The notes beneath the pieces were generated by a model. That model searched no databases and was not told the DNA's origin. It saw nothing but the letters and a program-made list of their open reading frames with translations. A stretch of DNA of 64,000 nucleotides, taken from the NCBI GenBank assembly GCA_025451095.1, contig JANWLB010000013.1, positions 4,244 to 68,243 on the forward strand. The letters are read 5' to 3'. This DNA comes from Alphaproteobacteria bacterium (GTDB taxonomy: Bacteria > Pseudomonadota > Alphaproteobacteria > Micavibrionales > Micavibrionaceae). Numbering within the stretch: the stretch's first letter is position 1; every line of letters starts with the position of its first letter. This document shows, in pieces, positions 1 through 64,000 of this stretch. The position numbers and the translations under genes were made by a program.

Positions 1-8
1 TTTCTGCA

Positions 9-209
9 ATGGAAGATGAAGAAGAACTCCGCGAAAAGCTCATAGAGCTCAAGCGCGAGCACCAGGACATGGATGATATCATTGACAGGCTGATGCAGCA
101 TCAGCCTGTGGATTTCCTGCAACTTCAGCGTCTGAAAAAGCGCAAGCTGGTCCTGAGAGACATGATACAGAAAATCGAGAGCAATCTTCTGCCCGACATT
201 ATCGCCTAA
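9..209 (+). CDS. DUF465 (YdcH-like) small coiled-coil protein
   Basis: 66-aa ORF rich in E/K/L. The C-terminal pattern [15 protein letters not shown] is typical of the DUF465 family. Its stop overlaps the purE start (TAATG). Confidence 0.7.
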
Positions 210-715
210 TGAGCCGCCGCCCCGCGATCGGAATCATCATGGGCTCCCAGTCGGACTGGGAAACGATGAAGCATGCGGCCGATCAGCTGGACGAATTCAA
301 GATCCCCTATGAAACGAAAATCGTTTCCGCCCACCGTACGCCCTTGCGGCTTTATGAATATGCACGCAGCGCCCGCGAGCGCGGGCTGAAAGTCATCATC
401 GCGGGCGCGGGCGGCGCCGCGCACCTGCCAGGCATGACGGCCAGCCTGACCAGCCTGCCTGTGCTCGGCGTGCCTGTGGAAAGCAAAACGCTCAAAGGAC
501 TCGACAGCCTGCTCTCAATCGCGCAAATGCCAGGCGGCATTCCCGTCGGCACGCTGGCCATCGGCAAGGCCGGTGCACGAAACGCCGCATTGCTTGCGGC
601 CTCCATCCTGTCACTGGGCGATAAGCGCATGGCAAAAACTGTCGAAACATTCCGCAAGACCCAGACAGCCGCCATCAAGACCAAAGTGGCCAGAAAATCA
701 TCAAAAAGGCGCTGA
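209..715 (+). CDS. purE: N5-carboxyaminoimidazole ribonucleotide mutase
   Basis: Carries [16 protein letters not shown] and [14 protein letters not shown], the canonical class I PurE motifs. Followed directly by purK. Confidence 0.95.
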
Positions 716-740
716 AACCGCCTTTAACTTTAGGACCGGC

Positions 741-1886
741 ATGAAGCTCGAAACAAAAACCCTTGGCATCCTCGGCGGCGGCCAGCTGGGCCGGATGAGC
801 GCGCTTGCCGCGGCGCGCCTGGGAATCCCGGTTCATATCTATACGCCCGAACCGGACAGCCCTGCCGCGCAGGTCTCCGCCCGCGTCTTTGTCGGAAAAT
901 GGGATGATAAAAAAAATCTGACGGCCTTCGCCGAGAGCGTCGACGTCATCACTTATGAATTCGAGAACATCCCCGTCGATACAATCCTGCATCTCCAGAA
1001 AACACGGCCCGTCTATCCCGACGACAGGCTTCTGCAAATCGCGCAGGACCGGATCACGGAAAAGAAATTCCTGAATGATATCGGCATCCCGACCGTGCGC
1101 TGGGCCGCCGTAAAAAAAGCCGCCGACATCGAGAAGGCGGCCGAAGAAATTCGCGGGGAAGACGGCTATATCCTGAAAACCACGCGGCTGGGCTATGACG
1201 GCAAGGGGCAGGCCTCATGGACTCCCGGCTCAGATTTAAAAGACATCCTCAGGCAGCTGGGCAAGGCCGACCTGATCCTTGAGGAAAAAATAAATTTTGC
1301 CTGCGAGGTTTCCGTCATTATCGCGCGCGACAAGCTGGGTCAGACAGCTTTGTATGGCCCGATCCTGAACGAGCACAAAAACCATATCCTGTACCAGAGC
1401 ACGGCGCCCGCCCCCCTGCCCGCGCAGATGGCAGAAACGGCGCGGGACAGAGCACGACTGCTGGCCGATGCGGTCGATCTGGTCGGCGTACTGGCGCTTG
1501 AAATGTTCGTCACAAAAGATGGGAAAATTCTGGCTAACGAGATCGCCCCCCGCCCCCATAATTCGGGCCACTGGTCCATCGACGCCTGTGCTGTGTCGCA
1601 GTTCGAGCAACACGTGCGAACAGTCTGCGGCCTGCCTGTCGCGCCGCCAGGGCAGCACTCCAACGCCATCATGACCAACCTGCTGGGCAGCGATGTCAAA
1701 AAGCTGGCGCCCTGGTATGAAATGAAAAATGCCTGTTTGCACTTGTACGGCAAGCACGATATACGTGAAGGCCGCAAGATGGGGCATGCCACGGTTTTGT
1801 CGCCCCTTTCCGGGGAGCAGGACGCCCATGGCGCAAGTATCGATCAGGACAGAGCAGGATATCCTCGGCTGCATAAAAGCGTCTGA
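741..1886 (+). CDS. purK: N5-carboxyaminoimidazole ribonucleotide synthase (ATP-grasp)
   Basis: Internal Met 57 of tracked ORF 573..1886 begins MKLETKTLGILGGGQLGRM, the PurK N-terminal GGGQLG motif. The ATP-grasp body ends in RKMGH. The upstream part of the ORF overlaps purE and is rejected. Confidence 0.9.
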   Translation: MKLETKTLGILGGGQLGRMSALAAARLGIPVHIYTPEPDSPAAQVSARVFVGKWDDKKNLTAFAESVDVITYEFENIPVDTILHLQKTRPVYPDDRLLQIAQDRITEKKFLNDIGIPTVRWAAVKKAADIEKAAEEIRGEDGYILKTTRLGYDGKGQASWTPGSDLKDILRQLGKADLILEEKINFACEVSVIIARDKLGQTALYGPILNEHKNHILYQSTAPAPLPAQMAETARDRARLLADAVDLVGVLALEMFVTKDGKILANEIAPRPHNSGHWSIDACAVSQFEQHVRTVCGLPVAPPGQHSNAIMTNLLGSDVKKLAPWYEMKNACLHLYGKHDIREGRKMGHATVLSPLSGEQDAHGASIDQDRAGYPRLHKSV

Positions 1887-2433
1887 GTTTCACAGCCAGG
1901 CCTTAAGCGCCGTGCGGACACTGAATCTCCCCGACTGGTGGGTAGCCGCCGGGTTTGTGCGCAATTACATCTGGGACTGCCTGCACGCCTATCCCGACAT
2001 GACGCCGCTGAACGACATTGATGTCGTTTATTTCGACGCCGCCCATACAGACGAGGCTTTCGAGAAAGAACAAGAGTGCAAACTGAATGCCCTGATGCCG
2101 GGGCAACGCTGGTCCGTCAAGAACCAGGCCCGCATGCACGTCAAGAACGGCGATAACCCCTATGCTTCGGTTTCCGAGGCGCTGGCACATTGGTGCGAGA
2201 CCGTTACGCCGGTCGGCGTGCGGCTTGAATCCGGGACCTTATCCTTAATAGCGCCTCTGGGAATTGAAGATCTGGTCACCGGCCAGTGCCACCCCACGCC
2301 CTTCGCTTTAAGCCGCCCGCAGAAGCTGGCTGACTACCGCGAACGGATGAGGGATAAGAAATGGTGGAATATCTGGCCGCGTGTGACCGTACACGGGCTG
2401 AAAAACGAAGAGAGCCAGACGGCAGACGCCTGA
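1828..2433 (+). CDS. nucleotidyltransferase family protein (DUF925 / NTP_transf_6-like)
   Basis: Starting from MAQVS, the motifs WWVAAGFVRNYIWD, NDIDVVYFD and WSVKNQARMH match my recollection of the NTP_transf_6 family. The start is uncertain and overlaps the purK 3' end. Confidence 0.6.
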   Translation: MAQVSIRTEQDILGCIKASEFHSQALSAVRTLNLPDWWVAAGFVRNYIWDCLHAYPDMTPLNDIDVVYFDAAHTDEAFEKEQECKLNALMPGQRWSVKNQARMHVKNGDNPYASVSEALAHWCETVTPVGVRLESGTLSLIAPLGIEDLVTGQCHPTPFALSRPQKLADYRERMRDKKWWNIWPRVTVHGLKNEESQTADA

Positions 2434-2559
2434 TATCCAAAAAATGCCTTCCGCCGCCATCTTTTGAGATATGTTAATTTAGCCGCTTAACCCCTAGGTC
2501 CTTACCGGCCTTTATGCTAAATATGACCCTGGTTTCAACGGCAAGCACCCGGCACACTC

Positions 2560-3984
2560 ATGACCTCAAAAGCAAAGACAAGCAGCACTTCACAAGCCTC
2601 GCGTATGGAATCGGATTCCCTGGGCGAAATTGGCGTTCCCGCCGATCGCTACTGGGGCGCCCAGACGCAGCGCAGCATCCAGAATTTCAAAATCGGCGGC
2701 GAGCGCATGCCCGCACCGCTTATCCGCGCATTGGGAATCCAGAAAAAAGCGGCAGCTCTGACCAATATCGATCTGGGCATTCTTGATAAAAATATTGGCA
2801 AGGCCATCGTGCAGGCCGCCAATGAAGTTATCGGCGGCGACCTGACGGATGAATTTCCGCTGGTCGTCTGGCAGACCGGTTCGGGCACGCAGACCAACAT
2901 GAACGCCAATGAAGTCATCGCCGGGCGCGCCAACGAAATACTGGAGAACAAACGCGGCGGAAAAAAGCCCGTACACCCCAACGATCACGTGAATATGGGG
3001 CAGTCCTCTAACGATACCTTCCCCACCGTCATGCATATCTCGGCGGCGGAGCAAATACACACGGCTCTTCTGCCTGCCCTGCAAAAGCTTCAGGGCGCGC
3101 TCGACAAAAAGGCAAAAGAATTCGCCCGGATCGTCAAAATCGGCCGCACGCACCTGCAGGATGCGACGCCTGTTACGCTGGGTCAGGAGTTTTCAGGCTA
3201 CGCCCAGCAGATCAAATACGGTATCGAGCGGGTCAAGGCAACCCTGCCGCGCCTGATGGAGCTTGCACAGGGCGGCACGGCCGTCGGCACAGGCATCAAC
3301 TGCAAGGCCGGGTTCGACAAGGCCTTCGCCGCGCAGGTGTCCAAAATCACCGGGCTGGACTTTAAAACCGCACCCAACAAATTCGAGGCGCTGGCCGCCC
3401 ATGACGCGATGGTGGAAGTTTCCGGCGCACTGAATGTTCTGGCCGCCTCGCTGATGAAGATCGCCAACGATGTCCGCCTGCTGGGCTCCGGCCCGCGCTG
3501 CGGAATCGGAGAGATCAACCTGCCCGAAAATGAGCCGGGCTCTTCCATCATGCCCGGCAAGGTCAACCCGACACAGGCCGAGGCCATGACCATGGTCTGC
3601 GCCCAGGTCATGGGCAATCATGTCACGGTCACGATCGCGGGCAGCAACGGCCATTTCGAGCTAAATGTTTTCAAGCCCGTGATCATTTTCAACGTGCTGC
3701 AGTCCCTGCGCCTGCTGGCTGATTCCTGCAACAGCTTTGCGGACAACTGCGTGGCCGGCATCGAAGCCAACGAAGAGCGTATCGAAAAGCTGCTCTATGA
3801 CAGCCTTATGCTCGTGACGGCGCTTAATCCTCATATCGGCTACGACAATGCCGCCAAAATCGCCAAGAAAGCCCACAAGGAGAATAAAACTCTCAAGCAG
3901 GTGGGGCTGGAGCTGGGACTGCTGACTGAAAAGCAGTTCGACGACTGGGTTGACCCGGCGGACATGGTAAAGCCCCGGGATTAG
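2560..3984 (+). CDS. fumC: class II fumarate hydratase
   Basis: Contains [31 protein letters not shown] and the signature [13 protein letters not shown]. The start could instead be Met16 at 2605. Confidence 0.95.
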
Positions 3985-4003
3985 GGCTAAGCCGCCTTCC
4001 TTC

Positions 4004-4213
4004 ATGAAAAAGAGGTCCATTAAAATCGAAGGCCATCCAACCAGCATCACCCTGGAGGAACCTTTCTGGCTGGCCTTAAAGGACATCGCCGACAGCAAAG
4101 GCAAGACGCTCGGCGCGCTTGTCTCAGAAATCGACAAAAGCCGTACAGGCAATCTGTCCAGCGCCCTGCGCGTTTACATTCTGGAAGAGATCAGAGCTGC
4201 CGGAAAAAACTAA
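4004..4213 (+). CDS. ribbon-helix-helix domain protein (RHH_4-like)
   Basis: 69 aa with SIKIEGHPTSITLEEPFWLALKDIA and NLSSALRVYIL. This matches the small RHH proteins commonly found beside fumC in alphaproteobacteria. Confidence 0.65.
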   Translation: MKKRSIKIEGHPTSITLEEPFWLALKDIADSKGKTLGALVSEIDKSRTGNLSSALRVYILEEIRAAGKN

Positions 4214-4222
4214 GCCGCGCCT

Positions 4223-7200
4223 CTACTGGCCCTGCATCACGCCCTCAAGAACGCCCCTGAAAATATCCTCGGGCTTAACTTCCTGAGACGGCGGCGGAGT
4301 CTGTTCCGCCGGAGGTGAAGTCGCAGGGGCCGCAGAAGGCGCGGGAGCCGCAACCGGCGCCGGAGCCGCAGATGGCGCCGGTGTTACAGCCTGTCCGGCA
4401 GGCGCAGGATTTCCAGCGGCCGGTGCTGGCGCCGGAATACCCAGCAAATTCTGGAGCGCATCGTTGCCCTTGAGTTTTTTCTGTAGGATGCCCTGCACCT
4501 TGCTGCCGACTATATTGTCGATATAATTGTTCAGCGCACCGCCGGCGAAAGTCTGACCCGGGCGATCCAGCGGCCCGCGGAACGTCACCTTAAGCGGCGG
4601 CGCATCGGCAGGTTCAGTCAGTTTGATCGTGCTCTCCATATCGATACTCCAGAGCGGCAGATTGATCTTGCCGGGCGAAGTAACCGTAGCGGCCTTCCCT
4701 GTGAGAGTAAGCTCGTCCAGATTGATAACGCCTTCGGTGATCGTGAAGGACGAGGTAAGCTTGTCAAAAGCTGTGGACCCACCCTGCATGGCCGAGCCCA
4801 CAAACCCCGCAAGATTGTCTTTTATATTACCCGAGGGGGGCTGGACCATCGTGCGCGAGAGGCGGGCCAGATCGAATCCCTGAAACACGATATCTGAACC
4901 ATTGGCCTTACCAGCGCCATTCAGGTCAAACACAAGCGCCGCCGGACTTAGACCCGTAGCCGCAATACTCGTATTCATTGAAATAGAGCCGCGCGCCGTG
5001 ACCAGCCGCGCGCCACTGAAGGACTGGACGAAGGACTCCAGAGAGATATCCTTCAGATCGGCGTTTCCCTCCACTGTGAGAGGCTGGCGCGCCGCCGCCG
5101 CCGAAGTGGCCTTGCCCTTCAGCATCGCCTGGCCGCCATACATGCGGCCATCGAGGCGGGAAAGATTGAGAACGCCGTTCTCCAGAGTCACCACCAGCGT
5201 GGCATCATTGATAAGCCAGGGTCCGTAACTGATTGAACGCGCCGTGGCATTCAGATCGAGACTGAACTTGCGCATCCATTCGGTATTGATGGCGTTGCGG
5301 GACCAGCGCACATCCTGCCCCTGCCGGGTAACGCCCTTGGCGCCACCGCCTTCTGCTCCCGCATCATGACCGATGAGATCGTCGAGAGGCACGTCGCCCA
5401 TCTGCAGCTTGCCGCTGATCCCCGGCACGGAAGAACCTTTATCAAACTTCACTTCGCCAGACAGACTTGCAGGACCGAGCGTGCCCTGCAGATTTGAAAG
5501 CGTATAAATATTGCCTTCCTGCTTCACGTTAGCAAAAATATCCATCGATTTGCGGATAGCGACCCCGCTTTTGAATTCAGGACTGAAAAGCCTTATGACA
5601 TCGACATAATTCGGATGCTTTAAGCGCAACGTCAGCGCGCTGACCGTGGGCTGAGCCAAGACACCGGTCAGAACGCCCGACGTGTCCAGTGAGCCATTCA
5701 TAGCTTTTAAATTGGCAGTAAAGGAGAGTTTATCGGAATTGCCCTTGAACTCCGAAAGCATCTCCGCTCCGCCTGCTGCCGCCACCGGCAGGCGGGCGGT
5801 ATCGACATCAAATCCATCCAGAAACTTTCTTAAATCAGACGTCTTGCCCTGCATCGACACGTTGACGTCCTTGAGCTTCTGCCGGTCGCCTACGGAGCCG
5901 GAGGCAAGTATATAATTGCCATTCTTATCCCGCGCCTCAAACGTCTTGATGTCCATCTTGCGTTCAAGCAGCGTGGCCATCACCTTGACGTTGTCATAGT
6001 CGGATTCCTTGAACCTGACGTTCTTCAGTGCCAGCACCAGGTCGAGATTCACGGGCAGGCTGGTCTTTTCCGCCATCTGCCTGATATCCATTTTTTCGGA
6101 TGTCACGCCGGCAGGAAGTTTTTGCGGCGGCGAGAGGCGCCTGATCCACTCATCCGCATCCAGCTTGTCCGCTGTCATAGCCAGCGTGACGTGATCGCGT
6201 CCGCCGGACTTGCCCAGATCATAAGCCGAACCGCCGAGACTGAAGGACGAGCCGCCCAGACTGACATCCGCGCGGTCAGCGCCCAGTCTGGTGGGTTTTA
6301 CGCTGCCGGCGATATCAAGCGAGGTCGGTCCCTGAAGAAGAACGCCCAGCCCTTCCGCGCTCTTTGCCGCCAGGAACGCCTGCACCGTCTTTAGCAGGCC
6401 ACCGGATTTTGCCGTCAGCGTATAGGAAAGCGTGGGGTCGGAGAGCGTCACCGCTCCGGTTGAGGGCGAACGCGAGGCTGCATTATAGGATAAATCGAAT
6501 GTGGAGCTAAAACTTCCTGCACCCGGCAGATCGGCTGCCAGCTTGCCCCGCATCTTCGACCCGGCATGACTGCCCGTCATCTTGACGTTGGATAGCGTAA
6601 TCCCGCTGTACTGCACCGCCGGTGCCGAAAAATCCAGCGCCGCCACAAGTTCGGCCGGAAGCGTCAGAGATTCAGGAAGGAAGACCTTTGCCTTATCGCC
6701 GTCGGCCGGCTTGCGTGCTGGCAGAACGCTGTTCAGATCGACCGGCTTGTCGGCATGAAGCGTGACAGACACATCAAGCGGCCGTCCTTCCTTTGCCGAC
6801 TTTATAACCAGACTGCCGTCCGCCTCACTGCCTGCGAACGACATTTTAAGATTTTTGTAGGCTATTTCATTGGCCGAAGCTGTCAGAATGCCGCGTGCGC
6901 CCGCTTTTTTTCCTTCGAGGGCGGGCACGTCGGAACCCGCCAGCGCAAGAAGGGATTTGAGATCCGCGGTCTTGAATTCCGTCTCTCCCTGAACGCCGGC
7001 ACTGTTCCTGAAGGCAGCAACGCCCGAGAAAGACAGCGTTGAGCCTGAATCCGGCACATCAACATCCATCTGCACAGGTAAAGAGTCGGCATTCCGCTCA
7101 ATCCGGCCGGTTTTACCTGAAAAACGGATCGGCTGGCCGGCATAGGCCAGTTCGCCGTTCAGCGTATAGGGGCCAAAAAGCGTATCACCCCGGACAGACA

Positions 7201-7747
7201 CCGATAATTTATCGATCTTGTAGGATTTATTCGTGCTGCGATCCAGATAGGAAAACGCGCCCTCGCGCACTGTGATATCGTTCAGAACGATGCCTTCGAG
7301 CGCCGACGGACAGACCTGGCCGGTCACACAATTTTGAGCAGAGTCCGGTTTCTGGTTGAGCTTTGCCTGAAGCTCGGGCGTCATCCATGACTCCGTACCG
7401 TCAGCAGCCTTCTCAAGCGTGACTTCAGGTTTTACCAGTATCACGCTGCTGACGACGACCCGACCCTGCAGAAGCGGCCATAGCGCAACAGAGACAGAAG
7501 CCTTGTCGAACGAAGCCAGCGGCTTGTCATGCACACGGATCGATAACTTCTCGAGAATGGCGTGGGGATAAGGCAGAATCGCCATTCTAAGATCACCGCC
7601 GAGAGCATATTCGTACCCGGTTTCCTCGTGCAGGCGGCTTAATATCTGCTCGCGGTGCTTCGTCCAGTCGATGAAGTTGGGGGCTGCCATCAGAACGCCC
7701 AGAACAGCTACAACACCCAGACCTGCAAAAATAATGATACGCTTCAC
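4223..7747 (-). CDS. AsmA-family outer-membrane biogenesis protein with a Pro/Ala-rich C-terminal tail
   Basis: 1174 aa. It has an N-terminal membrane anchor (MKRIIIFAGLGVVAVLGVLMAAPNFIDW), a long beta-rich body typical of AsmA/TamB-like proteins, and a C-terminal PAPAPAAGNPAPAG...PPPSQ low-complexity tail. Confidence 0.8.
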   Translation of the reverse strand: MKRIIIFAGLGVVAVLGVLMAAPNFIDWTKHREQILSRLHEETGYEYALGGDLRMAILPYPHAILEKLSIRVHDKPLASFDKASVSVALWPLLQGRVVVSSVILVKPEVTLEKAADGTESWMTPELQAKLNQKPDSAQNCVTGQVCPSALEGIVLNDITVREGAFSYLDRSTNKSYKIDKLSVSVRGDTLFGPYTLNGELAYAGQPIRFSGKTGRIERNADSLPVQMDVDVPDSGSTLSFSGVAAFRNSAGVQGETEFKTADLKSLLALAGSDVPALEGKKAGARGILTASANEIAYKNLKMSFAGSEADGSLVIKSAKEGRPLDVSVTLHADKPVDLNSVLPARKPADGDKAKVFLPESLTLPAELVAALDFSAPAVQYSGITLSNVKMTGSHAGSKMRGKLAADLPGAGSFSSTFDLSYNAASRSPSTGAVTLSDPTLSYTLTAKSGGLLKTVQAFLAAKSAEGLGVLLQGPTSLDIAGSVKPTRLGADRADVSLGGSSFSLGGSAYDLGKSGGRDHVTLAMTADKLDADEWIRRLSPPQKLPAGVTSEKMDIRQMAEKTSLPVNLDLVLALKNVRFKESDYDNVKVMATLLERKMDIKTFEARDKNGNYILASGSVGDRQKLKDVNVSMQGKTSDLRKFLDGFDVDTARLPVAAAGGAEMLSEFKGNSDKLSFTANLKAMNGSLDTSGVLTGVLAQPTVSALTLRLKHPNYVDVIRLFSPEFKSGVAIRKSMDIFANVKQEGNIYTLSNLQGTLGPASLSGEVKFDKGSSVPGISGKLQMGDVPLDDLIGHDAGAEGGGAKGVTRQGQDVRWSRNAINTEWMRKFSLDLNATARSISYGPWLINDATLVVTLENGVLNLSRLDGRMYGGQAMLKGKATSAAAARQPLTVEGNADLKDISLESFVQSFSGARLVTARGSISMNTSIAATGLSPAALVFDLNGAGKANGSDIVFQGFDLARLSRTMVQPPSGNIKDNLAGFVGSAMQGGSTAFDKLTSSFTITEGVINLDELTLTGKAATVTSPGKINLPLWSIDMESTIKLTEPADAPPLKVTFRGPLDRPGQTFAGGALNNYIDNIVGSKVQGILQKKLKGNDALQNLLGIPAPAPAAGNPAPAGQAVTPAPSAAPAPVAAPAPSAAPATSPPAEQTPPPSQEVKPEDIFRGVLEGVMQGQ

Positions 7748-7828
7748 GTTAATCTTTCTCCCGCCCTACACAAGTATCTGGGCATTTCATGCATAAAAAT
7801 CAAATTAAACAGTCATGTAAGAAAAAAG

Positions 7829-8389
7829 TTATTTCGTATTTGCGTCGGAAATATGGCTATCTTTGAAAGATTTGATCGCGGCAAGAAACTCCTGAAGTTT
7901 CGGCAATACAATGTTTTCCAGGCTTTTTTTCTGCGCCAAAGGAAGCGTGGTGTGAATATTCTGGTATACAGTGTTAACCGTCTCGACCAGAGCGTCCATC
8001 GTGGTTTGCTTATTAAGAAGCACGTTGTTCGATTGTATGATGCGTTTCAAAAGCATCGGTACGATAGCCCGGATTGTCGGATCGCTTTTATCCAGCTTCT
8101 GCTGCAGCGTGTCGCGTGTAATGACGATGAGGTTGCAATCCTCGATGGCCTCCACCGTCGCCGAGCGCGGCTCTTCAAACACCAGGGACATCTCGCCGAA
8201 AATCTGACCAATACCCATCGTGGCGAGCTCAACCCTCTTGCCCGCGCCGCCGGCATAAACCTTGACCGCTCCCGACTGGATCAGAAAAGCGCTACTGCCC
8301 GCCTCGCCTTCCTTCATGATAACCGAGCCCTCAGGAACGAAGCGCCGCTCGAGAATAACCGTATCCTTGTTTGTCCTTTTGACTGTCAT
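7829..8389 (-). CDS. cyclic nucleotide-binding domain protein (stand-alone, no obvious HTH)
   Basis: Contains GEAGSSAFLIQSGAVKV and FGEMSL..EPRSATVEA, the cNMP-binding phosphate-binding cassette. Confidence 0.8.
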   Translation of the reverse strand: MTVKRTNKDTVILERRFVPEGSVIMKEGEAGSSAFLIQSGAVKVYAGGAGKRVELATMGIGQIFGEMSLVFEEPRSATVEAIEDCNLIVITRDTLQQKLDKSDPTIRAIVPMLLKRIIQSNNVLLNKQTTMDALVETVNTVYQNIHTTLPLAQKKSLENIVLPKLQEFLAAIKSFKDSHISDANTK

Positions 8390-8426
8390 AGGCTTCCCCC
8401 GCCTCTTCTTGATATAAACAAAAAAA

Positions 8427-9158
8427 CTATGCCATATACTGACCGCCGTTGGCGGTGATCGTCGCGCCCGTGATGAATGCCGCTTTTTCCGAAGCCAGAA
8501 ATGAAACGATGGCCGCGATCTCGTCCGGCCTGCCCATGCGCGCCACAGGAATCTGCCGGACGATGGAATCCAGAACCTCCTGTTTCATGGCCGACGTCAT
8601 GTCCGTGGCGATATAGCCAGGGCATATAATATTGACCGTTATCCCCTTGGCCGCGCTTTCCAGCGCCAGCGCCTTGGTGAATCCGATCATGCCGGCCTTG
8701 GCGGCCGCATAATTCGTTTGCCCGAACTGGCCTTTCTGGCCATTGATCGAGCCGATATTCACAATCCGGCCATAGCCCCGGTCGCGCATGGCCGTAATAA
8801 CGGCCCGGCACATATTGAAGCAGGAGGTCAGGTTGGTCTCAATCACCGCATGCCAGTTTTCTTCAGTCATTTTATGAAGGACGCCGTCGCGCGTAATCCC
8901 CGCATTGTTCACGAGCACGCGAACAGGGCCGAAATTCTTTTCTATGTCTTCGCACAGGGCCTGACAGCCGGCAAAATCCGCAACATCTGTTTTAAATGTC
9001 CGCGCACCGGTATCGCGCTCGCACATACGTGCGGCATCTTCGTTGCCGTGGAAGACGGCCGCCACATCAAAACCATCGGCCCGCAACGCCCGCGTAATTT
9101 CCAGACCTATGCCCCGGGTCCCGCCCGTGACAACGGCAACGCCCCTGTCTGCGTTCAT
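8427..9158 (-). CDS. phbB: acetoacetyl-CoA reductase (SDR)
   Basis: Contains VTGGTRGIG, NNAGITRD and YAAAKAG, with length and pattern as in PhbB. ATGA-type overlap with upstream phbA. Confidence 0.9.
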   Translation of the reverse strand: MNADRGVAVVTGGTRGIGLEITRALRADGFDVAAVFHGNEDAARMCERDTGARTFKTDVADFAGCQALCEDIEKNFGPVRVLVNNAGITRDGVLHKMTEENWHAVIETNLTSCFNMCRAVITAMRDRGYGRIVNIGSINGQKGQFGQTNYAAAKAGMIGFTKALALESAAKGITVNIICPGYIATDMTSAMKQEVLDSIVRQIPVARMGRPDEIAAIVSFLASEKAAFITGATITANGGQYMA

Positions 9159-10366
9159 GCCGCCGTCCTCAGATCCAGATCACCGCCGCGCTCAACGCAC
9201 ATGGCTATACCCATCCCGCCGCCGATGCACAGGGTTACAAGGCCGCGCTGCGCGTCTCGCCTTGCCATTTCATGAAGCAGCGTAACCAGCACACGAGTGC
9301 CCGATGCGCCGATCGGATGGCCCAGCGCGATGGCGCCGCCATTGACGTTAACGATACCCGGATCAAGCCCCAGCTCTTTCATCACGCAGCATGCCTGCGC
9401 GGCGAACGCCTCGTTCGATTCCACGAGGTCGAGATCGGCGGCTTTCCAGCCCGCCTTTTCCAGCGCGCGCCGGGATGCGGGAATAGGACCGGTGCCCATG
9501 ATGGCGGGATCTACACCCGCCGTCGCCCATGAGGCAATACGGGCAAAAACCTTGAGACCGCGCCGCTTCGCTTCGCTGGCACGCATCAATATCACAGCCG
9601 CCGCCCCGTCATTAATGCCGGAAGCATTCGCCGCCGTCACCGTGCCATCGGACTTGAAAGCCGGCTTCAGCTTGCCGAGGCTTTCCGTTGTCACGCCGCT
9701 GCGTGGAAATTCGTCCTTGTCGACGGTGATCTCCTCCTTACGGGTTTTGATCTTTACGGGCACAATCTCCGCTTTGAATTTTCCTTCACCGATGGCTTTT
9801 TCAGCCTTCTGCTGCGAAGCGGCCGCGAAGGCATCCTGATCGCCGCGGGTGATCTGGTATTTCTCGGCAATGTTTTCAGCTGTGATTCCCATATGGTAAT
9901 TATTGAAGGCGTCCCACAACCCGTCCTTGATCATGGTATCGGTCATCTCGGTATTGCCGAACTTGACTCCCTCGCGCAAGAGAAGGGAGTGCGGCGCGCG
10001 ACTCATGCTTTCCTGCCCGCCGGCAACAATAATGCGCGCATCATCGTTCGCGATCGCCTGCATGCCCATCGCCACAGTCCGCAGACCGGAGCCACAGACC
10101 TGATTGATGGTGCAGGCCGCTTTGTCGTACCCGATCCCGGCGGCCACGGCCGCCTGACGCGCGGGATTCTGGCCGCACCCTGCCGTCAAAACCTGACCTA
10201 TAATAACTTCGTCGATATCGGACACATTTACGCTGCTGTCCGCCAGCACGCTGCGGATAATATGCGCACCGAGTTCATGCGCTGCCAGAGTGCTCAGACT
10301 GCCGCCAAGATTACCTATGGGGGTTCTTTTGGCTGCAACAATGACAACCGGATCACTTTTCTGCAT
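9155..10366 (-). CDS. phbA: acetyl-CoA acetyltransferase (thiolase II)
   Basis: Thiolase motifs are the active-site Cys context NQVCGSGLR, NVNGGAIALGHPIGASG, and CIGGGMG near the C-terminus. Confidence 0.95.
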   Translation of the reverse strand: MQKSDPVVIVAAKRTPIGNLGGSLSTLAAHELGAHIIRSVLADSSVNVSDIDEVIIGQVLTAGCGQNPARQAAVAAGIGYDKAACTINQVCGSGLRTVAMGMQAIANDDARIIVAGGQESMSRAPHSLLLREGVKFGNTEMTDTMIKDGLWDAFNNYHMGITAENIAEKYQITRGDQDAFAAASQQKAEKAIGEGKFKAEIVPVKIKTRKEEITVDKDEFPRSGVTTESLGKLKPAFKSDGTVTAANASGINDGAAAVILMRASEAKRRGLKVFARIASWATAGVDPAIMGTGPIPASRRALEKAGWKAADLDLVESNEAFAAQACCVMKELGLDPGIVNVNGGAIALGHPIGASGTRVLVTLLHEMARRDAQRGLVTLCIGGGMGIAMCVERGGDLDLRTAA

Positions 10367-10419
10367 GACAGTACCTATGATTATGCAATTACACTGGGGT
10401 CCTGCTCATTATTGAGCAG

Positions 10420-11571
10420 CTAGCGCCTGCCGTCAATGAGCCATGCATGTACCGGCTGCCAGACTTCTGCAGCCGCCCGCCGCCCGGTGATCATGCCGAT
10501 ATGGCCTGACTCCGGCTTGAGCGTGGCGCTTCCCGGTATCTGCGCCGCCAGCGCCAGAGAGGATTCCGCCGGAACCAGCCGGTCGCGGGCCGAGGCAACG
10601 ATCAGGGAGGGCGTTTTGATCCGGGCCGGAGCGATGACCGTGCCGCCGACAGCCCATTTTCCGTGGAACGTCGTGTTATACGTATACCAGCCAAGGATGC
10701 AGGTGCGTGCAACTTCTCCCGGAAGATCAACCCCGTCATTGAGCCAGTCTTCCAGCACCACGAACAGGCGCGCCGCCTCGCTGTCCTGATCCATAATCGA
10801 AAAATCGGTGAATTTGCGCCCTGTGCGGTCGGCATTGACCGCGGCGAAAATCGACTGCACCCAGTCGACAGGCAGGCAGCCTGTTGAATTGATCATCTGC
10901 AGCGCCGAAGGCGCCGCACCGACGATATAGTTGCCCAGCACGCGGTCGCCCGCGCAAAAATCCCACGGTCCCGCCAGAAATACGAGACGGCTGAACAGCT
11001 CCGGCCGCAAGACCCCCGCTGCCGCCAGCAGCGTGGCGCCCATACAATATCCCAGCCCAAAGAGTGATCGCTCCCCCGCCCGGATCCGGATGACGTCTGC
11101 CGCCGCCAGCATGACATCACCGATCACCTGATCCAGACTGTTCATGCCAGGATCGCGGGCGGGATCACCCCAGTCCAGAAGATAAACTTCATATCCCTGT
11201 GCCGCCAACCAGCGCACATACGATCTGCCGGGCAGCAGATCAAGTATCATGGAACGGTTAATCATCGAAGGCACCAGAAACATGACGGGCGCATCATCCG
11301 CCTTTTTGTCGGCCGGGCAGTAAAGCAGCGACGCCTGACCCTGCCGCCATACGGTCTCAAGAGGCGCAGGGACGCGGCGATAAGGATGCTCCTGATATCT
11401 TTTGACGCCTTCGATCATCCCCGTCATGGCCCGCAGGATATCATCAGACGCCACGCCTCTTTTTGCATATTCAAAAAGCGCGGTGCTCACATGAATGGAC
11501 AGGGGCCGCAAGCCGCGACGCAGGGACTCTGCCTCCTGAAAAAGGCCTTCAATATCTTTGTTTTGCGGCAT
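10420..11571 (-). CDS. phaC: short (class III-like) PHA synthase / alpha-beta hydrolase
   Basis: The lipase-box-like GYCMGA has the catalytic Cys, inside an alpha/beta-hydrolase body of about 380-410 aa, and the gene is adjacent to phbAB and phaR. The start is uncertain: ATG 11571, ATG 11640 or TTG 11658. Confidence 0.7.
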   Translation of the reverse strand: MPQNKDIEGLFQEAESLRRGLRPLSIHVSTALFEYAKRGVASDDILRAMTGMIEGVKRYQEHPYRRVPAPLETVWRQGQASLLYCPADKKADDAPVMFLVPSMINRSMILDLLPGRSYVRWLAAQGYEVYLLDWGDPARDPGMNSLDQVIGDVMLAAADVIRIRAGERSLFGLGYCMGATLLAAAGVLRPELFSRLVFLAGPWDFCAGDRVLGNYIVGAAPSALQMINSTGCLPVDWVQSIFAAVNADRTGRKFTDFSIMDQDSEAARLFVVLEDWLNDGVDLPGEVARTCILGWYTYNTTFHGKWAVGGTVIAPARIKTPSLIVASARDRLVPAESSLALAAQIPGSATLKPESGHIGMITGRRAAAEVWQPVHAWLIDGRR

Positions 11572-11573
11572 AC

Positions 11574-11640
11574 GTGCACTATAGGTGATGGCTGCCGCTT
11601 GTGCCACAGAAAGTCTTTTCGTGCTGCAAAAATTGTGCAT
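11574..11640. promoter_or_regulatory. TGC-rich divergent phaC/phaR control region (candidate PhaR operator)
   Basis: GTGCACTA..TGCCGCTTGTGCCACA..GTGCTGCAAAAATTGTGCA lies between the divergent phaC and phaR. As I recall, PhaR proteins bind TGC-rich repeats. No experimental support. Confidence 0.3.
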
Positions 11641-11704
11641 AATGGGATCGGTTTTCAAGGCACATATTCATTCAGGCCCACGATCAGGAAGGAACAGGTC
11701 CATC

Positions 11705-12280
11705 ATGTCTGCCCCAGGTAAAAAGCCGGATCAGCCCACCGTCATCAAGAAATACGCCAACCGCCGTCTTTATGATACCGGCCGCAGCAGCTACGTCACG
11801 CTCGAGGATCTGTGCATCATGATCAAGGAAGGGCATGAATTTGTCGTTTATGACGCCAAATCCGGTGAAGACCTGACCCGGCAAGTGTTAACGCAAATCA
11901 TCGTGGACCAGGAGTCCCGGGGGGGCCAGAATCTGCTGCCGATCCCCTTCCTGCGGCAACTGATCGGCTTTTACGGCGATAGCCTCCAGTCCCTGATCCC
12001 CAATTACCTGGAGCAAACCATCGGGAGTTTTACAAAAAACCAGGAGCAGTTCCGGGACCAGGTTAACAAATCGCTGGGAGGGATGATTCTCAATCCCGTA
12101 TCGGCCATCGAAGAGATGAGTCGCAAGAACATGGAAATGTTCGAGACCGCCATGCGCGCCTGGGCACCCTTCGCCGCCGGCGCCTCTTCGGCACAAAATT
12201 CCGAAGCGACAGTCACTGAGCTGAAAAAAAATATAGCAGCACTGGAAAAAGAAATCGAACGGCTTTCCGGCCGCGGCTGA
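11705..12280 (+). CDS. phaR: polyhydroxyalkanoate synthesis repressor
   Basis: Internal Met 41 of the tracked ORF begins MSAPGKKPDQPTVIKKYANRRLYDTGRSSYVTLEDL. IKKYANRRLYDT is the PhaR N-terminal signature. Confidence 0.9.
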   Translation: MSAPGKKPDQPTVIKKYANRRLYDTGRSSYVTLEDLCIMIKEGHEFVVYDAKSGEDLTRQVLTQIIVDQESRGGQNLLPIPFLRQLIGFYGDSLQSLIPNYLEQTIGSFTKNQEQFRDQVNKSLGGMILNPVSAIEEMSRKNMEMFETAMRAWAPFAAGASSAQNSEATVTELKKNIAALEKEIERLSGRG

Positions 12281-12309
12281 TATCTCGAAAACATCAAAAT
12301 AACGCTATA

Positions 12310-12345
12310 AACAAAGGGGGCCGCAGCATCTGCGACCCCCTTTTA
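12310..12345. terminator. bidirectional rho-independent terminator
   Basis: GGGGGCCGCAG-cat-CTGCGACCCCC forms 10 bp plus one mismatch. It is followed by TTTT on the + strand and by TTTGTT on the - strand. It lies between the convergent phaR and the Lys-rich micro-ORF. Confidence 0.6.
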
Positions 12346-12375
12346 AATCCGGCATAAGCCGAACCAAGAAGAATA

Positions 12376-12465
12376 CTATTTCTTCTTTTTCTTGGTTGTC
12401 TTTTTCTTAGCAACCGGCTTCTTCTTGGTCGCTTTTTTCTTAGTCGCTTTTTTCTTAGCAGCCAT
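12376..12465 (-). CDS. 29-aa lysine-rich peptide (MAAKKKATKKKATKKKPVAKKKTTKKKKK)
   Basis: Hand translation; the ORF is below the track's size cutoff. The ATG is preceded by AGGGAGA with a 6-7 nt spacer, the stop is TAG, and a hairpin terminator lies about 30 nt downstream. 17 of 29 residues are Lys. Confidence 0.5.
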   Translation of the reverse strand: MAAKKKATKKKATKKKPVAKKKTTKKKKK

Positions 12466-12637
12466 TCTAGTTCTCCCTAGGTTGGTTAGAAGGTAAGTAG
12501 AAAATGAAAGTGCACTAAGCACAAACACAGGAACATTGTATATCAAAAATACAAGAACGGAAATACTTGATCGTATATTTTTCCACTGAGAGAAGAATCG
12601 GGCTTGTGTTTTACCCGAAACCGTTTCTCAGGAATGC

Positions 12638-12994
12638 TCAGGACTCGCGAAAAATGAACCATGAAGCCGCTACTATCAGCGCAAATCCCACCAGATGATT
12701 CCAGCGGACAGGTTCGCCCAGATACAGGACTGAAAAGACCGCAAACACGATCAGCGTAATGATTTCCTGTATGGTTTTAAGCTGCGCGGCAGAGAAATAG
12801 CTGTGACCGATTCTGTTAGCCGGCACCTGGAGACAGTATTCAAAGAAAGCGATTCCCCAGGCTATCAGAATGACGATGAAAAGCGGCGCCCCCTTGAACT
12901 TCAGGTGGCCATACCACGCAATAGTCATGAATATATTTGAGCAAAGCAGCAAAAAGACCGTCAGCGACGCCGTCAGCAACGGTGTCGCCGGCAT
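12638..12994 (-). CDS. DMT-superfamily small membrane protein (DUF486)
   Basis: 118 aa with 4 predicted TM helices. IAWYGHLKF and VPANRIG match the DUF486/DMT family as I remember it. Confidence 0.75.
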   Translation of the reverse strand: MPATPLLTASLTVFLLLCSNIFMTIAWYGHLKFKGAPLFIVILIAWGIAFFEYCLQVPANRIGHSYFSAAQLKTIQEIITLIVFAVFSVLYLGEPVRWNHLVGFALIVAASWFIFRES

Positions 12995-13100
12995 GCCTCA
13001 GGCCCCTTTAGCGGCGCGGGCCCATGCCGCTGACAGCGATGTCCGGGAACGGCGCGGCGCTGTTGCTGTCTGCGGTTTATGTGAGAGATGTCTGCTCATT

Positions 13101-13373
13101 TTACTTCTTCTGGGCCTTGTTAAAGACCTCATCGCCTTGCCTGACCGGCTCGGCCTTTGGTTCTTCTTTCTTATCTTCCATGACGGCCTTGTCGGTCACA
13201 GGACCGGCGGACGGCGCCATCTTGGCAAGAACATATTCAACCCCGTGCCCTGCGGTACGGTCGCCATAGGGGGTCTTGTCATACGGGCGCATTTCCCACC
13301 CGTCACCGCACCCTGCCAGTGAAAGCAGCGGCACCACAGATAATATTTGAATCAAACGCACAAAGGACGGCAT
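13101..13373 (-). CDS. small lipoprotein, unknown function
   Basis: Signal peptide with lipobox LSLAGC, followed by a charged Lys/Glu-rich tail. Confidence 0.55.
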   Translation of the reverse strand: MPSFVRLIQILSVVPLLSLAGCGDGWEMRPYDKTPYGDRTAGHGVEYVLAKMAPSAGPVTDKAVMEDKKEEPKAEPVRQGDEVFNKAQKK

Positions 13374-13513
13374 GGAAAGGCCTCCGCGAAAAAAAGGGAC
13401 AAAGTTGTGAACAAATGAAGACAGAGACTAGGAAACGTGCGAACGCACAAAAAGATAGTACCGCGAATCGCCTAATTTGGCAAATCTCTTATATAAGAGG
13501 ACAGCGGGAAGCC

Positions 13514-13900
13514 TCAGGCCGGGCGGTAATAAGCCGGGCGGTCCGTGACGGCGGAGGCGGTAAAACGCGGGTTGATGCCTGTATAATCGGGCTTGGGATC
13601 CAGCGGGTCCTTCTTTTTCTTTTCCTGCTGGTCATAAATGTTATTCAGCGCGCGCACCACTTTAAGAAGCCTGTTTTGTTCACGCATGCCCGTGACGGCC
13701 AGCGACGTCCGGCTCAGCCAGTTTTCAGCGGCCTCATTCTTACCGGGCTGGGTAGCCACTTCCTGTCCCCGCGCGCTCAAAACGCTGGGGCGCTTCATCT
13801 CAAAGAAAGGCAATCCCATCACAAAACCAATGGCCGCAACGGTAAATACCTTGCGGAGCGTTCTACGCATTTCACTGGATGTGGACTCAGAAACAAACAT
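13514..13900 (-). CDS. hypothetical membrane-anchored protein
   Basis: One TM segment (VFTVAAIGFVMGLPFF) and ordinary amino-acid composition. The overlapping + strand ORF 13319..14092 is Arg-rich and looks spurious. Confidence 0.45.
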   Translation of the reverse strand: MFVSESTSSEMRRTLRKVFTVAAIGFVMGLPFFEMKRPSVLSARGQEVATQPGKNEAAENWLSRTSLAVTGMREQNRLLKVVRALNNIYDQQEKKKKDPLDPKPDYTGINPRFTASAVTDRPAYYRPA

Positions 13901-14148
13901 TATAAGACCCTGCCCTGTATCTTTTTTTATAGGTTTTATACGGGCAGTATATCATTTCAGCGGCCCCTTTTCAATTTGGGCGCTGGCCCAGGCATGCAAA
14001 CGTTCTCTGCCTGTTTACAAAAAGGTAAAAATCCAGACTTGGAGTTGAGAACACAGGGAATTCAGGTAGAATTTCATCGTGTGCTCTCTTAATTGTAAGT
14101 CATCTGTCTTTTCTCCCCTTTGACCTCCTCTTTCGTTCTCTTGCAACC

Positions 14149-14685
14149 ATGCGCGCCATTAGTTGTCATAATATTATCGCATCGCTGGCGATAGCCGGGA
14201 TGGGCCTGCTCCCCGCGCAAGTCGTCTTGGGCGCGCCTTTGCCTCAACTTGAAATCAGCATGCCGGGGGATACGAATATGAGCTGCCACGCCCTGTCATC
14301 CGAAATAACCAGCATGGATCAGGTCATTTCAGAAGCGCTGGCCGCCAAGAACGAGTCGAGGACCACGAGCACAGGAATAGGTGTAGCCAAAACAGTGGGC
14401 GGCATACTTGTCGGCTCACTGGGCGGCGCTATCGGGATAATGGCCGCCGGGCACCTTCTGTCTTCTGCTACCGACGATGAGACCGCCTCCGCTGACGCCC
14501 TGCAGGACATCGCCGAACAGCGCCGCAGTTTGATCACCGGTATTTTTACGACCAAGAAATGTCAGGGCCCCCGGCCCGCCCCGCTGCGGGACCGCGCCGC
14601 CGCCACAAAGACCGCCGCCGTAGCTCCCGATCTTGCCAATACCGAGCCCGCTGCAGGCGGCGCCACAGCCGGCTACAACGACTAG
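14149..14685 (+). CDS. secreted protein with a glycine-zipper segment
   Basis: Has an N-terminal signal-like region and GIGVAKTVGGILVGSLGGAIGIMAAG, a GxxxG-type glycine zipper. Confidence 0.5.
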   Translation: MRAISCHNIIASLAIAGMGLLPAQVVLGAPLPQLEISMPGDTNMSCHALSSEITSMDQVISEALAAKNESRTTSTGIGVAKTVGGILVGSLGGAIGIMAAGHLLSSATDDETASADALQDIAEQRRSLITGIFTTKKCQGPRPAPLRDRAAATKTAAVAPDLANTEPAAGGATAGYND

Positions 14686-14694
14686 AAATATCTT

Positions 14695-15453
14695 TCAGTC
14701 TTTCAGGATAGCGCCGGTTTCAGCGTCCACAATAACCCGGTAAGGCCCCGCTTCCGTATTGAATATCACGGCATAAATGCGGCGTCCGCTATTCATCTGA
14801 TAGAAAACCTCAAAGTCCCTTGAAGGCGGCGCATGAGCAATGGCGATGCCGATGGCCTCGTTCTCCGAAATCGTGCCTGCTGTAACATCATCGGGATCAG
14901 CCTTCCTCTCAGAGCGGCGGCTCTCTTTCTTTTCCGCCTCCCGGGCAGACGGCTGCATGGATGACGGCAGCAGCACTTCCGGCTTCCGGCCGGGCAGCGG
15001 CACGCCCTTTTTGCTCACGCGCGCAGGCACCGCTTTTTTCTTAACCGGGGATGGCGCGGGCACCGGCGGCTTTTCATTTTTTACCGCCTTCGGGAATTTC
15101 TTTTTTGCAGGCTCCGGGGCAGGCTCCGGCTTGCTTTCCTTTTCAGGTGGCGGCGCCGTCATATCAGGCGCAGCCTTTTCTTCATGTTCGACCTTCTCAG
15201 GCTTCGCTTCCGGAATTTTTTTCACGGGTTTTGCGACAGGGCGCTCCTGCTGCTTTTTCACAGGCGGTTCCGCCGGCTTCATTTCCGGTTCCCCGGCAGG
15301 CTGCTCCGGCGCTAATTCCGCGCCCGGCATTTTGAAAACCGTCACCGAGCCGTCAGGGTTGACGATCCTGATCGCGCCCTCTTCCGCCCGCGCCGGCATC
15401 CCGAGGGCCGCCAGAATCAGGAGCGCCAGAATAAAGAGTGCCGGTAAACGCAT
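14695..15453 (-). CDS. PepSY-domain protein with a long Pro/Lys/Glu-rich spacer
   Basis: Signal peptide MRLPALFILALLILAALGMPARA. A spacer of about 140 aa made of PEKP/KKxP-type repeats. C-terminal PepSY-like end (AIGIAIAH...YRVIVDAETGAILKD). Confidence 0.65.
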   Translation of the reverse strand: MRLPALFILALLILAALGMPARAEEGAIRIVNPDGSVTVFKMPGAELAPEQPAGEPEMKPAEPPVKKQQERPVAKPVKKIPEAKPEKVEHEEKAAPDMTAPPPEKESKPEPAPEPAKKKFPKAVKNEKPPVPAPSPVKKKAVPARVSKKGVPLPGRKPEVLLPSSMQPSAREAEKKESRRSERKADPDDVTAGTISENEAIGIAIAHAPPSRDFEVFYQMNSGRRIYAVIFNTEAGPYRVIVDAETGAILKD

Positions 15454-15524
15454 ATCAGGTTCCTCCGCGAAAACGGCATCCTAACCCAAAACTTTACAGG
15501 GGGGGAGAGGGATTAGCGGGAAAA

Positions 15525-17576
15525 TTAATTAACGGAAATACCAATATCCGCCGCTTCGAGCTTGCGGATATCATCCCGGAGGCGGGCCGCCTCCTCGAAT
15601 TCAAGATTTCCTGCCGCTTCAACCATCCGCTTATGAAGTTTGCCGATATATTTCTTCAGATTTTCGGGAGTCTCCAGCGCCTCCTGCTCTACATCGCTCA
15701 ATCCCTTCATGCGCTGAACATTCACATGATCGGCACGCTCATAAACGCTCTGCATAATGTCACCGATAGACTTCCTTACCGTCTCTGGCGTGATTCCGTT
15801 CTCCGCATTGTAGACAAGTTGCTTTTCCCGGCGGCGATCCGTTTCCTCCAGCGCGCCCTTCATGCTGCCTGTCACAGTGTCCGCATAAAGCACGGCCCGA
15901 GAATCGACATTCCGCGCCGCGCGGCCGATCGTCTGGATCAGAGATGTCTTGGAACGCAGATAGCCTTCCTTGTCCGCATCCAGAATAGCCACCAGCATGC
16001 ATTCCGGTATATCCAGACCTTCGCGCAGCAGGTTGATACCCACCAGCACATCAAATACGCCCAGGCGCAAGTCGCGGATGATCTCGATCCGATCCAGAGT
16101 ATCGACATCACTGTGCATATATCTGACCTTCACCCCGTGATCGTCCAGATATTCAGTCAGCGCCTCGGCCATTTTCTTGGTCAATGTCGTCACCAGAACA
16201 CGACCGCCCGCACCGGCCACGCGTTTACATTCCTTCATCAGGTCGTCAACCTGATGCGCCGTCGGGCGGATCTCCACCGGCGGATCAACAAGACCCGTCG
16301 GCCGTACGACCTGCTCCGCCGACACGCCTCCCGCTTTTTCGATCTCCCATGCACTGGGGGTGGCTGATACGAACAGGGTCTGGCCCCGCATACTGTCCCA
16401 TTCCTCGAATTTCAGAGGCCGGTTGTCCATGCAGCTGGGCAGCCGGAAACCATAATCGGACAATGTCTGCTTGCGCGCACGGTCGCCTTTATACATACCG
16501 TGCAGCTGCGGCACCATGACGTGACTTTCGTCCAGTATGATCAGGGCGTCTTTTGGCAAATATTCAATCAGTGTCGGCGGGGGCTCCCCCGGCCTGCGGC
16601 CGGTCAGAAAGCGCGAATAATTTTCGATCCCCGCGCAAATTCCCGTGGCCTGCAGCATCTCCAGATCGAACTGCGTTCGTTGTTCGAGACGCTGGGCCTC
16701 CAGAAGTTTCTTCTCCGATTCAAACCAGCTCAGGCGGTCCTTGAGTTCCTTCTTGATGCTCCCGATCGCCTGCTGCATGGTGGGACCGGGCGTGATGTAG
16801 TGAGAGTTGGCATAGACGCGCACCTCATCCATCCGTGAAAAGGTTTCCCCCGTTAGCGGATCGAATTCGGTAATATCCTCCAGCTCGTCCCCGAACAGGG
16901 AGAAGTGCCAGGCGCGGTCCTCAAAGTGTGCCGGGAACAAATCGATGGAATCGCCCCGCGCGCGAAACGATCCGCGCTCAAATGCGATATCATTGCGGAC
17001 ATATTGCAGCTCCACGAAGCGGCGGATCAGCTCCTCGCGGTCGATGCGGTCGCCCTTGCGCAGATCCAAAACCATGGCCTGATAGTCTTCTTTGGAGCCG
17101 ATGCCGTAAATGCAGGAAACGGAAGCCACGATGATGCAGTCGCGCCGCTCGAACAACGCGCGCGTTGCGCTGTGGCGCATCCGGTCGATCTGCTCGTTGA
17201 TCGCGGAATCCTTTTCTATGAATGTGTCCGTCCGGGGCACGTAGGCCTCAGGCTGGTAGTAATCGTAGTAGGAAACAAAATACTCGACAGCGTTTTCGGG
17301 AAAAAATGATTTCATCTCGCCATATAGCTGGGCCGCCAGAGTCTTGTTCGGCGCCAGAATAAGCGCCGGACGCTGCAGTTCCTGAATCACATGAGCGACA
17401 GTAAAGGTCTTGCCGGAGCCCGTGACCCCCAGCAGCACCTGATCCCGTTTTCCGGCCCGCAGTCCGGCCACCAGCGCGCGGATGGCCTCCGGCTGATCGC
17501 CCGCCGGGCTGAAATCGGAGTGGATTTTAAAGCCTACCCCCTGCTTTTCCTGAATTTTCGCTGCCTTTAACGCCAT
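15525..17576 (-). CDS. uvrB: excinuclease ABC subunit B
   Basis: Contains [10 protein letters not shown] (Walker A), helicase motifs, and the C-terminal UVR domain ([17 protein letters not shown]). Confidence 0.97.
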
Positions 17577-17673
17577 GCAGGGAATATAGGTACAAATGCC
17601 CCGCCTCTCAATAATAAGGGAGAAATCTATAAAAGCTTGATTATTTACATAATTATATATAAACTAGCCGGCT

Positions 17674-18831
17674 ATGGGCTCAACAAAACCGGCAACCGAC
17701 ACAAATACACGGCAGAAAGAATTCGGCGGGATCCACGCACGGGATTATGCCGCCCAACACCCCGTGTTGTTCGCTTTCGTTAAGGACCGCATGTCCCGGC
17801 CCGGAAAACAGTTTCTCCTCATTGGTGACACTGATCATAACAATCCCCTCATAAGCGACTTCATTGACGGCCTGCCTGTAATGGCACTCTTGCAGCATGC
17901 CGGGATCAGTCATAGCTGTATCGAGCAGATGCGCGAACTTTTACCCCCTTATCAAATTGAAATTTATAGCGAGCAAGCAAAACGTCATCAGGCTGGAATG
18001 CTTTCCGACGACGAATTTAAAAAATTTGAAGGCACTTTTTGCAGGCATAGCGCAATCGACTTTACCAACTTTTGGATTATGCATACAGCCAATCGTCAGG
18101 CATTTCAAAATCCCGGAGCAAAAAACATCGATACCCAGGAGTTGAAACAGCGCCAAGATGCATTGGGCAATAAAGGACCCAGCATCAAACTGCTCTATAA
18201 CTATGTTCAGGCCGGAATACGAATTACAGCCGCAGATTCACTGCAATGGCGAGAGTGCCTGCCTATAGATGAAGAAAGAAAGGAAAAAAGAAAGCCGTTC
18301 GCTCCCTTTCGCGCAGAAACAGAAAATTTTGAGTTTTACTGTCAGGAAGTTGCATGCCGCCTGCTTCTGGGCGACCCGGAAGTGGCCGCCTATATAGACC
18401 GGAAGTCGGCCGGTCAAAAAACCGCCGTAATCTACGGAGACGCTCATTTCAGCTACAAAGACGGCATGAGAGCGCGCCTGGATCGGGACAAGTGCCTGTA
18501 TATCGCTTTTTATGCGAATCGTAGACAGTACGAGAAATCAATGCTGGAAAGAAACCCTGTCGAAAGAAACGTATTTCCTGATCGCATCTATTTCATAGAA
18601 GAAAGAATTCTGGATAGACCCGATCCCGACTCCCTATATGGTGAGTACATCAAAAAAGATCATAGTCTGATTGCTGCCAACGCCCATTTTGACAGAGCCA
18701 TGAGACTTACCCGACACTATTTTGGCCCTCATGCCTCTCCTGAAGAAAAGACAGAAGCGCAGGGCAGAGTCACGCGACTTGATCGCATAGATCCACGATA
18801 TTTGGATTATATTCCGCTGAATCCGGCTTAG
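17674..18831 (+). CDS. hypothetical protein on an A/T-rich islet (weak ChaN/Tiki/erythromycin-esterase-like motifs)
   Basis: 385-aa ORF preceded by an A/T-rich promoter-like region. FLLIGDTDHNNP and TAVIYGDAHFSY resemble the paired GxxH motifs of the Tiki/ChaN superfamily, a low-confidence recollection. Spot count: 24 of 60 G+C in the line at 17941, against 44 of 60 in the uvrB line at 17461. Confidence 0.55.
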   Translation: MGSTKPATDTNTRQKEFGGIHARDYAAQHPVLFAFVKDRMSRPGKQFLLIGDTDHNNPLISDFIDGLPVMALLQHAGISHSCIEQMRELLPPYQIEIYSEQAKRHQAGMLSDDEFKKFEGTFCRHSAIDFTNFWIMHTANRQAFQNPGAKNIDTQELKQRQDALGNKGPSIKLLYNYVQAGIRITAADSLQWRECLPIDEERKEKRKPFAPFRAETENFEFYCQEVACRLLLGDPEVAAYIDRKSAGQKTAVIYGDAHFSYKDGMRARLDRDKCLYIAFYANRRQYEKSMLERNPVERNVFPDRIYFIEERILDRPDPDSLYGEYIKKDHSLIAANAHFDRAMRLTRHYFGPHASPEEKTEAQGRVTRLDRIDPRYLDYIPLNPA

Positions 18832-19859
18832 CCGCCGACGCCGTTGTAAAGAATGCTCTCCAGCGAGCCGCCCTGTTTGACGATGTCGTCGAGACGCTGA
18901 CGCCATTCCTTCTGCGCCCTGTTTGAGAAGGGCGACTGGCGAAGAACAACCAGCGCGGCCTGATTATGTCTGTGGTTGCCCGCCGCCATAAGGTCATAAA
19001 AAGCACGATTGTCGATGCCCGGTGCCTCCGGTTCATGGCTTTGCAATCCCAGACAAACGACTTTGGTGACATTTGCCCACTGGCATTCGGCATAGCAAAG
19101 AGGACCGATATCGCCGCCCGTCGTGTAAAGAACGGCGTCCAGATTCCACGGCTGCGTCACGCCTTCCCGCTTCTGCCTTGCGCAGGCCTGCCGGATCGCG
19201 CCGACCTCCGCCGTCGCCAGTATGTCGTCGTGACGGCAGTCCCGGCCTGTGGCCAGAACCTGCCCGCCGCGCGCAATCAGCGCCGCCGGAGCTTTTGCCG
19301 CACGGAAGAAGGAATCAACATCATCCGGCAGACCAGCAGATTTTTCCTCCACCACCTTTACCAAACGCTCCGGCGGCGCCCGTCTGAAATCCTGATGATA
19401 AATCTCATCGTTAAAAAGAGCCGTATTTTTCGTGTCCTCATAGGTCGCGCCGTAGGTGACGATAAACCGCCCGGATGGCAAAAGATTTTCGGACATCAGA
19501 ACGCGGGCAGCCACTTCGCTCTTGGCATGGCAGGCCGGGCAACTCTGGCCGCTGGATGCCAGGATGACAGCAATATCATTCCCGCGTTTCCTTGCCAGAT
19601 GATCCTTGAGCATACGCACATTCTCAGGCGACAGGAGCCGGTCTTCGGCGTGCGCGCTGGCCATGCCGGTTTCCAGCACGGCGTTGGCCGCCATCCCGCC
19701 GATCTGGATCAGTTCCCGTGCATCGAGGTCATAAACGTGCAGCGAAGCCGCAAATGGGCCGCCCCTCCCCGCTTTCACCGTACCGACGGCAAAGTCGTCG
19801 GCCTTTTCAAGGAGTCCTCCCAGCAAAGAGTCCGGCAATTGGTCCGCAATCATTGGCAT
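18828..19859 (-). CDS. tandem cytidine/guanine-deaminase-fold protein (active N-domain, degenerate C-domain)
   Basis: The N-domain has GGPFAASL, SAHAE and SCPACH (zinc-binding HxE...CxxC). The C-domain has TAE in place of HAE, and PLCYAEC. Confidence 0.7.
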   Translation of the reverse strand: MPMIADQLPDSLLGGLLEKADDFAVGTVKAGRGGPFAASLHVYDLDARELIQIGGMAANAVLETGMASAHAEDRLLSPENVRMLKDHLARKRGNDIAVILASSGQSCPACHAKSEVAARVLMSENLLPSGRFIVTYGATYEDTKNTALFNDEIYHQDFRRAPPERLVKVVEEKSAGLPDDVDSFFRAAKAPAALIARGGQVLATGRDCRHDDILATAEVGAIRQACARQKREGVTQPWNLDAVLYTTGGDIGPLCYAECQWANVTKVVCLGLQSHEPEAPGIDNRAFYDLMAAGNHRHNQAALVVLRQSPFSNRAQKEWRQRLDDIVKQGGSLESILYNGVGG

Positions 19860-19966
19860 GGTGATCAGCTTAGCGCAAAAAATTACGGAAAAACAACAAA
19901 AAGCATGCGCCGTGATCCCCTCGCGCCCACAGCGGTTTTGCGTTATCCTGCCGGGATCAAAAAAAG

Positions 19967-22150
19967 ATGCATTTAACCACTAAGGAGACCGCCTTGAGAT
20001 ATCCCGCGACAAGACTGCTGTCCACGCTTCTTCTTGGCACTGCGCTGCTTTCCTTTTGCACTGCAGCGCACGCGGCAGAAACCCTGCCCCTCAAACGTGT
20101 CGTCATTACCGCCAGCGGACTCGCTTTGTATGAGCATCAGGGCACGGTAGACGGCAACGAGAATATCGAGATTCCGGTCCAGCTCGACCGCGTTGATGAC
20201 ATGCTCAAAAGCCTTGTGGTGCTCGACGCCCGGGGACAACTCGGGGGCGTAAGCCTGCCCGGACGCGAACCCCTGTCACAGACTTTCCGCAACCTTCCTT
20301 TCAGCCAGTCCGATCTCGACTCGCTTATCCAGCTTCTCAACACGCTGCGCGGCGCCGATGTGCAGACAGACTCACTGCAGGGCCGACTGATGAATGTCAC
20401 AGACGAGACGGAACAAACCAAGGAAGGCGGCCTCATTATCCGCCACCGCGTCAGCATCCTGACGCCGGAGGGCATCAAGACAGCGGTGCTGGAAAATATT
20501 GGCCGCCTTCAGTTTTCCGACAAAGGCGTGCAGGACCAGCTTAACCGCGCGCTCGAAGCCCTTTTTACCAACCGCATCAAGGATCAGCGCACACTGACAA
20601 TCTCCTTGCGGGGTGAGGGCTCCCGCCCGGTTAGCCTGGCTTATATCCAGGACGCGCCGCTATGGAAGAGCAGCTATCGGCTCGTCCTGCCGCATGATGA
20701 CAAGGAAGGAAAAGCCGTCCTGCAGGGCTGGGCCGTTCTTGAAAATACAACCGGACAGGACTGGAAAAACGTCAGCGTCACGCTGATGTCGGGTTCGCCG
20801 GTCACCTACCAGCAGGCTCTCTATGAAAGCTATTACCTTTCCCGTCCTGAACTGCCCGTCAAGGTGATGGACCGCATCCTGCCCCGCATCGACAACGGCG
20901 CTCTGGCCCAGGCCGCGGACATGGAAGGAGATAAGGGTGCGCTGCGCCAGGAAAAAATGGGCATGATGGCTCCCATGAAGCAAAAATCGCTCTTAAAAGC
21001 CGAAGGCCGCGCTATGGGCGGGGAGCTCAACGAAGACAGACCGTCAGAGATGATGGCCATGGATGCCATGGAGGGGGCGCCCGGCATGTCCGGCACGCCT
21101 ATGCCGGCTATGTCAGCCCCCATGGCGCCGCCCGCGCCGATGGCTCTGGTCAGCACGGCGGCAGCGGATGAAACCGCCAGCCAGATGGTGTTCGCCTTCC
21201 CGCAGCCCGTCGATCTGCCCGCCGGAAATTCCCTCATGATCCCTTTCATCAGCCGCGAATTTTCCGCGCGCAAGGTCTGGGTCTATCAGCCGGAAACAAA
21301 TTCTGCACACCCGCTGTCAGCCGTGTCGTTTAAAAATGACGGAAGCAGCGGCCTGCCCCCCGGGATCCTGACCTTGTACGACCGCGCCGAGAGCGGCCTT
21401 CTGCACGTCGGTGATGCCGATATGCCGCTGGTGCCCAAGGGTGAGGACCGCTATATCAGCTTCGCCCTCGACACGAAGACGAAAATCGACCAGCAATCAG
21501 AAGACGACCGGCAGCTGGGCCTGATCACTGTCAGCAAAGGCCTGCTCCACCAGAAAGTCATATGGCGCAACACGACGTCATACACGGCCAAGGCGCCGGA
21601 AGACGAATCCCGCACCATCGTGATTGAGCAGCCACGCCGTGAAGGCTGGGAGATTATCAAGCCGGACAATGCAACGGAGGAGCCGGAAGTCACATCCACC
21701 CATTACCGCGTCAAGATGAACGTCGACGCCGGAAAAAGCGAAACCATGAAACTGACCCTGCAGCGGCAGGACACCGAAACCATCGCCCTGACACAGATCA
21801 GCGCTGGCGATCTTGAAGCCCGCATGGCTGCCGTCGGCAAAAACCTGCCTTCTGCCCTGCGCAGGGCGCTGGAACGGGTCAAGGAACTGCAGGCAAACGT
21901 CTATGCGCCGCAAGCCCAGCTCAACAGCATCGCGGCACAGCGCCAGAACCTGTATAACGATCAGCAAAGGCTGCGTGAAAACCTGAAAACCGTTTCAACG
22001 AACACGCCTCTGGGCAAGCGTTACCTGAAAAATCTTGAGGATCAGGAAAACCAGCTTGATCTGCTGGCCGGACGGGAGCAGGACCTGACAACACAAATTC
22101 AGAAAGCCCGTGCGGCTCTGAATGATTATGTGGCCGCTCTTGAACTGTAA
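19967..22150 (+). CDS. DUF4139-like (MuiA-type) large secreted protein with a Met-rich insert and C-terminal coiled coil
   Basis: Has a signal peptide (LLLGTALLSFCTAAHAAE). The overall pattern (VVITASGLALYEH..., WAVLENTTGQDW) matches my memory of DUF4139/DUF4140. The family call is unverified. Confidence 0.6.
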   Translation: MHLTTKETALRYPATRLLSTLLLGTALLSFCTAAHAAETLPLKRVVITASGLALYEHQGTVDGNENIEIPVQLDRVDDMLKSLVVLDARGQLGGVSLPGREPLSQTFRNLPFSQSDLDSLIQLLNTLRGADVQTDSLQGRLMNVTDETEQTKEGGLIIRHRVSILTPEGIKTAVLENIGRLQFSDKGVQDQLNRALEALFTNRIKDQRTLTISLRGEGSRPVSLAYIQDAPLWKSSYRLVLPHDDKEGKAVLQGWAVLENTTGQDWKNVSVTLMSGSPVTYQQALYESYYLSRPELPVKVMDRILPRIDNGALAQAADMEGDKGALRQEKMGMMAPMKQKSLLKAEGRAMGGELNEDRPSEMMAMDAMEGAPGMSGTPMPAMSAPMAPPAPMALVSTAAADETASQMVFAFPQPVDLPAGNSLMIPFISREFSARKVWVYQPETNSAHPLSAVSFKNDGSSGLPPGILTLYDRAESGLLHVGDADMPLVPKGEDRYISFALDTKTKIDQQSEDDRQLGLITVSKGLLHQKVIWRNTTSYTAKAPEDESRTIVIEQPRREGWEIIKPDNATEEPEVTSTHYRVKMNVDAGKSETMKLTLQRQDTETIALTQISAGDLEARMAAVGKNLPSALRRALERVKELQANVYAPQAQLNSIAAQRQNLYNDQQRLRENLKTVSTNTPLGKRYLKNLEDQENQLDLLAGREQDLTTQIQKARAALNDYVAALEL

Positions 22151-22223
22151 GCCCATTATTCTATTGCGGTATGGCGAAAAGCTCTTTATATATCCATAAT
22201 AACAAATGAGCCGGGGGATACAC

Positions 22224-23705
22224 ATGGATATAAAAAGTCTGGGATCTTATTATCAGGGGCAGCTGGCTAACATTCAGGAGCTGGTGCAGGAGAATACGCT
22301 CTGGAAAGCCGAAGCCGCCGACCTCCTGGCACGCGAAAGCCAGGGATTTCAAAATACCGACGATCTGCTTCAGGCCCTGCATGAAGCCCAGCGCCTGAAC
22401 AAGATTTATACCGCCGGCGTGGCACAGGATGCCGTCTTCAGGCAAAAGGTCCTCGGCCTGCCGATGTGGAAAGATTACGGTACACCCCCCGCCTCGACCG
22501 AGCTGCAGCACAGCCTCGCGCAAAAAATTTACAATGCCAACCCACGAAAAAACGACCAGGCCCTGATCAATATTGGTGACGGCGCGCGCGAGATCGGCGT
22601 CTGGCTGGCTGACAAGTGCGCTGCCGAACACATTCCCTTCGTTGTGCAGTTCGCTGATCCGGAGTTCCAGGCCCACCTTGTCAATCACACCGAGGATGCA
22701 GGCGTCCGGGCGCTGGCTGCCGATTTCCTGAAAATGACCGCGCCCCTGACAACGATCATGACGGCCCGGCCCGGCGTGCCCGACCGCGACCCTCCGGAAA
22801 CCGACAAAGCCAAGACCAAGATTTATGCGCAGGAAACACGCTCCTTCGGCGAGCGGATCAGCTCCGGCGACCTGTTCTATACGCTGACCATCATTCCCAC
22901 GCGCAAAGACGCCGAAATCGATGAAATCCCTTATGACGACTACACCAGGCTCTTCTTTGAAATGTGTGATCAGCCCTGGGACCGCATCGGCAAGGCACAG
23001 GAGGCGCTGATCAAGGAATTCAATGCCGCCTGCAAGGTACGCATCACCAACAATGACGGCACCGATGTATCAATGGAGCTTGTCGATCATGACGGCTCTC
23101 ATTTCACCTTCTGCAACAGCCTTATCGCCAAAAACGTACCGGGGTCGGAGATTTTCAGCGCGCCGCGCCGCGACAGCGTAGAAGGAACTGTTGTCGCCAA
23201 AGGCCGCTTCAGCGAACACGGTAAAGCCATTATTGAGAACCTGACCCTGGAATTCAGCAAAGGAAAACTCATCGGCTTCAGCGCCGAAAAAGGCGATAAA
23301 GAACTCAGAGAGATACTATCGGTCGATGAAGGCGCCCTGGGCGTCGGCGAACTGGGGATCGGCACCAACCCGCATCTGAAGCAGCATGTGTGCAACGGCC
23401 TGCTGGTGGAAAAAATCGGCGGCAGCTTCCATCTGGCGCTGGGACGGCCTTATTCCTACACCGAATATATGGGCACGCCCGTCAAGGTGGACAATGGCGG
23501 CGTCAGCGACCTTCACTGGGACATTACCACCATGCTGCAGGGCAAAGACGGCCGGATTTACCTGGATGGCCGCCTTATCATGGATCACGGCCTGTGGCTG
23601 GATCCGCAATACGATATCCTTAACCGTGGCTGGGAAGCCGTTCCTGAAAACGAGCGACCCGCTTACTGGAAGGATTACTACAAAGCACCAACGCCCCAGC
23701 CTTAA
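22224..23705 (+). CDS. M29-family aminopeptidase (AmpS/PepS-like)
   Basis: GELGIGTNP and GGSFHLALG are M29 hallmarks. The start was chosen at MDIKSLG because GGGGGA lies 5 nt upstream; the ORF track starts at 22206. Confidence 0.8.
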   Translation: MDIKSLGSYYQGQLANIQELVQENTLWKAEAADLLARESQGFQNTDDLLQALHEAQRLNKIYTAGVAQDAVFRQKVLGLPMWKDYGTPPASTELQHSLAQKIYNANPRKNDQALINIGDGAREIGVWLADKCAAEHIPFVVQFADPEFQAHLVNHTEDAGVRALAADFLKMTAPLTTIMTARPGVPDRDPPETDKAKTKIYAQETRSFGERISSGDLFYTLTIIPTRKDAEIDEIPYDDYTRLFFEMCDQPWDRIGKAQEALIKEFNAACKVRITNNDGTDVSMELVDHDGSHFTFCNSLIAKNVPGSEIFSAPRRDSVEGTVVAKGRFSEHGKAIIENLTLEFSKGKLIGFSAEKGDKELREILSVDEGALGVGELGIGTNPHLKQHVCNGLLVEKIGGSFHLALGRPYSYTEYMGTPVKVDNGGVSDLHWDITTMLQGKDGRIYLDGRLIMDHGLWLDPQYDILNRGWEAVPENERPAYWKDYYKAPTPQP

Positions 23706-23743
23706 CTTCTGGCCCTGGCCGGGATCAGGTCTTCTCTATTCTA

Positions 23744-24838
23744 TTAGCGGCCCATCTCATGGGGAAAACCGTTCTTGTCCAGCCGCCAGTCATAAAAGGC
23801 AAAGCCGTAAACGCCTTGCCGCTGCTGATAGCCGGGAACAAAATGCCACTGATTGTTGTGGCTGAAGCGCAGGATCTTCTGCATCATGGTCAGGTCCAGA
23901 CGCCATTCCCCCTTTTCACGAATTAAAAAATAGGGCGCGCATTCCCGCTCAAGAACATTGTAGCGAACAACCGCGTAAGCACCTTTGACGCGCGCAGGTT
24001 CCGCATGACATGCCCTGTAGGCCTTGACGACATTATCCATTTGCGCCGCCGTCACCACCCAGTTGCGCTGCATTTTTTTAGTTTCCTCGCTATAGATCGC
24101 CAGGTCAGGATTCCCGTTGCGATCATGCATGGCAACAAGATAGGCAGCCACCACCTGGTCGGGACTGAGGCCCTCCGCGCCGTGGCCGCCGGGGCGGATG
24201 TTAGGATCAGCCTGACGAAAACTATTATCCGCCCCGGCACCGATCTGCGCCGGGTTGGAAACGCCGGCGCCTGTTGAAAAACCCTCCATCGGCGGACTAA
24301 AGGGCTTTCCTATGCTCGCCTCTTTCATACGGGTGAACATCATTTCCGTCGTCGCTAATATGCCGTCGGCTACGCGCCCGACACGGAAAAAGGGGATCAT
24401 CTGCCGGTTCTGGATATAGGATACGAATGCGTCCGTGAAAATGCCTTCCAGTGCCGCTGAAACCTCAAGCCGGACCTCGTTTTTTGCCGGGTCTATCAAA
24501 AGAAGAAGCCCCCGGCCCTTGCGACTCAGTCCCCCTACTTTTCGCTTTGCGAACTCCTCACGGGCAGCCGATTCCAGACTCTGCGTCCTTGATTCCAGTG
24601 TCACCACGCGATAATCAACATCATAACTCCGCAGAAGCGCCTTATGATATTCCTCCGTCTTCTGCGCCTGCTCCGGCGTCATGATATGAGCCTCATCGGC
24701 AAAAGTCAGGCGCGAGAGAACCCGGCTTTCAGCATAGGAGGGCGCCTCGGTCGATACCGACCTCTGCAACAGGGCCGCCAGGATCGCAGCCATGGTCATC
24801 AGGAAAAGAACAAGCTTCCATGTTCTGAAAAAACGCAT
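23744..24838 (-). CDS. TPM-domain (TLP18.3/Psb32-like) membrane protein with an extra C-terminal domain
   Basis: N-terminal TM helix, then RGLLLLIDPAKNEVRLEV, which is typical of TPM domains. Located immediately downstream of LemA, the usual pairing. Confidence 0.65.
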   Translation of the reverse strand: MRFFRTWKLVLFLMTMAAILAALLQRSVSTEAPSYAESRVLSRLTFADEAHIMTPEQAQKTEEYHKALLRSYDVDYRVVTLESRTQSLESAAREEFAKRKVGGLSRKGRGLLLLIDPAKNEVRLEVSAALEGIFTDAFVSYIQNRQMIPFFRVGRVADGILATTEMMFTRMKEASIGKPFSPPMEGFSTGAGVSNPAQIGAGADNSFRQADPNIRPGGHGAEGLSPDQVVAAYLVAMHDRNGNPDLAIYSEETKKMQRNWVVTAAQMDNVVKAYRACHAEPARVKGAYAVVRYNVLERECAPYFLIREKGEWRLDLTMMQKILRFSHNNQWHFVPGYQQRQGVYGFAFYDWRLDKNGFPHEMGR

Positions 24839-24852
24839 ACCGGCCTCCCCGG

Positions 24853-25710
24853 TTAATTAAAACTAACCGAACCTGCCTTGTCAGCACCTTCGTCAGATTC
24901 AAAATAGGCTTTGCGCTGAAAATGCGCCATGCCGGCTATCAGCGCACCGGGCATCTTGCGGATGGCCGAATTATAATCGTTCACAGATTCGTTAAAAACA
25001 ATGCGCGCGACATTGATCCTGTTCTCCGTTCCCTCCAGTTGATCCTGCAGGGCGAGGAAATTGTCAGAGGAACGAAGCTGCGGATAGTTTTCAGCTACGG
25101 CCATCAGTCGGGACATGCTCTGCCCCAGTGCCTTTTGCGCCTGTGCCGCGGCTTTCAGGGCGTTCTCGTCACCGAGATCCTTCCCAACCGCCGCCGTTGC
25201 GGCAACGGCGTCCGCCCGCGCTTTTGTCACCGCCGTCATGACATCCGTTTCATGATCGGCGAAAGCTTTCACCGTCGCAATGAGGTTGGGGACAAGATCC
25301 GCGCGGCGCTGATAATTGCTCTCCACCTGCGCCCAGGACGACAGCACGGTTTCTTCTTTGGCCACCAGGCCGTTATAAAGCGTCATCACCAGAAAAATCA
25401 GGGGCGCAACAATTATAAAAATGCTTAGTCCCGTCATCATACTTTTATTCATGACTCCTACCTCTCCTGTGTTCATTATTTCATCGACATGCTGAACCGC
25501 AGCGGGCGCAGAACCGTGGCCCGCTGTGATCAGTAAAACCAGTATTAGCGCCGCTGCCAGCGCAATCATAATCTTTGCTGCCGGCAGGGGCCGGCGCGCT
25601 GAAACCGGAAGGGCGTTAATGCCTGCCACGCTCTCACTCATGGCCGCCGCCTGTGAGGACGTCAGCTTGCCCTGCGCCTGCAGGCGTCTTATGCGTTCCT
25701 CAAAGTTCAC
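24853..25710 (-). CDS. LemA-family protein with an N-terminal extension (extra helix plus extra TM)
   Basis: The LemA core contains WAQVESNYQRRADLVPNL, ENYPQLRSSDNF and FNESVNDYN. About 90 extra N-terminal residues include a second TM segment (IMIALAAALILVLLI). Confidence 0.85.
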   Translation of the reverse strand: MNFEERIRRLQAQGKLTSSQAAAMSESVAGINALPVSARRPLPAAKIMIALAAALILVLLITAGHGSAPAAVQHVDEIMNTGEVGVMNKSMMTGLSIFIIVAPLIFLVMTLYNGLVAKEETVLSSWAQVESNYQRRADLVPNLIATVKAFADHETDVMTAVTKARADAVAATAAVGKDLGDENALKAAAQAQKALGQSMSRLMAVAENYPQLRSSDNFLALQDQLEGTENRINVARIVFNESVNDYNSAIRKMPGALIAGMAHFQRKAYFESDEGADKAGSVSFN

Positions 25711-26059
25711 CGTTCAGCTCCTTTATCTGTCTCAACCCCTGCTCTGCCGTCATGGCACCCGTCTCGATGGCCTTCAGGATATCTTCCGCCCTGCCCTCGT
25801 CCGCCTTGCGTAACCCCTCCAGCGCGGCAATCAGGTCGTCCAGCCGCTTGCGCAGGGTCGGATAACTGATATTCATCTCCTGCGCCAGCCGCTTGAGGTT
25901 TCCACCTGACAGCACCAGGGCCTCGGCCATATTCTGGTGCTCGACAGGCAGACGCGCAAGACGGGGAAGCTCAAATACCCCTTCCAGTGCGACATGACAC
26001 CCTTCGCACTCCAACCGGGTCGTTTTCACATTAATGGCACAGACGGGACACCTGATCAT
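25700..26059 (-). CDS. DUF2089 protein (zinc ribbon plus HTH)
   Basis: CPVC...RLECEGC zinc ribbon followed by an HTH-like NISYPTLRKRLDDLI. Its 3' end overlaps the LemA start by 11 nt. Confidence 0.8.
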   Translation of the reverse strand: MIRCPVCAINVKTTRLECEGCHVALEGVFELPRLARLPVEHQNMAEALVLSGGNLKRLAQEMNISYPTLRKRLDDLIAALEGLRKADEGRAEDILKAIETGAMTAEQGLRQIKELNGEL

Positions 26060-26118
26060 ATTTCCAGCATATTACCATATTTAAAAAATGTCAACATAAA
26101 AATAGATTTTATCAATTT

Positions 26119-26130
26119 TTTACATGTAAA
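26119..26130. promoter_or_regulatory. perfect 12-bp palindrome TTTACATGTAAA in an A/T-rich divergent intergenic region (candidate operator)
   Basis: Read directly from the sequence. It is flanked by ATCAAT..TTTT direct repeats. It sits between the DUF2089 operon and the nitroreductase gene. Confidence 0.3.
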
Positions 26131-26209
26131 TAATCAATATTTTTAATATTTACGGGACAAAAAGCGCCTGATAACAAGGACGGAACCTCAAGATAAAGGA
26201 TATAACATC

Positions 26210-26917
26210 ATGACCACCGCAGCCCCCGCATCTGCCCCCGGCAATACCCCCCTGGCTACGCATCCCTCCGCGGATCTGGTCGATTATCTCCTGCGCCGCC
26301 GCAGCACGCCCATCAAATCCTTAAGCCTGCCCGGCCCCGGCCCTGCCGCCATTCAGACCCTGCTGCAGGCCGCCGCCCGGGTGCCCGACCACGGCCGCCT
26401 GTTTCCCTGGCATTTCATCGTCTTCGCGGGAGAGAGCCGGAAAAAAGTCGGCGCTCTGCTCAAAAAATCATGGCTGACCGAGGAGCCGGACGCCGCCCCC
26501 GCGAAGCTCGAACTGGAAGCCGAACGTTTTCTGCGCGCACCGCTCGTGATCGCTGTTATTTCCCGCTTCCGCGAAGGCAAACACCCGCTGTGGGAGCAGA
26601 TTTTATCTGCCGGGGCCGCCTGCCAGAATTTATGCATCGCCGCACATGCGCTTGGCTTCGGCACAAACTGGGTTACGGAATGGTATGCCTATAACAAAAC
26701 ATTCCGGGAAGGGATCGGTCTTGATGAGCGCGACCACGTCGCCGGGTTCATTTATATCGGCACACCTGCGGAAGCGCCCGCCGAACGCGACCGGCCTGAT
26801 CTGAGCGCCATCACCACGTACTGGGAGCCGGAATGTACGCTGAACAAGGGCGCCGCCTACGGCCAGCCGGGCATGGGCCTGCCGCGCACAGGTTTTAGCA
26901 TTGAGAAAAAAGACTAG
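26210..26917 (+). CDS. nitroreductase-family protein
   Basis: RRSTP..., VPDHGRL.PW.F and the size and pattern of the NADH-oxidase/flavin-reductase (nitroreductase) fold. Confidence 0.8.
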   Translation: MTTAAPASAPGNTPLATHPSADLVDYLLRRRSTPIKSLSLPGPGPAAIQTLLQAAARVPDHGRLFPWHFIVFAGESRKKVGALLKKSWLTEEPDAAPAKLELEAERFLRAPLVIAVISRFREGKHPLWEQILSAGAACQNLCIAAHALGFGTNWVTEWYAYNKTFREGIGLDERDHVAGFIYIGTPAEAPAERDRPDLSAITTYWEPECTLNKGAAYGQPGMGLPRTGFSIEKKD

Positions 26918-28512
26918 GCCGCCTTTGCGAATTTTCCGCCCAACGCGTCGCGGATCAGCGCCAGTGTCTCGTCACGTCCATAAAGGGCGATGAAAGTGCC
27001 AAAGCGCGGTCCCTGCGGCTGACCGATCAGAACCTCGTAAATCGCCTGAAACCACTGACGCAGATCTTCCTTGGCATAGCCGTTTTCCTTTCCGGCCGTA
27101 AAAACCTCGGTCTGCAGCGCTTCGGAATCCGCCGTGGCCGGCAGAACCTCAAGGCGGCGCATCAGATCTTCCAATGCCGCCCGCTCCCGCGCATCAGGAA
27201 GGCGGTAGGAGTTTGAGGGTCGGACGAAATCTTCGTAATAGCGCACTGCGTAAACGACGAGCCGATCGAGAAGATCGTTGCCTTCCGGCGTCACGCCCGG
27301 CGCATAACGGCGTATAAAACCCCACATCGTTTCCTTGTCATGGGCGTTGGCCGCGCTGGCCAGATTCAGAAGCAGCGCGAAATTGACCGGTGGCGGCTTC
27401 ACCTCCCTGCCCTCATGGATATACAGAGCAGGATTATCCAGAAGCTTGTCCGGCTCCGCCATCTGCTGGGGTATTTTTTCGACATAGGTCAGATATTCAT
27501 CGACCGCCTTGGGAATAATGTCGAAATACAACTTCTTGCCCGAAGAAGGGCGCAGATACATGTAATAGGCCAGGCTTTCGTTGGGCGCGTAGCGCAGCCA
27601 TTCTTCCATCGTCAGGCCGTTGCCTTTCGATTTGGAGATTTTTTCGCCTTTTTCATCGAGGAACAATTTGTAATGAAAGCCCTCCGGCGGCGTCTTTCCC
27701 AGCACCTTCAGAATTTTGCAGGCAATATCGCGGGAGCTTTGCAGATCCTCGCCCGCCATTTCATAGTCGGTGTCCAGCGTATACCAGTGCATCGCCCAGT
27801 CCGGCCGCCACTGCGCCTTGCAGTGCCCGCCCGTAACCGGCACCTCCGCTTTCGTGCCATCTTCGTCTTCAAAAACAACCGTTCCGCGCTCAGGGTGTGT
27901 TTCAAGGATGGCGACCTGCAGCACACGCCCGGTCTTCGGCGAAACGGGAAGAAACGGCGAATAGGTCTTCTTCCGGTCTTCGCCCAGAAGCGGCAGAACA
28001 ATATTCCGCACTTCCTCATGCTTGTGCAGCATCTTGAGCATGCCCTCATCCGTCTGACCGGATTTATAGCGCTCGGTCGATGAAATGAATTCGTAATCGA
28101 AACCGAAGGAATCCAGAAATTCGCGCAGGCGCGCATTATTATGCGCCGCGAAACTTTCATATTTGCCGAAGGGATCGGGCACACGGCTCAGCGGTATGCC
28201 CATATGCTGCGCCAGCATCTCCTTGTTCGGGACATTTTCCGGCACCTTGCGCAGGCCGTCCATGTCGTCCGAAAAACATACGATCTTTGTGGGAATGTCC
28301 GACAGGCACGTAAAGGCATAACGCACCATGGACGTCCGGCAGACCTCCCCGAACGTGCCGATATGCGGCAGCCCCGAAGGGCCATAGCCTGTCTCAAACA
28401 GCACATGGCCCTTTTCCGGGACCTTGCCGCCCAGGCGGCTCAAAACCTTCCGGGCTTCCTCAAAGGGCCAGGCACGGCATTTAAAAGCTGATTCGCGGTC
28501 TATTTTGTACAT
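26914..28512 (-). CDS. lysK: lysine--tRNA ligase, class I
   Basis: FETGYGPSGLPHIGTFGE (HIGH region) and KISKSKGNG (KMSKS). About 530 aa, as for alphaproteobacterial class I LysRS. Confidence 0.95.
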   Translation of the reverse strand: MYKIDRESAFKCRAWPFEEARKVLSRLGGKVPEKGHVLFETGYGPSGLPHIGTFGEVCRTSMVRYAFTCLSDIPTKIVCFSDDMDGLRKVPENVPNKEMLAQHMGIPLSRVPDPFGKYESFAAHNNARLREFLDSFGFDYEFISSTERYKSGQTDEGMLKMLHKHEEVRNIVLPLLGEDRKKTYSPFLPVSPKTGRVLQVAILETHPERGTVVFEDEDGTKAEVPVTGGHCKAQWRPDWAMHWYTLDTDYEMAGEDLQSSRDIACKILKVLGKTPPEGFHYKLFLDEKGEKISKSKGNGLTMEEWLRYAPNESLAYYMYLRPSSGKKLYFDIIPKAVDEYLTYVEKIPQQMAEPDKLLDNPALYIHEGREVKPPPVNFALLLNLASAANAHDKETMWGFIRRYAPGVTPEGNDLLDRLVVYAVRYYEDFVRPSNSYRLPDARERAALEDLMRRLEVLPATADSEALQTEVFTAGKENGYAKEDLRQWFQAIYEVLIGQPQGPRFGTFIALYGRDETLALIRDALGGKFAKAA

Positions 28513-28546
28513 GGCTTTTGCTTAGCAGTTTTTAGGCTATAATGGA

Positions 28547-29245
28547 ATGATGAAGCGCAAATATTCCTCCTGTTCGGGCAGTGCCCTGTGGATCATCCTT
28601 CTGGCAATCGCCCTCATGGCGGCCCTGACTGTCGTCATCATGCGCACCTCGGACACCACCGAGCAAAGCAAAAACAATGAGCGGATGCGGATCCAGGCCT
28701 CGGCCATGCTCCGCTATGCGGACAGTCTGGCGAAAGCCGTACAGCGCATGAATCTAAACGGCATATCCGAAAACGATATCAGCTTTGAAAACGACACAGT
28801 CCCCGGATACGCCAATGCCAACTGCCTCATCAGCGACTGCCGCCTGTTCGACACAAGCGGCGGCAGCGGTCTGGCCTACAGGCCGCCACCGGAAAATACG
28901 AATGACGGCAGCCCCTGGCTGTTCACCGGCGCCAACAATATTACGGGCGTGAACACGGACGGCGGCGGCCCCGCCACCAGCAGCGACAATGAGCTCATGG
29001 TCATTCTCCCCCGGGTCGATCCCGCCCTTTGCGAGCGGATCAACATAGAGCTGGGGATGTCTTCAACGCTACAGGATACGGCCAAAGCGGATATCGCCAC
29101 GAAATTTACAGGCAGTTTTCCCGACGGCCAGACCATAGATCAGCCTGCGGGGACAAAAGCGGGATGTTTTGAAGGCAACCAGGACGGCGCCGGCACGGAT
29201 ATCAGCGGAACCTATTACTTTTACTATACCCTGATCGACCGCTAG
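28547..29245 (+). CDS. membrane-anchored hypothetical protein with a PilX/GspK-like N-terminus
   Basis: GSALWIILLAIALMAALTVVI resembles the N-terminal helix of minor pseudopilins. No other pilus genes are nearby. Confidence 0.45.
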   Translation: MMKRKYSSCSGSALWIILLAIALMAALTVVIMRTSDTTEQSKNNERMRIQASAMLRYADSLAKAVQRMNLNGISENDISFENDTVPGYANANCLISDCRLFDTSGGSGLAYRPPPENTNDGSPWLFTGANNITGVNTDGGGPATSSDNELMVILPRVDPALCERINIELGMSSTLQDTAKADIATKFTGSFPDGQTIDQPAGTKAGCFEGNQDGAGTDISGTYYFYYTLIDR

Positions 29246-29880
29246 CGTTGCCGGATGAAAGCCAGCTTTGCGCCCAGCGCAATGAAAAACCCGCCCAGCG
29301 TCCGGTCTATCCATTTTGACGCGCGTCGATAGGCTTCGCGCACCGGCCCCACACCCATCACCAGCGCCACCAGCGCGAACCAGACGAAGGCAGTGATCAT
29401 GCAAGCCAGCGCCAGGGCAACCTGCAGGGCCGGCGGGGTTGAGGGACCGACCATCTGGCTGAAAAGAGATACGAAGAAGAGCGTCGCCTTAGGATTTGTA
29501 ACTTCGGTCACAAAGCCGCTGAGAAAAGCCCGCCCGTCCGATTTTCCAGCTTCGCTCTTTTTGATCGCGAGAACCTTTACATCGATGCCCTTTGAACGCA
29601 GGGCCGATACGCCAATATAGATCAGGTAAGCCGCGCCCACCCACTTGACGATGTTAAACAGCATGATCGATTTTGAAATCAAAAGCCCGATACCCGCAAA
29701 CGTATAGGCGATATGCACACTGAGACCGATAGCAATCCCTGCGGCGGAAAAAATCCCGGCCCGCAGGGAATGGCCCAGCGTATTGCGCAAGATCATGAAA
29801 AAGTCGGGGCCCGGCGAAACCATGGCCATGACGAAAGCGGCATAGGCAATGACAACCGGCCAGAGACTTGTCATTGTCAT
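29242..29880 (-). CDS. LysE/RhtB-family amino-acid exporter
   Basis: From Met36 of the tracked ORF: VSPGPDFFMILRNTL, six TM segments, and NPKATLFF, the LysE-family motif. Confidence 0.85.
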   Translation of the reverse strand: MTMTSLWPVVIAYAAFVMAMVSPGPDFFMILRNTLGHSLRAGIFSAAGIAIGLSVHIAYTFAGIGLLISKSIMLFNIVKWVGAAYLIYIGVSALRSKGIDVKVLAIKKSEAGKSDGRAFLSGFVTEVTNPKATLFFVSLFSQMVGPSTPPALQVALALACMITAFVWFALVALVMGVGPVREAYRRASKWIDRTLGGFFIALGAKLAFIRQR

Positions 29881-29882
29881 CC

Positions 29883-30128
29883 TCAGCCTCCTGAGGGCGC
29901 CGGGGCGGCGAGGATTGGCGGCTCCGGCTTCTTTTCGGTGCAAGAGCCGACAACTCCGGTGGAAGACGCAGGCGCGGGCACACAAGCCCGAACCGCATCT
30001 GAAAAAGCAGCGCGCGCGGCACCCGGCGGCTTCGCATTTTCTGCCGCCCTGTCAGCGCGGATTTTATGCCCCAGCAGGCTGGTCGAAACCATCAATGTCG
30101 CCAGTAAAAGCGTGCGATGAAGCCTCAT
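29883..30128 (-). CDS. possible small secreted protein
   Basis: Signal-like N-terminus (MRLHRTLLLATLMVSTSLLG). Its stop lies 2 nt before the LysE start. High GC and low complexity make the call tentative. Confidence 0.3.
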   Translation of the reverse strand: MRLHRTLLLATLMVSTSLLGHKIRADRAAENAKPPGAARAAFSDAVRACVPAPASSTGVVGSCTEKKPEPPILAAPAPSGG

Positions 30129-30262
30129 TCTTTATCCTTCCTCAGCAGAAGCTACCCGCTTGCAAAAAATATGTCAATTTACGCGGCTTTCTTTGCCCAA
30201 AACACTCCAAAAAAGACTGAATTTCTTTGTCCGCTCCTTTGGCCGCGTGTTATCCCTAAGCC

Positions 30263-33046
30263 ATGTCCGTAATCACTCTTGAAAAGCCCCTTCCGGCAGC
30301 GGCTCCGGCACTGCCCGCTGTCCCGGTGCTGGCTGTCAATGCGCGGGAGGCCGCCCTGCTGTCCCCGGACGGGGAGATTTCCCTTTTGCCGCACGCGCGC
30401 GTTATCCCTGAGATTCAGGACCACCCCGTGATGCTCTGTCATGCTCCCTATACAAAACAGCGCCTCGGCGTCCCGACCCTGCCTGCCTTTGACGTGCTCG
30501 AGCTTTTCGCCTTCGTCCACCCGGCCCGCTTCTGCGTTCCCACGCCTGCCGGTCTTGCGCGCGCTCTGGAACTGGATACGCCACAACAGTTCGAGGATCT
30601 GCCGCTCACCCTTATGGCCGCCGCACAGGCACTGCTGACCGATATCCGGCAGGAGCCGCGCCGCAGCGGCAAGGCTGATCTTTTGGCCATCGCCGAAGTC
30701 ATGGGCCTGCAGGGCAAGGGCTGGAACTGGACCCCTTACATTTTTCAGGCGCTGGGCGAAACCTATGATCCTGCCCGGCCGGTCATGGCCAAAACCTCGC
30801 TCAATGTCTGGAAGCACCTGCCGGAATGGGCGGAGGAGGCACCGCTCCCGCCTTCAACCCACCACCCTGTCACCGGAGAGGAAAGCCGCCAGAAGCTGGC
30901 CGAGATGCTCAGCTCCGATTCCGAATCGAGGCCGCAGCAGGCCGAGTATGCCTCGACGCTTACAGCCGCCTTTCTTCCGGCCGAGGAGAATGGCGACGTA
31001 CACATGGTTCTGGCCGAAGCCGGAACGGGTATCGGCAAGACGGCCGGATATCTGGCGCCCGCCAGCGTCTGGACCGAGAAAAACGGCGGTACTGTCTGGG
31101 TCTCAACCTACACCAAGAACCTGCAGCGGCAGATTGACCAGGAACTGGACCGGCTCTACCCGGATTCCGCCGTGAAAAACATCAAGACCGCCGTACGCAA
31201 GGGACGGGAGAATTATCTTTGTCTGCTTAATCTGGACGACATGATTGCCGGAGCGCCGCTGGCCCGCGATCCGCGGCAGGCGCTTGCGGCGGGGTTAATG
31301 GCGCGCTGGGCCGAAGTGACGAAAGACGGCGACATGCAGGGCGGCGATTTTCACGGCTGGCTGCCCGGTCTTCTGGGACATGCCCGCACCCGTGGACTGG
31401 CGGACCAGCGCGGCGAATGCATTTATGCCGCCTGCGACCACTATCATAAATGCTTCGTCGAGCGAGCCACGCGAAAATCGCAGCGCGCCGCCATCGTCGT
31501 CGCCAACCATGCACTGGTCATGACGCGAACGGCGCTTGCCGGACCCAGCGAGATTTTACCGCAACGCTATATATTCGACGAAGGCCACCATCTTTTCGAT
31601 TCCGCCGACAGCGCCTTCTCCGCCCATCTGAGCGGACGCGAAACATCCGATCTGAGACGCTGGATACTGGGCAGCGAGGGCGGAAAGCGCAGCCGCGCTC
31701 GCGGCCTGTCGCGCCGGGTCGAAGACCTGATCGCCGGCGACGCCCCGTCTGAAACCCTCCTGCAGGACATTGTACACACGGCACATACGCTGGCGGGGCC
31801 CGACTGGCGTAAACGCATAAAAGACGGGCAGCCGCATGGCGCGACAGAGGAATTTCTGCATCTGGTCGGAAAACAGGTTCTTGCAAGATCCGAGGCGAAC
31901 AGCGGCCCCTATTCCCTTGAAACACATATACACCCCCTGATTGACGGTCTGGGCGACGCCGCTCACAAGCTCAGGGGCCGCCTGACCGATCTGCAAAAAC
32001 CCATGCGGGCGCTGGCCGTGCGGCTGCGCCGCCGGCTGGAGGAAAACGCCGCGACACTGGACACCGACACGCGCAAAAGGATCGATTCCGTCTGTGCCGG
32101 CCTGGAGCGCCGCGCGGAAAACACGATCGGCGGCTGGATCGCCATGCTGAAAACGCTGCAGCAGGGCAATGCGGACCCCGCCTTCGTCGACTGGATGGAA
32201 GTGGAACGGACGGAAGGCAAAATGACGGATATCGGCCTGTACCGCCACTGGGTTGATCCCATGACGCCTTTTGCCGCCGCGCTCAAGCCTCACGCCCATG
32301 GCATTGTCATCACCTCCGCCACGCTCTGCGACCGCACAGAAGAAAATGACGAGGACTGGCGCACTGCCTGCCGACGCACGGGCGCCGTCAACCTGTCTGA
32401 CGCTCCCATCGTTTTCAGCGCGCCCTCTCCGTATGATTATGCCGCCCAGACACGCGTTTTCATCGTGACAGATGTCCGCAAGGACGACATCGCCCAGGTC
32501 TCGGCCGCCTTCCGCGTCCTGTTTGAATCGGCGGGCGGCGGCGCACTCGGGCTGTTTACAGCGATCCAGCGCCTGCGCGCTGTACAGGAGCGCATTGCCG
32601 GGCCGCTTGAGGAAAGCCACATCGCCCTTTATGCGCAGCACGTGGATGTCATGGATACCGGCACGCTGGTCGATATTTTTCGTGCCGACCGCAACGCCTG
32701 CCTTCTGGGCACCGACGCTGTGCGCGACGGCATTGATATTCCCGGCGACGCGCTGCGGCTGCTTGTCTATGACCGTGTGCCCTGGCCGCGCCCCACCATC
32801 CTCCACAAAGCGCGGCAGGACTTGTTCGGCAAGCAGGCGTTCGATGACATGAGCATACGTCTGAAGCTCCGGCAGGCCTATGGCCGCCTGATCCGCCGGG
32901 CCACCGATCGGGGCGTTTTCGTGATGCTGGATTCGATGCTGCCCTCGCGCCTGCTGGGCGCCTTCCCCGAAGGGGTCGAGGTCAGCCGCCTCGGACTGGC
33001 GGACGCCGTCGCCCGGACCAGGGATTTCCTGCAGGGAAAGGAATGA
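30263..33046 (+). CDS. DinG/Rad3-family ATP-dependent DNA helicase with an Fe-S domain
   Basis: AEAGTGIGKT (Walker A), FDEGHHL (DEAH-like), four Cys (C..CIYAAC..C) in the Fe-S position, and a C-terminal helicase_C_2-like region. Confidence 0.85.
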   Translation: MSVITLEKPLPAAAPALPAVPVLAVNAREAALLSPDGEISLLPHARVIPEIQDHPVMLCHAPYTKQRLGVPTLPAFDVLELFAFVHPARFCVPTPAGLARALELDTPQQFEDLPLTLMAAAQALLTDIRQEPRRSGKADLLAIAEVMGLQGKGWNWTPYIFQALGETYDPARPVMAKTSLNVWKHLPEWAEEAPLPPSTHHPVTGEESRQKLAEMLSSDSESRPQQAEYASTLTAAFLPAEENGDVHMVLAEAGTGIGKTAGYLAPASVWTEKNGGTVWVSTYTKNLQRQIDQELDRLYPDSAVKNIKTAVRKGRENYLCLLNLDDMIAGAPLARDPRQALAAGLMARWAEVTKDGDMQGGDFHGWLPGLLGHARTRGLADQRGECIYAACDHYHKCFVERATRKSQRAAIVVANHALVMTRTALAGPSEILPQRYIFDEGHHLFDSADSAFSAHLSGRETSDLRRWILGSEGGKRSRARGLSRRVEDLIAGDAPSETLLQDIVHTAHTLAGPDWRKRIKDGQPHGATEEFLHLVGKQVLARSEANSGPYSLETHIHPLIDGLGDAAHKLRGRLTDLQKPMRALAVRLRRRLEENAATLDTDTRKRIDSVCAGLERRAENTIGGWIAMLKTLQQGNADPAFVDWMEVERTEGKMTDIGLYRHWVDPMTPFAAALKPHAHGIVITSATLCDRTEENDEDWRTACRRTGAVNLSDAPIVFSAPSPYDYAAQTRVFIVTDVRKDDIAQVSAAFRVLFESAGGGALGLFTAIQRLRAVQERIAGPLEESHIALYAQHVDVMDTGTLVDIFRADRNACLLGTDAVRDGIDIPGDALRLLVYDRVPWPRPTILHKARQDLFGKQAFDDMSIRLKLRQAYGRLIRRATDRGVFVMLDSMLPSRLLGAFPEGVEVSRLGLADAVARTRDFLQGKE

Positions 33047-33050
33047 GTTC

Positions 33051-34457
33051 ATGACGACTCTTTTCGCCTTTCCTCTGGAATACGAAGATCCGCTGGCCGT
33101 TTTTGCGCAATTCAAAAATGCGCCCTACAGCCTGTTTTTCGATAGCGCCGACCTCACGCATCCTTTAAGCCGCTACAGCTTCATTGCCTGCACGCCACAG
33201 GAAACAATAGAAGCCTCCGGCACCGATATCCTGATCACGAGAGGAAAAGAGCAAATTCGCCGCAAAGGCAATCCGTTTAATGCGGTGAAGGAAAGATTAA
33301 GCCAATTCCCCGCCCCGACCGCACGCGATGATCTTCCGCCGTTCCAGGGCGGTGCCGCCGGTTTCTTTGGCTACGATCTGGCCCGCACGCTGGAAAACCT
33401 GCCCACACAGTCCCGGGCAAACCCCAACCTGCCCGACATGTGCGTCGGTCTCTACGACCGGGTGATTGGCTACGACCATGAACGGCGACAGGCATGGATC
33501 ATGGCACTGGCCGAAAGCGAAGACGTCGCACGGCGAAACTGCCAGCCTTTTATATCCAAGCTGAAAGTCCCCAGACTCCTGCCGGCGCCCCTACCAAATT
33601 ACGAGCCGGACTGGCGCGCCTCATTTACGCGCGAAGCCTACGAGAAGGCGGTGGCGCATGTTATCGAGTACATTCACGCCGGCGACATTTTTCAGGCCAA
33701 TCTTTCGCAAAAATTTGAAGCCGATCTGCCGCCGGATTTTGACAGCTTTTCACATTACTGCCAGCTTCGTGAAATCAATCCCGCACCCTTTTCTGCCTAT
33801 ATGGATTTCGGAGCGCTAAAGCTCTCCTCCTCCTCGCCGGAAAGATTTCTTTATGTACGCGAAGGCGCCGTGGAAACGCGGCCAATCAAGGGTACGCGCC
33901 GCCGCCTGCCCCATCCGCAGCAGGAGGCCGCTATCAGGCACGAGCTTCTGAACAGCGAAAAAGACCGCGCGGAAAACGCTATGATCGTTGACCTTCTGCG
34001 AAACGACCTCTCGCGGGTGTGCGATGATTTTTCGGTCGAGGTGCCGCGCCTGTTCAACCTGGAGAGTTTTGCCGCCGTCCATCACCTTGTCTCCATTGTC
34101 ACCGGCCGCCTGAGGCCGAAGAAAGAAGCGCCGGACCTTCTGCAGGCCTGTTTTCCCGGCGGCTCCATTACCGGCGCTCCAAAAATACGCGCCATGCAGA
34201 TCATTGAAGAGCTGGAGCCGCAGCGGCGCGGCCCTTATTGCGGCGCCATGGGCTATATCGGATTCAATCGCACTATGGACACCAGCATCATCATACGCAC
34301 GCTGGTTTATGAAGGAAACAAGGTTAGCTTTTGCGTGGGCGGCGGCATTGTAGCTGATTCAAACCCCGCTGCGGAATATCAGGAAACCATGGACAAGGCT
34401 GACGCCTTGTTCCGCAGTTTCGCCGCGACCCCGGAGAAGGTGAGAAAATCGGCATGA
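33051..34457 (+). CDS. pabB: aminodeoxychorismate synthase component I
   Basis: Chorismate-binding motifs SSSPERF, IKGT.RR and FPGGSITGAPK. About 470 aa, followed by a GATase subunit. Confidence 0.85.
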   Translation: MTTLFAFPLEYEDPLAVFAQFKNAPYSLFFDSADLTHPLSRYSFIACTPQETIEASGTDILITRGKEQIRRKGNPFNAVKERLSQFPAPTARDDLPPFQGGAAGFFGYDLARTLENLPTQSRANPNLPDMCVGLYDRVIGYDHERRQAWIMALAESEDVARRNCQPFISKLKVPRLLPAPLPNYEPDWRASFTREAYEKAVAHVIEYIHAGDIFQANLSQKFEADLPPDFDSFSHYCQLREINPAPFSAYMDFGALKLSSSSPERFLYVREGAVETRPIKGTRRRLPHPQQEAAIRHELLNSEKDRAENAMIVDLLRNDLSRVCDDFSVEVPRLFNLESFAAVHHLVSIVTGRLRPKKEAPDLLQACFPGGSITGAPKIRAMQIIEELEPQRRGPYCGAMGYIGFNRTMDTSIIIRTLVYEGNKVSFCVGGGIVADSNPAAEYQETMDKADALFRSFAATPEKVRKSA

Positions 34458-35044
34458 TCCTGCTGATTGATAATTACGACTCCTTTGTCTACAACCTGGC
34501 CCGCTATGTCGGCCAGCTGGGCCAGGAACGCCATGTCGTACGAAATGACGCCATCACGCTTGAGGAAATCGCAGCTGAGCCGCCGGAAGCCATTATCATC
34601 TCTCCCGGCCCGTGCACGCCGCGGGAAAGTGGCATATGCCCCGCACTGATCCGCGAATTTTATAAAACCATACCCATCCTCGGGATATGCCTTGGCCACC
34701 AATGCCTGGGCGAAGCCTTTGGCGCGCAGACCGTACGCGCGCCCACTCCCCGTCATGGCAAGACCAGCGAAATTTTGCATGATGGCACGGGAATTTTTTC
34801 CGGCATCCCTTCACCCTTCCGGGCGGCCCGCTATCACTCCCTCATCATCCGCAACCCGGATTCCGCAGAAGTCAAAATCACCGCCGGCACCGACGGGCTT
34901 ATCATGGGCATCGAACACCTGCATTACCCTGCTTACGGGCTTCAGTTTCACCCTGAATCAGTTCTGACCGATTACGGCCCCACCCTCATGCGCAATTTTA
35001 TTGATATTGCGGCGCGCTGGAACGAACGGAGAATAGCCGCATGA
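34454..35044 (+). CDS. pabA: aminodeoxychorismate/anthranilate synthase component II (glutamine amidotransferase)
   Basis: ILLIDNYDSFVYNL, GICLGHQ (catalytic Cys) and QFHPES. ATGA overlaps on both sides. Confidence 0.85.
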   Translation: MILLIDNYDSFVYNLARYVGQLGQERHVVRNDAITLEEIAAEPPEAIIISPGPCTPRESGICPALIREFYKTIPILGICLGHQCLGEAFGAQTVRAPTPRHGKTSEILHDGTGIFSGIPSPFRAARYHSLIIRNPDSAEVKITAGTDGLIMGIEHLHYPAYGLQFHPESVLTDYGPTLMRNFIDIAARWNERRIAA

Positions 35045-35784
35045 ATATCCTGTCCGTCAACAACCTGAACAAATCTTTTGGCGACAAATCTGCTGTCAGC
35101 GGCATATCGTTCACCGTCAATTCCGGCGAGATTGTTGGACTTCTCGGACCGAACGGCGCCGGAAAGACGACAACGATTAATATGATTCTGGGAATCCTCC
35201 ACAGCGACAGCGGTACCGTTATTATCGACGGCATTGATATCCGCAAACATCGCAGCCGCGCCCTGGAAAGCGTCAATTTTGCCGCCGTCTATGCGCCGCT
35301 GCCCGGAAATCTGACCGTCCGGCAAAACCTCCATATTTTCTGCATGCTCTATAAAATAAAAAATACGCGTGAGCGCATCGCAGACGTTCTTGACCTGTTC
35401 GATCTGCAAAAGCTGGCGGATACAAAGCTGGGTCTTCTGTCCAGCGGCGAGCAGACCCGCGCCGCGCTGGCCAAGGCTTTTCTCAACAGCCCGAAACTCC
35501 TGCTGCTGGATGAGCCGACCGCATCTCTTGACCCTGCCACGGCCCAGGATATTCGCCGCCATATTCGCAGCTTTGCCGACAGCGGCAAGGCTGGCGTTTT
35601 ATGGACATCCCACAACATGAGAGAGGTGGAAGAAGTCTGCGACCGCGTCCTGTTCGTATCGCAGGGCCGGATCCTTATGGAAGGCGATCCGAAAACGCTG
35701 GCCGGCCTGAACGGACAGAAAACGCTTGAAGATCTTTTCGTCGCCATAGCGCGTGAGCCGCTTACGGAACAGGAGGCCGCCTGA
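35041..35784 (+). CDS. ABC transporter ATP-binding protein
   Basis: GPNGAGKTT (Walker A), LSSGEQ (signature) and LLLLDEPT (Walker B). Confidence 0.9.
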   Translation: MNILSVNNLNKSFGDKSAVSGISFTVNSGEIVGLLGPNGAGKTTTINMILGILHSDSGTVIIDGIDIRKHRSRALESVNFAAVYAPLPGNLTVRQNLHIFCMLYKIKNTRERIADVLDLFDLQKLADTKLGLLSSGEQTRAALAKAFLNSPKLLLLDEPTASLDPATAQDIRRHIRSFADSGKAGVLWTSHNMREVEEVCDRVLFVSQGRILMEGDPKTLAGLNGQKTLEDLFVAIAREPLTEQEAA

Positions 35785-36587
35785 TGATCCCCGTCAGACC
35801 CGCCCTTTCCATCGCCATGCGTCAGTTTTACCTGCTTCGCAGCAGCTTTCCCCGCGTCATACAGCTGTTTATCTGGGTGGCAGTGGATATGATCATGTGG
35901 GGATTCATGACGACATATCTTAATAAAATATCAGCGCCGGGTTACAATTTCGTGACTGTGCTGCTGGGCGGCGTGTTTTTGTGGGACATCCTTATTCGCA
36001 TCATGCAGGGCACGACACTGACCTATATGGAAGACAGCTGGTCCCGCAACCTTTTCAATCTTTTTGTTTCGCCCCTGACCGTAGGCTCTTATCTAACCGG
36101 CCTTATTCTTGCCAGCGTTATGACGAGCACCGTCGGCATTGCTGTCATGATCATACTGGCCCGCGGCATTTTCGGCCTTTCCCTGCTTACCTACGGGCTC
36201 GCGCTATTTCCGTTTCTTCTTATCCTGTTTTTATTCGGCATTGCCCTGGGGATTCTGGGCTGCGGCCTCATGCTCAGGCTGGGGCCCTCGGCCGAATGGC
36301 TGGTCTGGCCTATTCCCTTCGTGGTATCCCCTTTTGCCGGCGTATTTTACCCACTGGCTACCCTGCCACACTGGATGCAGGAGATATCCCGGCTCGTTCC
36401 CGTATCCTATGTTTTTGAAAACATACGGAAGGTCGCCAGCGGTGGCGTCCTGTCGGTGCCGGATATGATAACCGGGCTGGCGCTGGCCGCCATTTATGTC
36501 GCGCTTTCCTCCCTGTTCTTTGTTGGCGTTTTCCGCCGGGCGCTGCGCGTCGGCTCCATCGCCCGCTACAGCGCGGAGAGCTTCTGA
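35784..36587 (+). CDS. ABC-2 type transporter permease
   Basis: 267 aa with about 6 TM segments. The start overlaps the ATPase stop (TGATG). Confidence 0.8.
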   Translation: MIPVRPALSIAMRQFYLLRSSFPRVIQLFIWVAVDMIMWGFMTTYLNKISAPGYNFVTVLLGGVFLWDILIRIMQGTTLTYMEDSWSRNLFNLFVSPLTVGSYLTGLILASVMTSTVGIAVMIILARGIFGLSLLTYGLALFPFLLILFLFGIALGILGCGLMLRLGPSAEWLVWPIPFVVSPFAGVFYPLATLPHWMQEISRLVPVSYVFENIRKVASGGVLSVPDMITGLALAAIYVALSSLFFVGVFRRALRVGSIARYSAESF

Positions 36588-36589
36588 TC

Positions 36590-37423
36590 ATGAGCACTGT
36601 CTTTTGCAACGGATCGTTCATGGACGCGGCGGCAACACCTGTCGGCATAACCGACCGGGGATTCACGCTGGCCGACGGGATATTCGATACGCTTCTGGTT
36701 ATAGATGGTCAGCCCCTTCTGACAGAAGCCCACCTCACAAGGCTTCAGGATCATGCCAGACAGGTGCGGATTCCCCTGGCCCTTTCCGTCGCTGATCTTA
36801 GAAAGGCAGCCCTGACCCTGATTCAAAAAAACGGCTATACCAAAGGACGCTACGCTCTGCGCACGACGCTGACCCGGGGCCCGGCACCGCGCGGGCTTCT
36901 GCCGCCGGAACCGCCCACGCCCACCTTGCTAATGACCATTCAGCCCGCCCCGGCACCGGACACGATCCCTCCCATCCATGCCTTTACAGCAGGCAGTACG
37001 CGGCGGAATGAGCATTCGCCGCTATCGCGCATCAAATCCCTGCAATATGGCGACAATCTTCTGGCGCTGATGGAAGCGCGGGACAAGGGCGGTAACGAGG
37101 CCGTGCTGCTGAATACGGCCGGGCACGCCGCCTGCGCCACCGCCGGGAATATATTCATCCGCGAAGGCGGAAAACTGATCACCCCGCCCCTGAAGGACGG
37201 TGTCCTGAATGGCATTGTACGGGAAACCCTGCTGCGGCAAACAGAGACGCGTGAAGAATCACTGACTGTGAAGCGGATTCAGCAGGCAGAAGCCATCTAC
37301 ATAACCAGCAGTCTTTCCGGTGTACGCGGCCTGAGCAGTTTTGACGGCAGGGCCCTGCCGGGCGCGGAAGATCCGTTCCTGAAAGAGATGATTACGAGCC
37401 TTCCGCAGAAGGATGCGGCGTAA
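36590..37423 (+). CDS. pabC: aminodeoxychorismate lyase / class IV aminotransferase
   Basis: Fold-type IV PLP pattern (DRGFTLADGIFDT, IKSLQYGDNLLA, LNGIVRE). Positioned in the pab operon. Confidence 0.7.
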   Translation: MSTVFCNGSFMDAAATPVGITDRGFTLADGIFDTLLVIDGQPLLTEAHLTRLQDHARQVRIPLALSVADLRKAALTLIQKNGYTKGRYALRTTLTRGPAPRGLLPPEPPTPTLLMTIQPAPAPDTIPPIHAFTAGSTRRNEHSPLSRIKSLQYGDNLLALMEARDKGGNEAVLLNTAGHAACATAGNIFIREGGKLITPPLKDGVLNGIVRETLLRQTETREESLTVKRIQQAEAIYITSSLSGVRGLSSFDGRALPGAEDPFLKEMITSLPQKDAA

Positions 37424-37754
37424 GAGCCAAGGCCGAGCGCTTTTTCTGCGCGGCGGACGAGCCATTCGAGACCTCAGCCTCAAGAATGCACCGGCCCCGG
37501 TCATCGACAAGATTATTAAGCCGGTCGGTAAGGCTCTGGGCACGAACCATGCAATAATGAAGTGGCAGTAAAACATGGCATTCGCCATAGGCGTGGCCGA
37601 CATCGACCTCCAGAGTGCGGTCCAGCCCCTGAATGGCCTGCGTGATCGCATCAAGGTGCTCGGAGATATACCCGCCCGCCAACGCCGGACGAAGCGTTAC
37701 GCACAATGAACGCTGGGCCTGCGTATAATCATGAAGGCTGCCGGGCTTGATCAT
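37392..37754 (-). CDS. hypothetical protein downstream of atpC
   Basis: 120-aa ORF whose ATG is preceded by CAGGAG with a 4-nt spacer. I recognise no family. Convergent overlap of 32 nt with pabC. Confidence 0.4.
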   Translation of the reverse strand: MIKPGSLHDYTQAQRSLCVTLRPALAGGYISEHLDAITQAIQGLDRTLEVDVGHAYGECHVLLPLHYCMVRAQSLTDRLNNLVDDRGRCILEAEVSNGSSAAQKKRSALALTPHPSAEGS

Positions 37755-37835
37755 AAAACTCCTGCTGTTTCATAACCATTATGAAACCCAGAAATTAATG
37801 CCTAGTTATCAGGAAGTTACCAAATGATTACCGGA

Positions 37836-38252
37836 TCAGGCCGTCACGGCCGCCAGTTTTGCCTGCGCCACCGCCAGCTTACGCTGAATCCGCACCTTTT
37901 CCGCCTCATCCGCCGCCATTCCCATGTCCTCGGTCAGATTGCTGATGGCTTTTTCCAGATCGGCTTTGCTCAGCTCGTTCACATTCACAGCCTCCTCGGC
38001 CAGGACAGTGCAGCTCGTAGCTGTCACGTCGGCGAAACCGCCCGTGATGAAGATACGCTTCGGCTGTCCCTGATCGGCCGCGTAGACTTCAATCACGCCG
38101 GGGCGGATTGAGGCCACCAGGGCGCTGTGTCCCGGCAGAACGCCAAAATCCCCCTCCTCGCCCGGAACGACCACCATCTTGGCCGGCTCAGAGATCAGCT
38201 TGCGCTCAGGAGAAACGAGCTCAAAGTTAAAAGTCTGTAACGAAGCTGTCAT
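37836..38252 (-). CDS. atpC: F1 ATP synthase subunit epsilon
   Basis: FELVSPERKL...VVVPGEEGDFGVLPGHSALV is the classic epsilon N-domain. Confidence 0.93.
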   Translation of the reverse strand: MTASLQTFNFELVSPERKLISEPAKMVVVPGEEGDFGVLPGHSALVASIRPGVIEVYAADQGQPKRIFITGGFADVTATSCTVLAEEAVNVNELSKADLEKAISNLTEDMGMAADEAEKVRIQRKLAVAQAKLAAVTA

Positions 38253-38512
38253 GCAGCAAGTCTCCAGTGCTTAAGATAGGCGGACACAGGCATGATAATT
38301 TCCGGCTTTGAGGAATCAAGCGGCCCTCTTTTGAGAACCGGGGCATCCTTCCCACCGAACGTGATAGACGCCCCTTCATGATTGCCATTAACAAACAGGA
38401 AGACCTTTTTCGCTGCTGCCGACAGGTTTGTATGCCGCAAAATAAATCCTTCGGAAGCCAGCTTCCGAGCGGCCCTGTCGACCGTTTTGTCGCCTGTGTC
38501 CTTAAGTCGCAT
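38249..38512 (-). CDS. hypothetical 87-aa basic protein inserted between atpD and atpC
   Basis: Starts 5 nt after the atpD stop, and its stop overlaps the atpC start (ATGA). No family recognised. Confidence 0.5.
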   Translation of the reverse strand: MRLKDTGDKTVDRAARKLASEGFILRHTNLSAAAKKVFLFVNGNHEGASITFGGKDAPVLKRGPLDSSKPEIIMPVSAYLKHWRLAA

Positions 38513-38517
38513 GGTTA

Positions 38518-39960
<1,443 letters not shown>

Positions 39961-39992
39961 TTAAAATTTCCAAATATCCGGGATACCCGGGC

Positions 39993-40388
39993 TTACATTT
40001 CGGGCCTGAAGCTTTGCGGAGGCCGGGAGCTCGGCGGCGTCAGCGATATCTCCATACTGGCCGTGCGGCGTCCATCCGGCGTGAGATAAGGCAGCTCTGC
40101 CGCACTGATATCCTCATCCGTAATGCCGAGCCGGTCGCCCATGGCAATGAAGGTAGCCATCGTATCAATCATGTCTTCGTCAAGCTCATAGCTCAGCCCG
40201 CCATCAGCTCTTTCCACTTCTTTCGCAAGATCAAAAACCTCGCGCGTGGCAAGAATGAGGCGCTCGCGGCTCAAAGGCTGCTGCAGATGCTCTTTCAGAT
40301 AGTGATGGGCAACCCTCAGAAAGTAGCTGTAGGCCTCGCGGGCGGGATTGCTTTCCTCGTCAAATCTTTTCGTAAGATACTGTGTCAT
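39993..40388 (-). CDS. hypothetical 131-aa acidic protein inside the atp operon
   Basis: Starts 2 nt after the PAP2 stop and ends 47 nt before atpD. No family recognised. Confidence 0.5.
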   Translation of the reverse strand: MTQYLTKRFDEESNPAREAYSYFLRVAHHYLKEHLQQPLSRERLILATREVFDLAKEVERADGGLSYELDEDMIDTMATFIAMGDRLGITDEDISAAELPYLTPDGRRTASMEISLTPPSSRPPQSFRPEM

Positions 40389-40390
40389 GA

Positions 40391-41233
40391 CTACTCTCCT
40401 TTTTTTTCCGCCGGAGGCGCCGTGGGCGTGAACTCCTGCTGCGCCGATGAATAGAGTGCGGCAATCTTCTCACTTTTCAGGATTTCTGGTACCACCGCTG
40501 CGGCCAGAGTCCTGCCGGCTTCGGAATCGCTGGGATAATGAAGCCCTGCGATCTCACGCCGATGCGCTATGTCTAATGCCTTCTTCTCATACACATCTTT
40601 ATGTGCCGGATCAAGCGTTTCCAGCATCAGCGCCGCCGCCCAGCTCTGCCCGGCATGGCCGGAGGGATAGGCGGAATGCGACGGAATCGTAATAACCGGG
40701 GTCAGCTTGTCCGAAAGCTGCGTCGGCCGGGCACGCTGATATTTCCACTTTTCCCGCATGATGAAATGCGACACCTCATGATCAACCAGGCGCAGCAGTT
40801 CGTGTGTATTCCTGTACTGAAAGGCATATTCCACATCCGGTATCACATTGAACTGGCCCGGGAACTGGCCCGGCCGCCCTCTCACAGGGTCCAGCGTCGC
40901 CCCTGCCATTAAAACGACCAGAAATGGCGCCTTTGACGCTTCATAATTGATTGCCTTTATCTCCTCCGGCGTGCGGGCCTCCGCCTGCAGACGCAGAAGC
41001 GCGGCAATTTCCGCCACGGTCTCCGGCGAGTCATTCGCCGGCGCTGGCTTGATATGAACGTCGAATTCGGCCGGAAGATAGGCAGGCGCCTCGTCTTTCA
41101 GCGCCAGTACATCCGGGCCCCAAAGCCCGGATGGGTATTTTACATCATCGGCGGCGGCAGGGCGGACCGTCACCGACAGTACAGCCATCAGCGCGATTGA
41201 AATGCAAACGCCATACTGAACGATGTTTTTCAT
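40391..41233 (-). CDS. secreted class-A PAP2 acid phosphatase
   Basis: Has a signal peptide (..VRPAAADD). All three PAP2 motifs are present: KWKYQRARP (KxxxxxxRP), YPSGH, and RREIAGLHYPSD (RxxxxxHxxxD). Confidence 0.85.
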   Translation of the reverse strand: MKNIVQYGVCISIALMAVLSVTVRPAAADDVKYPSGLWGPDVLALKDEAPAYLPAEFDVHIKPAPANDSPETVAEIAALLRLQAEARTPEEIKAINYEASKAPFLVVLMAGATLDPVRGRPGQFPGQFNVIPDVEYAFQYRNTHELLRLVDHEVSHFIMREKWKYQRARPTQLSDKLTPVITIPSHSAYPSGHAGQSWAAALMLETLDPAHKDVYEKKALDIAHRREIAGLHYPSDSEAGRTLAAAVVPEILKSEKIAALYSSAQQEFTPTAPPAEKKGE

Positions 41234-41544
41234 CCTACATCCAAACGCGCCTCAGGGTGTTTTTCCCTCAGACGCACGCACAGTTTTTCCACGTGGTATC
41301 CCAGAGCGATCAAATCCTGCTGACCCATGCCTACAATACTCAGATTTGCATTTTCCCGCGGATCACCGGAATCCTTCTTCCCCGCTTCCTGTGCCGCGAA
41401 CACCGCTTTTAAGGTGCCCGGCGCATAAGGATCGGTCAACTGAACCATGAATTTTCCTGCTGTCGCGCTGTGATAAAGCTGGAAGTGAAACGCACTTTGG
41501 CTTAAAGCCCCCAGTCCTCTCCAGTCTTTCACCGCCCGCGGCAT
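41230..41544 (-). CDS. hypothetical 104-aa protein immediately after atpG
   Basis: Its ATG lies 1 nt after the atpG stop, and its stop overlaps the PAP2 start (ATGA). No family recognised. Confidence 0.5.
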   Translation of the reverse strand: MPRAVKDWRGLGALSQSAFHFQLYHSATAGKFMVQLTDPYAPGTLKAVFAAQEAGKKDSGDPRENANLSIVGMGQQDLIALGYHVEKLCVRLREKHPEARLDVG

Positions 41545-41545
41545 C

Positions 41546-42481
41546 TTAAATCGCCTCCGCGCCGGAAATGATCTCGATCAGCTCCTTGGTAATGTAAGCC
41601 TGACGCGCGCGGTTATAACGGATCGTCAGGCGGTTGATCAGGTCGCCCGCGTTGCGCGTGGCGTTGTCCATCGCTGTCATGCGCGCCGCCTGTTCGCCCG
41701 CCGCGCTGTCCAGCAGCGCGCGGTAAATCTGGACACCCAGATTGCGCGGCAGAAGCTGGCTCAGGATTTTGTCTTCTTCCGGCTCAAACGCGTAAGGCAC
41801 CGGAAATTGCGGCTTCTCAGCTGTATCCGCTTTCTTCTTTATATTGTCCTGCTCTTTGGTCTTGCCACCCGTCGGGGGTACGGGAGCCGTGAACGGGATC
41901 AATTGCAAACCTGTGGGCTTTTGCACCAGGATCGAGCGGAATTCATTATAAAAGAGCGTGCAAACGTCGAATGTGCCGGCATCAAACTGTTCCAGCACAT
42001 AATGAGCGACCTTAGTGGCCTCCGCGAACGATATTTTCCCCTTGTTATCAAGCCCGACAAAGCTGTTAATGATGCGGTCGCTGAATTCGCGGCGCAGAAC
42101 GTCACGCGCCTTGCGCCCGGCACAGACGACCTTCACCTTTTTACCTTCCCTTTCCAGGCGGCCAATCTCGTTCCGCGCTGCCCGGATCAGGTTTGCATTG
42201 AAACCGCCGCACAGGCCGCGGTCCGATGTGACCACCACCAGAAGATGGGTGTCAGTCCGTCCCGTGCCGATCAGCAGCTTCGGGCTACCCGGACCAATAA
42301 CGACACCTCCGGCTACCCGCGCCATCATGCCCGCCATGGCGGCCGCGTAAGGCTGACTGGCCTCCGCCTGCTCCTGAGCTTTTTTCAGCTTGGACGCGGC
42401 AACCATCTTCATCGCCGAGGTAATCTTCCTCGTCGATTTTACGCTGGCTATCCGGTTTCTGTATTCCTTTAAACTGGGCAT
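41546..42481 (-). CDS. atpG: F1 ATP synthase subunit gamma
   Basis: [32 protein letters not shown] and the C-terminal [14 protein letters not shown]. Contains a Lys-rich insert of about 20 aa ([20 protein letters not shown]). Confidence 0.95.
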
Positions 42482-42499
42482 TAACTTTATGCTCCTGCT

Positions 42500-42844
42500 T
42501 TATACTTTAGGAAAAGGCGGTTGAATAATATGAGACACCGGCTTACCAGAAACTTGCGGATACAGCTTTACCGATCCCGAAGCAACGACCTGGCGCATTT
42601 CTTCACTTTGCAAACTTTCCATCAGTGCTTCCGCGTTTCGAGCGTCATCAGAAAAAACGTTAAACTGGCTTTTTATATCGTCTGCGCGGCGTACATCCTC
42701 GCCGCCCATGGAAAAAATTTTTCTTAGTTCTTCAACAGGCGTGTCATTAACGCATTCCTTGCGCGCACCATATGTCGCCAGAAGATCATCCAGCGCTTTT
42801 ACGGTGCCGCTCTCGAGGTTGCACAGCTTGACGGTTAAAAACAT
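42500..42844 (-). CDS. hypothetical 114-aa acidic protein inserted between atpA and atpG
   Basis: Its ATG lies 3 nt after the atpA stop. The gene is visibly more A/T-rich than its flanks (spot count 27 of 60 G+C in the line at 42601, against 42 of 60 in the atpA line at 43501). Confidence 0.5.
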   Translation of the reverse strand: MFLTVKLCNLESGTVKALDDLLATYGARKECVNDTPVEELRKIFSMGGEDVRRADDIKSQFNVFSDDARNAEALMESLQSEEMRQVVASGSVKLYPQVSGKPVSHIIQPPFPKV

Positions 42845-42847
42845 GTA

Positions 42848-44398
<1,551 letters not shown>

Positions 44399-44456
44399 TT
44401 CTTTTCCTCTTGGCTCTGGAAGTCTATTCTAAAAAAAACTAAAAAGTTAAAAATCC

Positions 44457-45080
44457 TCAGGCCGCCTTATCGGCGCCTGCATTCATCATCGCGCGCTGGA
44501 GACGCTCCAGTTTGCGCTTCACGGAATCATCAATCATGCGGGAGCCGACCGTAACGATCATACCTCCCAGAAGATCCCTGTTCACTTCGACGTTCAGCGC
44601 AACGGCTGAACCTGTCGACTTGCTCAGCTGTTCCTGCAGGGCGCGGGTCTGGGCGGGGGTCAGGGCGTGCGCCGTCTGGACACGCGCCTCAACCTGGCCG
44701 CGGCGGCGGCGCAGTTCGTTGCGGAAAGTGTTGATGATGATCTGGGCAGCGTACAGGCGGCCGTTGCGCGCCAGGACGCCGATGAAATTCTTGGTCAGGG
44801 TATGGAACTGCGCCTTGTCGGCCAGGGCGCTCAAAGCTTTCCTTTGTTTTTCACGGGAAACCAGCGGGCTTTCCAGAAGATTTTGAAGGTCCGGGCTGCT
44901 CCCGAGCATGGCCTGCAGTTCGAGCAAATCTTTTTCAACGTTTTCAAGAGCTTTGGCCTGAGCAGCGATATCGATCAGCGCCACCGCATAACGTGTTGCC
45001 ACAAGACCCGATCCTGTTGAACCTGCTGCCACTTTCCGTGTTCCCCGCACTATGGATGACGTCTGGCGTCGGTTTAGCAT
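44457..45080 (-). CDS. atpH: F1 ATP synthase subunit delta (OSCP)
   Basis: VATRYAVALIDIA... and the C-terminal GGMIVTVGSRMIDDSVKRKL are typical delta/OSCP features. The start is taken at Met28 of the tracked ORF and is uncertain. Confidence 0.85.
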   Translation of the reverse strand: MLNRRQTSSIVRGTRKVAAGSTGSGLVATRYAVALIDIAAQAKALENVEKDLLELQAMLGSSPDLQNLLESPLVSREKQRKALSALADKAQFHTLTKNFIGVLARNGRLYAAQIIINTFRNELRRRRGQVEARVQTAHALTPAQTRALQEQLSKSTGSAVALNVEVNRDLLGGMIVTVGSRMIDDSVKRKLERLQRAMMNAGADKAA

Positions 45081-45226
45081 ATGAATAAGGTGGGGCGCAA
45101 GCTGCGATGTCGGTTTTCCAGCTCTTTTTACGATTGTCTGCGCCTTTCCTCTATGCGACATTTTGAAGACCGCTTATCCCCGTACCGATCCGGGATTTAT
45201 GTCCGGAGTGACAGGCCCTTCACCCT

Positions 45227-47083
45227 ATGCCGCAAGACTTTTCTTCCTGCCACCGCTTCGATGACTTTTCCGCCGTTTTCGCCGCCACGCGGACGCAACC
45301 CCGGGGGAAGGCTTTTCTCACCGCCGGGAGCCATATTCTGACCTATGGCCAGGCCGAAGACCTGACGGCGCGCCTGTGCGGGTTCTTCGCCGAAAAAGGC
45401 CTGCGCCGGGGCGACCGGGCCGTAATCTTAAGTCACGACGATATTGCCGCCGTCACCTTGTTCCTCTCCTGTCTGCGCTTCGGCCTGACTGCTGTCATCA
45501 TCAACCCGGAAGCCAGCCAGGAAGAGCAGGAAAATCTCATAAAGGCGGCCAGAGCCCGTGCTTTATTCGCGGACAAGGCGTTTTTAAGCCCGATTTCATC
45601 CTCCGATATGGTTATTTTGCCAATTTCACCCGGATCCGGGCACAAAAAACCAGGCTTTCTGGCAAAAAAAACGGACAGGCAGGTCTTTCCCCAGCAGATT
45701 TACAACTTTGAGCCGGCAAAAGACCTGCCAGTCATTCCGCTGGATACCGTCGCCTATATTCTGTTTACCTCGGGCACGACCTCCCGGCCCAAGGGGGTGG
45801 AGATCACTCACGGCAATCTTCTGGCCCAGATGAAGACCTTCGTCCGGCACTACGGCTATGATGCCCGCTCTTCCCTTCTGAACATTCTGCCCCTGCATCA
45901 CACTGACGGCCTGACCCAGGGGCCGGTCGTGGCTTTTACCGCCGGATGCAACGTTCACAGGCCTTTCAGATTTTCTATGAACAAACTCCAGAATATTATT
46001 GATTCTGTTTATAAATATAAAATCAGCCATTTCATTGCCGTGCCCGCGATGCTTCAGCTTCTCGACGCCCTCGATGCCGGCGCGAATGATGCCTTCAAAA
46101 CCCCTGATTTCAAATTCGTGATCTCGACAGCCGGCTTTCTCGATCCTCATTTATGGGAGCGGTTTGAAGCGCGATTTGGCGTGATGGTGGTCAATGTCTA
46201 CGGCCTGACTGAAACGGTATGCGAAGCCCTCTATTGCGGTCCCACCCCGGAAACAAGGCGGCCGGGCTCGATCGGCAAGCCGGTTGATACGGAATGCCGG
46301 ATCGTCGGGGAAGACGGCCGGGATCTGCCCGATGGCCAGACCGGGGAGCTGTGGCTCAAAGGCCCCCACATCATGAAGGGTTATTTTGAAATGCCGCAGG
46401 AAACCGCCGAGGTCTTAAGCCCGGACGGCTGGCTCAGGACCGGCGATCTTTGCCGCCGCGATGCTGACGGCTTCTATTACATAGCCGGGCGTAAAAAGAA
46501 CGTCATTATCGTCGGCGGCATGAATATCTATCCCGAAGACGTCGCCAGCGTCCTGCGCCGCCTGCCCGGCATTCTGGACGCCGCCGTCTGGGGCGAAACG
46601 GACCCGACCTGGGGAGAAACCGTCACTGCCGCCGTCATGCCGCAAAAAGGCGTACTCCTTGATCCCGACAAGCTGGGCGCGGCCTTCCTTGAACACGCCG
46701 CGCTCCAGATGCTGCCCCGGCAGATTCACGTGGTTGACGAACTCCCGCGCGGGCCCGCCGGCAAGGTCATCATCCGGGATTTGCGTGAAAAAATTGCAGC
46801 GAAAAGCACAACGCCCGTCAGGGCCAGCGCCACGACGCACGACGATCTGCCGTCCCGGATTATCGCCACAGCGGCCCGCTCTTTCAAATGCCCGCCGGAC
46901 GTATTGAGCCTTGAATCGACGGCAGAGACGACAAAAGGCTGGAACTCTCTCGCCCATATCGAATTCCTGCTTGCTCTTGAAAAGGAGTTCGCCATAAAAA
47001 TCGAACCCCGTGATATACTGAGTGTGCGCTCCCTGGGCGATGCCCTGCGTCTCATTCAGGGTAAAACGAAAAAAGCTGCGTGA
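45227..47083 (+). CDS. adenylate-forming enzyme fused to a C-terminal carrier-protein domain (DltA-DltC-like fusion)
   Basis: Adenylation cores are FTSGTTSRPKG, YGLTET, GRKKNVIIVGGMNIYPEDV and PRGPAGKV. The last 80 aa or so form an ACP-like domain with GWNSLAHIEF, which has Ser in the DSL position. Confidence 0.85.
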   Translation: MPQDFSSCHRFDDFSAVFAATRTQPRGKAFLTAGSHILTYGQAEDLTARLCGFFAEKGLRRGDRAVILSHDDIAAVTLFLSCLRFGLTAVIINPEASQEEQENLIKAARARALFADKAFLSPISSSDMVILPISPGSGHKKPGFLAKKTDRQVFPQQIYNFEPAKDLPVIPLDTVAYILFTSGTTSRPKGVEITHGNLLAQMKTFVRHYGYDARSSLLNILPLHHTDGLTQGPVVAFTAGCNVHRPFRFSMNKLQNIIDSVYKYKISHFIAVPAMLQLLDALDAGANDAFKTPDFKFVISTAGFLDPHLWERFEARFGVMVVNVYGLTETVCEALYCGPTPETRRPGSIGKPVDTECRIVGEDGRDLPDGQTGELWLKGPHIMKGYFEMPQETAEVLSPDGWLRTGDLCRRDADGFYYIAGRKKNVIIVGGMNIYPEDVASVLRRLPGILDAAVWGETDPTWGETVTAAVMPQKGVLLDPDKLGAAFLEHAALQMLPRQIHVVDELPRGPAGKVIIRDLREKIAAKSTTPVRASATTHDDLPSRIIATAARSFKCPPDVLSLESTAETTKGWNSLAHIEFLLALEKEFAIKIEPRDILSVRSLGDALRLIQGKTKKAA

Positions 47084-47095
47084 ACGATTTTCAAC

Positions 47096-48157
47096 ATGAG
47101 CCAGTTTAAAAAAGCCTTTCAGCTTCATAAGCCTCTGCTGATCTTCGGATGGCTTTATGGCGCGCTGATTGCCGTACTGGGGCTTTATATGGGCGCCACG
47201 GCGGACGATTTCGTCGGGATCATGCGCTATTTCATACCCGCCTCCATGACGTCCTTCTTCTTTCCCGTCATCATGCTGCCGTTCTGCCTGTTTTTCGCCA
47301 TCAAAAGCGAAAAGCCGGGCGAGAGATGGCTGCGGCGCGTGATCAACAAATTCGAAGGCAGCCTGGAGAACTATGTACGGAACGGCGGCCTTCATAACGG
47401 GCTGATGACGATGCTGGCCCTGTTTCCCGTGGTCTCTTTCTTCTGCATCGGCAAATCCATGGTGCCCAGCCTGAACACCTATCACATCGATCCCCTGCTC
47501 GCCCGTATCGACCAATTTATTCATTTTGGCCACTATCCACACGAACTCCTGATGCCCTGGATAGAAAAGAACGGACTGGCTCAGGCTGCCGACAACTTAT
47601 ACATCGGCTGGTTTGTCGTCATGTATATAATGACTGAATACTGTACATGGGCGGATACTGACGGGCGCAGGCGTATGCGGCTTCTCTGGACCTACGCCCT
47701 GAGCTGGATCATTATCGGCAACCTCATGGCCATATCCATGGCTTCCGTAGGTCCTATTTACTTCCACCTGTTCTATACCGATATCGCCTCGCCCTATGCT
47801 GATCTCATGCAACATCTTGAGATTCAGAACAAGCTCCAGCCCCTCAAGCTCTACAGCACCGCAGGCGACCTGCTCGGCATGGTAAAAGATGACAAGGTCA
47901 TCAACGTCAACGCCATTTCCGCCATGCCCAGCATGCATGTCGTGATGGCATTTCTGATCTTCCTCTATACACGCTCCATTAATAAATACATCGCCGCACT
48001 CGCCCTGGTTTATTTCTTTCTGATCCTGGGGGCATCGGTTTATCTCGGCTGGCACTACGCAATCGACGGTTATGTGGGAGTCCTGGCCGTCTGGTTCATA
48101 TGGCGCTTCTGCGGCTGGCTGACCACATGGATTGAAGAAAGACAGGCTGCCGGCTGA
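47096..48157 (+). CDS. polytopic PAP2_3-like membrane protein (Aur1/IPC-synthase or sphingomyelin-synthase-like phosphotransferase)
   Basis: Multiple TM helices. AMPSMHV (SxH) and GWHYAIDG (HYxxD) match the C2/C3 motifs of the PAP2_3 / lipid phosphotransferase branch. No KxxxxxxRP motif was seen. Confidence 0.55.
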   Translation: MSQFKKAFQLHKPLLIFGWLYGALIAVLGLYMGATADDFVGIMRYFIPASMTSFFFPVIMLPFCLFFAIKSEKPGERWLRRVINKFEGSLENYVRNGGLHNGLMTMLALFPVVSFFCIGKSMVPSLNTYHIDPLLARIDQFIHFGHYPHELLMPWIEKNGLAQAADNLYIGWFVVMYIMTEYCTWADTDGRRRMRLLWTYALSWIIIGNLMAISMASVGPIYFHLFYTDIASPYADLMQHLEIQNKLQPLKLYSTAGDLLGMVKDDKVINVNAISAMPSMHVVMAFLIFLYTRSINKYIAALALVYFFLILGASVYLGWHYAIDGYVGVLAVWFIWRFCGWLTTWIEERQAAG

Positions 48158-49326
48158 TGTTCGTCCTGACCGGCTTCTGGTTATGCACCCTCGCCGGCGT
48201 CACGCTCATACACTGGATTTTGCCCGAAAGATGGCGGGGCTGGTGGCTGGCACTGGCCTCGGCCGCTTTTTTAGGCTGGCTTTCACCCCTGTCGCTCGCT
48301 TTTTTGTCCGGCCTGACTCTGGCCATCTATTTTCTGACGGCGAAGGCTGAACGTATTTCAGGGCGCAAACTTCTGATCCTCATCGCGCTGGCTGGCGGCC
48401 TTCTGGCACTCTGCAAGACGCATATGGCCCTGATCCAGCCGGTAGCCGATCTTGGCGCGGCAGGCAACGGTGATATTCTCATTCCTCTGGGCCTGTCCTA
48501 CTACACCCTGCGCTGCCTTCATTACGGCATAGAAAAATGCAAAGGCACGATTCCGGCACATCCCTTCCGGGATTTTATTTTTTATATCTTCTATCTGCCG
48601 ACATTCATGACCGGTCCGATCCACCGTTTTCCCGCCTTTGAAAAAGATATGCGGCGCAAGCGCTGGGACCCGTTTGTGTTCGCCCGCGGCCTTGAACGAA
48701 TTCTGTTCGGCTACGTTAAAATATGTTTTTGCGCCAATCTCCTCGCAACAGGCGTTTTTGGACAGCTCATCGAAACTCATGCCGTCGCCGGCGGCAGTCT
48801 CGAGGCCTGGCTGCTGATGATACAAAACGGGATAACGCTTTATTTCCAGTTCGCGGGCGCCTCCGATATCGCGATCGGCTTTGGTCTTCTTCTTGGATTC
48901 AATGTCATGGAAAATTTCAATTTTCCTTTCCTGGCGCGCAATATTTCTGATTTCTGGACCCGCTGGCATATATCACTGACCAGCTGGTGCCGCGACTATG
49001 TTTACATGGGCACGGCAGCGGTGACGCGCAATACCATGCTCGCGGCCCTGGCCTCGATGCTGGCCATGGGGCTCTGGCATGAAGTATCGTGGCGCTATCT
49101 GATCTGGGGCCTTTATCAGGGCGCCGGCATCCTGATCTGGCAGAAATTCCAGACCCTGAAGCCGCATTTGCCGCGCTCTGAAAACAAATATGTGCACAGC
49201 GCCGCAAGAGCCGGCTCGACAATTCTCACGCTTCTGTACGTCATGCTGGCGATGTACTTCGTGCGCTTCAGCAGCCTTGAAGAGTCTTTTTCACAGGCCG
49301 CTAAAATCGTTCTGCCCTGGCGCTGA
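48157..49326 (+). CDS. MBOAT-family O-acyltransferase, DltB-sized
   Basis: GLSYYTL, PTFMTGPIHRF, FAGASDIAIG, NFNFPFLARNISDFWTRWHISLTSWCRDYVY and GLWHE (catalytic His). 389 aa, which is DltB-like rather than AlgI-like in length. Confidence 0.9.
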   Translation: MFVLTGFWLCTLAGVTLIHWILPERWRGWWLALASAAFLGWLSPLSLAFLSGLTLAIYFLTAKAERISGRKLLILIALAGGLLALCKTHMALIQPVADLGAAGNGDILIPLGLSYYTLRCLHYGIEKCKGTIPAHPFRDFIFYIFYLPTFMTGPIHRFPAFEKDMRRKRWDPFVFARGLERILFGYVKICFCANLLATGVFGQLIETHAVAGGSLEAWLLMIQNGITLYFQFAGASDIAIGFGLLLGFNVMENFNFPFLARNISDFWTRWHISLTSWCRDYVYMGTAAVTRNTMLAALASMLAMGLWHEVSWRYLIWGLYQGAGILIWQKFQTLKPHLPRSENKYVHSAARAGSTILTLLYVMLAMYFVRFSSLEESFSQAAKIVLPWR

Positions 49327-49394
49327 ATTGACAGGAAAGACGAAAGCCTATATCCGGTTAGGAATAATAATAATAATAAAACTGGACAGGAAAA

Positions 49395-50354
49395 ATGTTT
49401 CACTCGCTGGCAAAAAGCGCGGCCCGCCTGGGCGTTGCCGAAGCCCTTATCTTCAGTCTGGCAGGAACCGGTTGCCTGCCGGCGCTTAAGACCACGCCCG
49501 CCGCCGACTGCAGCCGCTACGTCCGCGCGCGCGCGGAGGCTGCTTCCGTCCCCGCCCCGAAAAACGCGCGTGACTTTTTGTCCGCCAATGTTCAGGGTCT
49601 GCCTTTCGGGCTCGACAACCTCAGTCGCAAGACGCCTTATCCGCCCAACAGGTTTGAATGTCTGGGCGAGATCGCCTCCGCCTATGACATAGCTGTGTTT
49701 CAGGAAGACTGGCAGGATAATCAGAAACTCACCGGAAATCATCCCTATCGCCTGTCCGCCAAGCCTTCTGACTCTCTCTTTCGCGCCGGATCGGGCCTTA
49801 CCCTGCTTTCACGGGAGCCTTTCACGGAGGTGCGGGATATCCCATTTAAAAACTGCAGCGGGGGCCATGAAATTGTCCTTTATGCCTGGGCAAAAGCTGT
49901 CGGCTTCCCTGCAAAATGGACAGAGAGATTTAATACCAAGGCGGATTGCTTTGCCACGAAGGGCTTTCGCCTGACGCGAACCGGCAACCTTATGCTGGTC
50001 AACAGCCATCTCGATGCCGGCAACACTTCAAGGGATTCGCGGGCACGCGCCAGCCAGCTTGAGCAGATCACGGAAAAATTGCCTAAATCCATTCCGCTTC
50101 TGATTGCCTTCGATGCCAATCTCAAGAGCAACATCCCCCGGGACGAAGACTCGCTGGCCCGATTTCTGCGTGAAAACGATCTGAAAATTGCCCTGCGCAA
50201 TAAAACCGATCTCATTCTCTATCGCGGCCTGACCGTCAAGAACGTGCATACGGTCGATCTGACCGATCTTAGCGATCATAACGGCCTGGCGCTGACCTTT
50301 ATGCTTCCGCAATCCACAGCGCCACCCACACCCCAGGTCAGGCCGGCACCCTAA
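49395..50354 (+). CDS. endonuclease/exonuclease/phosphatase (EEP) family protein, neutral-sphingomyelinase-like; probable lipoprotein or secreted
   Basis: Signal-like N-terminus with ..SLAGTGC. EEP blocks are DIAVFQEDW, LVNSHLDAG, IAFDANL and the terminal DLSDHNG. Confidence 0.7.
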   Translation: MFHSLAKSAARLGVAEALIFSLAGTGCLPALKTTPAADCSRYVRARAEAASVPAPKNARDFLSANVQGLPFGLDNLSRKTPYPPNRFECLGEIASAYDIAVFQEDWQDNQKLTGNHPYRLSAKPSDSLFRAGSGLTLLSREPFTEVRDIPFKNCSGGHEIVLYAWAKAVGFPAKWTERFNTKADCFATKGFRLTRTGNLMLVNSHLDAGNTSRDSRARASQLEQITEKLPKSIPLLIAFDANLKSNIPRDEDSLARFLRENDLKIALRNKTDLILYRGLTVKNVHTVDLTDLSDHNGLALTFMLPQSTAPPTPQVRPAP

Positions 50355-50401
50355 AAAAACGCCTTATAAGACAGAGCCGGCGTGATATACTGGATGCCGC
50401 C

Positions 50402-50545
50402 ATGAAACTATACAGCTTCCTTCGGCAAAGATTCTCTCCCGGCGACGCCGCCATACTGACCGGCGCCTGGTATGCCCTGCTTTTGTTCCTCGTATTTCTC
50501 GGACTCTCCCAGCAAGGGGTGGATTTGCGCTATGCCCACTTCTGA
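50402..50545 (+). CDS. 47-aa single-TM micro-protein, DltX-like (MKLYSFLRQRFSPGDAAILTGAWYALLLFLVFLGLSQQGVDLRYAHF)
   Basis: Hand translation; the ORF is below the track's size cutoff. One TM helix followed by a C-terminal aromatic hexapeptide LRYAHF, with Tyr at -4 and Phe at -1. Overlaps the sulfotransferase start by 14 nt. The SD is weak. Confidence 0.4.
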   Translation: MKLYSFLRQRFSPGDAAILTGAWYALLLFLVFLGLSQQGVDLRYAHF

Positions 50546-51437
50546 AACGCAAGGGATCATTATTCTGGGCGTGCCCCGGTCAGGCACAACCCTGCTGCGC
50601 CGCCTGCTTGACGCCCATCCCGCGCTCTGCTGCCCCGGTGAGACTTTTTTGTTCCGCGGCTGCGCCCGCTTTCTCGAACATGATGTCATTTCCTCAGGAT
50701 TCGATTACGGCGTGCTGGGCGCCCTGGAAGGTCTGGGCTATCAGCGCGGCGACGTCACGGCCCGCCTGCGCCGCTTCGTAACACAGTTTTACGAAGAACT
50801 GGCGCAAAAAGCCGGAAAACCACGGTGGGCCGCGAAAACCGCGGTCGACAGTTTTTACCTGCCGCAGATCGAGGAGCTTTTCACCGGCCATGCCCGCTTT
50901 ATCTGCCTGACCCGCCACGGGCTTGATGTAGTTTGCAGCATGGATGAGTTCTCCCGCGATCTGCAGACCTATATAAGCGAGATTCACGACTATACAAAAC
51001 GCTATCCCCGCCCCTTTGAGGCCTTCGCCCATGCCTGGGCCGATGTGACCGGCGCGCTTCTTGATTTTGCGCAGCGCCATAAAAGCGACTGTCATCAGCT
51101 GCGCTACGAAGACCTGGTGAAGAACCCCGATTCTGAGCTTAAGAAAATCACAGACTTTCTTAAACTGCCCGCCCTGCCAAAGGCTGCGGACATACTGGCA
51201 AACAAAACGCTTGATGGCATTGGTGACTGGAAATCATACAAGAAAACGAAAATGGAAACCGCCGCCGTCGGACGCTGGAGCCAGCAACTGCCCGACGCCA
51301 CCATCGAAGCACTGGCCCCCATCGTTAATCCCGCATTGGTCCGTGCGGGCTATGAAGCTGTGTCGGCCGGCAGCGCCGAGGATCAGAAACGCCGGCAGGA
51401 ACTGGCCCGCATGATGATGCAGGCCCGCGACGCCTAG
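50532..51437 (+). CDS. sulfotransferase-family protein
   Basis: From Met21 of the tracked ORF: IIILGVPRSGTTLLRRLL (5'-PSB PAPS-binding loop) and RYEDLV (3'-PB region). Confidence 0.8.
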   Translation: MPTSETQGIIILGVPRSGTTLLRRLLDAHPALCCPGETFLFRGCARFLEHDVISSGFDYGVLGALEGLGYQRGDVTARLRRFVTQFYEELAQKAGKPRWAAKTAVDSFYLPQIEELFTGHARFICLTRHGLDVVCSMDEFSRDLQTYISEIHDYTKRYPRPFEAFAHAWADVTGALLDFAQRHKSDCHQLRYEDLVKNPDSELKKITDFLKLPALPKAADILANKTLDGIGDWKSYKKTKMETAAVGRWSQQLPDATIEALAPIVNPALVRAGYEAVSAGSAEDQKRRQELARMMMQARDA

Positions 51438-52372
51438 CGCGGCAACCAGTCGTCCGTGATCTTTTTATTGAGCCACGACGTGAAAACCTTGCGCCCTGTA
51501 GCGTTTAAATGCACGTCATCGCAAAACTGGGTGGATTCATCCGGCGCCTGATATGAGTCCCACTTTAAATCGCTGTAGAGTCCCGGCAGAAGCTGTTCCG
51601 GCGTGGGATAAAAACCCAGCCCGTGAAAATCAACAAGATCGAGCGGGATGGCGTAGCGCGCCATAAGATCCGTATAGGGCCTGAGATTGAGCACCACAAC
51701 CCTGATACCCGCCGCCCGCGCCTGCCGCAGGAAATTCTGTGCCATCACATAGCCCTGATTTTCTTTTATCAGGCTGTGATGGTCCTTTTTCATGAAAGAA
51801 ATGCGCTGCGCCATATAGGCTTTATCAAAACGCGCTTCGCATTGAATCAAAAGCGTATGCCGGTCCGCGCTCCATTCGCGTCTTTCGTCGTAACGGGTCA
51901 ATATCTTGCGAAAATAATCCACGACAATTCCGGAGATTTTAACCAGCTTTGGGCTGGCTCCCGGCGCATTTGAAATAACACTATTCTGGATAACGATCAG
52001 GTCGGGATGGGCGCGCAATATATAGGGCGTCAGCGCATCATACAGATCGAACCGCCCTGCATTATAGGCGAACTGCAGAACAGCCATGCGGCGGCCATCG
52101 GGCAGGCGAATAATGCTGTCAGGGTCAACGCCTTCAGTCGTCGCATGGCGCAGGCGTGAATTTCCCAGCAGAATGACGCCAATGTCTGATTTTTCTTTCG
52201 CTTTCTCAAACTTACTTATGATTTCTGCATTGAAGTCGTTGGCGATATAGCGGCTCATATTCCTTTCGCCTGCCATGAAAAAACTGACAGCGATCATGTC
52301 GGCCGCCAGAATCAGCGCCCACAAAAAGGACCAGAAATACTTTTTTTCGTATTTTAAAAGAGGTTCAGCCAT
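51434..52372 (-). CDS. membrane-anchored SGNH/DltD-like esterase-acyltransferase
   Basis: N-terminal TM (FWSFLWALILAADMIAVSFF), block I-like LLGNSR, and block V-like DDVHLNATG. The start is taken at Met19 (MAEPLL). The family call is tentative. Confidence 0.5.
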   Translation of the reverse strand: MAEPLLKYEKKYFWSFLWALILAADMIAVSFFMAGERNMSRYIANDFNAEIISKFEKAKEKSDIGVILLGNSRLRHATTEGVDPDSIIRLPDGRRMAVLQFAYNAGRFDLYDALTPYILRAHPDLIVIQNSVISNAPGASPKLVKISGIVVDYFRKILTRYDERREWSADRHTLLIQCEARFDKAYMAQRISFMKKDHHSLIKENQGYVMAQNFLRQARAAGIRVVVLNLRPYTDLMARYAIPLDLVDFHGLGFYPTPEQLLPGLYSDLKWDSYQAPDESTQFCDDVHLNATGRKVFTSWLNKKITDDWLPR

Positions 52373-52382
52373 AAAGCCCGAC

Positions 52383-53186
52383 CTAAACTCCCGTCGGCGA
52401 AAGCAGCTTCCAGTCCATAAAAACAAAGCGCTCCGGCTCCAGCATCACGCCCATAAGCTTGAGAAGCAACAGATGAAGCACATAAATTTCGAGCGTGCGG
52501 CGGCCCATGATTTTGAGCAGGCCGGTCAGCGGAAAGGGCAAAGCCTTCGTCAGTCGCGGGAACGTCAGGGGCCTGAAGAAGTACAGAGCCGTCATGACAG
52601 CCGTGATGCCAAGAGCCAGCACCCTGAACTGCGGCGCTGAAAAGCCAAAAAAAAGTTCCTGAAGGGCGACAAAGCTTATAAGCGCAAAGGCAAGATATTG
52701 CTGTGGCAGTCCGCCGGGAACGCGCGCGTCGTCCTTGTTACGCATCACCCAGCCGTAAATGGCCATTATGAGAGCATGCGTCCCGTACTCGACGGCAAGA
52801 CTTGTAGGGATGGCCAGTATAAAAAGAAAGGCTATCCCGGCCCAGAAGTCGCGCCTGCTTTTAAGGGCGTGTTTCAGGAAAGGATCGAGCGCCATCCTTA
52901 CAAACAGCATCGTCGCCATAATATTGGCCGGCAGGATACTCATCCCGGCCGGCACGTTGGCCGCCAGAAGAATCGAGCAGCCGATCCAGAGCCTTTTGCC
53001 CGTATCCCGGCTTCGCGCGTAACCGATCAGAAAAAACCAGATCGGCACGCACAGGCGCCCGGCAACACGCCACCAGTTGTCATCAGGATAAAAATAATAG
53101 CCGACATGATCCACGATCATCAACATCACGGCCAGGGCCTTGAGAAGATCGTACGACGTCAGATCGCGGGGGAGCGTTTTTGTCAT
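52383..53186 (-). CDS. TraX-family membrane (acyl)transferase, copy 1
   Basis: SYDLLKALAVMLMIVDHVG matches the TraX N-terminal motif (compare F-plasmid TraX ..DIIKTVALVLMVLDHAN). Polytopic. Confidence 0.7.
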   Translation of the reverse strand: MTKTLPRDLTSYDLLKALAVMLMIVDHVGYYFYPDDNWWRVAGRLCVPIWFFLIGYARSRDTGKRLWIGCSILLAANVPAGMSILPANIMATMLFVRMALDPFLKHALKSRRDFWAGIAFLFILAIPTSLAVEYGTHALIMAIYGWVMRNKDDARVPGGLPQQYLAFALISFVALQELFFGFSAPQFRVLALGITAVMTALYFFRPLTFPRLTKALPFPLTGLLKIMGRRTLEIYVLHLLLLKLMGVMLEPERFVFMDWKLLSPTGV

Positions 53187-53190
53187 GGCG

Positions 53191-53967
53191 CTATCCGTAA
53201 GCCTGTCTGTAGGCGGCAAACGCCATAAAAAGAATGAAGTGAACGACATAAACCGCCAGCGTGTAGCGGCCCATGAAACGCACCAGAGGCGCCAGCGTCC
53301 AGGAAAGCGCCCGGGTCAGGCCGGGAAAGACCATAGGCCTGAAACTGTAAAGACTGACCAGGACGGTAGCGCTGCCAAGAAAAGTCGCCATGGATTGAAA
53401 AACGGAAAACTGGAACAGCACCGATTGTATCAGCGTAAATACCAGCACACAGAAAATCGTATAAGGGAAGATCAGCGTTATTCGTTTGCGCGGATCGTCG
53501 GAAAAATGGCGGACGATATAGCCAAAAACCGCCAGAATGAGCCCCAGCGTTCCGTATTCGGTCAGAAGATTGGTCGGCACCGCCAGAATGGCAAGAAGCA
53601 GCGCCGCAGCCCAGAAAATCAGCGGGTGTTTGAGCACCCAGCGCATGTAGGTGTCCAGAACCATACGAATGAACAGGATGTTGAACAGGATCGTCAGCGA
53701 CCAGATCCTGTGCTGGATCAGATAACGGGCCGCAGCCACGAGCGTCCCCGCCGCCCAGATATGAATCCCGATATCGCGACTGCGCGCATAGCCGATCAGG
53801 AAGAACCACATCGGCACGCAATACCGGCCGACAACACGAAACCACAATTCCTGCGGGTAAAAGAACGCACCCACGTGATCGACGATCATCAGAATGACGG
53901 CCAGCGTCTTGAGAAGGTCGTAACTGGTCAGGGTCTGTGATGGCGGGGCAACCGTCTGGGTCATCAC
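53191..53967 (-). CDS. TraX-family membrane (acyl)transferase, copy 2
   Basis: SYDLLKTLAVILMIVDHVG...VPMWFFLIGYARSRD is nearly identical to the N-terminal third of copy 1. Stops 4 nt before the copy 1 start. Confidence 0.7.
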   Translation of the reverse strand: MMTQTVAPPSQTLTSYDLLKTLAVILMIVDHVGAFFYPQELWFRVVGRYCVPMWFFLIGYARSRDIGIHIWAAGTLVAAARYLIQHRIWSLTILFNILFIRMVLDTYMRWVLKHPLIFWAAALLLAILAVPTNLLTEYGTLGLILAVFGYIVRHFSDDPRKRITLIFPYTIFCVLVFTLIQSVLFQFSVFQSMATFLGSATVLVSLYSFRPMVFPGLTRALSWTLAPLVRFMGRYTLAVYVVHFILFMAFAAYRQAYG

Positions 53968-54047
53968 GGAATCATAACCTAATCCTATGACTGTGAATTC
54001 CCGATTTTTATTGACATATTAAGGACGGCTTACTTAGGATACGGCCC

Positions 54048-54800
54048 ATGCTTTATTCCTTGCGCGCCCGATGGGCTTTTGCCCGGACACAACCGCATCC
54101 CGCCGACCCCTGCGTGCGACTGACGGATAATCCGGGCGATCTGGTCGCCATCCATCACCCCAACGTCCGGGCCGTCATCTGGCAGAGACCTTTGAACGAG
54201 GACATCAGAAACGATTTGAGAAATATCGATCACAGCAATTTTCTTATAAGAACCCGACTGGATGTGCCTGATGTTTTCCTTGCGCCCGGATTTCGACGGA
54301 TCACGACTGATCACTTAAGTCCCCAATCTCGCCCGCCACCCAGTATAGAAAAAGACGTCATCCTGTTGGCCGACGTCTTTCGCAGAGCCCATGGACTGCC
54401 TTTTCACCACCACAAAAATAGCCTGGGCCTGCAGACACGTCCTTTGAAGGATCCAAACGCGCCCGACTTTGTATTTTTAAGCTTTGTCATTCCTCACTTT
54501 GATGGATTCCACACCAGAATGGTTACCAACTATTCTCTGGATGAAGAGATGGGCACCATATGGTTTCCGGGCGATTACACCTATGAACAGGTGGAAAATC
54601 TCAAAACGAAACTCCGAAGCAACGAAGAAAAGTTACTGGAAAATATTCAAATCGCGATGAAAGAACACAATGCCCAACACATCACGCCGGGAGATGTTCT
54701 CTTCCTGAAAGGCCATTTGCATAGAAGCCGGAAATGGCTTCTGCACTGTCCGCCACCCCTGAAACCGGATGTCGTCCGCCTGACTCGTCTTTATCCCTGA
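54048..54800 (+). CDS. hypothetical protein (A/T-rich gene; possibly DUF1826-like, unverified)
   Basis: 250-aa ORF with AGGA 8 nt upstream of the ATG. By eye the second half is markedly A/T-richer than priA next door. Confidence 0.45.
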   Translation: MLYSLRARWAFARTQPHPADPCVRLTDNPGDLVAIHHPNVRAVIWQRPLNEDIRNDLRNIDHSNFLIRTRLDVPDVFLAPGFRRITTDHLSPQSRPPPSIEKDVILLADVFRRAHGLPFHHHKNSLGLQTRPLKDPNAPDFVFLSFVIPHFDGFHTRMVTNYSLDEEMGTIWFPGDYTYEQVENLKTKLRSNEEKLLENIQIAMKEHNAQHITPGDVLFLKGHLHRSRKWLLHCPPPLKPDVVRLTRLYP

Positions 54801-54803
54801 CTC

Positions 54804-57083
54804 CTAAAGAAAACTTTGCGGATCGATATCGACGGAGATACGCACTGTCGAGGGCACTTTCAACTGCGCCAACCAGCCTTCAATCGATTTCTGAAGATTG
54901 ACGTTCTTGTCCGCGCGCACCAGAAGGCGGCGGCGGTAATTCCCGCGCAGCCGGTAGAAAGGTGCCTCCGCCGGGCCGAGCGTCTGGATTCCCTGCCCCT
55001 GCGGCGCGCATTTTCCGGCTTCGATCGCCATATCCATGACCTGTTGTTCATCCTTGCCGAAAACAATGATCCCGGCCAGTCGGCTGTAGGGTGGCATATG
55101 CGATGTCTCGCGCTCATGCGCCTCAATCTCGAGGAAACGGTCGCGGTCATGGGCGGCCAGCGCCTGCATAACCTTGTTGCCCGGCAACCACGTCTGAAGA
55201 TACACGCGGCCCGGCAGGGCTTCACGCCCGGCGCGCCCCGCCACCTGATGCAGAAGCTGGAACGTGCGCTCTGCCGCGCGCAGATCGCCGCCCTGCAGTC
55301 CCAGATCGGCATCAACCACGCCGACCAGGGTGAGATCCGGAAAGTGATGTCCCTTGGCGATGATCTGTGTGCCGATAATAATGTCGTATTGATGCTCCCG
55401 GATATCGCTCAGGATTTTTGAGAGCTCCTCATGCGTGCCCGCTGTGTCACTGGCCAGGACAATCGTGCGGGCCTGCGGAAAATATTCTTTTACCTCTTCC
55501 AGTATGCGCTCCACGCCAGGCCCGCAGGCGCTTAGCGAGTCTTCCTCGCCGCAGGAGCTGCATTTTTTCGGCAGGCTCGCCATATAGCCGCAATGATGGC
55601 ATTGCAGGCGGCCGGTCCGCCGGTGCTCGACCAGCCACGCGGTGCAGCGCGGGCATTCCATGCGATGACCGCAGGTCCGGCACAGAGTCAAAGGCGCATA
55701 GCCGCGCCGGTTTAAAAACAGCAGGCTTTGCTCTCCCGCCTCCAGATTGGCCTGCAGCGCCGCCTTCAGCGAGGGCGCGATGAAATGCTGCCGGTCCGGT
55801 TTATCCTTCTTCATGTCGATCATGTGCATGTCGGGCAGCTTTGCCCCGCCATGCCGGTCGGGCAGATGAAGATGCGCGTAGCGCCCGGTCCAGACATTGA
55901 CCATCGTTTCCAGCGACGGCGTGGCCGAAACCAGAATCACGGGGATTTTTGACAGATGCGCCCGCACAATCGCCATGTCGCGCGCATGATAGATGACTCC
56001 GTCTTCCTGCTTGTAGGCGGGGTCGTGCTCCTCATCGAGGACGATCGCGCCCAGATCGGCATAGGGCAGGAACAGGGCCGACCGCGCCCCGACCACAACT
56101 TTTGTATGCCCCTCCGCCACGCCGCGCCACGTGTTGCGCCGCCGGGCGGGCGACAACGAAGAATGCCAGAGCGCAGGGGCGCAACCGAAACGCTGCCGGA
56201 AACGGTCAAGAAAGGCATTTGAGAGGGCAATTTCCGGCAGCAGGATGAGAGCCTGCTTCCCCTGACGCAGCGCCTCCGCGACCGCCTCGAAATAAACTTC
56301 CGTCTTGCCAGCGCCGGTCACGCCGTCCAGCAGCGCCGCATAATATCCGCCAGCCGTAACGTGCTGGCGCAGCTGGGCGGCCACGCCTTCCTGCGTCGGC
56401 GACAGAGTGACGCCTGTCTTGCCGGGATCGGGATGGCGGCAGGGCGCGGGTGTATGGATAGCCACCGGCACCAGAAGATTCAGCCCCGCCAGACCCTTGA
56501 CCACTGCGGGCGTACAAGCAGCGGCTTCGGCGATTTCAGAGGCGCGGCGCGGCTGACCATCCTTTAGAACCTCAAGGATGCGGCGGCGGGCCGGGGAAAG
56601 ATTTTTCAGGAGTCGCCGGCCGTCATCCTCCGCCCGCAAAGCCTCGCGGGCCGTTTCCGACAGGACATAGCCGGTCGCCGGATCGGGCGGCGCGAGGGCT
56701 GCGAACACGGGCAGCGCCATTTTCAGAACCGCACCAGCCGATGCCATATTATATTGAGCCACCCAATCCAGAAAACGGCGATTCACCTCCGGCATGGGGG
56801 GCAGATCGTGACGGGCCAAGACGGACTTAAGCTTGAGTTTACGCTTTGCTGCCGTGACCTCCGGGGATGCCGCTTCCGCCGCCTTGTCCCAGACAACCCC
56901 CGGCACCTCGCGGCTGCCGAGAGGCACGGTCACATAGTCGCCCGGCTGCAGCGACAGCCCTTCGGGCACGGCATAGCTGTAGGCCTTGTCCACAGGATAC
57001 GGCACCAGAACCGTTGCCTGGACCGCGTCCGCACCGGCCTGCGGCGCGGGCGCCTCTTCTGCTCCTTGAAAAAGTGTCCGCAT
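54804..57083 (-). CDS. priA: primosomal replication protein N' (PriA helicase)
   Basis: [11 protein letters not shown] (Walker A), LDEEHD, and the Cys-rich zinc module [21 protein letters not shown]...CHHCG. Confidence 0.95.
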
Positions 57084-57128
57084 CTGCTAGTTTCTAGCAC
57101 AGCTTTTACAGTACAAACAGGTGATCAC

Positions 57129-57785
57129 ATGAAATTCTTCGTCGATACGGCCGACATTAACGAAATCCGCGATCTGGCCGCCACGGGCCTTCTGGACGGG
57201 GTCACCACCAACCCTTCCCTCGTTGCCAAAACAGGCAAAAACTTTCTCGATCTGGTGGCCGAGATCTGCGGCGTTGTCAAAGGCCCGGTCAGCGCCGAAG
57301 TCGCGGCGACCGATTATGAAACCATGCTGAAAGAAGGGCGTAAAATCTCCAAGATCGCCAAGAACATCGCGGTCAAGGTGCCTCTGACTCCCGCCGGCCT
57401 CAAAGTTTGCAAAGCACTGGCGGATGACGGGATCATGGTCAATGTGACGCTGTGCTTCACCCCCGCCCAGGCTATCCTGGCCGCCAAGGCCGGCGCCAAA
57501 TTCATCTCCCCCTTCGTCGGGCGGCTGGACGACATCTCGACCGACGGCATGGCCCTGATCGCCGATATCGTGCAGATATACGAAAACTATCCCGACTGGA
57601 ACACCGAAGTGCTGGTCGCTTCCGTGCGTCACCCGGTACACATCGTTGAATCGGCAAAAATGGGAGCGCATGTCGTGACTTGCCCGCCGGACGTCATCCG
57701 CAAACTTTACAGCCATCCCCTGACGGACAAGGGACTCGTAACCTTCGTGGAAGACTGGAAGAAGACAGGCCAAAGCATTCTGTAA
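57129..57785 (+). CDS. tal: short transaldolase / fructose-6-phosphate aldolase family enzyme
   Basis: Internal Met126 of the tracked ORF begins [13 protein letters not shown]. Also has GVTTNPSL and the [10 protein letters not shown] Schiff-base Lys context. 218 aa. Confidence 0.93.
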
Positions 57786-57858
57786 GCAATAAAATCCTTA
57801 ATTTCTTGACAGCCGTCTCTGTCCGGTGGATAACGTATTGCATAATAAAGGGAAGCCT

Positions 57859-58242
57859 ATGGAACGTATTCAGCGCGCTATCTTCTGGGCCATCGTTGTG
57901 TCGGAAACCGGCCACGTCTTCTGCTGTGTCCTGCCAACGATTATCAGCCTCGCCAGTCTTCTGGCCGGCGTGGGCATGCTGTCCATCCTGCCTGCCGGCA
58001 TTCTGGCTTTTCACGAATTGATGCATAAATGGGAACTACCAATGATCGCCCTCTCCGCCGCCGTGCTGGGCCTGGGCTGGATACTCAACGCCATCAGCGA
58101 GCGCATCGACTGTCACAGCACAGGCTGCCATCACGGCCCCTGCAAACCTAAAAAGCTGAGCGCCAAGGGCATCCTGATTTTCGCCACCGCGCTGTTCGTT
58201 TTCAATACCGCCATATACTTCCTTTTCCATTACGGCAAATAA
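57859..58242 (+). CDS. Cys/His-rich four-TM membrane protein (possible MerC-like metal transporter)
   Basis: The start is preceded by AAGGGAAG. It has an FCCV pair in TM1 and a CHSTGCHHGPC loop. The family is not verified. Confidence 0.5.
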   Translation: MERIQRAIFWAIVVSETGHVFCCVLPTIISLASLLAGVGMLSILPAGILAFHELMHKWELPMIALSAAVLGLGWILNAISERIDCHSTGCHHGPCKPKKLSAKGILIFATALFVFNTAIYFLFHYGK

Positions 58243-58266
58243 TAAAAGCGGGGACGGGAGAAGAAC

Positions 58267-58545
58267 ATGGGAAGACTGAGCAAACTGTTCAACATAATTC
58301 GCTATAACATGGCGGCCTACGACGTATGCACCTTTCCGGCCGTCCAGACCGAACTGGAGAAAGATGGCTGGAAGTTCGATCTTTTCATGATGCCGATGCC
58401 CACACTGGCTCCTTACGGTGCCATGTCCTATGCAAAAATCATCACCACCCCGGAAGGCCGGCCGGTTAACGAGCGTGTTGAAGACATCGAACGCTATTAT
58501 GAGGCCCGCCGCGCTGTCGCCGCCCGCCTTTATCTGACCCCCTGA
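58267..58545 (+). CDS. hypothetical 92-aa protein
   Basis: ORF with GGGAGAAG upstream of its ATG. No family recognised. Confidence 0.45.
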   Translation: MGRLSKLFNIIRYNMAAYDVCTFPAVQTELEKDGWKFDLFMMPMPTLAPYGAMSYAKIITTPEGRPVNERVEDIERYYEARRAVAARLYLTP

Positions 58546-58647
58546 TCAAGCCGCCCTGAGAATTTTGCGGCTTTTTCTGAAAAAACGCGGTGACCTTCCG
58601 CCCACTCCCGGCTACAATGATTCTGGAGAATCCAGGAGTTTCCTGCC

Positions 58648-59358
58648 ATGCCTGAAGCCATGACACAATCCGATAACAAAACACCCCTGACCGAAGACGA
58701 CATCATAGCCTGGCTGAAGAAGAATCCCCGCTTCCTTCAGCAGAACCCCGACGCCGTGGATCTCCTGCTGCCGCCGCGCGAGGAAAAGGGCAAGGGCATC
58801 GCCGATTTCCAGTATTACATGCTCCAGCGCCTGCGCACCGACCGCGACGAGGTCGTCGAAAGCACACGGGAGATCGTGGCCACCAGCCGCGCCAACATGA
58901 ACAGCCAGGCCCGCATCCATACGGCCGTCCTTATGCTGCTCGAAGCCACGGATTTCAACGAACTCCTGCGCACCATCACCATGGACTTCGCCGCCATACT
59001 CGATGTCGATATTGTGAGCCTGATTGTTGAAACCGAAGATTCCTTCATTCCACACGTCGATCTTACCGGCGTGCGTGTCGTCACGCCGGGCAGCATTGAC
59101 CTCCTGATGAAGGATCGCACAATCATCCTTGAATCGAAAATTTCCGGCTTCGACGAGCTGTATGGCGGCGGCGCAGGACTGGTAAAATCGCAGGCACTGG
59201 CCCGCCTCAACGTATCGCGCAAGGCGCCGCCCATGCTACTGGCCTTCGGCAGCCGCGACCCCGAACTTTTCCAGTACGGCCAGGGTACGGAACTGATCGC
59301 GTTTCTGGCCAAGGTTATCGAACGCTGCTTCAGGATATGGCTGAACCTGTCAACATAG
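58648..59358 (+). CDS. DUF484-family (GAF-like) protein
   Basis: DDIIAWLKKNPRFLQQNPD...ADFQYYMLQRLR is the DUF484 N-terminal pattern. Located upstream of xerC and overlapping it, the usual arrangement. Confidence 0.85.
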   Translation: MPEAMTQSDNKTPLTEDDIIAWLKKNPRFLQQNPDAVDLLLPPREEKGKGIADFQYYMLQRLRTDRDEVVESTREIVATSRANMNSQARIHTAVLMLLEATDFNELLRTITMDFAAILDVDIVSLIVETEDSFIPHVDLTGVRVVTPGSIDLLMKDRTIILESKISGFDELYGGGAGLVKSQALARLNVSRKAPPMLLAFGSRDPELFQYGQGTELIAFLAKVIERCFRIWLNLST

Positions 59359-60290
59359 CACAGGCTCTGGAGTCTTGCGCCGCCGACATGGCGGATGCGC
59401 TTCTGGCCTGGCGTAAATGGCTTCAGGTCGAAAAAAGGGTTTCCCCCCACACATTGCGGGCCTATCTTCACGATGTATCGCAGTTCATCACCTTTCTTTC
59501 CGGCCATCACGGGCGTGCCCTCAGCCTGAACGATCTGTCGTCTGCCGATATACGCGATTTCCGCGCATGGCTTTCGCGACGGGCGATTGATGGCGCCGGC
59601 GCCGCCACGCGCGCGCGATCACTCTCCGGTGTAAAAAATTATCTCTCCTGGCTGGACCGTCAGGGCATCATGCACAACCCGGCCATCAAGACCGTACGCA
59701 CGCCCAAACAGCCGCATAAACTGCCGCGCCCGCTGCACAAGGACCAGGCCTTCCGCCTGCTCGATCGCCCGGAAGGGGAAGAAAGCTGGATTGACGTGCG
59801 CAACCGCGCGCTCTTCACGCTATTGTATGGCTGCGGCCTGCGGATCGATGAGGCGCTGCGCCTGAATGTAGGAGATCTGCCGCGCAACGGGTTCCTGCGC
59901 GTCATGGGCAAGGGCCGCAAGGAACGGCAGGTGCCCGTTTTGTCCGAGGTCGAAGCCGTTCTCAAGCAATATCGCGATGTCTGTCCTCTCGCCGAAACGC
60001 CGGAACGGCCTCTGTTCATGGGCGAGAAAGGCAAGCGCCTTCATCAGGGCGTGGCTCAGAAAATCATGCGGGAGATGCGCAAGACCCTGCGCCTGCCGGA
60101 AACCGCCACCCCTCATGCACTGCGGCATAGTTTTGCATCGCACTTGCTGCAAAATGGCGCCAATTTAAGGGAGATACAGGAACTTCTCGGCCACAGCTCC
60201 CTGAGCACGACCCAGCGTTATACAGAAATTGATGGCAAAGAACTCCTGAAAGTCTATAATGCCGCCCATCCCCGGCAGAGGGACGCTTAG
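59337..60290 (+). CDS. xerC: site-specific tyrosine recombinase
   Basis: GLRIDEAL, HALRHSFASHLL and LLGHSSLSTTQRYT, with the catalytic RHRY residues in place. The DUF484 partner favours XerC. Confidence 0.9.
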   Translation: MAEPVNIAQALESCAADMADALLAWRKWLQVEKRVSPHTLRAYLHDVSQFITFLSGHHGRALSLNDLSSADIRDFRAWLSRRAIDGAGAATRARSLSGVKNYLSWLDRQGIMHNPAIKTVRTPKQPHKLPRPLHKDQAFRLLDRPEGEESWIDVRNRALFTLLYGCGLRIDEALRLNVGDLPRNGFLRVMGKGRKERQVPVLSEVEAVLKQYRDVCPLAETPERPLFMGEKGKRLHQGVAQKIMREMRKTLRLPETATPHALRHSFASHLLQNGANLREIQELLGHSSLSTTQRYTEIDGKELLKVYNAAHPRQRDA

Positions 60291-60347
60291 AAAAATAAAC
60301 TTAAAATCGGGAGGTCTGCCATTCTTTCAGGGCTTGGAAAAAAGTCT

Positions 60348-60797
60348 TTGTATCTTATTTTTGGCGCGGCCGCTCTGGGGTGGAGCCATGCCAGCGCGCT
60401 GGCGTCCACTGTCATTAACTATAAAAGCCTTTCCGATACCGGCGTGCAGTTCCCCGTCGTTGAATTCAAAATCATGCCCGGCGACAAGTTGCAGTTCGAG
60501 ATTAACGCCGGGGATGTGAGCATCCCCGGCTACCTCTGGGCAAAAATGTGGGGCAAAGATTTCGGCTATCACACGCCTGCCGTCAAAGAGAATGAGAAGA
60601 AAAAAATCTGCCCTTTCATGGAAGCCGAGAGTCATGAGATCGAAAAACTCGATCTCACCCACTACCGTGTTACGCTTAAACTGCCCACAGCTGTAATCGA
60701 CGCCATTTCAAAGGTGGGATGTGCCGTAACGTCTCCCGGCGATGAAAAGGGCGGGCTGAAAAAAGACAGATCTGGGAAACCAGCGCCCGGGGCCTAG
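60348..60797 (+). CDS. secreted hypothetical protein
   Basis: Signal-like LIFGAAALGWSHASALA. The tracked start is TTG 60348. An in-frame ATT at 60321 sits 6 nt after GGGAGG and may be the true start. Confidence 0.5.
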   Translation: MYLIFGAAALGWSHASALASTVINYKSLSDTGVQFPVVEFKIMPGDKLQFEINAGDVSIPGYLWAKMWGKDFGYHTPAVKENEKKKICPFMEAESHEIEKLDLTHYRVTLKLPTAVIDAISKVGCAVTSPGDEKGGLKKDRSGKPAPGA

Positions 60798-60811
60798 ACC
60801 AGCCCTGAAAC

Positions 60812-62206
60812 CTATATATGAATGGGCCGGCCGGCCACCGCCAGGGCGGCTTCCTTGATCGCCTCCTCCAGCGTCGGGTGCGCATGGCAGGTGCGGGCAA
60901 TATCCTCCGCCGACGCGCCGAATTCCATAGCCAGAACGGCCTCGGAAATCAGGGTGCCCGCCTCGGGCCCGATGATGTGGACACCCAGCACCCGATCGGT
61001 TTTGGCATCGGCCAGTATTTTTACAAAACCGTCGATACAGTTCATCGCACGGGCACGCCCGTTCGCCATGAAGGGGAATTTTCCAACCTTGTAAGCAACG
61101 CCGCTGTCTTTCAGCTGCTCCTCGGTCTTGCCGACCTGCGCCGCTTCCGGCCAGGTATAAACCACGCCGGGAATGAGATTGTAATCAATGTGGCCGGACT
61201 GGCCCGCCAGCATTTCCGCAAGGATCATACCTTCATCTTCCGCCTTGTGCGCCAGCATGGGCCCGGCAATGACATCGCCAATCGCATAGACGCCCGCCGC
61301 CGACGTCCTGAATTTTTCGTCGATCTTGATGCGACCGCGCTCGTCAACGGCGACGCCGGCCTTCTCCAGACCCAGCCCCTCGGTATAGGGCTTGCGGCCC
61401 ACGGCGACGAGCACAATATCGGTCGTCAGCGTTTCAGCCTTGCCGCCGGCGGCGGGCTCGACAGTCAGCTCTACACCCTTGCCAGTCGCCTGCGCTTTTG
61501 AAACCTTTGTACCGAGCCTGAAATTCATGCCCTGCTTCTTGAGGATTTTCTGCATCTCCTTCGAGACTTCGCCATCCATGCCCGGCAGTATGCGATCCAG
61601 ATATTCGACCACTGTCACGTCAGCGCCCAGCCGCCGCCAGACCGTTCCCATTTCCAGACCGATATAGCCGCCGCCAATGACCACCATGCTTTTGGGAACG
61701 GCAGGCAGAGTGAGAGCGCCCGTCGAAGAAACGATTTTCTTTTCATCGATCACGATGTTCGGCAGAGAGACAGTGTCCGAACCGGTGGCGATGATGATGT
61801 GCTTCGCAGCATAGCTGTCCTTGCCGATTCTGACTTCGCCTTTTCCGGCCAGCGTTGCTTCCCCCTTGAGCCAGTCGATCTTGTTTTTCTTGAACAGGAA
61901 CTCAACCCCCCTCGTGTTCGCCTCAACAACCTTGTCCTTGTGGCCGGCCATGCCTTTCAGATCCAGGCTGACCCCGCTGACTTTCACCCCAAAGGAGTCC
62001 AGATGCGTGCGGGCCTCGTCGTATTTCTCCGATGCGTGCAGCAGGGCCTTGGAAGGGATACAGCCCACATTCAGGCAGGTGCCTCCCAGTGCCGGGCGCT
62101 TTTCCACGCAGGCTGTCTTCAGACCCAGCTGGGCGCAGCGTATGGCGCAGACATAGCCCCCGGGTCCCGCCCCGATCACGATCACGTCATAAGACTTCTC
62201 AGCCAT
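60812..62206 (-). CDS. lpdA: dihydrolipoyl dehydrogenase (E3)
   Basis: [10 protein letters not shown] (FAD-binding), the redox-active [13 protein letters not shown], and the C-terminal HAHPTLEE. Confidence 0.95.
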
Positions 62207-62381
62207 TGAAAATCCATATAATCACAAGGTGTTAGGCAAAATGCCCGGATGGGGCAGTTTACTCTATAGATGGGGGCGCGGAAAGGCTTTTGGCAGATCC
62301 TATTTCCCAGAAAACCGTTTAAAAACAGCATTGAATATGAGATTCGTCCACAGTTTTTATGCGTTTTCATAATAAAATTTC

Positions 62382-62410
62382 TTGACAAGTACATGAGTCA
62401 TTCCTTAAAT
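62382..62410 (+). promoter_or_regulatory. sigma70-like promoter (TTGACA-17 nt-TTAAAT)
   Basis: Read directly: TTGACA at 62382-62387 and TTAAAT at 62405-62410. It lies about 30 nt upstream of the CYTH gene start. Confidence 0.35.
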
Positions 62411-62440
62411 AAAGGAACGTTAACCGAGTAAAGCGAGTCG

Positions 62441-63490
62441 ATGGGAAGATCTGTACACAGAGCCATTTCCTCTTCTGCCCACCCCAGCGCCCTGGCGCGC
62501 CCTTTTAATGCCCGCGCACTTGATGTCAATGAACTCGAAAGCAAGTTTCTCGTTAAAAAAGCAGACCGGGCCGTTTTCGATAAGATAAAGTCCTATTTCG
62601 AGGCCAAAGGCTGGGTCCAGTATCATACGGACGATTACCACCTTCTGACCCGCCAGCTCGACACTGTCGACCGTCGGCTTCTGCAAGACGGCTTTACCCT
62701 GCGTATCCGCGGCAATTGCAAGGACCGCGATATCAACAATATCAACAGATCCGACATCTGCGCCAAGACCGATAAAAGGGAATTGCCCAACGGCGCGCTC
62801 CTGCGTGGCGAATACGAAGCCCGCACGAACAGCTTTGAGCAAATCACCCTCAGCGCCCTTCTGAAAAAATACCCCCGCGAAGATTACCCTGAAATTCATG
62901 ACGTCCTGAAGGGCGTAAAAGCCAAAGACCTGATGGAACATTTCCGCATTGATGTCTATCGCACACGCTATGTGCTGGAGCTGCCCCGGGAGGAGACCGG
63001 CAGCGGCAAACGCTTCGTATGTGAAGTAGACATGGATGATGTGGCTTTCGTTCTCGATATTCCCGGCCTGAAACAACCCCTCCTTTTCCACCATGACCTG
63101 GAAGTGGAATGCGAGGCGCTTCTTAAGCCCTGCGAATACGATCTGCATGCCGGAGCCAAGGCGTGCCCGCCCATGAGCGTCGCGGAACTGGAGCAGGCCA
63201 TGACCGTCCTGAAGCAGCACCTCGTAAAGGCCGGCGGTGGTCAGCTGAAGGAAAACCACCTGGGCAAGGGCGAGCGCGGCTTCAGAGCCCTGGACCGCGT
63301 TGAAAGCGTTCTTTTGCAGTATCTGAGCCCGAATACAGCCTGCGAGCCCCGTGACCGGCCTTCGGCTCTGCGCACCGCCTTTGTTTTGAACGCCGCCAAC
63401 GACAACCGCGGCGCGCAGGTTGATCTTTCCGGGGTCCTGCCCTACCTGCGCCGTGCCCTTAGAAACCACGATATCGCCCTGCGGCAATAG
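62441..63490 (+). CDS. CYTH-domain (triphosphate tunnel metalloenzyme) protein with a C-terminal extension
   Basis: ELESKFLV is the ExExK signature at the expected N-terminal position. Further acidic/basic beta-strand pattern (FTLRIRG, LRGEYEAR, CEVDMDDV, LEVECE). The antisense ORF 62420..63487 is rejected. Confidence 0.7.
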   Translation: MGRSVHRAISSSAHPSALARPFNARALDVNELESKFLVKKADRAVFDKIKSYFEAKGWVQYHTDDYHLLTRQLDTVDRRLLQDGFTLRIRGNCKDRDINNINRSDICAKTDKRELPNGALLRGEYEARTNSFEQITLSALLKKYPREDYPEIHDVLKGVKAKDLMEHFRIDVYRTRYVLELPREETGSGKRFVCEVDMDDVAFVLDIPGLKQPLLFHHDLEVECEALLKPCEYDLHAGAKACPPMSVAELEQAMTVLKQHLVKAGGGQLKENHLGKGERGFRALDRVESVLLQYLSPNTACEPRDRPSALRTAFVLNAANDNRGAQVDLSGVLPYLRRALRNHDIALRQ

Positions 63491-63572
63491 ACGCCTTTTC
63501 AGCCCCCGTCATTTCGCCTATCCTGTCATAAGTGCGCTTTGACCTCTTTTATTCATATTGTCCATATTGCCT

Positions 63573-64000
63573 ATGACGGCCTTAGATCCCTTTGAGCAAA
63601 CACAAAAGGCGGTGGACATTGTTAACACCAGCCCGCATCCCGCCAACAAAATTGCCGCCACAATTTTCGGCAGCGACAAGGATAGGGGCGCTTTCAGTTT
63701 TTCGCGGACCAATTACTGGCCCAAGCCTCTTGTTGACAATTTCGGCATCGAAACCCGGATCGGCAACAGCAGCGGCACAATTCATGCAGAAACTGCCTGC
63801 CTGCTCGCCGCCCCTGTGACCGAAGGCGCCAGGATTTGCGTTACAGATCCTTTTTGTCCCAATTGCGCAAAGAATATAGCCGAGGCCGGAATCAGCACGA
63901 TCTATATCGACCACAAGGGATTCGACAAGGATTTTGCGGAACGGCGCGGCCATCATTTTGAATCACTGTCCATGCAGATTGTGGAGCGTGCCGGAATCAG
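63573..64000 (+). CDS. CMP/dCMP-deaminase-fold zinc protein (5' partial, runs off the window)
   Basis: Hand translation from ATG 63573: MTALDPFEQ...GTIHAETACLL...DPFCPNCAKNI, giving HAE plus PCxxC. Absent from the ORF track because no stop lies within the window. Confidence 0.7.
   Translation, partial: MTALDPFEQTQKAVDIVNTSPHPANKIAATIFGSDKDRGAFSFSRTNYWPKPLVDNFGIETRIGNSSGTIHAETACLLAAPVTEGARICVTDPFCPNCAKNIAEAGISTIYIDHKGFDKDFAERRGHHFESLSMQIVERAGI

What the first reader, a model, noticed from the sequence alone, without database searches (positions are those of the whole stretch)
45227..53967. Dlt-like carrier-dependent acylation machinery joined to phosphotransferase, phosphodiesterase, sulfotransferase and TraX genes in a Gram-negative genome
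Two convergent operons meet at 51434-51437. The plus-strand operon encodes six products: (i) an adenylate-forming enzyme fused to a carrier-protein domain (FTSGTTSRPKG ... GWNSLAH); (ii) a polytopic PAP2_3-like protein (SMH / HYAID); (iii) a DltB-sized MBOAT (RWHISL, GLWHE); (iv) an EEP/sphingomyelinase-like exported protein (..SDH); (v) a 47-aa DltX-like micro-protein; (vi) a sulfotransferase (PRSGTT, RYEDL). The minus-strand operon encodes two tandem TraX-family membrane proteins followed by a membrane-anchored SGNH/DltD-like protein. Together these supply every functional part of the Gram-positive DltA/C/B/X/D relay (activation, carrier, transmembrane transfer, extracytoplasmic transfer). 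A diderm alphaproteobacterium has no teichoic acid acceptor. The known Gram-negative relatives I am aware of are Vibrio cholerae AlmEFG acting on lipid A and the Bordetella dra locus. As far as I know, neither contains PAP2_3, EEP, sulfotransferase or TraX partners. The simplest reading is a pathway that builds or remodels a phosphorylated or sulfated envelope lipid or glycan and esterifies it with an amino acid or acyl group. Neither the acceptor nor the acyl donor can be read from the sequence.
Basis: partly seen in the sequence, partly recalled or inferred. Interest (0 to 1): 0.85.

Follow-up and report, generated by a model that had tools for sequence, protein, structure and literature searches.

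The report
Dlt-like acyl relay with sulfotransferase
This Gram-negative genome carries an undescribed relative of the Gram-positive teichoic-acid D-alanylation machinery (ligase fused to a carrier, membrane acyltransferase, 47-residue tyrosine "shuttle" protein, periplasmic transferase) that is repeatedly linked to a sulfotransferase, so many diderm bacteria probably put an unknown, possibly sulfated, acyl group on their envelope.

Summary
The genes are real and the domain calls hold. The one exception is the "SGNH/DltD-like" protein: it has no significant family hit and is supported only by a conserved Ser/Asp/His pattern, weak fold matches and gene position.

The core is five genes: an ANL-type ligase fused to a carrier domain, a DltB-like MBOAT, a 47-aa membrane microprotein, a membrane-anchored SGNH-like protein and a sulfotransferase. 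The microprotein's only invariant residue is a Tyr four residues from the C-terminus.

I found the ligase/MBOAT/microprotein/SGNH-like cassette in 156 distinct loci from several diderm phyla. The sulfotransferase is next to the MBOAT in 47 of them. It is almost mutually exclusive with an alternative second AMP-binding gene, which in the longer versions examined carries a methyltransferase-like N-terminal domain (Fisher p = 7e-7).

The other genes are lineage-specific:
- PAP2_3 recurs in one related lineage.
- TraX recurs in three loci.
- The EEP phosphodiesterase is unique to this window.

The ligase resembles oxalyl-, malonyl- and fatty-acyl-CoA ligases, not DltA, so the cargo is probably not an amino acid. 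The sulfotransferase's nearest solved relative is the CurM sulfotransferase, which acts on carrier-bound hydroxyacyl groups.

Verdict: a new, widespread variant of the Dlt/MBOAT–SGNH relay. Cargo and acceptor remain unknown.

The parts
45227..47083 (+). Adenylate-forming (ANL) ligase fused to a C-terminal carrier domain (618 aa). The phosphopantetheine serine lies in GWNSL at residue 574.
   Evidence: Pfam AMP-binding, AMP-binding_C and PP-binding. Best NCBIfam and PDB relatives are fatty-acyl-, malonyl- and oxalyl-CoA ligases, not DltA. GW[DNTS]S[LMF] is present in the last 95 aa of 84 of 94 orthologues.
47096..48157 (+). Polytopic PAP2_3 protein (353 aa) with PSMH and WHYAIDGY motifs. Lineage-specific accessory gene.
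   Evidence: Pfam PAP2_3 66.5 bits. Six TM-like segments. The same insertion between ligase and MBOAT occurs only in L086/L087 and in no other of 156 loci.
48157..49326 (+). DltB-like MBOAT (389 aa) with invariant H271 and H308 and no C-terminal Tyr shuttle motif.
   Evidence: Pfam MBOAT. TIGR04091 DltB 173 bits, below the 375 cut-off. The only PDB sequence relatives are DltB 8jem/6bug, E 1e-32. Invariant residues. C-terminus ends ...KIVLPWR.
49395..50354 (+). Exported (probable lipoprotein) EEP-fold phosphodiesterase (319 aa). Accessory gene specific to this window.
   Evidence: Pfam Exo_endo_phos 29.6 bits. All canonical catalytic residues are invariant. The N-terminal signal has a conserved Cys. 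Foldseek top hits are sphingomyelinases, with Tdp2 and AP endonuclease nearly as close. Its homologues lie in unrelated contexts.
50402..50545 (+). 47-aa single-pass microprotein ending ...DLRYAHF. Proposed DltX-like acyl shuttle, with Tyr44 as the acyl acceptor.
   Evidence: Called as a gene. One TM segment. An equivalent ORF is present in 110 of 142 related loci, immediately downstream of the MBOAT in 102. The Tyr four residues from the C-terminus is the only invariant residue in 31 diverse copies. No Pfam DltX or PDB DltX sequence match.
50532..51437 (+). Cytoplasmic PAPS-type sulfotransferase (301 aa) with PRSGTT, CPGE and RYEDL motifs.
   Evidence: Pfam Sulfotransfer_3 and Sulfotransfer_1. 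Nearest solved relative is the CurM sulfotransferase 4gbm (E 2e-11), then TPST1/2 and the OLS sulfotransferase. No TM segment. Present next to the MBOAT in 47 of 156 loci.
51434..52372 (-). Membrane-anchored SGNH-like transferase (312 aa). Candidate triad S72/D285/H288.
   Evidence: No curated family hit. Family of 307 representative clusters. Invariant G70/S72/D285, H288 >90%. Model pLDDT 82.9 with an N-terminal helix followed by an alpha/beta domain. Weak Foldseek hits to SGNH esterases 3mil, 7ddy and 2wab. Sub-threshold Pfam SGNH-clan hits. This family or its remote homologue U3 is present in 65 of 67 full-flank loci.
52383..53249 (-). TraX-family membrane acyltransferase, paralogue 1. The true start is probably the internal Met near 53186. 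Lineage-specific.
   Evidence: Pfam TraX 51.8 bits and Acyl_transf_3 48.4 bits. The gene lies directly upstream of the SGNH-like gene here and in L001, L002, L086 and the contigs carrying P0014 and P0128.
53191..53967 (-). TraX-family membrane acyltransferase, paralogue 2. Lineage-specific.
   Evidence: Pfam TraX 39.5 bits and Acyl_transf_3 33.4 bits. TraX is present in only 3 of 156 distinct loci.

Best explanation
The locus encodes a Dlt-type, carrier-protein-dependent relay that moves an acyl group across the inner membrane. It has been rebuilt with different entry chemistry.

Proposed steps:
1. The ANL ligase adenylates a non-amino carboxylic acid and loads it on the phosphopantetheine arm of its own fused carrier domain. 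The acid is probably small and hydroxylated or dicarboxylic.
2. The cytoplasmic sulfotransferase, related to CurM-type and tyrosylprotein sulfotransferases, uses PAPS to sulfate the cargo. This most likely happens while the cargo sits on the carrier.
3. The DltB-like MBOAT passes the acyl group to Tyr44 of the 47-aa microprotein at the periplasmic face.
4. The membrane-anchored SGNH-like protein takes the acyl group on Ser72 and esterifies a periplasmic or outer-leaflet acceptor.

The PAP2_3 protein, the EEP lipoprotein and the two TraX proteins are additions specific to this lineage. They probably prepare or further modify the acceptor. They hint that the acceptor here is a phospholipid-like head group.

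What is shown: domain identities, conserved catalytic residues, gene linkage.
What is inferred: every chemical step, the cargo and the acceptor.

My step probabilities: four-part relay 0.85; sulfotransferase functionally integrated 0.8; sulfation on the donor side 0.45.
For: - Domains and motifs are confirmed.
- The MBOAT's only solved relatives are DltB, with both catalytic His conserved. It lacks the fused C-terminal shuttle motif.
- A roughly 45-aa single-pass ORF follows the MBOAT in 102 of 142 loci. Its only invariant residue is the Tyr in [F/L]xYxx[hydrophobic]-COOH, the position of the published FxYxxF acyl-shuttle Tyr (PMC12148441 read).
- The carrier serine motif is conserved in 84 of 94 ligase orthologues.
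- The SGNH-like partner, or its remote homologue U3 (hhalign probability 97%), is present in 65 of 67 complete loci. Its Ser/Asp/His are conserved.
- The sulfotransferase lies within 4 kb of the MBOAT in 47 of 156 loci. It is often translationally coupled between ligase and MBOAT. In an MBOAT tree these loci form contiguous blocks with uniform gene order.
- The sulfotransferase is nearly mutually exclusive with a second AMP-binding gene (1/11 versus 43/7, Fisher p = 6.6e-7). In 7 of the 9 long versions examined that gene carries a weak methyltransferase-like N-terminal domain. This suggests alternative cytoplasmic tailoring of the cargo.
- The nearest solved sulfotransferase is CurM ST, which acts on carrier-bound beta-hydroxyacyl groups. 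The PAPS-binding motifs and the catalytic Glu align.
- The ligase's nearest solved relatives are oxalate- and malonyl-CoA ligases.
- Tight gene spacing and overlaps fit two operons.
Against: - No biochemical data exist for any member.
- The microprotein shows no detectable sequence homology to DltX.
- The SGNH-like fold match is weak (best real hit E 3e-3, TM about 0.3), and DltD is not among the top structural hits.
- TPST scores almost as well as CurM ST (39 versus 47 bits), so the sulfotransferase's substrate class is not resolved.
- In this lineage the SGNH-like gene is operonic with TraX rather than with the MBOAT. On one contig the TraX/SGNH-like pair occurs with no MBOAT within about 6 kb.
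- Whether a sulfated acyl group fits a DltB-type tunnel is unknown.
- PAP2_3 and EEP linkage to the cassette is not supported by co-occurrence.
Confidence: 0.5

Rival explanations
1. The relay is the same, but the sulfotransferase works on the acceptor side. It sulfates the acceptor or its lipid-linked precursor at the cytoplasmic face. Sulfate and acyl ester are then two separate decorations of one envelope molecule.
For: The sulfotransferase is about as similar to tyrosylprotein sulfotransferases as to CurM ST. It also has a weak NCBIfam hit to NoeE, whose family name is a nodulation protein; that NoeE acts on a glycan is my recollection, not tested here. In the window-type gene order the sulfotransferase comes after the microprotein rather than next to the ligase.
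Against: The cassettes are self-contained, with no conserved acceptor-synthesis genes nearby. The sulfotransferase is exchanged for a cytoplasmic second AMP-binding protein, methyltransferase-like in most long versions examined; this looks like cargo tailoring. It is often translationally coupled between ligase and MBOAT.
Confidence: 0.3
2. Two independent systems merely abut. The TraX proteins and the SGNH-like protein form a split AT3-SGNH type O-acetyltransferase that uses acetyl-CoA, and the plus-strand operon works without this SGNH-like protein.
For: TraX also matches Acyl_transf_3. TraX and the SGNH-like gene are always adjacent and co-oriented in this clade, and on the P0128 contig they occur without an MBOAT nearby.
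Against: Outside this clade, the same SGNH-like family sits directly beside the MBOAT without any TraX in dozens of loci. In total 65 of 67 complete cassettes have an SGNH-like or U3 partner. The plus-strand operon here has no other candidate extracytoplasmic transferase.
Confidence: 0.12
3. A canonical dlt/dra-like aminoacylation (D-Ala or Gly ester) that lowers envelope charge and protects against cationic peptides.
For: The four-part architecture matches Dlt. The MBOAT's best curated family is DltB.
Against: The ligase groups with acyl-, malonyl- and oxalyl-CoA ligases, and no DltA is among the 60 best PDB matches. The carrier is fused rather than a free DltC. A linked sulfotransferase would add negative charge, not remove it. 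The DltB model score of 173 is far below its cut-off of 375.
Confidence: 0.05
4. The cassette makes a discrete lipid or secreted small molecule, for example a sulfated acyl-ester lipid built on a PAP2_3/EEP-remodelled head group. It does not decorate an existing envelope polymer.
For: PAP2_3 carries the PSMH and WHYAIDGY motifs, which from my recollection resemble phospho-alcohol transferases of the Aur1/sphingomyelin-synthase kind. The EEP model's top structural hits are sphingomyelinases. CurM-type sulfotransferases are natural-product enzymes by my recollection.
Against: PAP2_3 and EEP are absent from nearly all cassettes. Known MBOAT-SGNH systems act on envelope polymers according to PMC12148441. 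The locus sits in a housekeeping region between atpH and priA.
Confidence: 0.15

Closest known systems
Dlt pathway (DltX, DltA, DltB, DltC, DltD) for D-alanylation of teichoic acids in Gram-positive bacteria
   Same: Same logic and parts list: adenylating enzyme, phosphopantetheinyl carrier, DltB-type MBOAT with the same His residues, a single-pass microprotein of about 45 aa with a C-terminal xYxx(hydrophobic) Tyr, and a membrane-anchored Ser/Asp/His SGNH-like transferase.
   Different: The ligase is of the acyl-/malonyl-/oxalyl-CoA ligase type, not DltA. The carrier is fused to the ligase. The microprotein and the SGNH-like protein are not detectably homologous to DltX or DltD at sequence level. 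The hosts are mostly diderm lineages (by record titles), which are not known to make teichoic acid. A sulfotransferase, or alternatively a second AMP-binding protein, is part of the cassette.
MBOAT-SGNH O-acetylation systems of Gram-negative bacteria (PatA/PatB and the related polymer acylation pathways described in PMC12148441)
   Same: An MBOAT plus a periplasmic SGNH-type transferase, with an acyl-Tyr shuttle motif.
   Different: Per PMC12148441, those systems use acyl-CoA, have no carrier protein and carry the shuttle motif fused to the MBOAT C-terminus. Here the donor is a carrier domain and the shuttle is a separate microprotein. That paper states such a microprotein is absent outside Dlt.
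Vibrio cholerae AlmEFG and the Bordetella dra locus (features recalled from my own knowledge, not checked here)
   Same: Carrier-dependent esterification of a Gram-negative envelope component.
   Different: As I recall, AlmG is an LpxL-type lipid A acyltransferase and AlmEFG has no MBOAT, microprotein or SGNH protein, while dra uses DltA-type activation. Neither is known to include a sulfotransferase, PAP2_3, EEP or TraX.
CurM / olefin-synthase activating sulfotransferases
   Same: Nearest solved sequence relatives of the sulfotransferase (E 2e-11 and 1e-6). The PAPS-binding loop, the Arg/Ser 3'-phosphate motif and the catalytic Glu align. Those enzymes sulfate a hydroxyl on a carrier-bound acyl group.
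   Different: Here the sulfotransferase is a free-standing protein, with no thioesterase partner and no polyketide synthase. The sulfate may be kept rather than eliminated. The substrate was not tested.
AT3-SGNH O-acyltransferases (the single bifunctional AT3-SGNH enzymes described in PMC12148441) and the pilin acetylase TraX
   Same: The two TraX paralogues match both TraX and Acyl_transf_3 and lie directly upstream of the SGNH-like gene. This resembles a split AT3-SGNH enzyme.
   Different: The proteins are separate and duplicated, and they occur in only three distinct loci of this cassette family. No conjugation genes are nearby.

Membership tests
Dlt pathway (dltXABCD) | DltA-type D-alanine--carrier protein ligase | tested here: not met
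   The best NCBIfam models are fatty-acid-/malonyl-CoA ligases, all below their cut-offs. The 60 best PDB matches contain no DltA; the top ones are oxalate- and malonyl-CoA ligases.
Dlt pathway (dltXABCD) | Free-standing DltC carrier protein | tested here: not met
   The carrier is a C-terminal domain of the ligase (PP-binding at residues 544-609). The fusion is conserved in 84 of 94 orthologues.
Dlt pathway (dltXABCD) | DltB MBOAT (equivalog model TIGR04091) | tested here: not met
   Score 173 bits against a cut-off of 375. It is nevertheless DltB-like: DltB is its only PDB relative (E 1e-32) and both conserved His align.
Dlt pathway (dltXABCD) | DltX microprotein with a C-terminal FxYxxF motif | tested here: inconclusive
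   Size, single TM segment, position after the MBOAT and an invariant Tyr four residues from the C-terminus all match. There is no hit to the Pfam DltX model or to any PDB DltX chain.
Dlt pathway (dltXABCD) | DltD (Pfam PF04914) SGNH-like transferase | tested here: inconclusive
   No significant hit. One of 60 relatives hits DltD at E 0.07, and others hit SGNH-clan families at E 0.006-0.07. Foldseek gives SGNH esterases at E 3e-3 and no DltD. Ser/Asp/His are conserved.
Dlt pathway (dltXABCD) | Teichoic acid as acceptor | not testable with these tools
   By record titles the hosts of the cassette are mostly diderm lineages. No teichoic-acid genes were seen among the flanking genes I scanned with Pfam. 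Most of the window upstream of 26.9 kb was not annotated.
MBOAT-SGNH acyl-CoA-dependent O-acetyltransferases (PatA/PatB type) | Shuttle motif fused to the MBOAT C-terminus; no carrier protein | tested here: not met
   The MBOAT is 389 aa and ends ...KIVLPWR without the Tyr motif. A separate microprotein and a carrier domain are present.
PAPS-dependent sulfotransferases (Sulfotransfer_1 / Sulfotransfer_3) | PAPS-binding loop, 3'-phosphate-binding motif and catalytic base | tested here: met
   Pfam 103.5 and 56.6 bits, both above cut-off. PRSGTT, R..S and the CPGE Glu align with CurM ST and TPST2.
CurM-type activating sulfotransferases | Substrate is a carrier-bound beta-hydroxyacyl group | not testable with these tools
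   Only sequence similarity is available (E 2e-11), together with linkage to a ligase-carrier gene.
AlmEFG | LpxL-type lipid A acyltransferase AlmG (defining feature recalled from my own knowledge) | tested here: not met
   No such domain appears among the nine genes.
TraX / AT3 membrane acyltransferases | Pfam TraX (PF05857) above its gathering score | tested here: met
   51.8 and 39.5 bits against a cut-off of 25. The F-type pilin acetylase equivalog models are far below their cut-offs.
PAP2_3 | Pfam PF14378 above its gathering score, with the conserved His/Asp motifs | tested here: met
   66.5 bits against a cut-off of 27. PSMH and WHYAIDGY are present. The reaction type (transferase or phosphatase) was not tested.
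EEP-fold sphingomyelinases | EEP catalytic residues plus features specific to sphingomyelinases | tested here: inconclusive
   The catalytic N/E/H/D/N/D-H residues are invariant. Foldseek's top hits are neutral and bacterial sphingomyelinases (E 2e-11), but Tdp2 and AP endonucleases score almost the same (TM about 0.5).

The most novel reading that the evidence does not exclude
Many diderm bacteria have an unrecognised Dlt-like relay with its own Tyr microprotein. It exports a cytoplasmically tailored acyl group from a ligase-fused carrier to the envelope. In about a third of the cassettes found, the cargo is an O-sulfated hydroxy-acid, so the system installs an anionic sulfate ester from the periplasmic side. 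No known pathway does this. In this window's lineage, PAP2_3 and EEP would build or trim a phospho-alcohol head group on a lipid that serves as the acceptor, in effect a minimal teichoic-acid-like target in a Gram-negative.
Probability: 0.25. Interest if true: 0.9.

Novelty: new variant of a known kind. Interest (0 to 1): 0.72.

Why it matters
The Dlt pathway is treated as a Gram-positive speciality. A recent mechanistic paper (PMC12148441) states that other MBOAT pathways lack a DltX-like microprotein.

This locus, and more than 150 relatives, show a carrier-dependent MBOAT / Tyr-microprotein / SGNH-like relay spread across Alpha-, Beta-, Gamma- and Deltaproteobacteria, Bacteroidota, Planctomycetota, Nitrospinota and Verrucomicrobiota (taxon names as given in the record titles). 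The entry chemistry differs from Dlt, and tailoring modules can be swapped.

If the reading is correct, it points to an uncharacterised class of envelope esters in diderm bacteria, possibly sulfated ones. That has consequences for surface charge, phage and antimicrobial-peptide interactions and lipidomics. Several carriers are cultured strains (Spirosoma, Niabella, Donghicola, Oceaniradius; Minwuia and Novosphingobium for the sulfotransferase type), so the question can be tested directly.

Tried and rejected
- Megablast of the 8.7-kb region against plasmids found nothing. tblastn of the MBOAT against plasmids found only distant MBOATs (39% identity or less) of other types.
- Direct sequence searches of the 312-aa protein against Pfam, NCBIfam and PDB gave nothing, even with profiles of 12 and 60 sequences.
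- BLASTP between the window's SGNH-like protein and the Minwuia 338-aa neighbour was not significant. The link between subfamilies needed profile methods.
- The microprotein profile found no DltX in PDB or Pfam. Its only hits were designed transmembrane proteins.
- The promoter/terminator scan was no better than shuffled sequence. The Rfam scan found no riboswitch or other RNA element.
- PDB sequence searches gave nothing useful for EEP or PAP2_3, apart from a marginal LpxE hit.
- Homologues of the EEP gene were checked as possible cassette partners and rejected.
- Five literature searches found no description of this cassette.
- I considered sulfation of the microprotein's near-invariant N-terminal Tyr and rejected it. 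That Tyr is equally conserved in cassettes without a sulfotransferase.

Full report
**1. What is in the window**

Between atpH (44457-45161, minus strand) and priA (54804-57083, minus strand) lie two convergent gene sets.

Plus strand:
- Ligase-carrier fusion, 45227-47083. Pfam AMP-binding 236.7 bits, AMP-binding_C 38.5 bits, PP-binding 21.4 bits (just above its 20.8 cut-off).
- PAP2_3 protein, 47096-48157, 66.5 bits.
- MBOAT, 48157-49326, 76.4 bits.
- Exo_endo_phos (EEP) protein, 49395-50354, 29.6 bits.
- A 47-aa ORF, 50402-50545.
- Sulfotransferase, Sulfotransfer_3 103.5 bits and Sulfotransfer_1 56.6 bits.

Minus strand:
- Two TraX paralogues, 53191-53967 and 52383-53249 (51.8 and 39.5 bits; both also match Acyl_transf_3).
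- A 312-aa protein, 51434-52372.

The exact protein sequences from my revised starts match existing gene calls on a 69-kb NCBI contig. This applies to the sulfotransferase from ATG 50532, which overlaps the microprotein stop by 14 nt, and to the 312-aa protein from 52372. The 47-aa ORF is also called as a gene there.

Spacing on the plus strand fits one operon: 12 nt, a 1-nt overlap, 68 nt, 47 nt and a 14-nt overlap. TraX and the 312-aa gene are 10 nt apart. The convergent stop codons overlap at 51434-51437. Consensus promoter/terminator scans and an Rfam scan added nothing.

The flanking genes I scanned with Pfam are housekeeping genes: class I LysRS, a XerC-like integrase, lipoamide dehydrogenase, anthranilate synthase and a DinG-like helicase. 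This fits a chromosomal site in an alphaproteobacterium-like organism, but I did not verify the taxon.

**2. The individual proteins**

*Ligase.* Its best NCBIfam models are long-chain-fatty-acid-, malonyl- and other acyl-CoA ligases, all below their cut-offs. Its best solved relatives are plant oxalate-CoA ligases and bacterial malonyl-CoA synthetase, at E 2e-57 to 1e-52. No DltA appears among the 60 best matches. The carrier serine lies in GWNSL.

*MBOAT.* Its only curated family match is DltB (TIGR04091, 173 bits, cut-off 375). Its only PDB sequence relatives are DltB structures (E 1e-32), and the RWHISL and GLWHE histidines align. At 389 aa it ends without a Tyr shuttle motif.

*Sulfotransferase.* It has no TM segment. 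Its nearest solved relative is the CurM sulfotransferase (E 2e-11), followed by tyrosylprotein sulfotransferases (about 5e-9) and the olefin-synthase sulfotransferase. The PAPS loop, the R..S motif and the catalytic Glu all align.

*EEP protein.* It has a signal sequence with a conserved Cys, and all canonical EEP catalytic residues are invariant. A model of moderate quality (pLDDT 73.9) matches sphingomyelinases first (E 2e-11), but Tdp2 and AP endonucleases are almost as close.

*PAP2_3 protein.* It is polytopic and carries PSMH and WHYAIDGY. From my own knowledge these resemble the motifs of Aur1/sphingomyelin-synthase-type phospho-alcohol transferases. I did not test this.

*The 312-aa protein.* It has no significant hit in any sequence library. 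A search of 1.84 billion representative proteins found a family of 307 clusters, all about 300 aa long. Across 60 diverse members only G70, S72 and D285 are invariant, and H288 is more than 90% conserved. That is the GxS ... DxxH pattern of SGNH hydrolases. The model (pLDDT 82.9) shows an N-terminal membrane helix and an alpha/beta domain. Foldseek's best natural matches are SGNH esterases, but weakly (3mil E 3e-3, probability 0.95; also 7ddy and 2wab). Sub-threshold Pfam hits cluster in SGNH-clan families, including DltD. I accept "SGNH-like" and do not accept "DltD family member".

**3. Comparative evidence**

The MBOAT has hundreds of relatives at 40-59% identity. Capped scans of one-genome-per-species contigs and of metagenome contigs gave 160 loci. 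Further contigs came from exact-protein look-ups. After removing duplicates there are 156 distinct loci.

By record titles the hosts include Alpha-, Beta-, Gamma- and Deltaproteobacteria, Bacteroidota, Planctomycetota, Nitrospinota and Verrucomicrobiota, plus one MAG labelled Acidimicrobiales. These loci were selected as the best matches to this MBOAT, so the frequencies below describe this MBOAT subfamily, not bacteria in general.

- *Ligase.* An orthologous ligase lies upstream of the MBOAT in most loci. In 84 of 94 cases it carries GW[DNTS]S[LMF] in its last 95 residues.
- *Microprotein.* Of 142 loci with at least 250 nt downstream of the MBOAT, 110 have a small ORF with one TM segment that ends in Yxx[hydrophobic]. 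In 102 it immediately follows the MBOAT. In an alignment of 31 diverse copies the Tyr four residues from the C-terminus is the only invariant residue. The consensus is MYxxL..WY..(TM)..FRYxx[W/Y/L/M/F]. This matches the published FxYxxF acyl-shuttle motif of DltX (PMC12148441). The positively charged N-terminus predicts an N-in, C-out topology.
- *SGNH-like partner.* The SGNH-like family is detected in most loci, usually directly upstream of the MBOAT. Where it is missing, a family of about 370 aa (U3, with FLGDS ... DxxH) takes its place. U3 is a remote homologue (hhalign probability 97%, E 8e-11). One or the other is present in 65 of 67 loci with complete flanks.
- *Sulfotransferase.* It lies within 4 kb of the MBOAT in 47 of 156 loci, in three gene orders. 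In a neighbour-joining tree of the MBOATs, these loci form a few contiguous blocks, each with a uniform gene order.
- *Alternative module.* Loci without a sulfotransferase usually have a second AMP-binding gene upstream. The counts are sulfoT+/second ligase+ 1, +/- 11, -/+ 43, -/- 7 (Fisher p = 6.6e-7). I scanned the N-terminal regions of nine long versions of that gene. Seven showed a weak methyltransferase-like match (only one above Pfam's cut-off) and one showed a radical-SAM/SPASM match.
- *Lineage-specific genes.* PAP2_3 between ligase and MBOAT recurs only in L086/L087, whose MBOAT is 57% identical. TraX occurs in three distinct loci, all close relatives. EEP occurs in none. The three closest EEP homologues (47-55% identity) sit in unrelated neighbourhoods.
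- *Genomic position.* Close relatives keep the atpH ... priA position.
- *TraX pairing.* In this clade the SGNH-like gene always follows TraX. On one contig the pair occurs with no MBOAT within about 6 kb.

**4. Interpretation**

The conserved unit has the same four functions as DltA+DltC, DltB, DltX and DltD. The most economical mechanism is therefore the one established for Dlt (PMC12148441): carrier thioester, then MBOAT-catalysed transfer to the microprotein Tyr, then the SGNH-like Ser, then the acceptor hydroxyl.

The differences concern what goes in. The ligase is not an amino-acid activator by similarity, so a simple carboxylic acid is more likely. Its resemblance to oxalyl- and malonyl-CoA ligases hints at a small, polar acid, but this is weak evidence.

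The sulfotransferase is cytoplasmic and tightly linked. It is exchanged for another cytoplasmic tailoring enzyme, and it is closest to enzymes that sulfate carrier-bound hydroxyacyl groups. I therefore favour sulfation of the cargo on the carrier (about 0.45) over sulfation of the acceptor (about 0.3).

The cassettes are self-contained and lie in varied neighbourhoods. This suggests that both the acid and the acceptor are common cell components.

PAP2_3, the EEP lipoprotein and TraX are lineage-specific. They may prepare a phospho-alcohol head group, or add a second (acetyl-type) ester through the shared SGNH-like protein. Co-occurrence does not support them as core parts.

**5. Comparison with what is known**

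The system works like Dlt but fails membership on DltA, DltC and the DltB equivalog score, and it is inconclusive for DltX and DltD.

It differs from PatA/PatB-type systems in using a carrier donor and a separate shuttle protein. From my own knowledge it also differs from AlmEFG (no LpxL-type enzyme here) and from the Bordetella dra locus (which uses DltA-type activation).

Five full-text searches found no description of such a cassette. The 2025 PatAB paper explicitly says that MBOAT pathways other than Dlt lack a DltX-like microprotein. The literature library is limited to open-access texts, so prior description elsewhere cannot be excluded.

**6. Verdict**

The Dlt-like relay and the sulfotransferase link are strongly supported. 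The PAP2_3, EEP and TraX links are weak. Amino-acid cargo is unlikely.
- Novelty: a new, widespread variant of a known kind of system.
- Interest 0.72. A specialist would be surprised by a DltX-like microprotein and a sulfotransferase in a Gram-negative Dlt-like relay, and cultured carriers make the question testable. Cargo and acceptor remain entirely inferred.

Noticed in passing
window 38518-45161 (minus strand): The F-type ATP synthase operon (atpH, atpA, atpG, atpD) is interrupted by extra ORFs: a 114-aa ORF (42500-42844), a 104-aa ORF (41230-41544) and an exported PAP2 phosphatase-like gene (40391-41233) between atpG and atpD. None has a homologue in any fetched locus. The related MAG loci L001 and L002 also carry different extra ORFs inside their atp operons.
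   Followed up: partly
L058:4495-7188; also L018, L022, L024, L048, L057, L067, L020, L027: Cassettes without a sulfotransferase carry a second gene with an AMP-binding domain. In 7 of 9 long versions the N-terminal region gives a weak Methyltransf_11 match (only one above Pfam's cut-off). L027 has a radical-SAM/SPASM domain instead. The gene's role is unknown.
   Followed up: partly
JGI contig carrying P0014 (sample 3300056388; no DNA held): This relative has two 47-aa microprotein genes and an extra oppositely oriented 329-aa ORF without Pfam hits, between the MBOAT and the sulfotransferase.
   Followed up: no
L001:14944-17846; L002:14995-17885; contig carrying P0128: One or two long (about 480-500 aa) Spermine_synth-domain genes lie next to the TraX genes, between the cassette and priA. 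In the window a DUF1826 gene (54048-54800) occupies that position.
   Followed up: no
L010 (CALLPT010000144.1): A complete sulfotransferase-type cassette lies on a MAG contig labelled Acidimicrobiales, an actinobacterial and presumably monoderm lineage. Either the contig is mis-binned or the acceptor is not specific to an outer membrane.
   Followed up: no
L011, L013, L015, L023, L039, L040, L043, L046, L054, L055 and others, flanking the MBOAT: A family of about 370 aa ('U3', with FLGDS ... DxxH and no Pfam hit) replaces the SGNH-like protein in 22 loci. It is a remote homologue of it (hhalign probability 97%).
   Followed up: yes
L096, L112, L113, L117, L134: A third gene order occurs: sulfotransferase, MBOAT, microprotein, then a much more divergent AMP-binding gene downstream (E 1e-15 to 1e-27 against the window ligase). 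I did not check whether that ligase carries a carrier domain.
   Followed up: no
L006 (JBBKWU010000015.1): The closest genome-collection relative keeps the same atpH ... priA synteny but is labelled 'Bdellovibrionales bacterium'. Other close relatives are labelled Alphaproteobacteria. The taxonomy of this clade of MAGs looks unsettled.
   Followed up: no

What the first reader, a model, noticed from the sequence alone, without database searches (positions are those of the whole stretch)
50402..50545. Untracked 47-codon ORF encoding a DltX-like micro-protein that ends in LRYAHF
The EEP gene and the sulfotransferase gene are separated by a 177-nt stretch with no tracked ORF. It contains ATG..TGA encoding MKLYSFLRQRFSPGDAAILTGAWYALLLFLVFLGLSQQGVDLRYAHF. 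That is a basic N-terminus, one TM helix, and a short tail ending in an aromatic hexapeptide with Tyr at -4 and Phe as the last residue. As I recall, Gram-positive DltX proteins are about 45-50 aa, have a single TM helix, and end in an FxYxxF-type motif. The Tyr in that motif is the acyl relay between DltB and DltD. Finding this architecture about 1 kb from a DltB-like MBOAT, in a cluster with an adenylation-carrier fusion and an SGNH protein, is unlikely to be coincidence. The SD is weak, and the ORF overlaps the next gene by 14 nt, which would fit translational coupling.
Basis: partly seen in the sequence, partly recalled or inferred. Interest (0 to 1): 0.7.

Follow-up and report, generated by a model that had tools for sequence, protein, structure and literature searches.

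The report
DltX-like acyl-shuttle microprotein gene
A 47-codon ORF next to a membrane acyltransferase gene is a real, conserved gene for a tiny membrane protein whose invariant tyrosine near the C-terminus most likely carries an acyl group across the inner membrane, as DltX does in Gram-positive bacteria, but here in an uncharacterised alphaproteobacterial pathway.

Summary
Window 50402-50545 (+) encodes MKLYSFLRQRFSPGDAAILTGAWYALLLFLVFLGLSQQGVDLRYAHF, and it overlaps the sulfotransferase gene by 14 nt.

It is a real gene:
- Homologues of 46-49 aa are found across GC contents of 27-65%, and only this frame is always open.
- dN/dS is 0.09-0.22 with near-saturated synonymous sites.
- In a 50-sequence family alignment the only invariant residue is the Tyr fourth from the end.

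The family consensus tail is [L/F]-R-Y-x-N-hydrophobic, which resembles the published DltX/PatA acyl-shuttle motif FxYxxF.

The gene nearly always follows a short DltB-like MBOAT that lacks a fused motif. It sits beside an adenylation-carrier fusion and a membrane-anchored SGNH/DltD-like protein.

Across 160 MBOAT loci:
- 140 carry the motif fused to the MBOAT.
- 12 of the 14 evaluable unfused loci have a separate motif-bearing micro-ORF.

By sequence it is not a member of Pfam DltX. The adenylation domain resembles acyl-CoA ligases rather than DltA, so the acyl group is probably not D-alanine.

Verdict: a DltX analogue in a new, unannotated microprotein family. This is a new variant of a known mechanism. 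The acyl group, the acceptor and the Tyr acylation itself are inferred, not shown.

The parts
50402..50545 (+). 47-codon gene for a single-pass membrane microprotein. It has a basic N-terminus (K2, R8, R10), a TM segment at about residues 16-36, and a periplasmic tail QQGVDLRYAHF with Tyr44. It is the proposed split 'acyl-shuttle' peptide.
   Evidence: Sequence. Homologues: 14 close clusters and 42 representative clusters, nearly all 44-49 aa. Tyr44 is the only invariant column in 50 sequences. dN/dS is 0.09-0.22. Only this frame is open in all 17 copies.
48157..49326 (+). DltB-like MBOAT of 389 aa with no fused C-terminal Tyr motif. It is the proposed transmembrane acyltransferase that loads Tyr44.
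   Evidence: Pfam MBOAT 3e-21. TIGR04091 DltB 1e-50, below the curated cutoff. Best PDB hits are DltB 6bug/8jem at 1e-32, with the catalytic WH(E) His308 and His271 conserved. The C-terminus ends ...KIVLPWR, without the motif.
45227..47083 (+). Adenylating enzyme (ANL superfamily) fused to a phosphopantetheine carrier domain (GWNSL serine motif). It is the proposed cytoplasmic acyl activation and donor module.
   Evidence: Pfam AMP-binding 5e-70, AMP-binding_C and PP-binding. The nearest NCBIfam and PDB relatives are fatty-acid, malonyl and oxalate CoA ligases. DltA is not among the top hits. Carrier-domain sequence.
51434..52372 (-). Membrane-anchored SGNH/DltD-like protein. It is called as 312 aa; the mechanical ORF extends to 52426. 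It is the proposed periplasmic transferase that takes the acyl group from Tyr44.
   Evidence: No Pfam hit. Invariant G70-N71-S72 and D285-x-x-H288 in 15 homologues. AF2 model with pLDDT 82, showing an N-terminal TM helix plus an alpha/beta domain. Foldseek hits include DltD (6o93, 3bma, 6pfx, 7dxm) and SGNH sialate O-acetylesterases, probability 0.8-1.0, E 2.5e-3 to 5e-2.
50532..51437 (+). Sulfotransferase gene. Its ATG (50532-50534) lies inside the Tyr44-Ala45 codons of the micro-ORF, giving a 14-nt overlap. It is a conserved downstream neighbour of this micro-ORF subtype.
   Evidence: Pfam Sulfotransfer_3 2e-29. The same 14-nt overlap occurs in L001, L003, L004 and L010. There is no overlap in L008 or L009.
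47096..48157 (+). PAP2_3 family membrane protein. It is a variable accessory gene of the cluster, present in the window, L001 and L002 and absent in L005, L007 and L010.
49395..50354 (+). Endonuclease/exonuclease/phosphatase-family protein with a signal-peptide-like N-terminus. It is inserted between the MBOAT and the micro-ORF only in this window.
   Evidence: Pfam Exo_endo_phos 7e-07. Sequence. Absent from L001, L002, L005, L007, L009 and L010.
52383..53249 (-). TraX / acyltransferase-3-like membrane protein. It is a conserved cluster neighbour, also present in L001, L008 and L010.
   Evidence: Pfam TraX 1e-13 and Acyl_transf_3 9e-13.
50382..50391 (+). GTGATATACT, an extended -10-like 10-mer ending 10 nt before the micro-ORF ATG. 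Its function is unverified.
   Evidence: Two copies in the window against 0.11 expected. Conserved as [GA]TGATATAnT upstream of the micro-ORF in L001, L003c and L004, despite different upstream genes.

Best explanation
The ORF is a genuine gene for a 47-residue, single-pass inner-membrane microprotein with a cytoplasmic N-terminus and a periplasmic C-terminus. It most likely acts as the detachable 'acyl-shuttle' arm of a carrier-protein-dependent MBOAT-SGNH acyl-transfer machine.

Proposed pathway:
1. The ANL adenylating enzyme (45227-47083) activates a carboxylic acid and loads it as a thioester on its own fused phosphopantetheinyl carrier domain.
2. The DltB-like MBOAT (48157-49326) uses its conserved His308 to pass the acyl group through its membrane tunnel onto the phenolic oxygen of Tyr44 in the microprotein's periplasmic tail (L-R-Y-A-H-F).
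3. The acyl-Tyr tail swings into the active site of the membrane-anchored SGNH/DltD-like enzyme (51434-52372, minus strand) and acylates Ser72.
4. That enzyme transfers the acyl group to an unknown envelope acceptor.

What is shown here: the gene is real and under purifying selection; Tyr44 is invariant; the partner genes are present and co-occur with the micro-ORF.

What is inferred by analogy with DltX/DltB/DltD and PatA/PatB: the topology, the acyl-Tyr chemistry and the order of transfers.

What remains unknown: the identity of the acyl group and of the acceptor. The acyl group is probably not D-alanine.
For: (1) It is a real coding gene.
- There are 14 close clusters of 46-47 aa and 42 representative clusters at E<1e-3, nearly all 44-49 aa.
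- pS is 0.6-0.9 against pN 0.11-0.28, giving dN/dS of 0.09-0.22 where it can be computed.
- The DLRYAN codons vary synonymously.
- Frame +1 is the only open frame in all 17 copies, across GC contents of 27-65%.

(2) The motif is conserved.
- Tyr44 is the sole invariant column of a 50-sequence alignment, and Arg43 is at least 90% conserved.
- Tails read [L/F]RYxN[LIVMFY].
- For comparison, the published motif is FxYxxF, with examples FIYNEF, FLYFGF and FIYANF (PMC12148441, PMC5541007, PMC11035591).

(3) The genomic partners are conserved.
- In L001, L002, L005, L006, L007, L009, L010, L011, L012, L013, L014, L015, L016, L095, L096 and L097 the micro-ORF lies directly after a short MBOAT, from 141 nt of overlap (by the longest mechanical ORF) to 24 nt downstream, often a 4-nt ATGA overlap.
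- Where the upstream flank is on the contig, an AMP-binding/PP-binding fusion precedes the MBOAT (L001, L002, L005, L007, L010, L012, L013, L014), and an SGNH-like gene lies nearby in L001, L002, L005, L009, L010 and L012.

(4) The motif is either fused to the MBOAT or split off, but rarely absent.
- Of 160 MBOAT loci, 140 end in a fused F[IL]YF[QR]F-type motif.
- Of 14 evaluable unfused loci, 12 have a separate TM micro-ORF ending hydrophobic-x-Y-x-x-hydrophobic within 3 kb.
- The background is about 6 spurious candidates in 72 fused loci.
- The window's MBOAT is of the unfused type.

(5) The MBOAT's nearest solved relative is DltB, at 1e-32, with the catalytic His conserved.

(6) The SGNH-like partner has invariant GNS...DxxH, an N-terminal TM helix, and DltD among its top fold matches.

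(7) Micro-ORF paralogues tend to multiply along with SGNH paralogues. L003 has 3 micro-ORFs and at least 2 SGNH genes; L009 has 2 micro-ORFs.
Against: - There is no significant sequence similarity to genuine DltX. PF12459 gives no hit for the window peptide, and only 1 of 50 family members reaches E=0.023. hhalign against Bacillus thuringiensis DltX gives E=0.19.
- The first motif position is Leu, not Phe, in the window and its close relatives. The last residue is usually L/I/M/V rather than Phe.
- One paralogue, L003a, ends ...LRYAN and lacks the last residue.
- The SGNH assignment rests on weak Foldseek E-values (2.5e-3 or worse, TM about 0.35-0.40) plus conserved residues.
- No complex model, topology measurement, expression data or chemistry was obtained.
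- Copy numbers of micro-ORFs and SGNH genes do not always match: L010 has 1 micro-ORF and 2 SGNH genes.
- This micro-ORF subtype is linked at least as tightly to the sulfotransferase gene as to the MBOAT.
Confidence: 0.8

Rival explanations
1. The microprotein is real but is only a structural or regulatory subunit, for example a TM helix that stabilises or gates the MBOAT or tethers the SGNH enzyme. The acyl group would pass directly from the MBOAT to the SGNH protein or to the acceptor without an acyl-Tyr intermediate.
For: The TM segment and the N-terminal Y4/R8 are also conserved. There is no chemistry here. The motif departs from strict FxYxxF.
Against: The single invariant residue of the whole family is the Tyr in the extracytoplasmic tail, not a TM residue. 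The same Tyr-containing tail is fused to about 88% of related MBOATs and appears as a separate ORF almost only when it is not fused. In both experimentally studied cases that Tyr is the acyl carrier (PMC12148441).
Confidence: 0.1
2. The ORF is an upstream or leader ORF whose translation, not its product, matters. It would couple or regulate translation of the overlapping sulfotransferase gene.
For: The 14-nt overlap places the sulfotransferase ATG inside the Tyr-Ala codons, and this is conserved in the window, L001, L003, L004 and L010. The Shine-Dalgarno sequence is weak. This subtype is always followed by the sulfotransferase.
Against: The peptide sequence itself is under strong purifying selection. 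Family members in L005, L007, L009a, L011, L012, L014, L015 and L095-L097 are not followed by a sulfotransferase yet keep the same peptide architecture and the Tyr. L008 and L009b have no overlap and still conserve the tail. Coupling may well exist in addition, but it does not explain the conservation.
Confidence: 0.04
3. It is a chance ORF in an intergenic spacer, with conservation caused by an overlapping DNA or RNA element or by an antisense ORF.
For: It is short and has a weak Shine-Dalgarno sequence. Mechanical antisense ORFs exist at 50364-50552 and 50408-50689. A conserved 10-mer lies just upstream.
Against: Third-position-biased divergence, with an open frame only in +1 across 17 copies. 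No Rfam family matches. The amino-acid sequence is conserved across GC contents of 27-65%.
Confidence: 0.01

Closest known systems
DltX of Gram-positive dlt operons (Pfam PF12459). It is the acyl-shuttle microprotein of the DltA/B/C/D teichoic acid D-alanylation pathway (Schultz, Snow & Walker 2023, as summarised in PMC12148441; also PMC5541007 and PMC13653941).
   Same: - About 47-48 aa, with a basic N-terminus, one TM helix and a short extracytoplasmic tail.
- Invariant Tyr at the fourth position from the C-terminus, in a hydrophobic-x-Y-x-x-hydrophobic hexapeptide that ends the protein.
- Encoded with a short DltB-type MBOAT that lacks a fused motif, a carrier-protein-based acyl donor, and a TM-anchored SGNH/DltD-like enzyme.
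   Different: - No detectable sequence homology: PF12459 is not matched, while the control DltX scores 2e-21.
- The tail is L-R-Y-A-H-F (family: [L/F]RYxN-hydrophobic) rather than F-[IL]-Y-x-x-F.
- The gene lies downstream of the MBOAT rather than upstream of dltA.
- The adenylating enzyme is acyl-CoA-ligase-like and is fused to its carrier, whereas DltA and DltC are separate proteins.
- The host is an alphaproteobacterium with no teichoic acids.
- Paralogous copies occur within one locus.
PatA, AlgI and other MBOATs with a fused C-terminal acyl-shuttle motif (PatA/PatB peptidoglycan O-acetylation, PMC12148441).
   Same: The Tyr-containing C-terminal hexapeptide is the same kind; PatA's FIYANF shares Y-A-N with the family's RYAN[L]. 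The MBOAT-to-Tyr-to-SGNH relay logic is the same. In my scans 140 of 160 related MBOAT loci are of this fused type.
   Different: There the motif sits on two extra TM helices of the MBOAT itself, and the donor is acyl-CoA. Here the motif is on a separate one-helix protein, and the donor is predicted to be a carrier-domain thioester.
Gram-negative dlt-like operons (Dickeya/Pectobacterium dltXABCD, mentioned in PMC5541007).
   Same: The host is Gram-negative. [quoted passage not shown]
   Different: Those operons have DltA/DltC-type D-alanine activation. I could not retrieve their small proteins to test whether they belong to the family found here.

Membership tests
DltX (Pfam PF12459) | Significant match to the DltX profile HMM | tested here: not met
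   No hit for the window peptide, even at E<=10. No NCBIfam hit. Only 1 of 50 family members reaches E=0.023, far below the gathering score. The positive control, B. thuringiensis DltX, scores 2e-21 and 75.7 bits. hhalign of the family profile against Bt DltX gives E=0.19.
DltX (functional class: split acyl-shuttle microprotein) | About 45-50 aa with a basic N-terminus, a single TM helix and a short C-terminal tail outside the membrane | tested here: met
   47 aa; K2, R8 and R10 precede a hydrophobic run of about 21 residues; the tail is 11 residues (hydrophobic-window script). The N-in/C-out topology is inferred from the positive-inside rule and was not measured.
DltX (functional class: split acyl-shuttle microprotein) | Invariant Tyr at the fourth position from the C-terminus | tested here: met
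   Tyr44 is the only invariant column in 50 sequences. It is conserved through TAT/TAC synonymous changes.
DltX (functional class: split acyl-shuttle microprotein) | Strict F-x-Y-x-x-F hexapeptide (Phe at positions 1 and 6) | tested here: not met
   The window has L-R-Y-A-H-F. Close relatives have L-R-Y-A-N-[LIMV]. Distant relatives have F-R-Y-x-N-[LI]. Positions 1 and 6 are hydrophobic in most members, with a few exceptions (P0010, P0044 and P0054 at position 6).
DltX (functional class: split acyl-shuttle microprotein) | Encoded with a DltB-type MBOAT that lacks its own C-terminal motif | tested here: met
   The MBOAT is 389 aa and ends ...KIVLPWR. Its best PDB hit is DltB. The fused-versus-split survey covers 160 loci.
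Dlt pathway (D-alanylation) | DltA-type D-alanine-specific adenylating enzyme and a free-standing DltC carrier | tested here: not met
   The adenylation domain's nearest relatives are fatty-acid, malonyl and oxalate CoA ligases. DltA is absent from the top 25 NCBIfam and top 60 PDB hits. The carrier is fused.
Dlt pathway / MBOAT-SGNH systems | Membrane-anchored SGNH (DltD/PatB-type) partner with a Ser-Asp-His triad | tested here: met
   Invariant G-N-S72 and D285-x-x-H288. AF2 pLDDT 82, with a TM helix plus an alpha/beta domain. DltD and SGNH esterases are among the top Foldseek hits, but E is only 2.5e-3 to 5e-2 and there is no Pfam hit. The support is moderate.
MBOAT-SGNH acyl-shuttle systems | MBOAT catalytic histidine conserved | tested here: met
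   His308 (WHE) aligns with the DltB catalytic His. His271 (RWHISL) is also invariant in 9 relatives.
MBOAT-SGNH acyl-shuttle systems | Covalent acyl-O-Tyr intermediate on the motif and transfer to the SGNH serine | not testable with these tools
   Requires biochemistry or mass spectrometry.

The most novel reading that the evidence does not exclude
This ORF represents a previously unrecognised, widespread family of split acyl-shuttle microproteins in Gram-negative and environmental bacteria (consensus M-x-x-Y-x-F-L-R-R-x-L-P...W-Y-x-x-L...[L/F]-R-Y-x-N-hydrophobic). The family would serve carrier-protein-dependent, non-D-alanine periplasmic acylation systems. The microprotein has duplicated together with SGNH transferases (up to three copies per locus), so that one MBOAT could feed several acceptor-specific transferases through dedicated shuttle peptides. 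This would contradict the current statement that MBOAT pathways other than Dlt lack a DltX-like microprotein.
Probability: 0.45. Interest if true: 0.75.

Novelty: new variant of a known kind. Interest (0 to 1): 0.62.

Why it matters
The acyl-tyrosine shuttle mechanism was established only in 2023-2025, for DltX/DltB/DltD and for PatA/PatB. The current literature says that non-Dlt MBOAT pathways lack a DltX-like microprotein (PMC12148441) and describes the DltX-dependent mechanism as a feature of Gram-positive bacteria (PMC13653941).

This locus shows an unannotated microprotein family with no Pfam or NCBIfam model, in Alphaproteobacteria, Nitrosomonas, Nitrospina and many metagenomes. It has the same architecture and the same invariant Tyr. 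It is paired with DltB-like MBOATs, but the acyl-activating enzyme is different.

The finding has several uses:
- It gives a simple annotation rule: a bacterial MBOAT without a C-terminal hydrophobic-x-Y-x-x-hydrophobic tail should have a micro-ORF nearby that carries one.
- It points to an uncharacterised envelope modification in Gram-negative bacteria.
- The multi-paralogue loci offer a natural system for asking how shuttle peptides pair with SGNH transferases.
- It is a clear example of a functional small gene that is easily missed or left as 'hypothetical'.

Tried and rejected
- Pfam and NCBIfam scans of the peptide at E<=10 found nothing.
- A profile search of the PDB found only spurious TM matches, and no DltX chain appears to be deposited.
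- hhalign against a single DltX sequence was not significant. I had no DltX alignment for a proper profile-profile test.
- The first GTDB scan, using the SGNH-like protein, found nothing.
- A degenerate DNA pattern for SQxGxDLRYANx* found nothing, even though JGI members exist. The collection or pattern handling is therefore limiting.
- Schultz et al. 2023 (PMC10664464) is not held, so I could not check whether its bioinformatics already lists such microproteins.
- A tblastn search of plasmids found only MBOATs at 34% identity or less, which was uninformative.
The taxon was instead inferred from AtpA being closest to Paracoccus and from a homologue labelled Alphaproteobacteria.
- The sigma-70 and terminator scan showed nothing above background inside the cluster.
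- There were no Rfam hits.
- I did not attempt a chimeric MBOAT-linker-microprotein AF2 model.
- The antisense-ORF and chance-ORF readings were rejected on frame-specific conservation.
Full report
**Observation.** Window 50402-50545 (+) is an ATG...TGA ORF of 47 codons encoding MKLYSFLRQRFSPGDAAILTGAWYALLLFLVFLGLSQQGVDLRYAHF.
- It lies in the 177-nt gap between an EEP-family gene (49395-50354) and a sulfotransferase gene. The sulfotransferase's homologue-supported start is 50532, giving a 14-nt overlap.
- The sulfotransferase ATG (50532-50534) sits inside the Tyr44-Ala45 codons (TAT GCC).
- On the plus strand upstream are an AMP-binding + PP-binding fusion (45227-47083), a PAP2_3 protein (47096-48157) and an MBOAT (48157-49326).
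- Convergent on the minus strand are a 312-330-aa protein without Pfam hits (51434-52372/52426) and a TraX/acyltransferase-3-like protein (52383-53249).

**Is it a gene?** By itself the ORF is only mildly unusual. Of 740 mechanical ORFs of 25-100 aa in the window, three end in [hydrophobic]-x-Y-x-x-[hydrophobic] (0.9 expected), and only this one also has a TM-like segment. Conservation settles the question.
- A word-indexed search of 5.8 billion proteins found three, then thirteen, further clusters of 46-47 aa. All end in DLRYAN, and all but the 46-aa P0010 add a final L, I, M or V.
- An exhaustive HMMER profile search of 1.84 billion representatives found 42 hits at E<1e-3. Nearly all are 44-49 aa with tails such as FRYGNL, FRYLNL, FRYVNL and LRYLNY.
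- In a 50-sequence alignment the only invariant column is Tyr44, the fourth residue from the end. Arg43 and Tyr4 are at least 90% conserved.
- Among seven orthologues, synonymous sites are near saturation (pS 0.6-0.9) while pN is 0.11-0.28. dN/dS is 0.09-0.22 where it can be computed.
- The D-L-R-Y-A-N codons vary synonymously: GAT/GAC, TTG/CTG/CTT/TTA, CGC/CGG/CGT, TAT/TAC, GCC/GCT/GCA/GCG and AAT/AAC.
- Across 17 copies from genomes of 27-65% GC, only frame +1 is always open.
- The tail is conserved whether or not a sulfotransferase gene overlaps it (L005, L007, L008 and L009). The overlap therefore does not explain the conservation.
- There is no Rfam match in the window.

**Context.** The constant neighbour is an MBOAT.
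- In L001, L002, L005, L006, L007, L009, L010, L011, L012, L013 and L014 the micro-ORF follows the MBOAT stop by -4 to +24 nt, often with an ATGA overlap. An AMP-binding/PP-binding fusion precedes the MBOAT wherever that flank is on the contig, and an SGNH-like gene lies nearby in L001, L002, L005, L009, L010 and L012.
- The EEP gene that separates the MBOAT from the micro-ORF here is unique to this window. PAP2_3 is variable.
- The cluster sits between atpH and priA in the window and L010, and next to atpH in L001, L002 and L005.
- AtpA is closest to that of Paracoccus denitrificans, and one homologue is labelled Alphaproteobacteria. The host is therefore most likely an alphaproteobacterium.

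**The partners.**
- *MBOAT.* It matches the DltB model TIGR04091 at 1e-50, below the equivalog cutoff. Its best solved relatives are DltB 6bug and 8jem at 1e-32, with the catalytic His (WHE, His308) and His271 conserved. It is short (389 aa) and ends without any Tyr motif.
- *Minus-strand 312-aa protein.* It has no Pfam or PDB sequence match. Its 15-member family has invariant G-N-S72 and D285-x-x-H288. An AF2 model (pLDDT 82) shows an N-terminal TM helix plus an alpha/beta domain. Foldseek places DltD structures (6o93, 3bma, 6pfx, 7dxm) and SGNH sialate O-acetylesterases among the top hits, but with weak E-values of 2.5e-3 to 5e-2. I read it as a DltD-analogous SGNH transferase, with moderate support.
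- *Adenylating enzyme.* It is most similar to fatty-acid, malonyl and oxalate CoA ligases. DltA is not among the top hits. Its fused carrier domain keeps the serine motif GWNSL.

**Literature check.**
- DltX is a microprotein of about 48 aa whose invariant Tyr lies in a C-terminal FxYxxF 'acyl shuttle' motif. It receives D-Ala from DltB and passes it to the catalytic Ser of DltD.
- MBOATs such as PatA carry the same motif (FIYANF) on two extra C-terminal helices and auto-acylate that Tyr (PMC12148441).
- B. thuringiensis DltX ends FIYNEF, with its conserved Tyr at 45 of 48 (PMC5541007). S. thermophilus DltX ends FLYFGF (PMC11035591). L. plantarum DltX ends FIYNEF (PMC13653941).

**A survey to test the logic.** I scanned GTDB species genomes and JGI metagenomes with an alignment of the MBOATs and classified the 160 loci returned.
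- 140 MBOATs end in a fused F[IL]YF[QR]F-type motif.
- 20 are unfused, and 6 of these are cut by a contig end.
- Of the 14 evaluable unfused loci, 12 have a separate TM-containing micro-ORF within 3 kb that ends hydrophobic-x-Y-x-x-hydrophobic. The exceptions are L020 and L123.
- The background is about 6 spurious candidates in 72 fused loci.
- Every MBOAT at least 40% identical to the window's whose 3' end is on the contig (L015 Nitrosomonas, L016 Nitrospina, L095, L096, L097) is followed directly by a micro-ORF. These micro-ORFs show the same M-x-x-Y-x-x-L...W-Y...x-Y-x-x-hydrophobic pattern.
- The motif is thus either fused or split, but almost never absent. The window belongs to the split class, as DltB/DltX does.

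**Membership versus mechanism.** By sequence the peptide is not a DltX.
- PF12459 gives no hit, whereas a genuine DltX scores 2e-21 in the same scan.
- hhalign is not significant.
- The strict Phe residues at motif positions 1 and 6 are not kept.
- The gene order differs, and the activating enzyme is not DltA/DltC.
- On the other side, the peptide's architecture, the invariant Tyr at -4, the unfused DltB-like MBOAT, the carrier-based donor and the SGNH partner all match.
- I therefore file it as a functional analogue in a separate, unannotated family. Shared ancestry with DltX is neither shown nor excluded.

**Mechanism (inferred).**
1. The adenylating enzyme loads an unknown carboxylic acid on its carrier domain.
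2. The MBOAT transfers it to Tyr44 on the periplasmic tail.
3. The tail delivers it to Ser72 of the SGNH protein.
4. The SGNH protein acylates an unknown envelope acceptor.

The sulfotransferase, TraX-like, PAP2 and EEP genes suggest a multiply decorated glycolipid or polysaccharide, but nothing here identifies it.

**Rivals.**
- A purely structural subunit (about 0.10).
- A leader ORF for the sulfotransferase (about 0.04). Translational coupling may coexist with the main explanation.
- Chance or a nucleic-acid element (about 0.01).

**Extra observations.**
- L003 carries three micro-ORF paralogues and at least two SGNH paralogues on a 5.3-kb contig.
- L009 carries two micro-ORFs.
- L010 carries one micro-ORF and two SGNH genes.
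- This hints at duplication of micro-ORF/SGNH units, but the correspondence is not strict.
- The 10-mer GTGATATACT occurs twice in the window, at 47010 and 50382, against 0.11 expected. It is conserved 10-13 nt upstream of the micro-ORF ATG in L001, L003c and L004, despite different upstream genes.
- The 10-mer resembles an extended -10 element, which would give a nearly leaderless transcript. This is untested.

**Novelty and score.** The mechanism class is known. Three things are new:
- a separate microprotein family with no database model;
- its occurrence in Gram-negative lineages with a non-DltA activating enzyme;
- paralogue expansion within a locus.

This runs against published statements that only the Dlt pathway uses a separate microprotein (PMC12148441). 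However, I could not read the 2023 primary paper to exclude prior mention. I rate it a new variant of a known kind, with interest 0.62.

Noticed in passing
window 50382-50391 and 47010-47019 (+); L001 about 5023-5036, L003 about 4019-4030, L004 about 664-674: The 10-mer GTGATATACT occurs twice in the window against 0.11 expected. One copy ends 10 nt before the micro-ORF ATG; the other lies 77 nt before the PAP2_3 start. [GA]TGATATAnT is conserved upstream of the micro-ORF in three other loci that have different upstream genes. It looks like an extended -10 (TGnTATAAT), which would give a near-leaderless mRNA, or like a regulator binding site.
   Followed up: partly
L003 164-304, 2946-3089, 4041-4184 (+) with SGNH-like genes at 862-1803 and 3040-4014 (-); L009 1365-1508 and 2558-2701 (+): Several paralogous micro-ORFs occur within one locus: three in L003 and two in L009. 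They are interleaved with paralogous SGNH-like genes, which suggests duplication of shuttle/transferase units. One copy, L003a, ends ...LRYAN and lacks the final hydrophobic residue.
   Followed up: partly
window 50531-50536: The sulfotransferase start codon (ATG 50532-50534) is embedded in the Tyr44-Ala45 codons (TAT GCC) of the micro-ORF. The same 14-nt overlap is found in L001, L003, L004 and L010. It is absent where Tyr is encoded by TAC, or where the genes are spaced apart (L008, L009).
   Followed up: yes
window 49395-50354 (+): An EEP-family gene with a signal-peptide or lipoprotein-like N-terminus (…LAGTGC) is inserted between the MBOAT and the micro-ORF. This is seen only in this window and in none of the related loci.
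   Followed up: partly
window about 42848-57083; L001, L002, L005, L010: The whole acylation cluster sits between the atpH end of the ATP synthase operon and priA in the window and L010. In L001, L002 and L005 it lies next to atpH (priA is not on those contigs). It looks like a conserved insertion site in an alphaproteobacterial lineage. In L010 (AT-rich) the region between the TraX-like gene and priA additionally holds a spermine-synthase-like membrane protein gene.
   Followed up: no
L087 8048-8221, L092 8192-8326, L160 2532-2705, L089 5485-5625, L106 1686-1853, L132 3732-3929: There are other sequence-unrelated kinds of split micro-ORF, ending PFIYVAF, PFIYVSF, TFIYVAF, QFIYAGF or RFIYTDF. 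They lie beside short unfused MBOATs in Verrucomicrobia, Melainabacteria and metagenomes. The three tested (L087, L089, L092) do not match Pfam DltX. Split shuttle peptides appear to have arisen or diverged several times.
   Followed up: partly
L173 5001-6026 and 6089-6358: An MBOAT of the normally fused type has its last segment, ending NPFIYFRF, as a separate 89-aa ORF 63 nt downstream. This could be a frameshift, an assembly error, or a recent gene fission. It may illustrate how split shuttles originate.
   Followed up: no
window 51434-52426 (-): The SGNH-like family has no Pfam or NCBIfam model and only 15 clusters in a database of 5.8 billion proteins. Block I is G-N-S rather than G-D-S in most members; one L010 paralogue has G-D-S.
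   Followed up: partly
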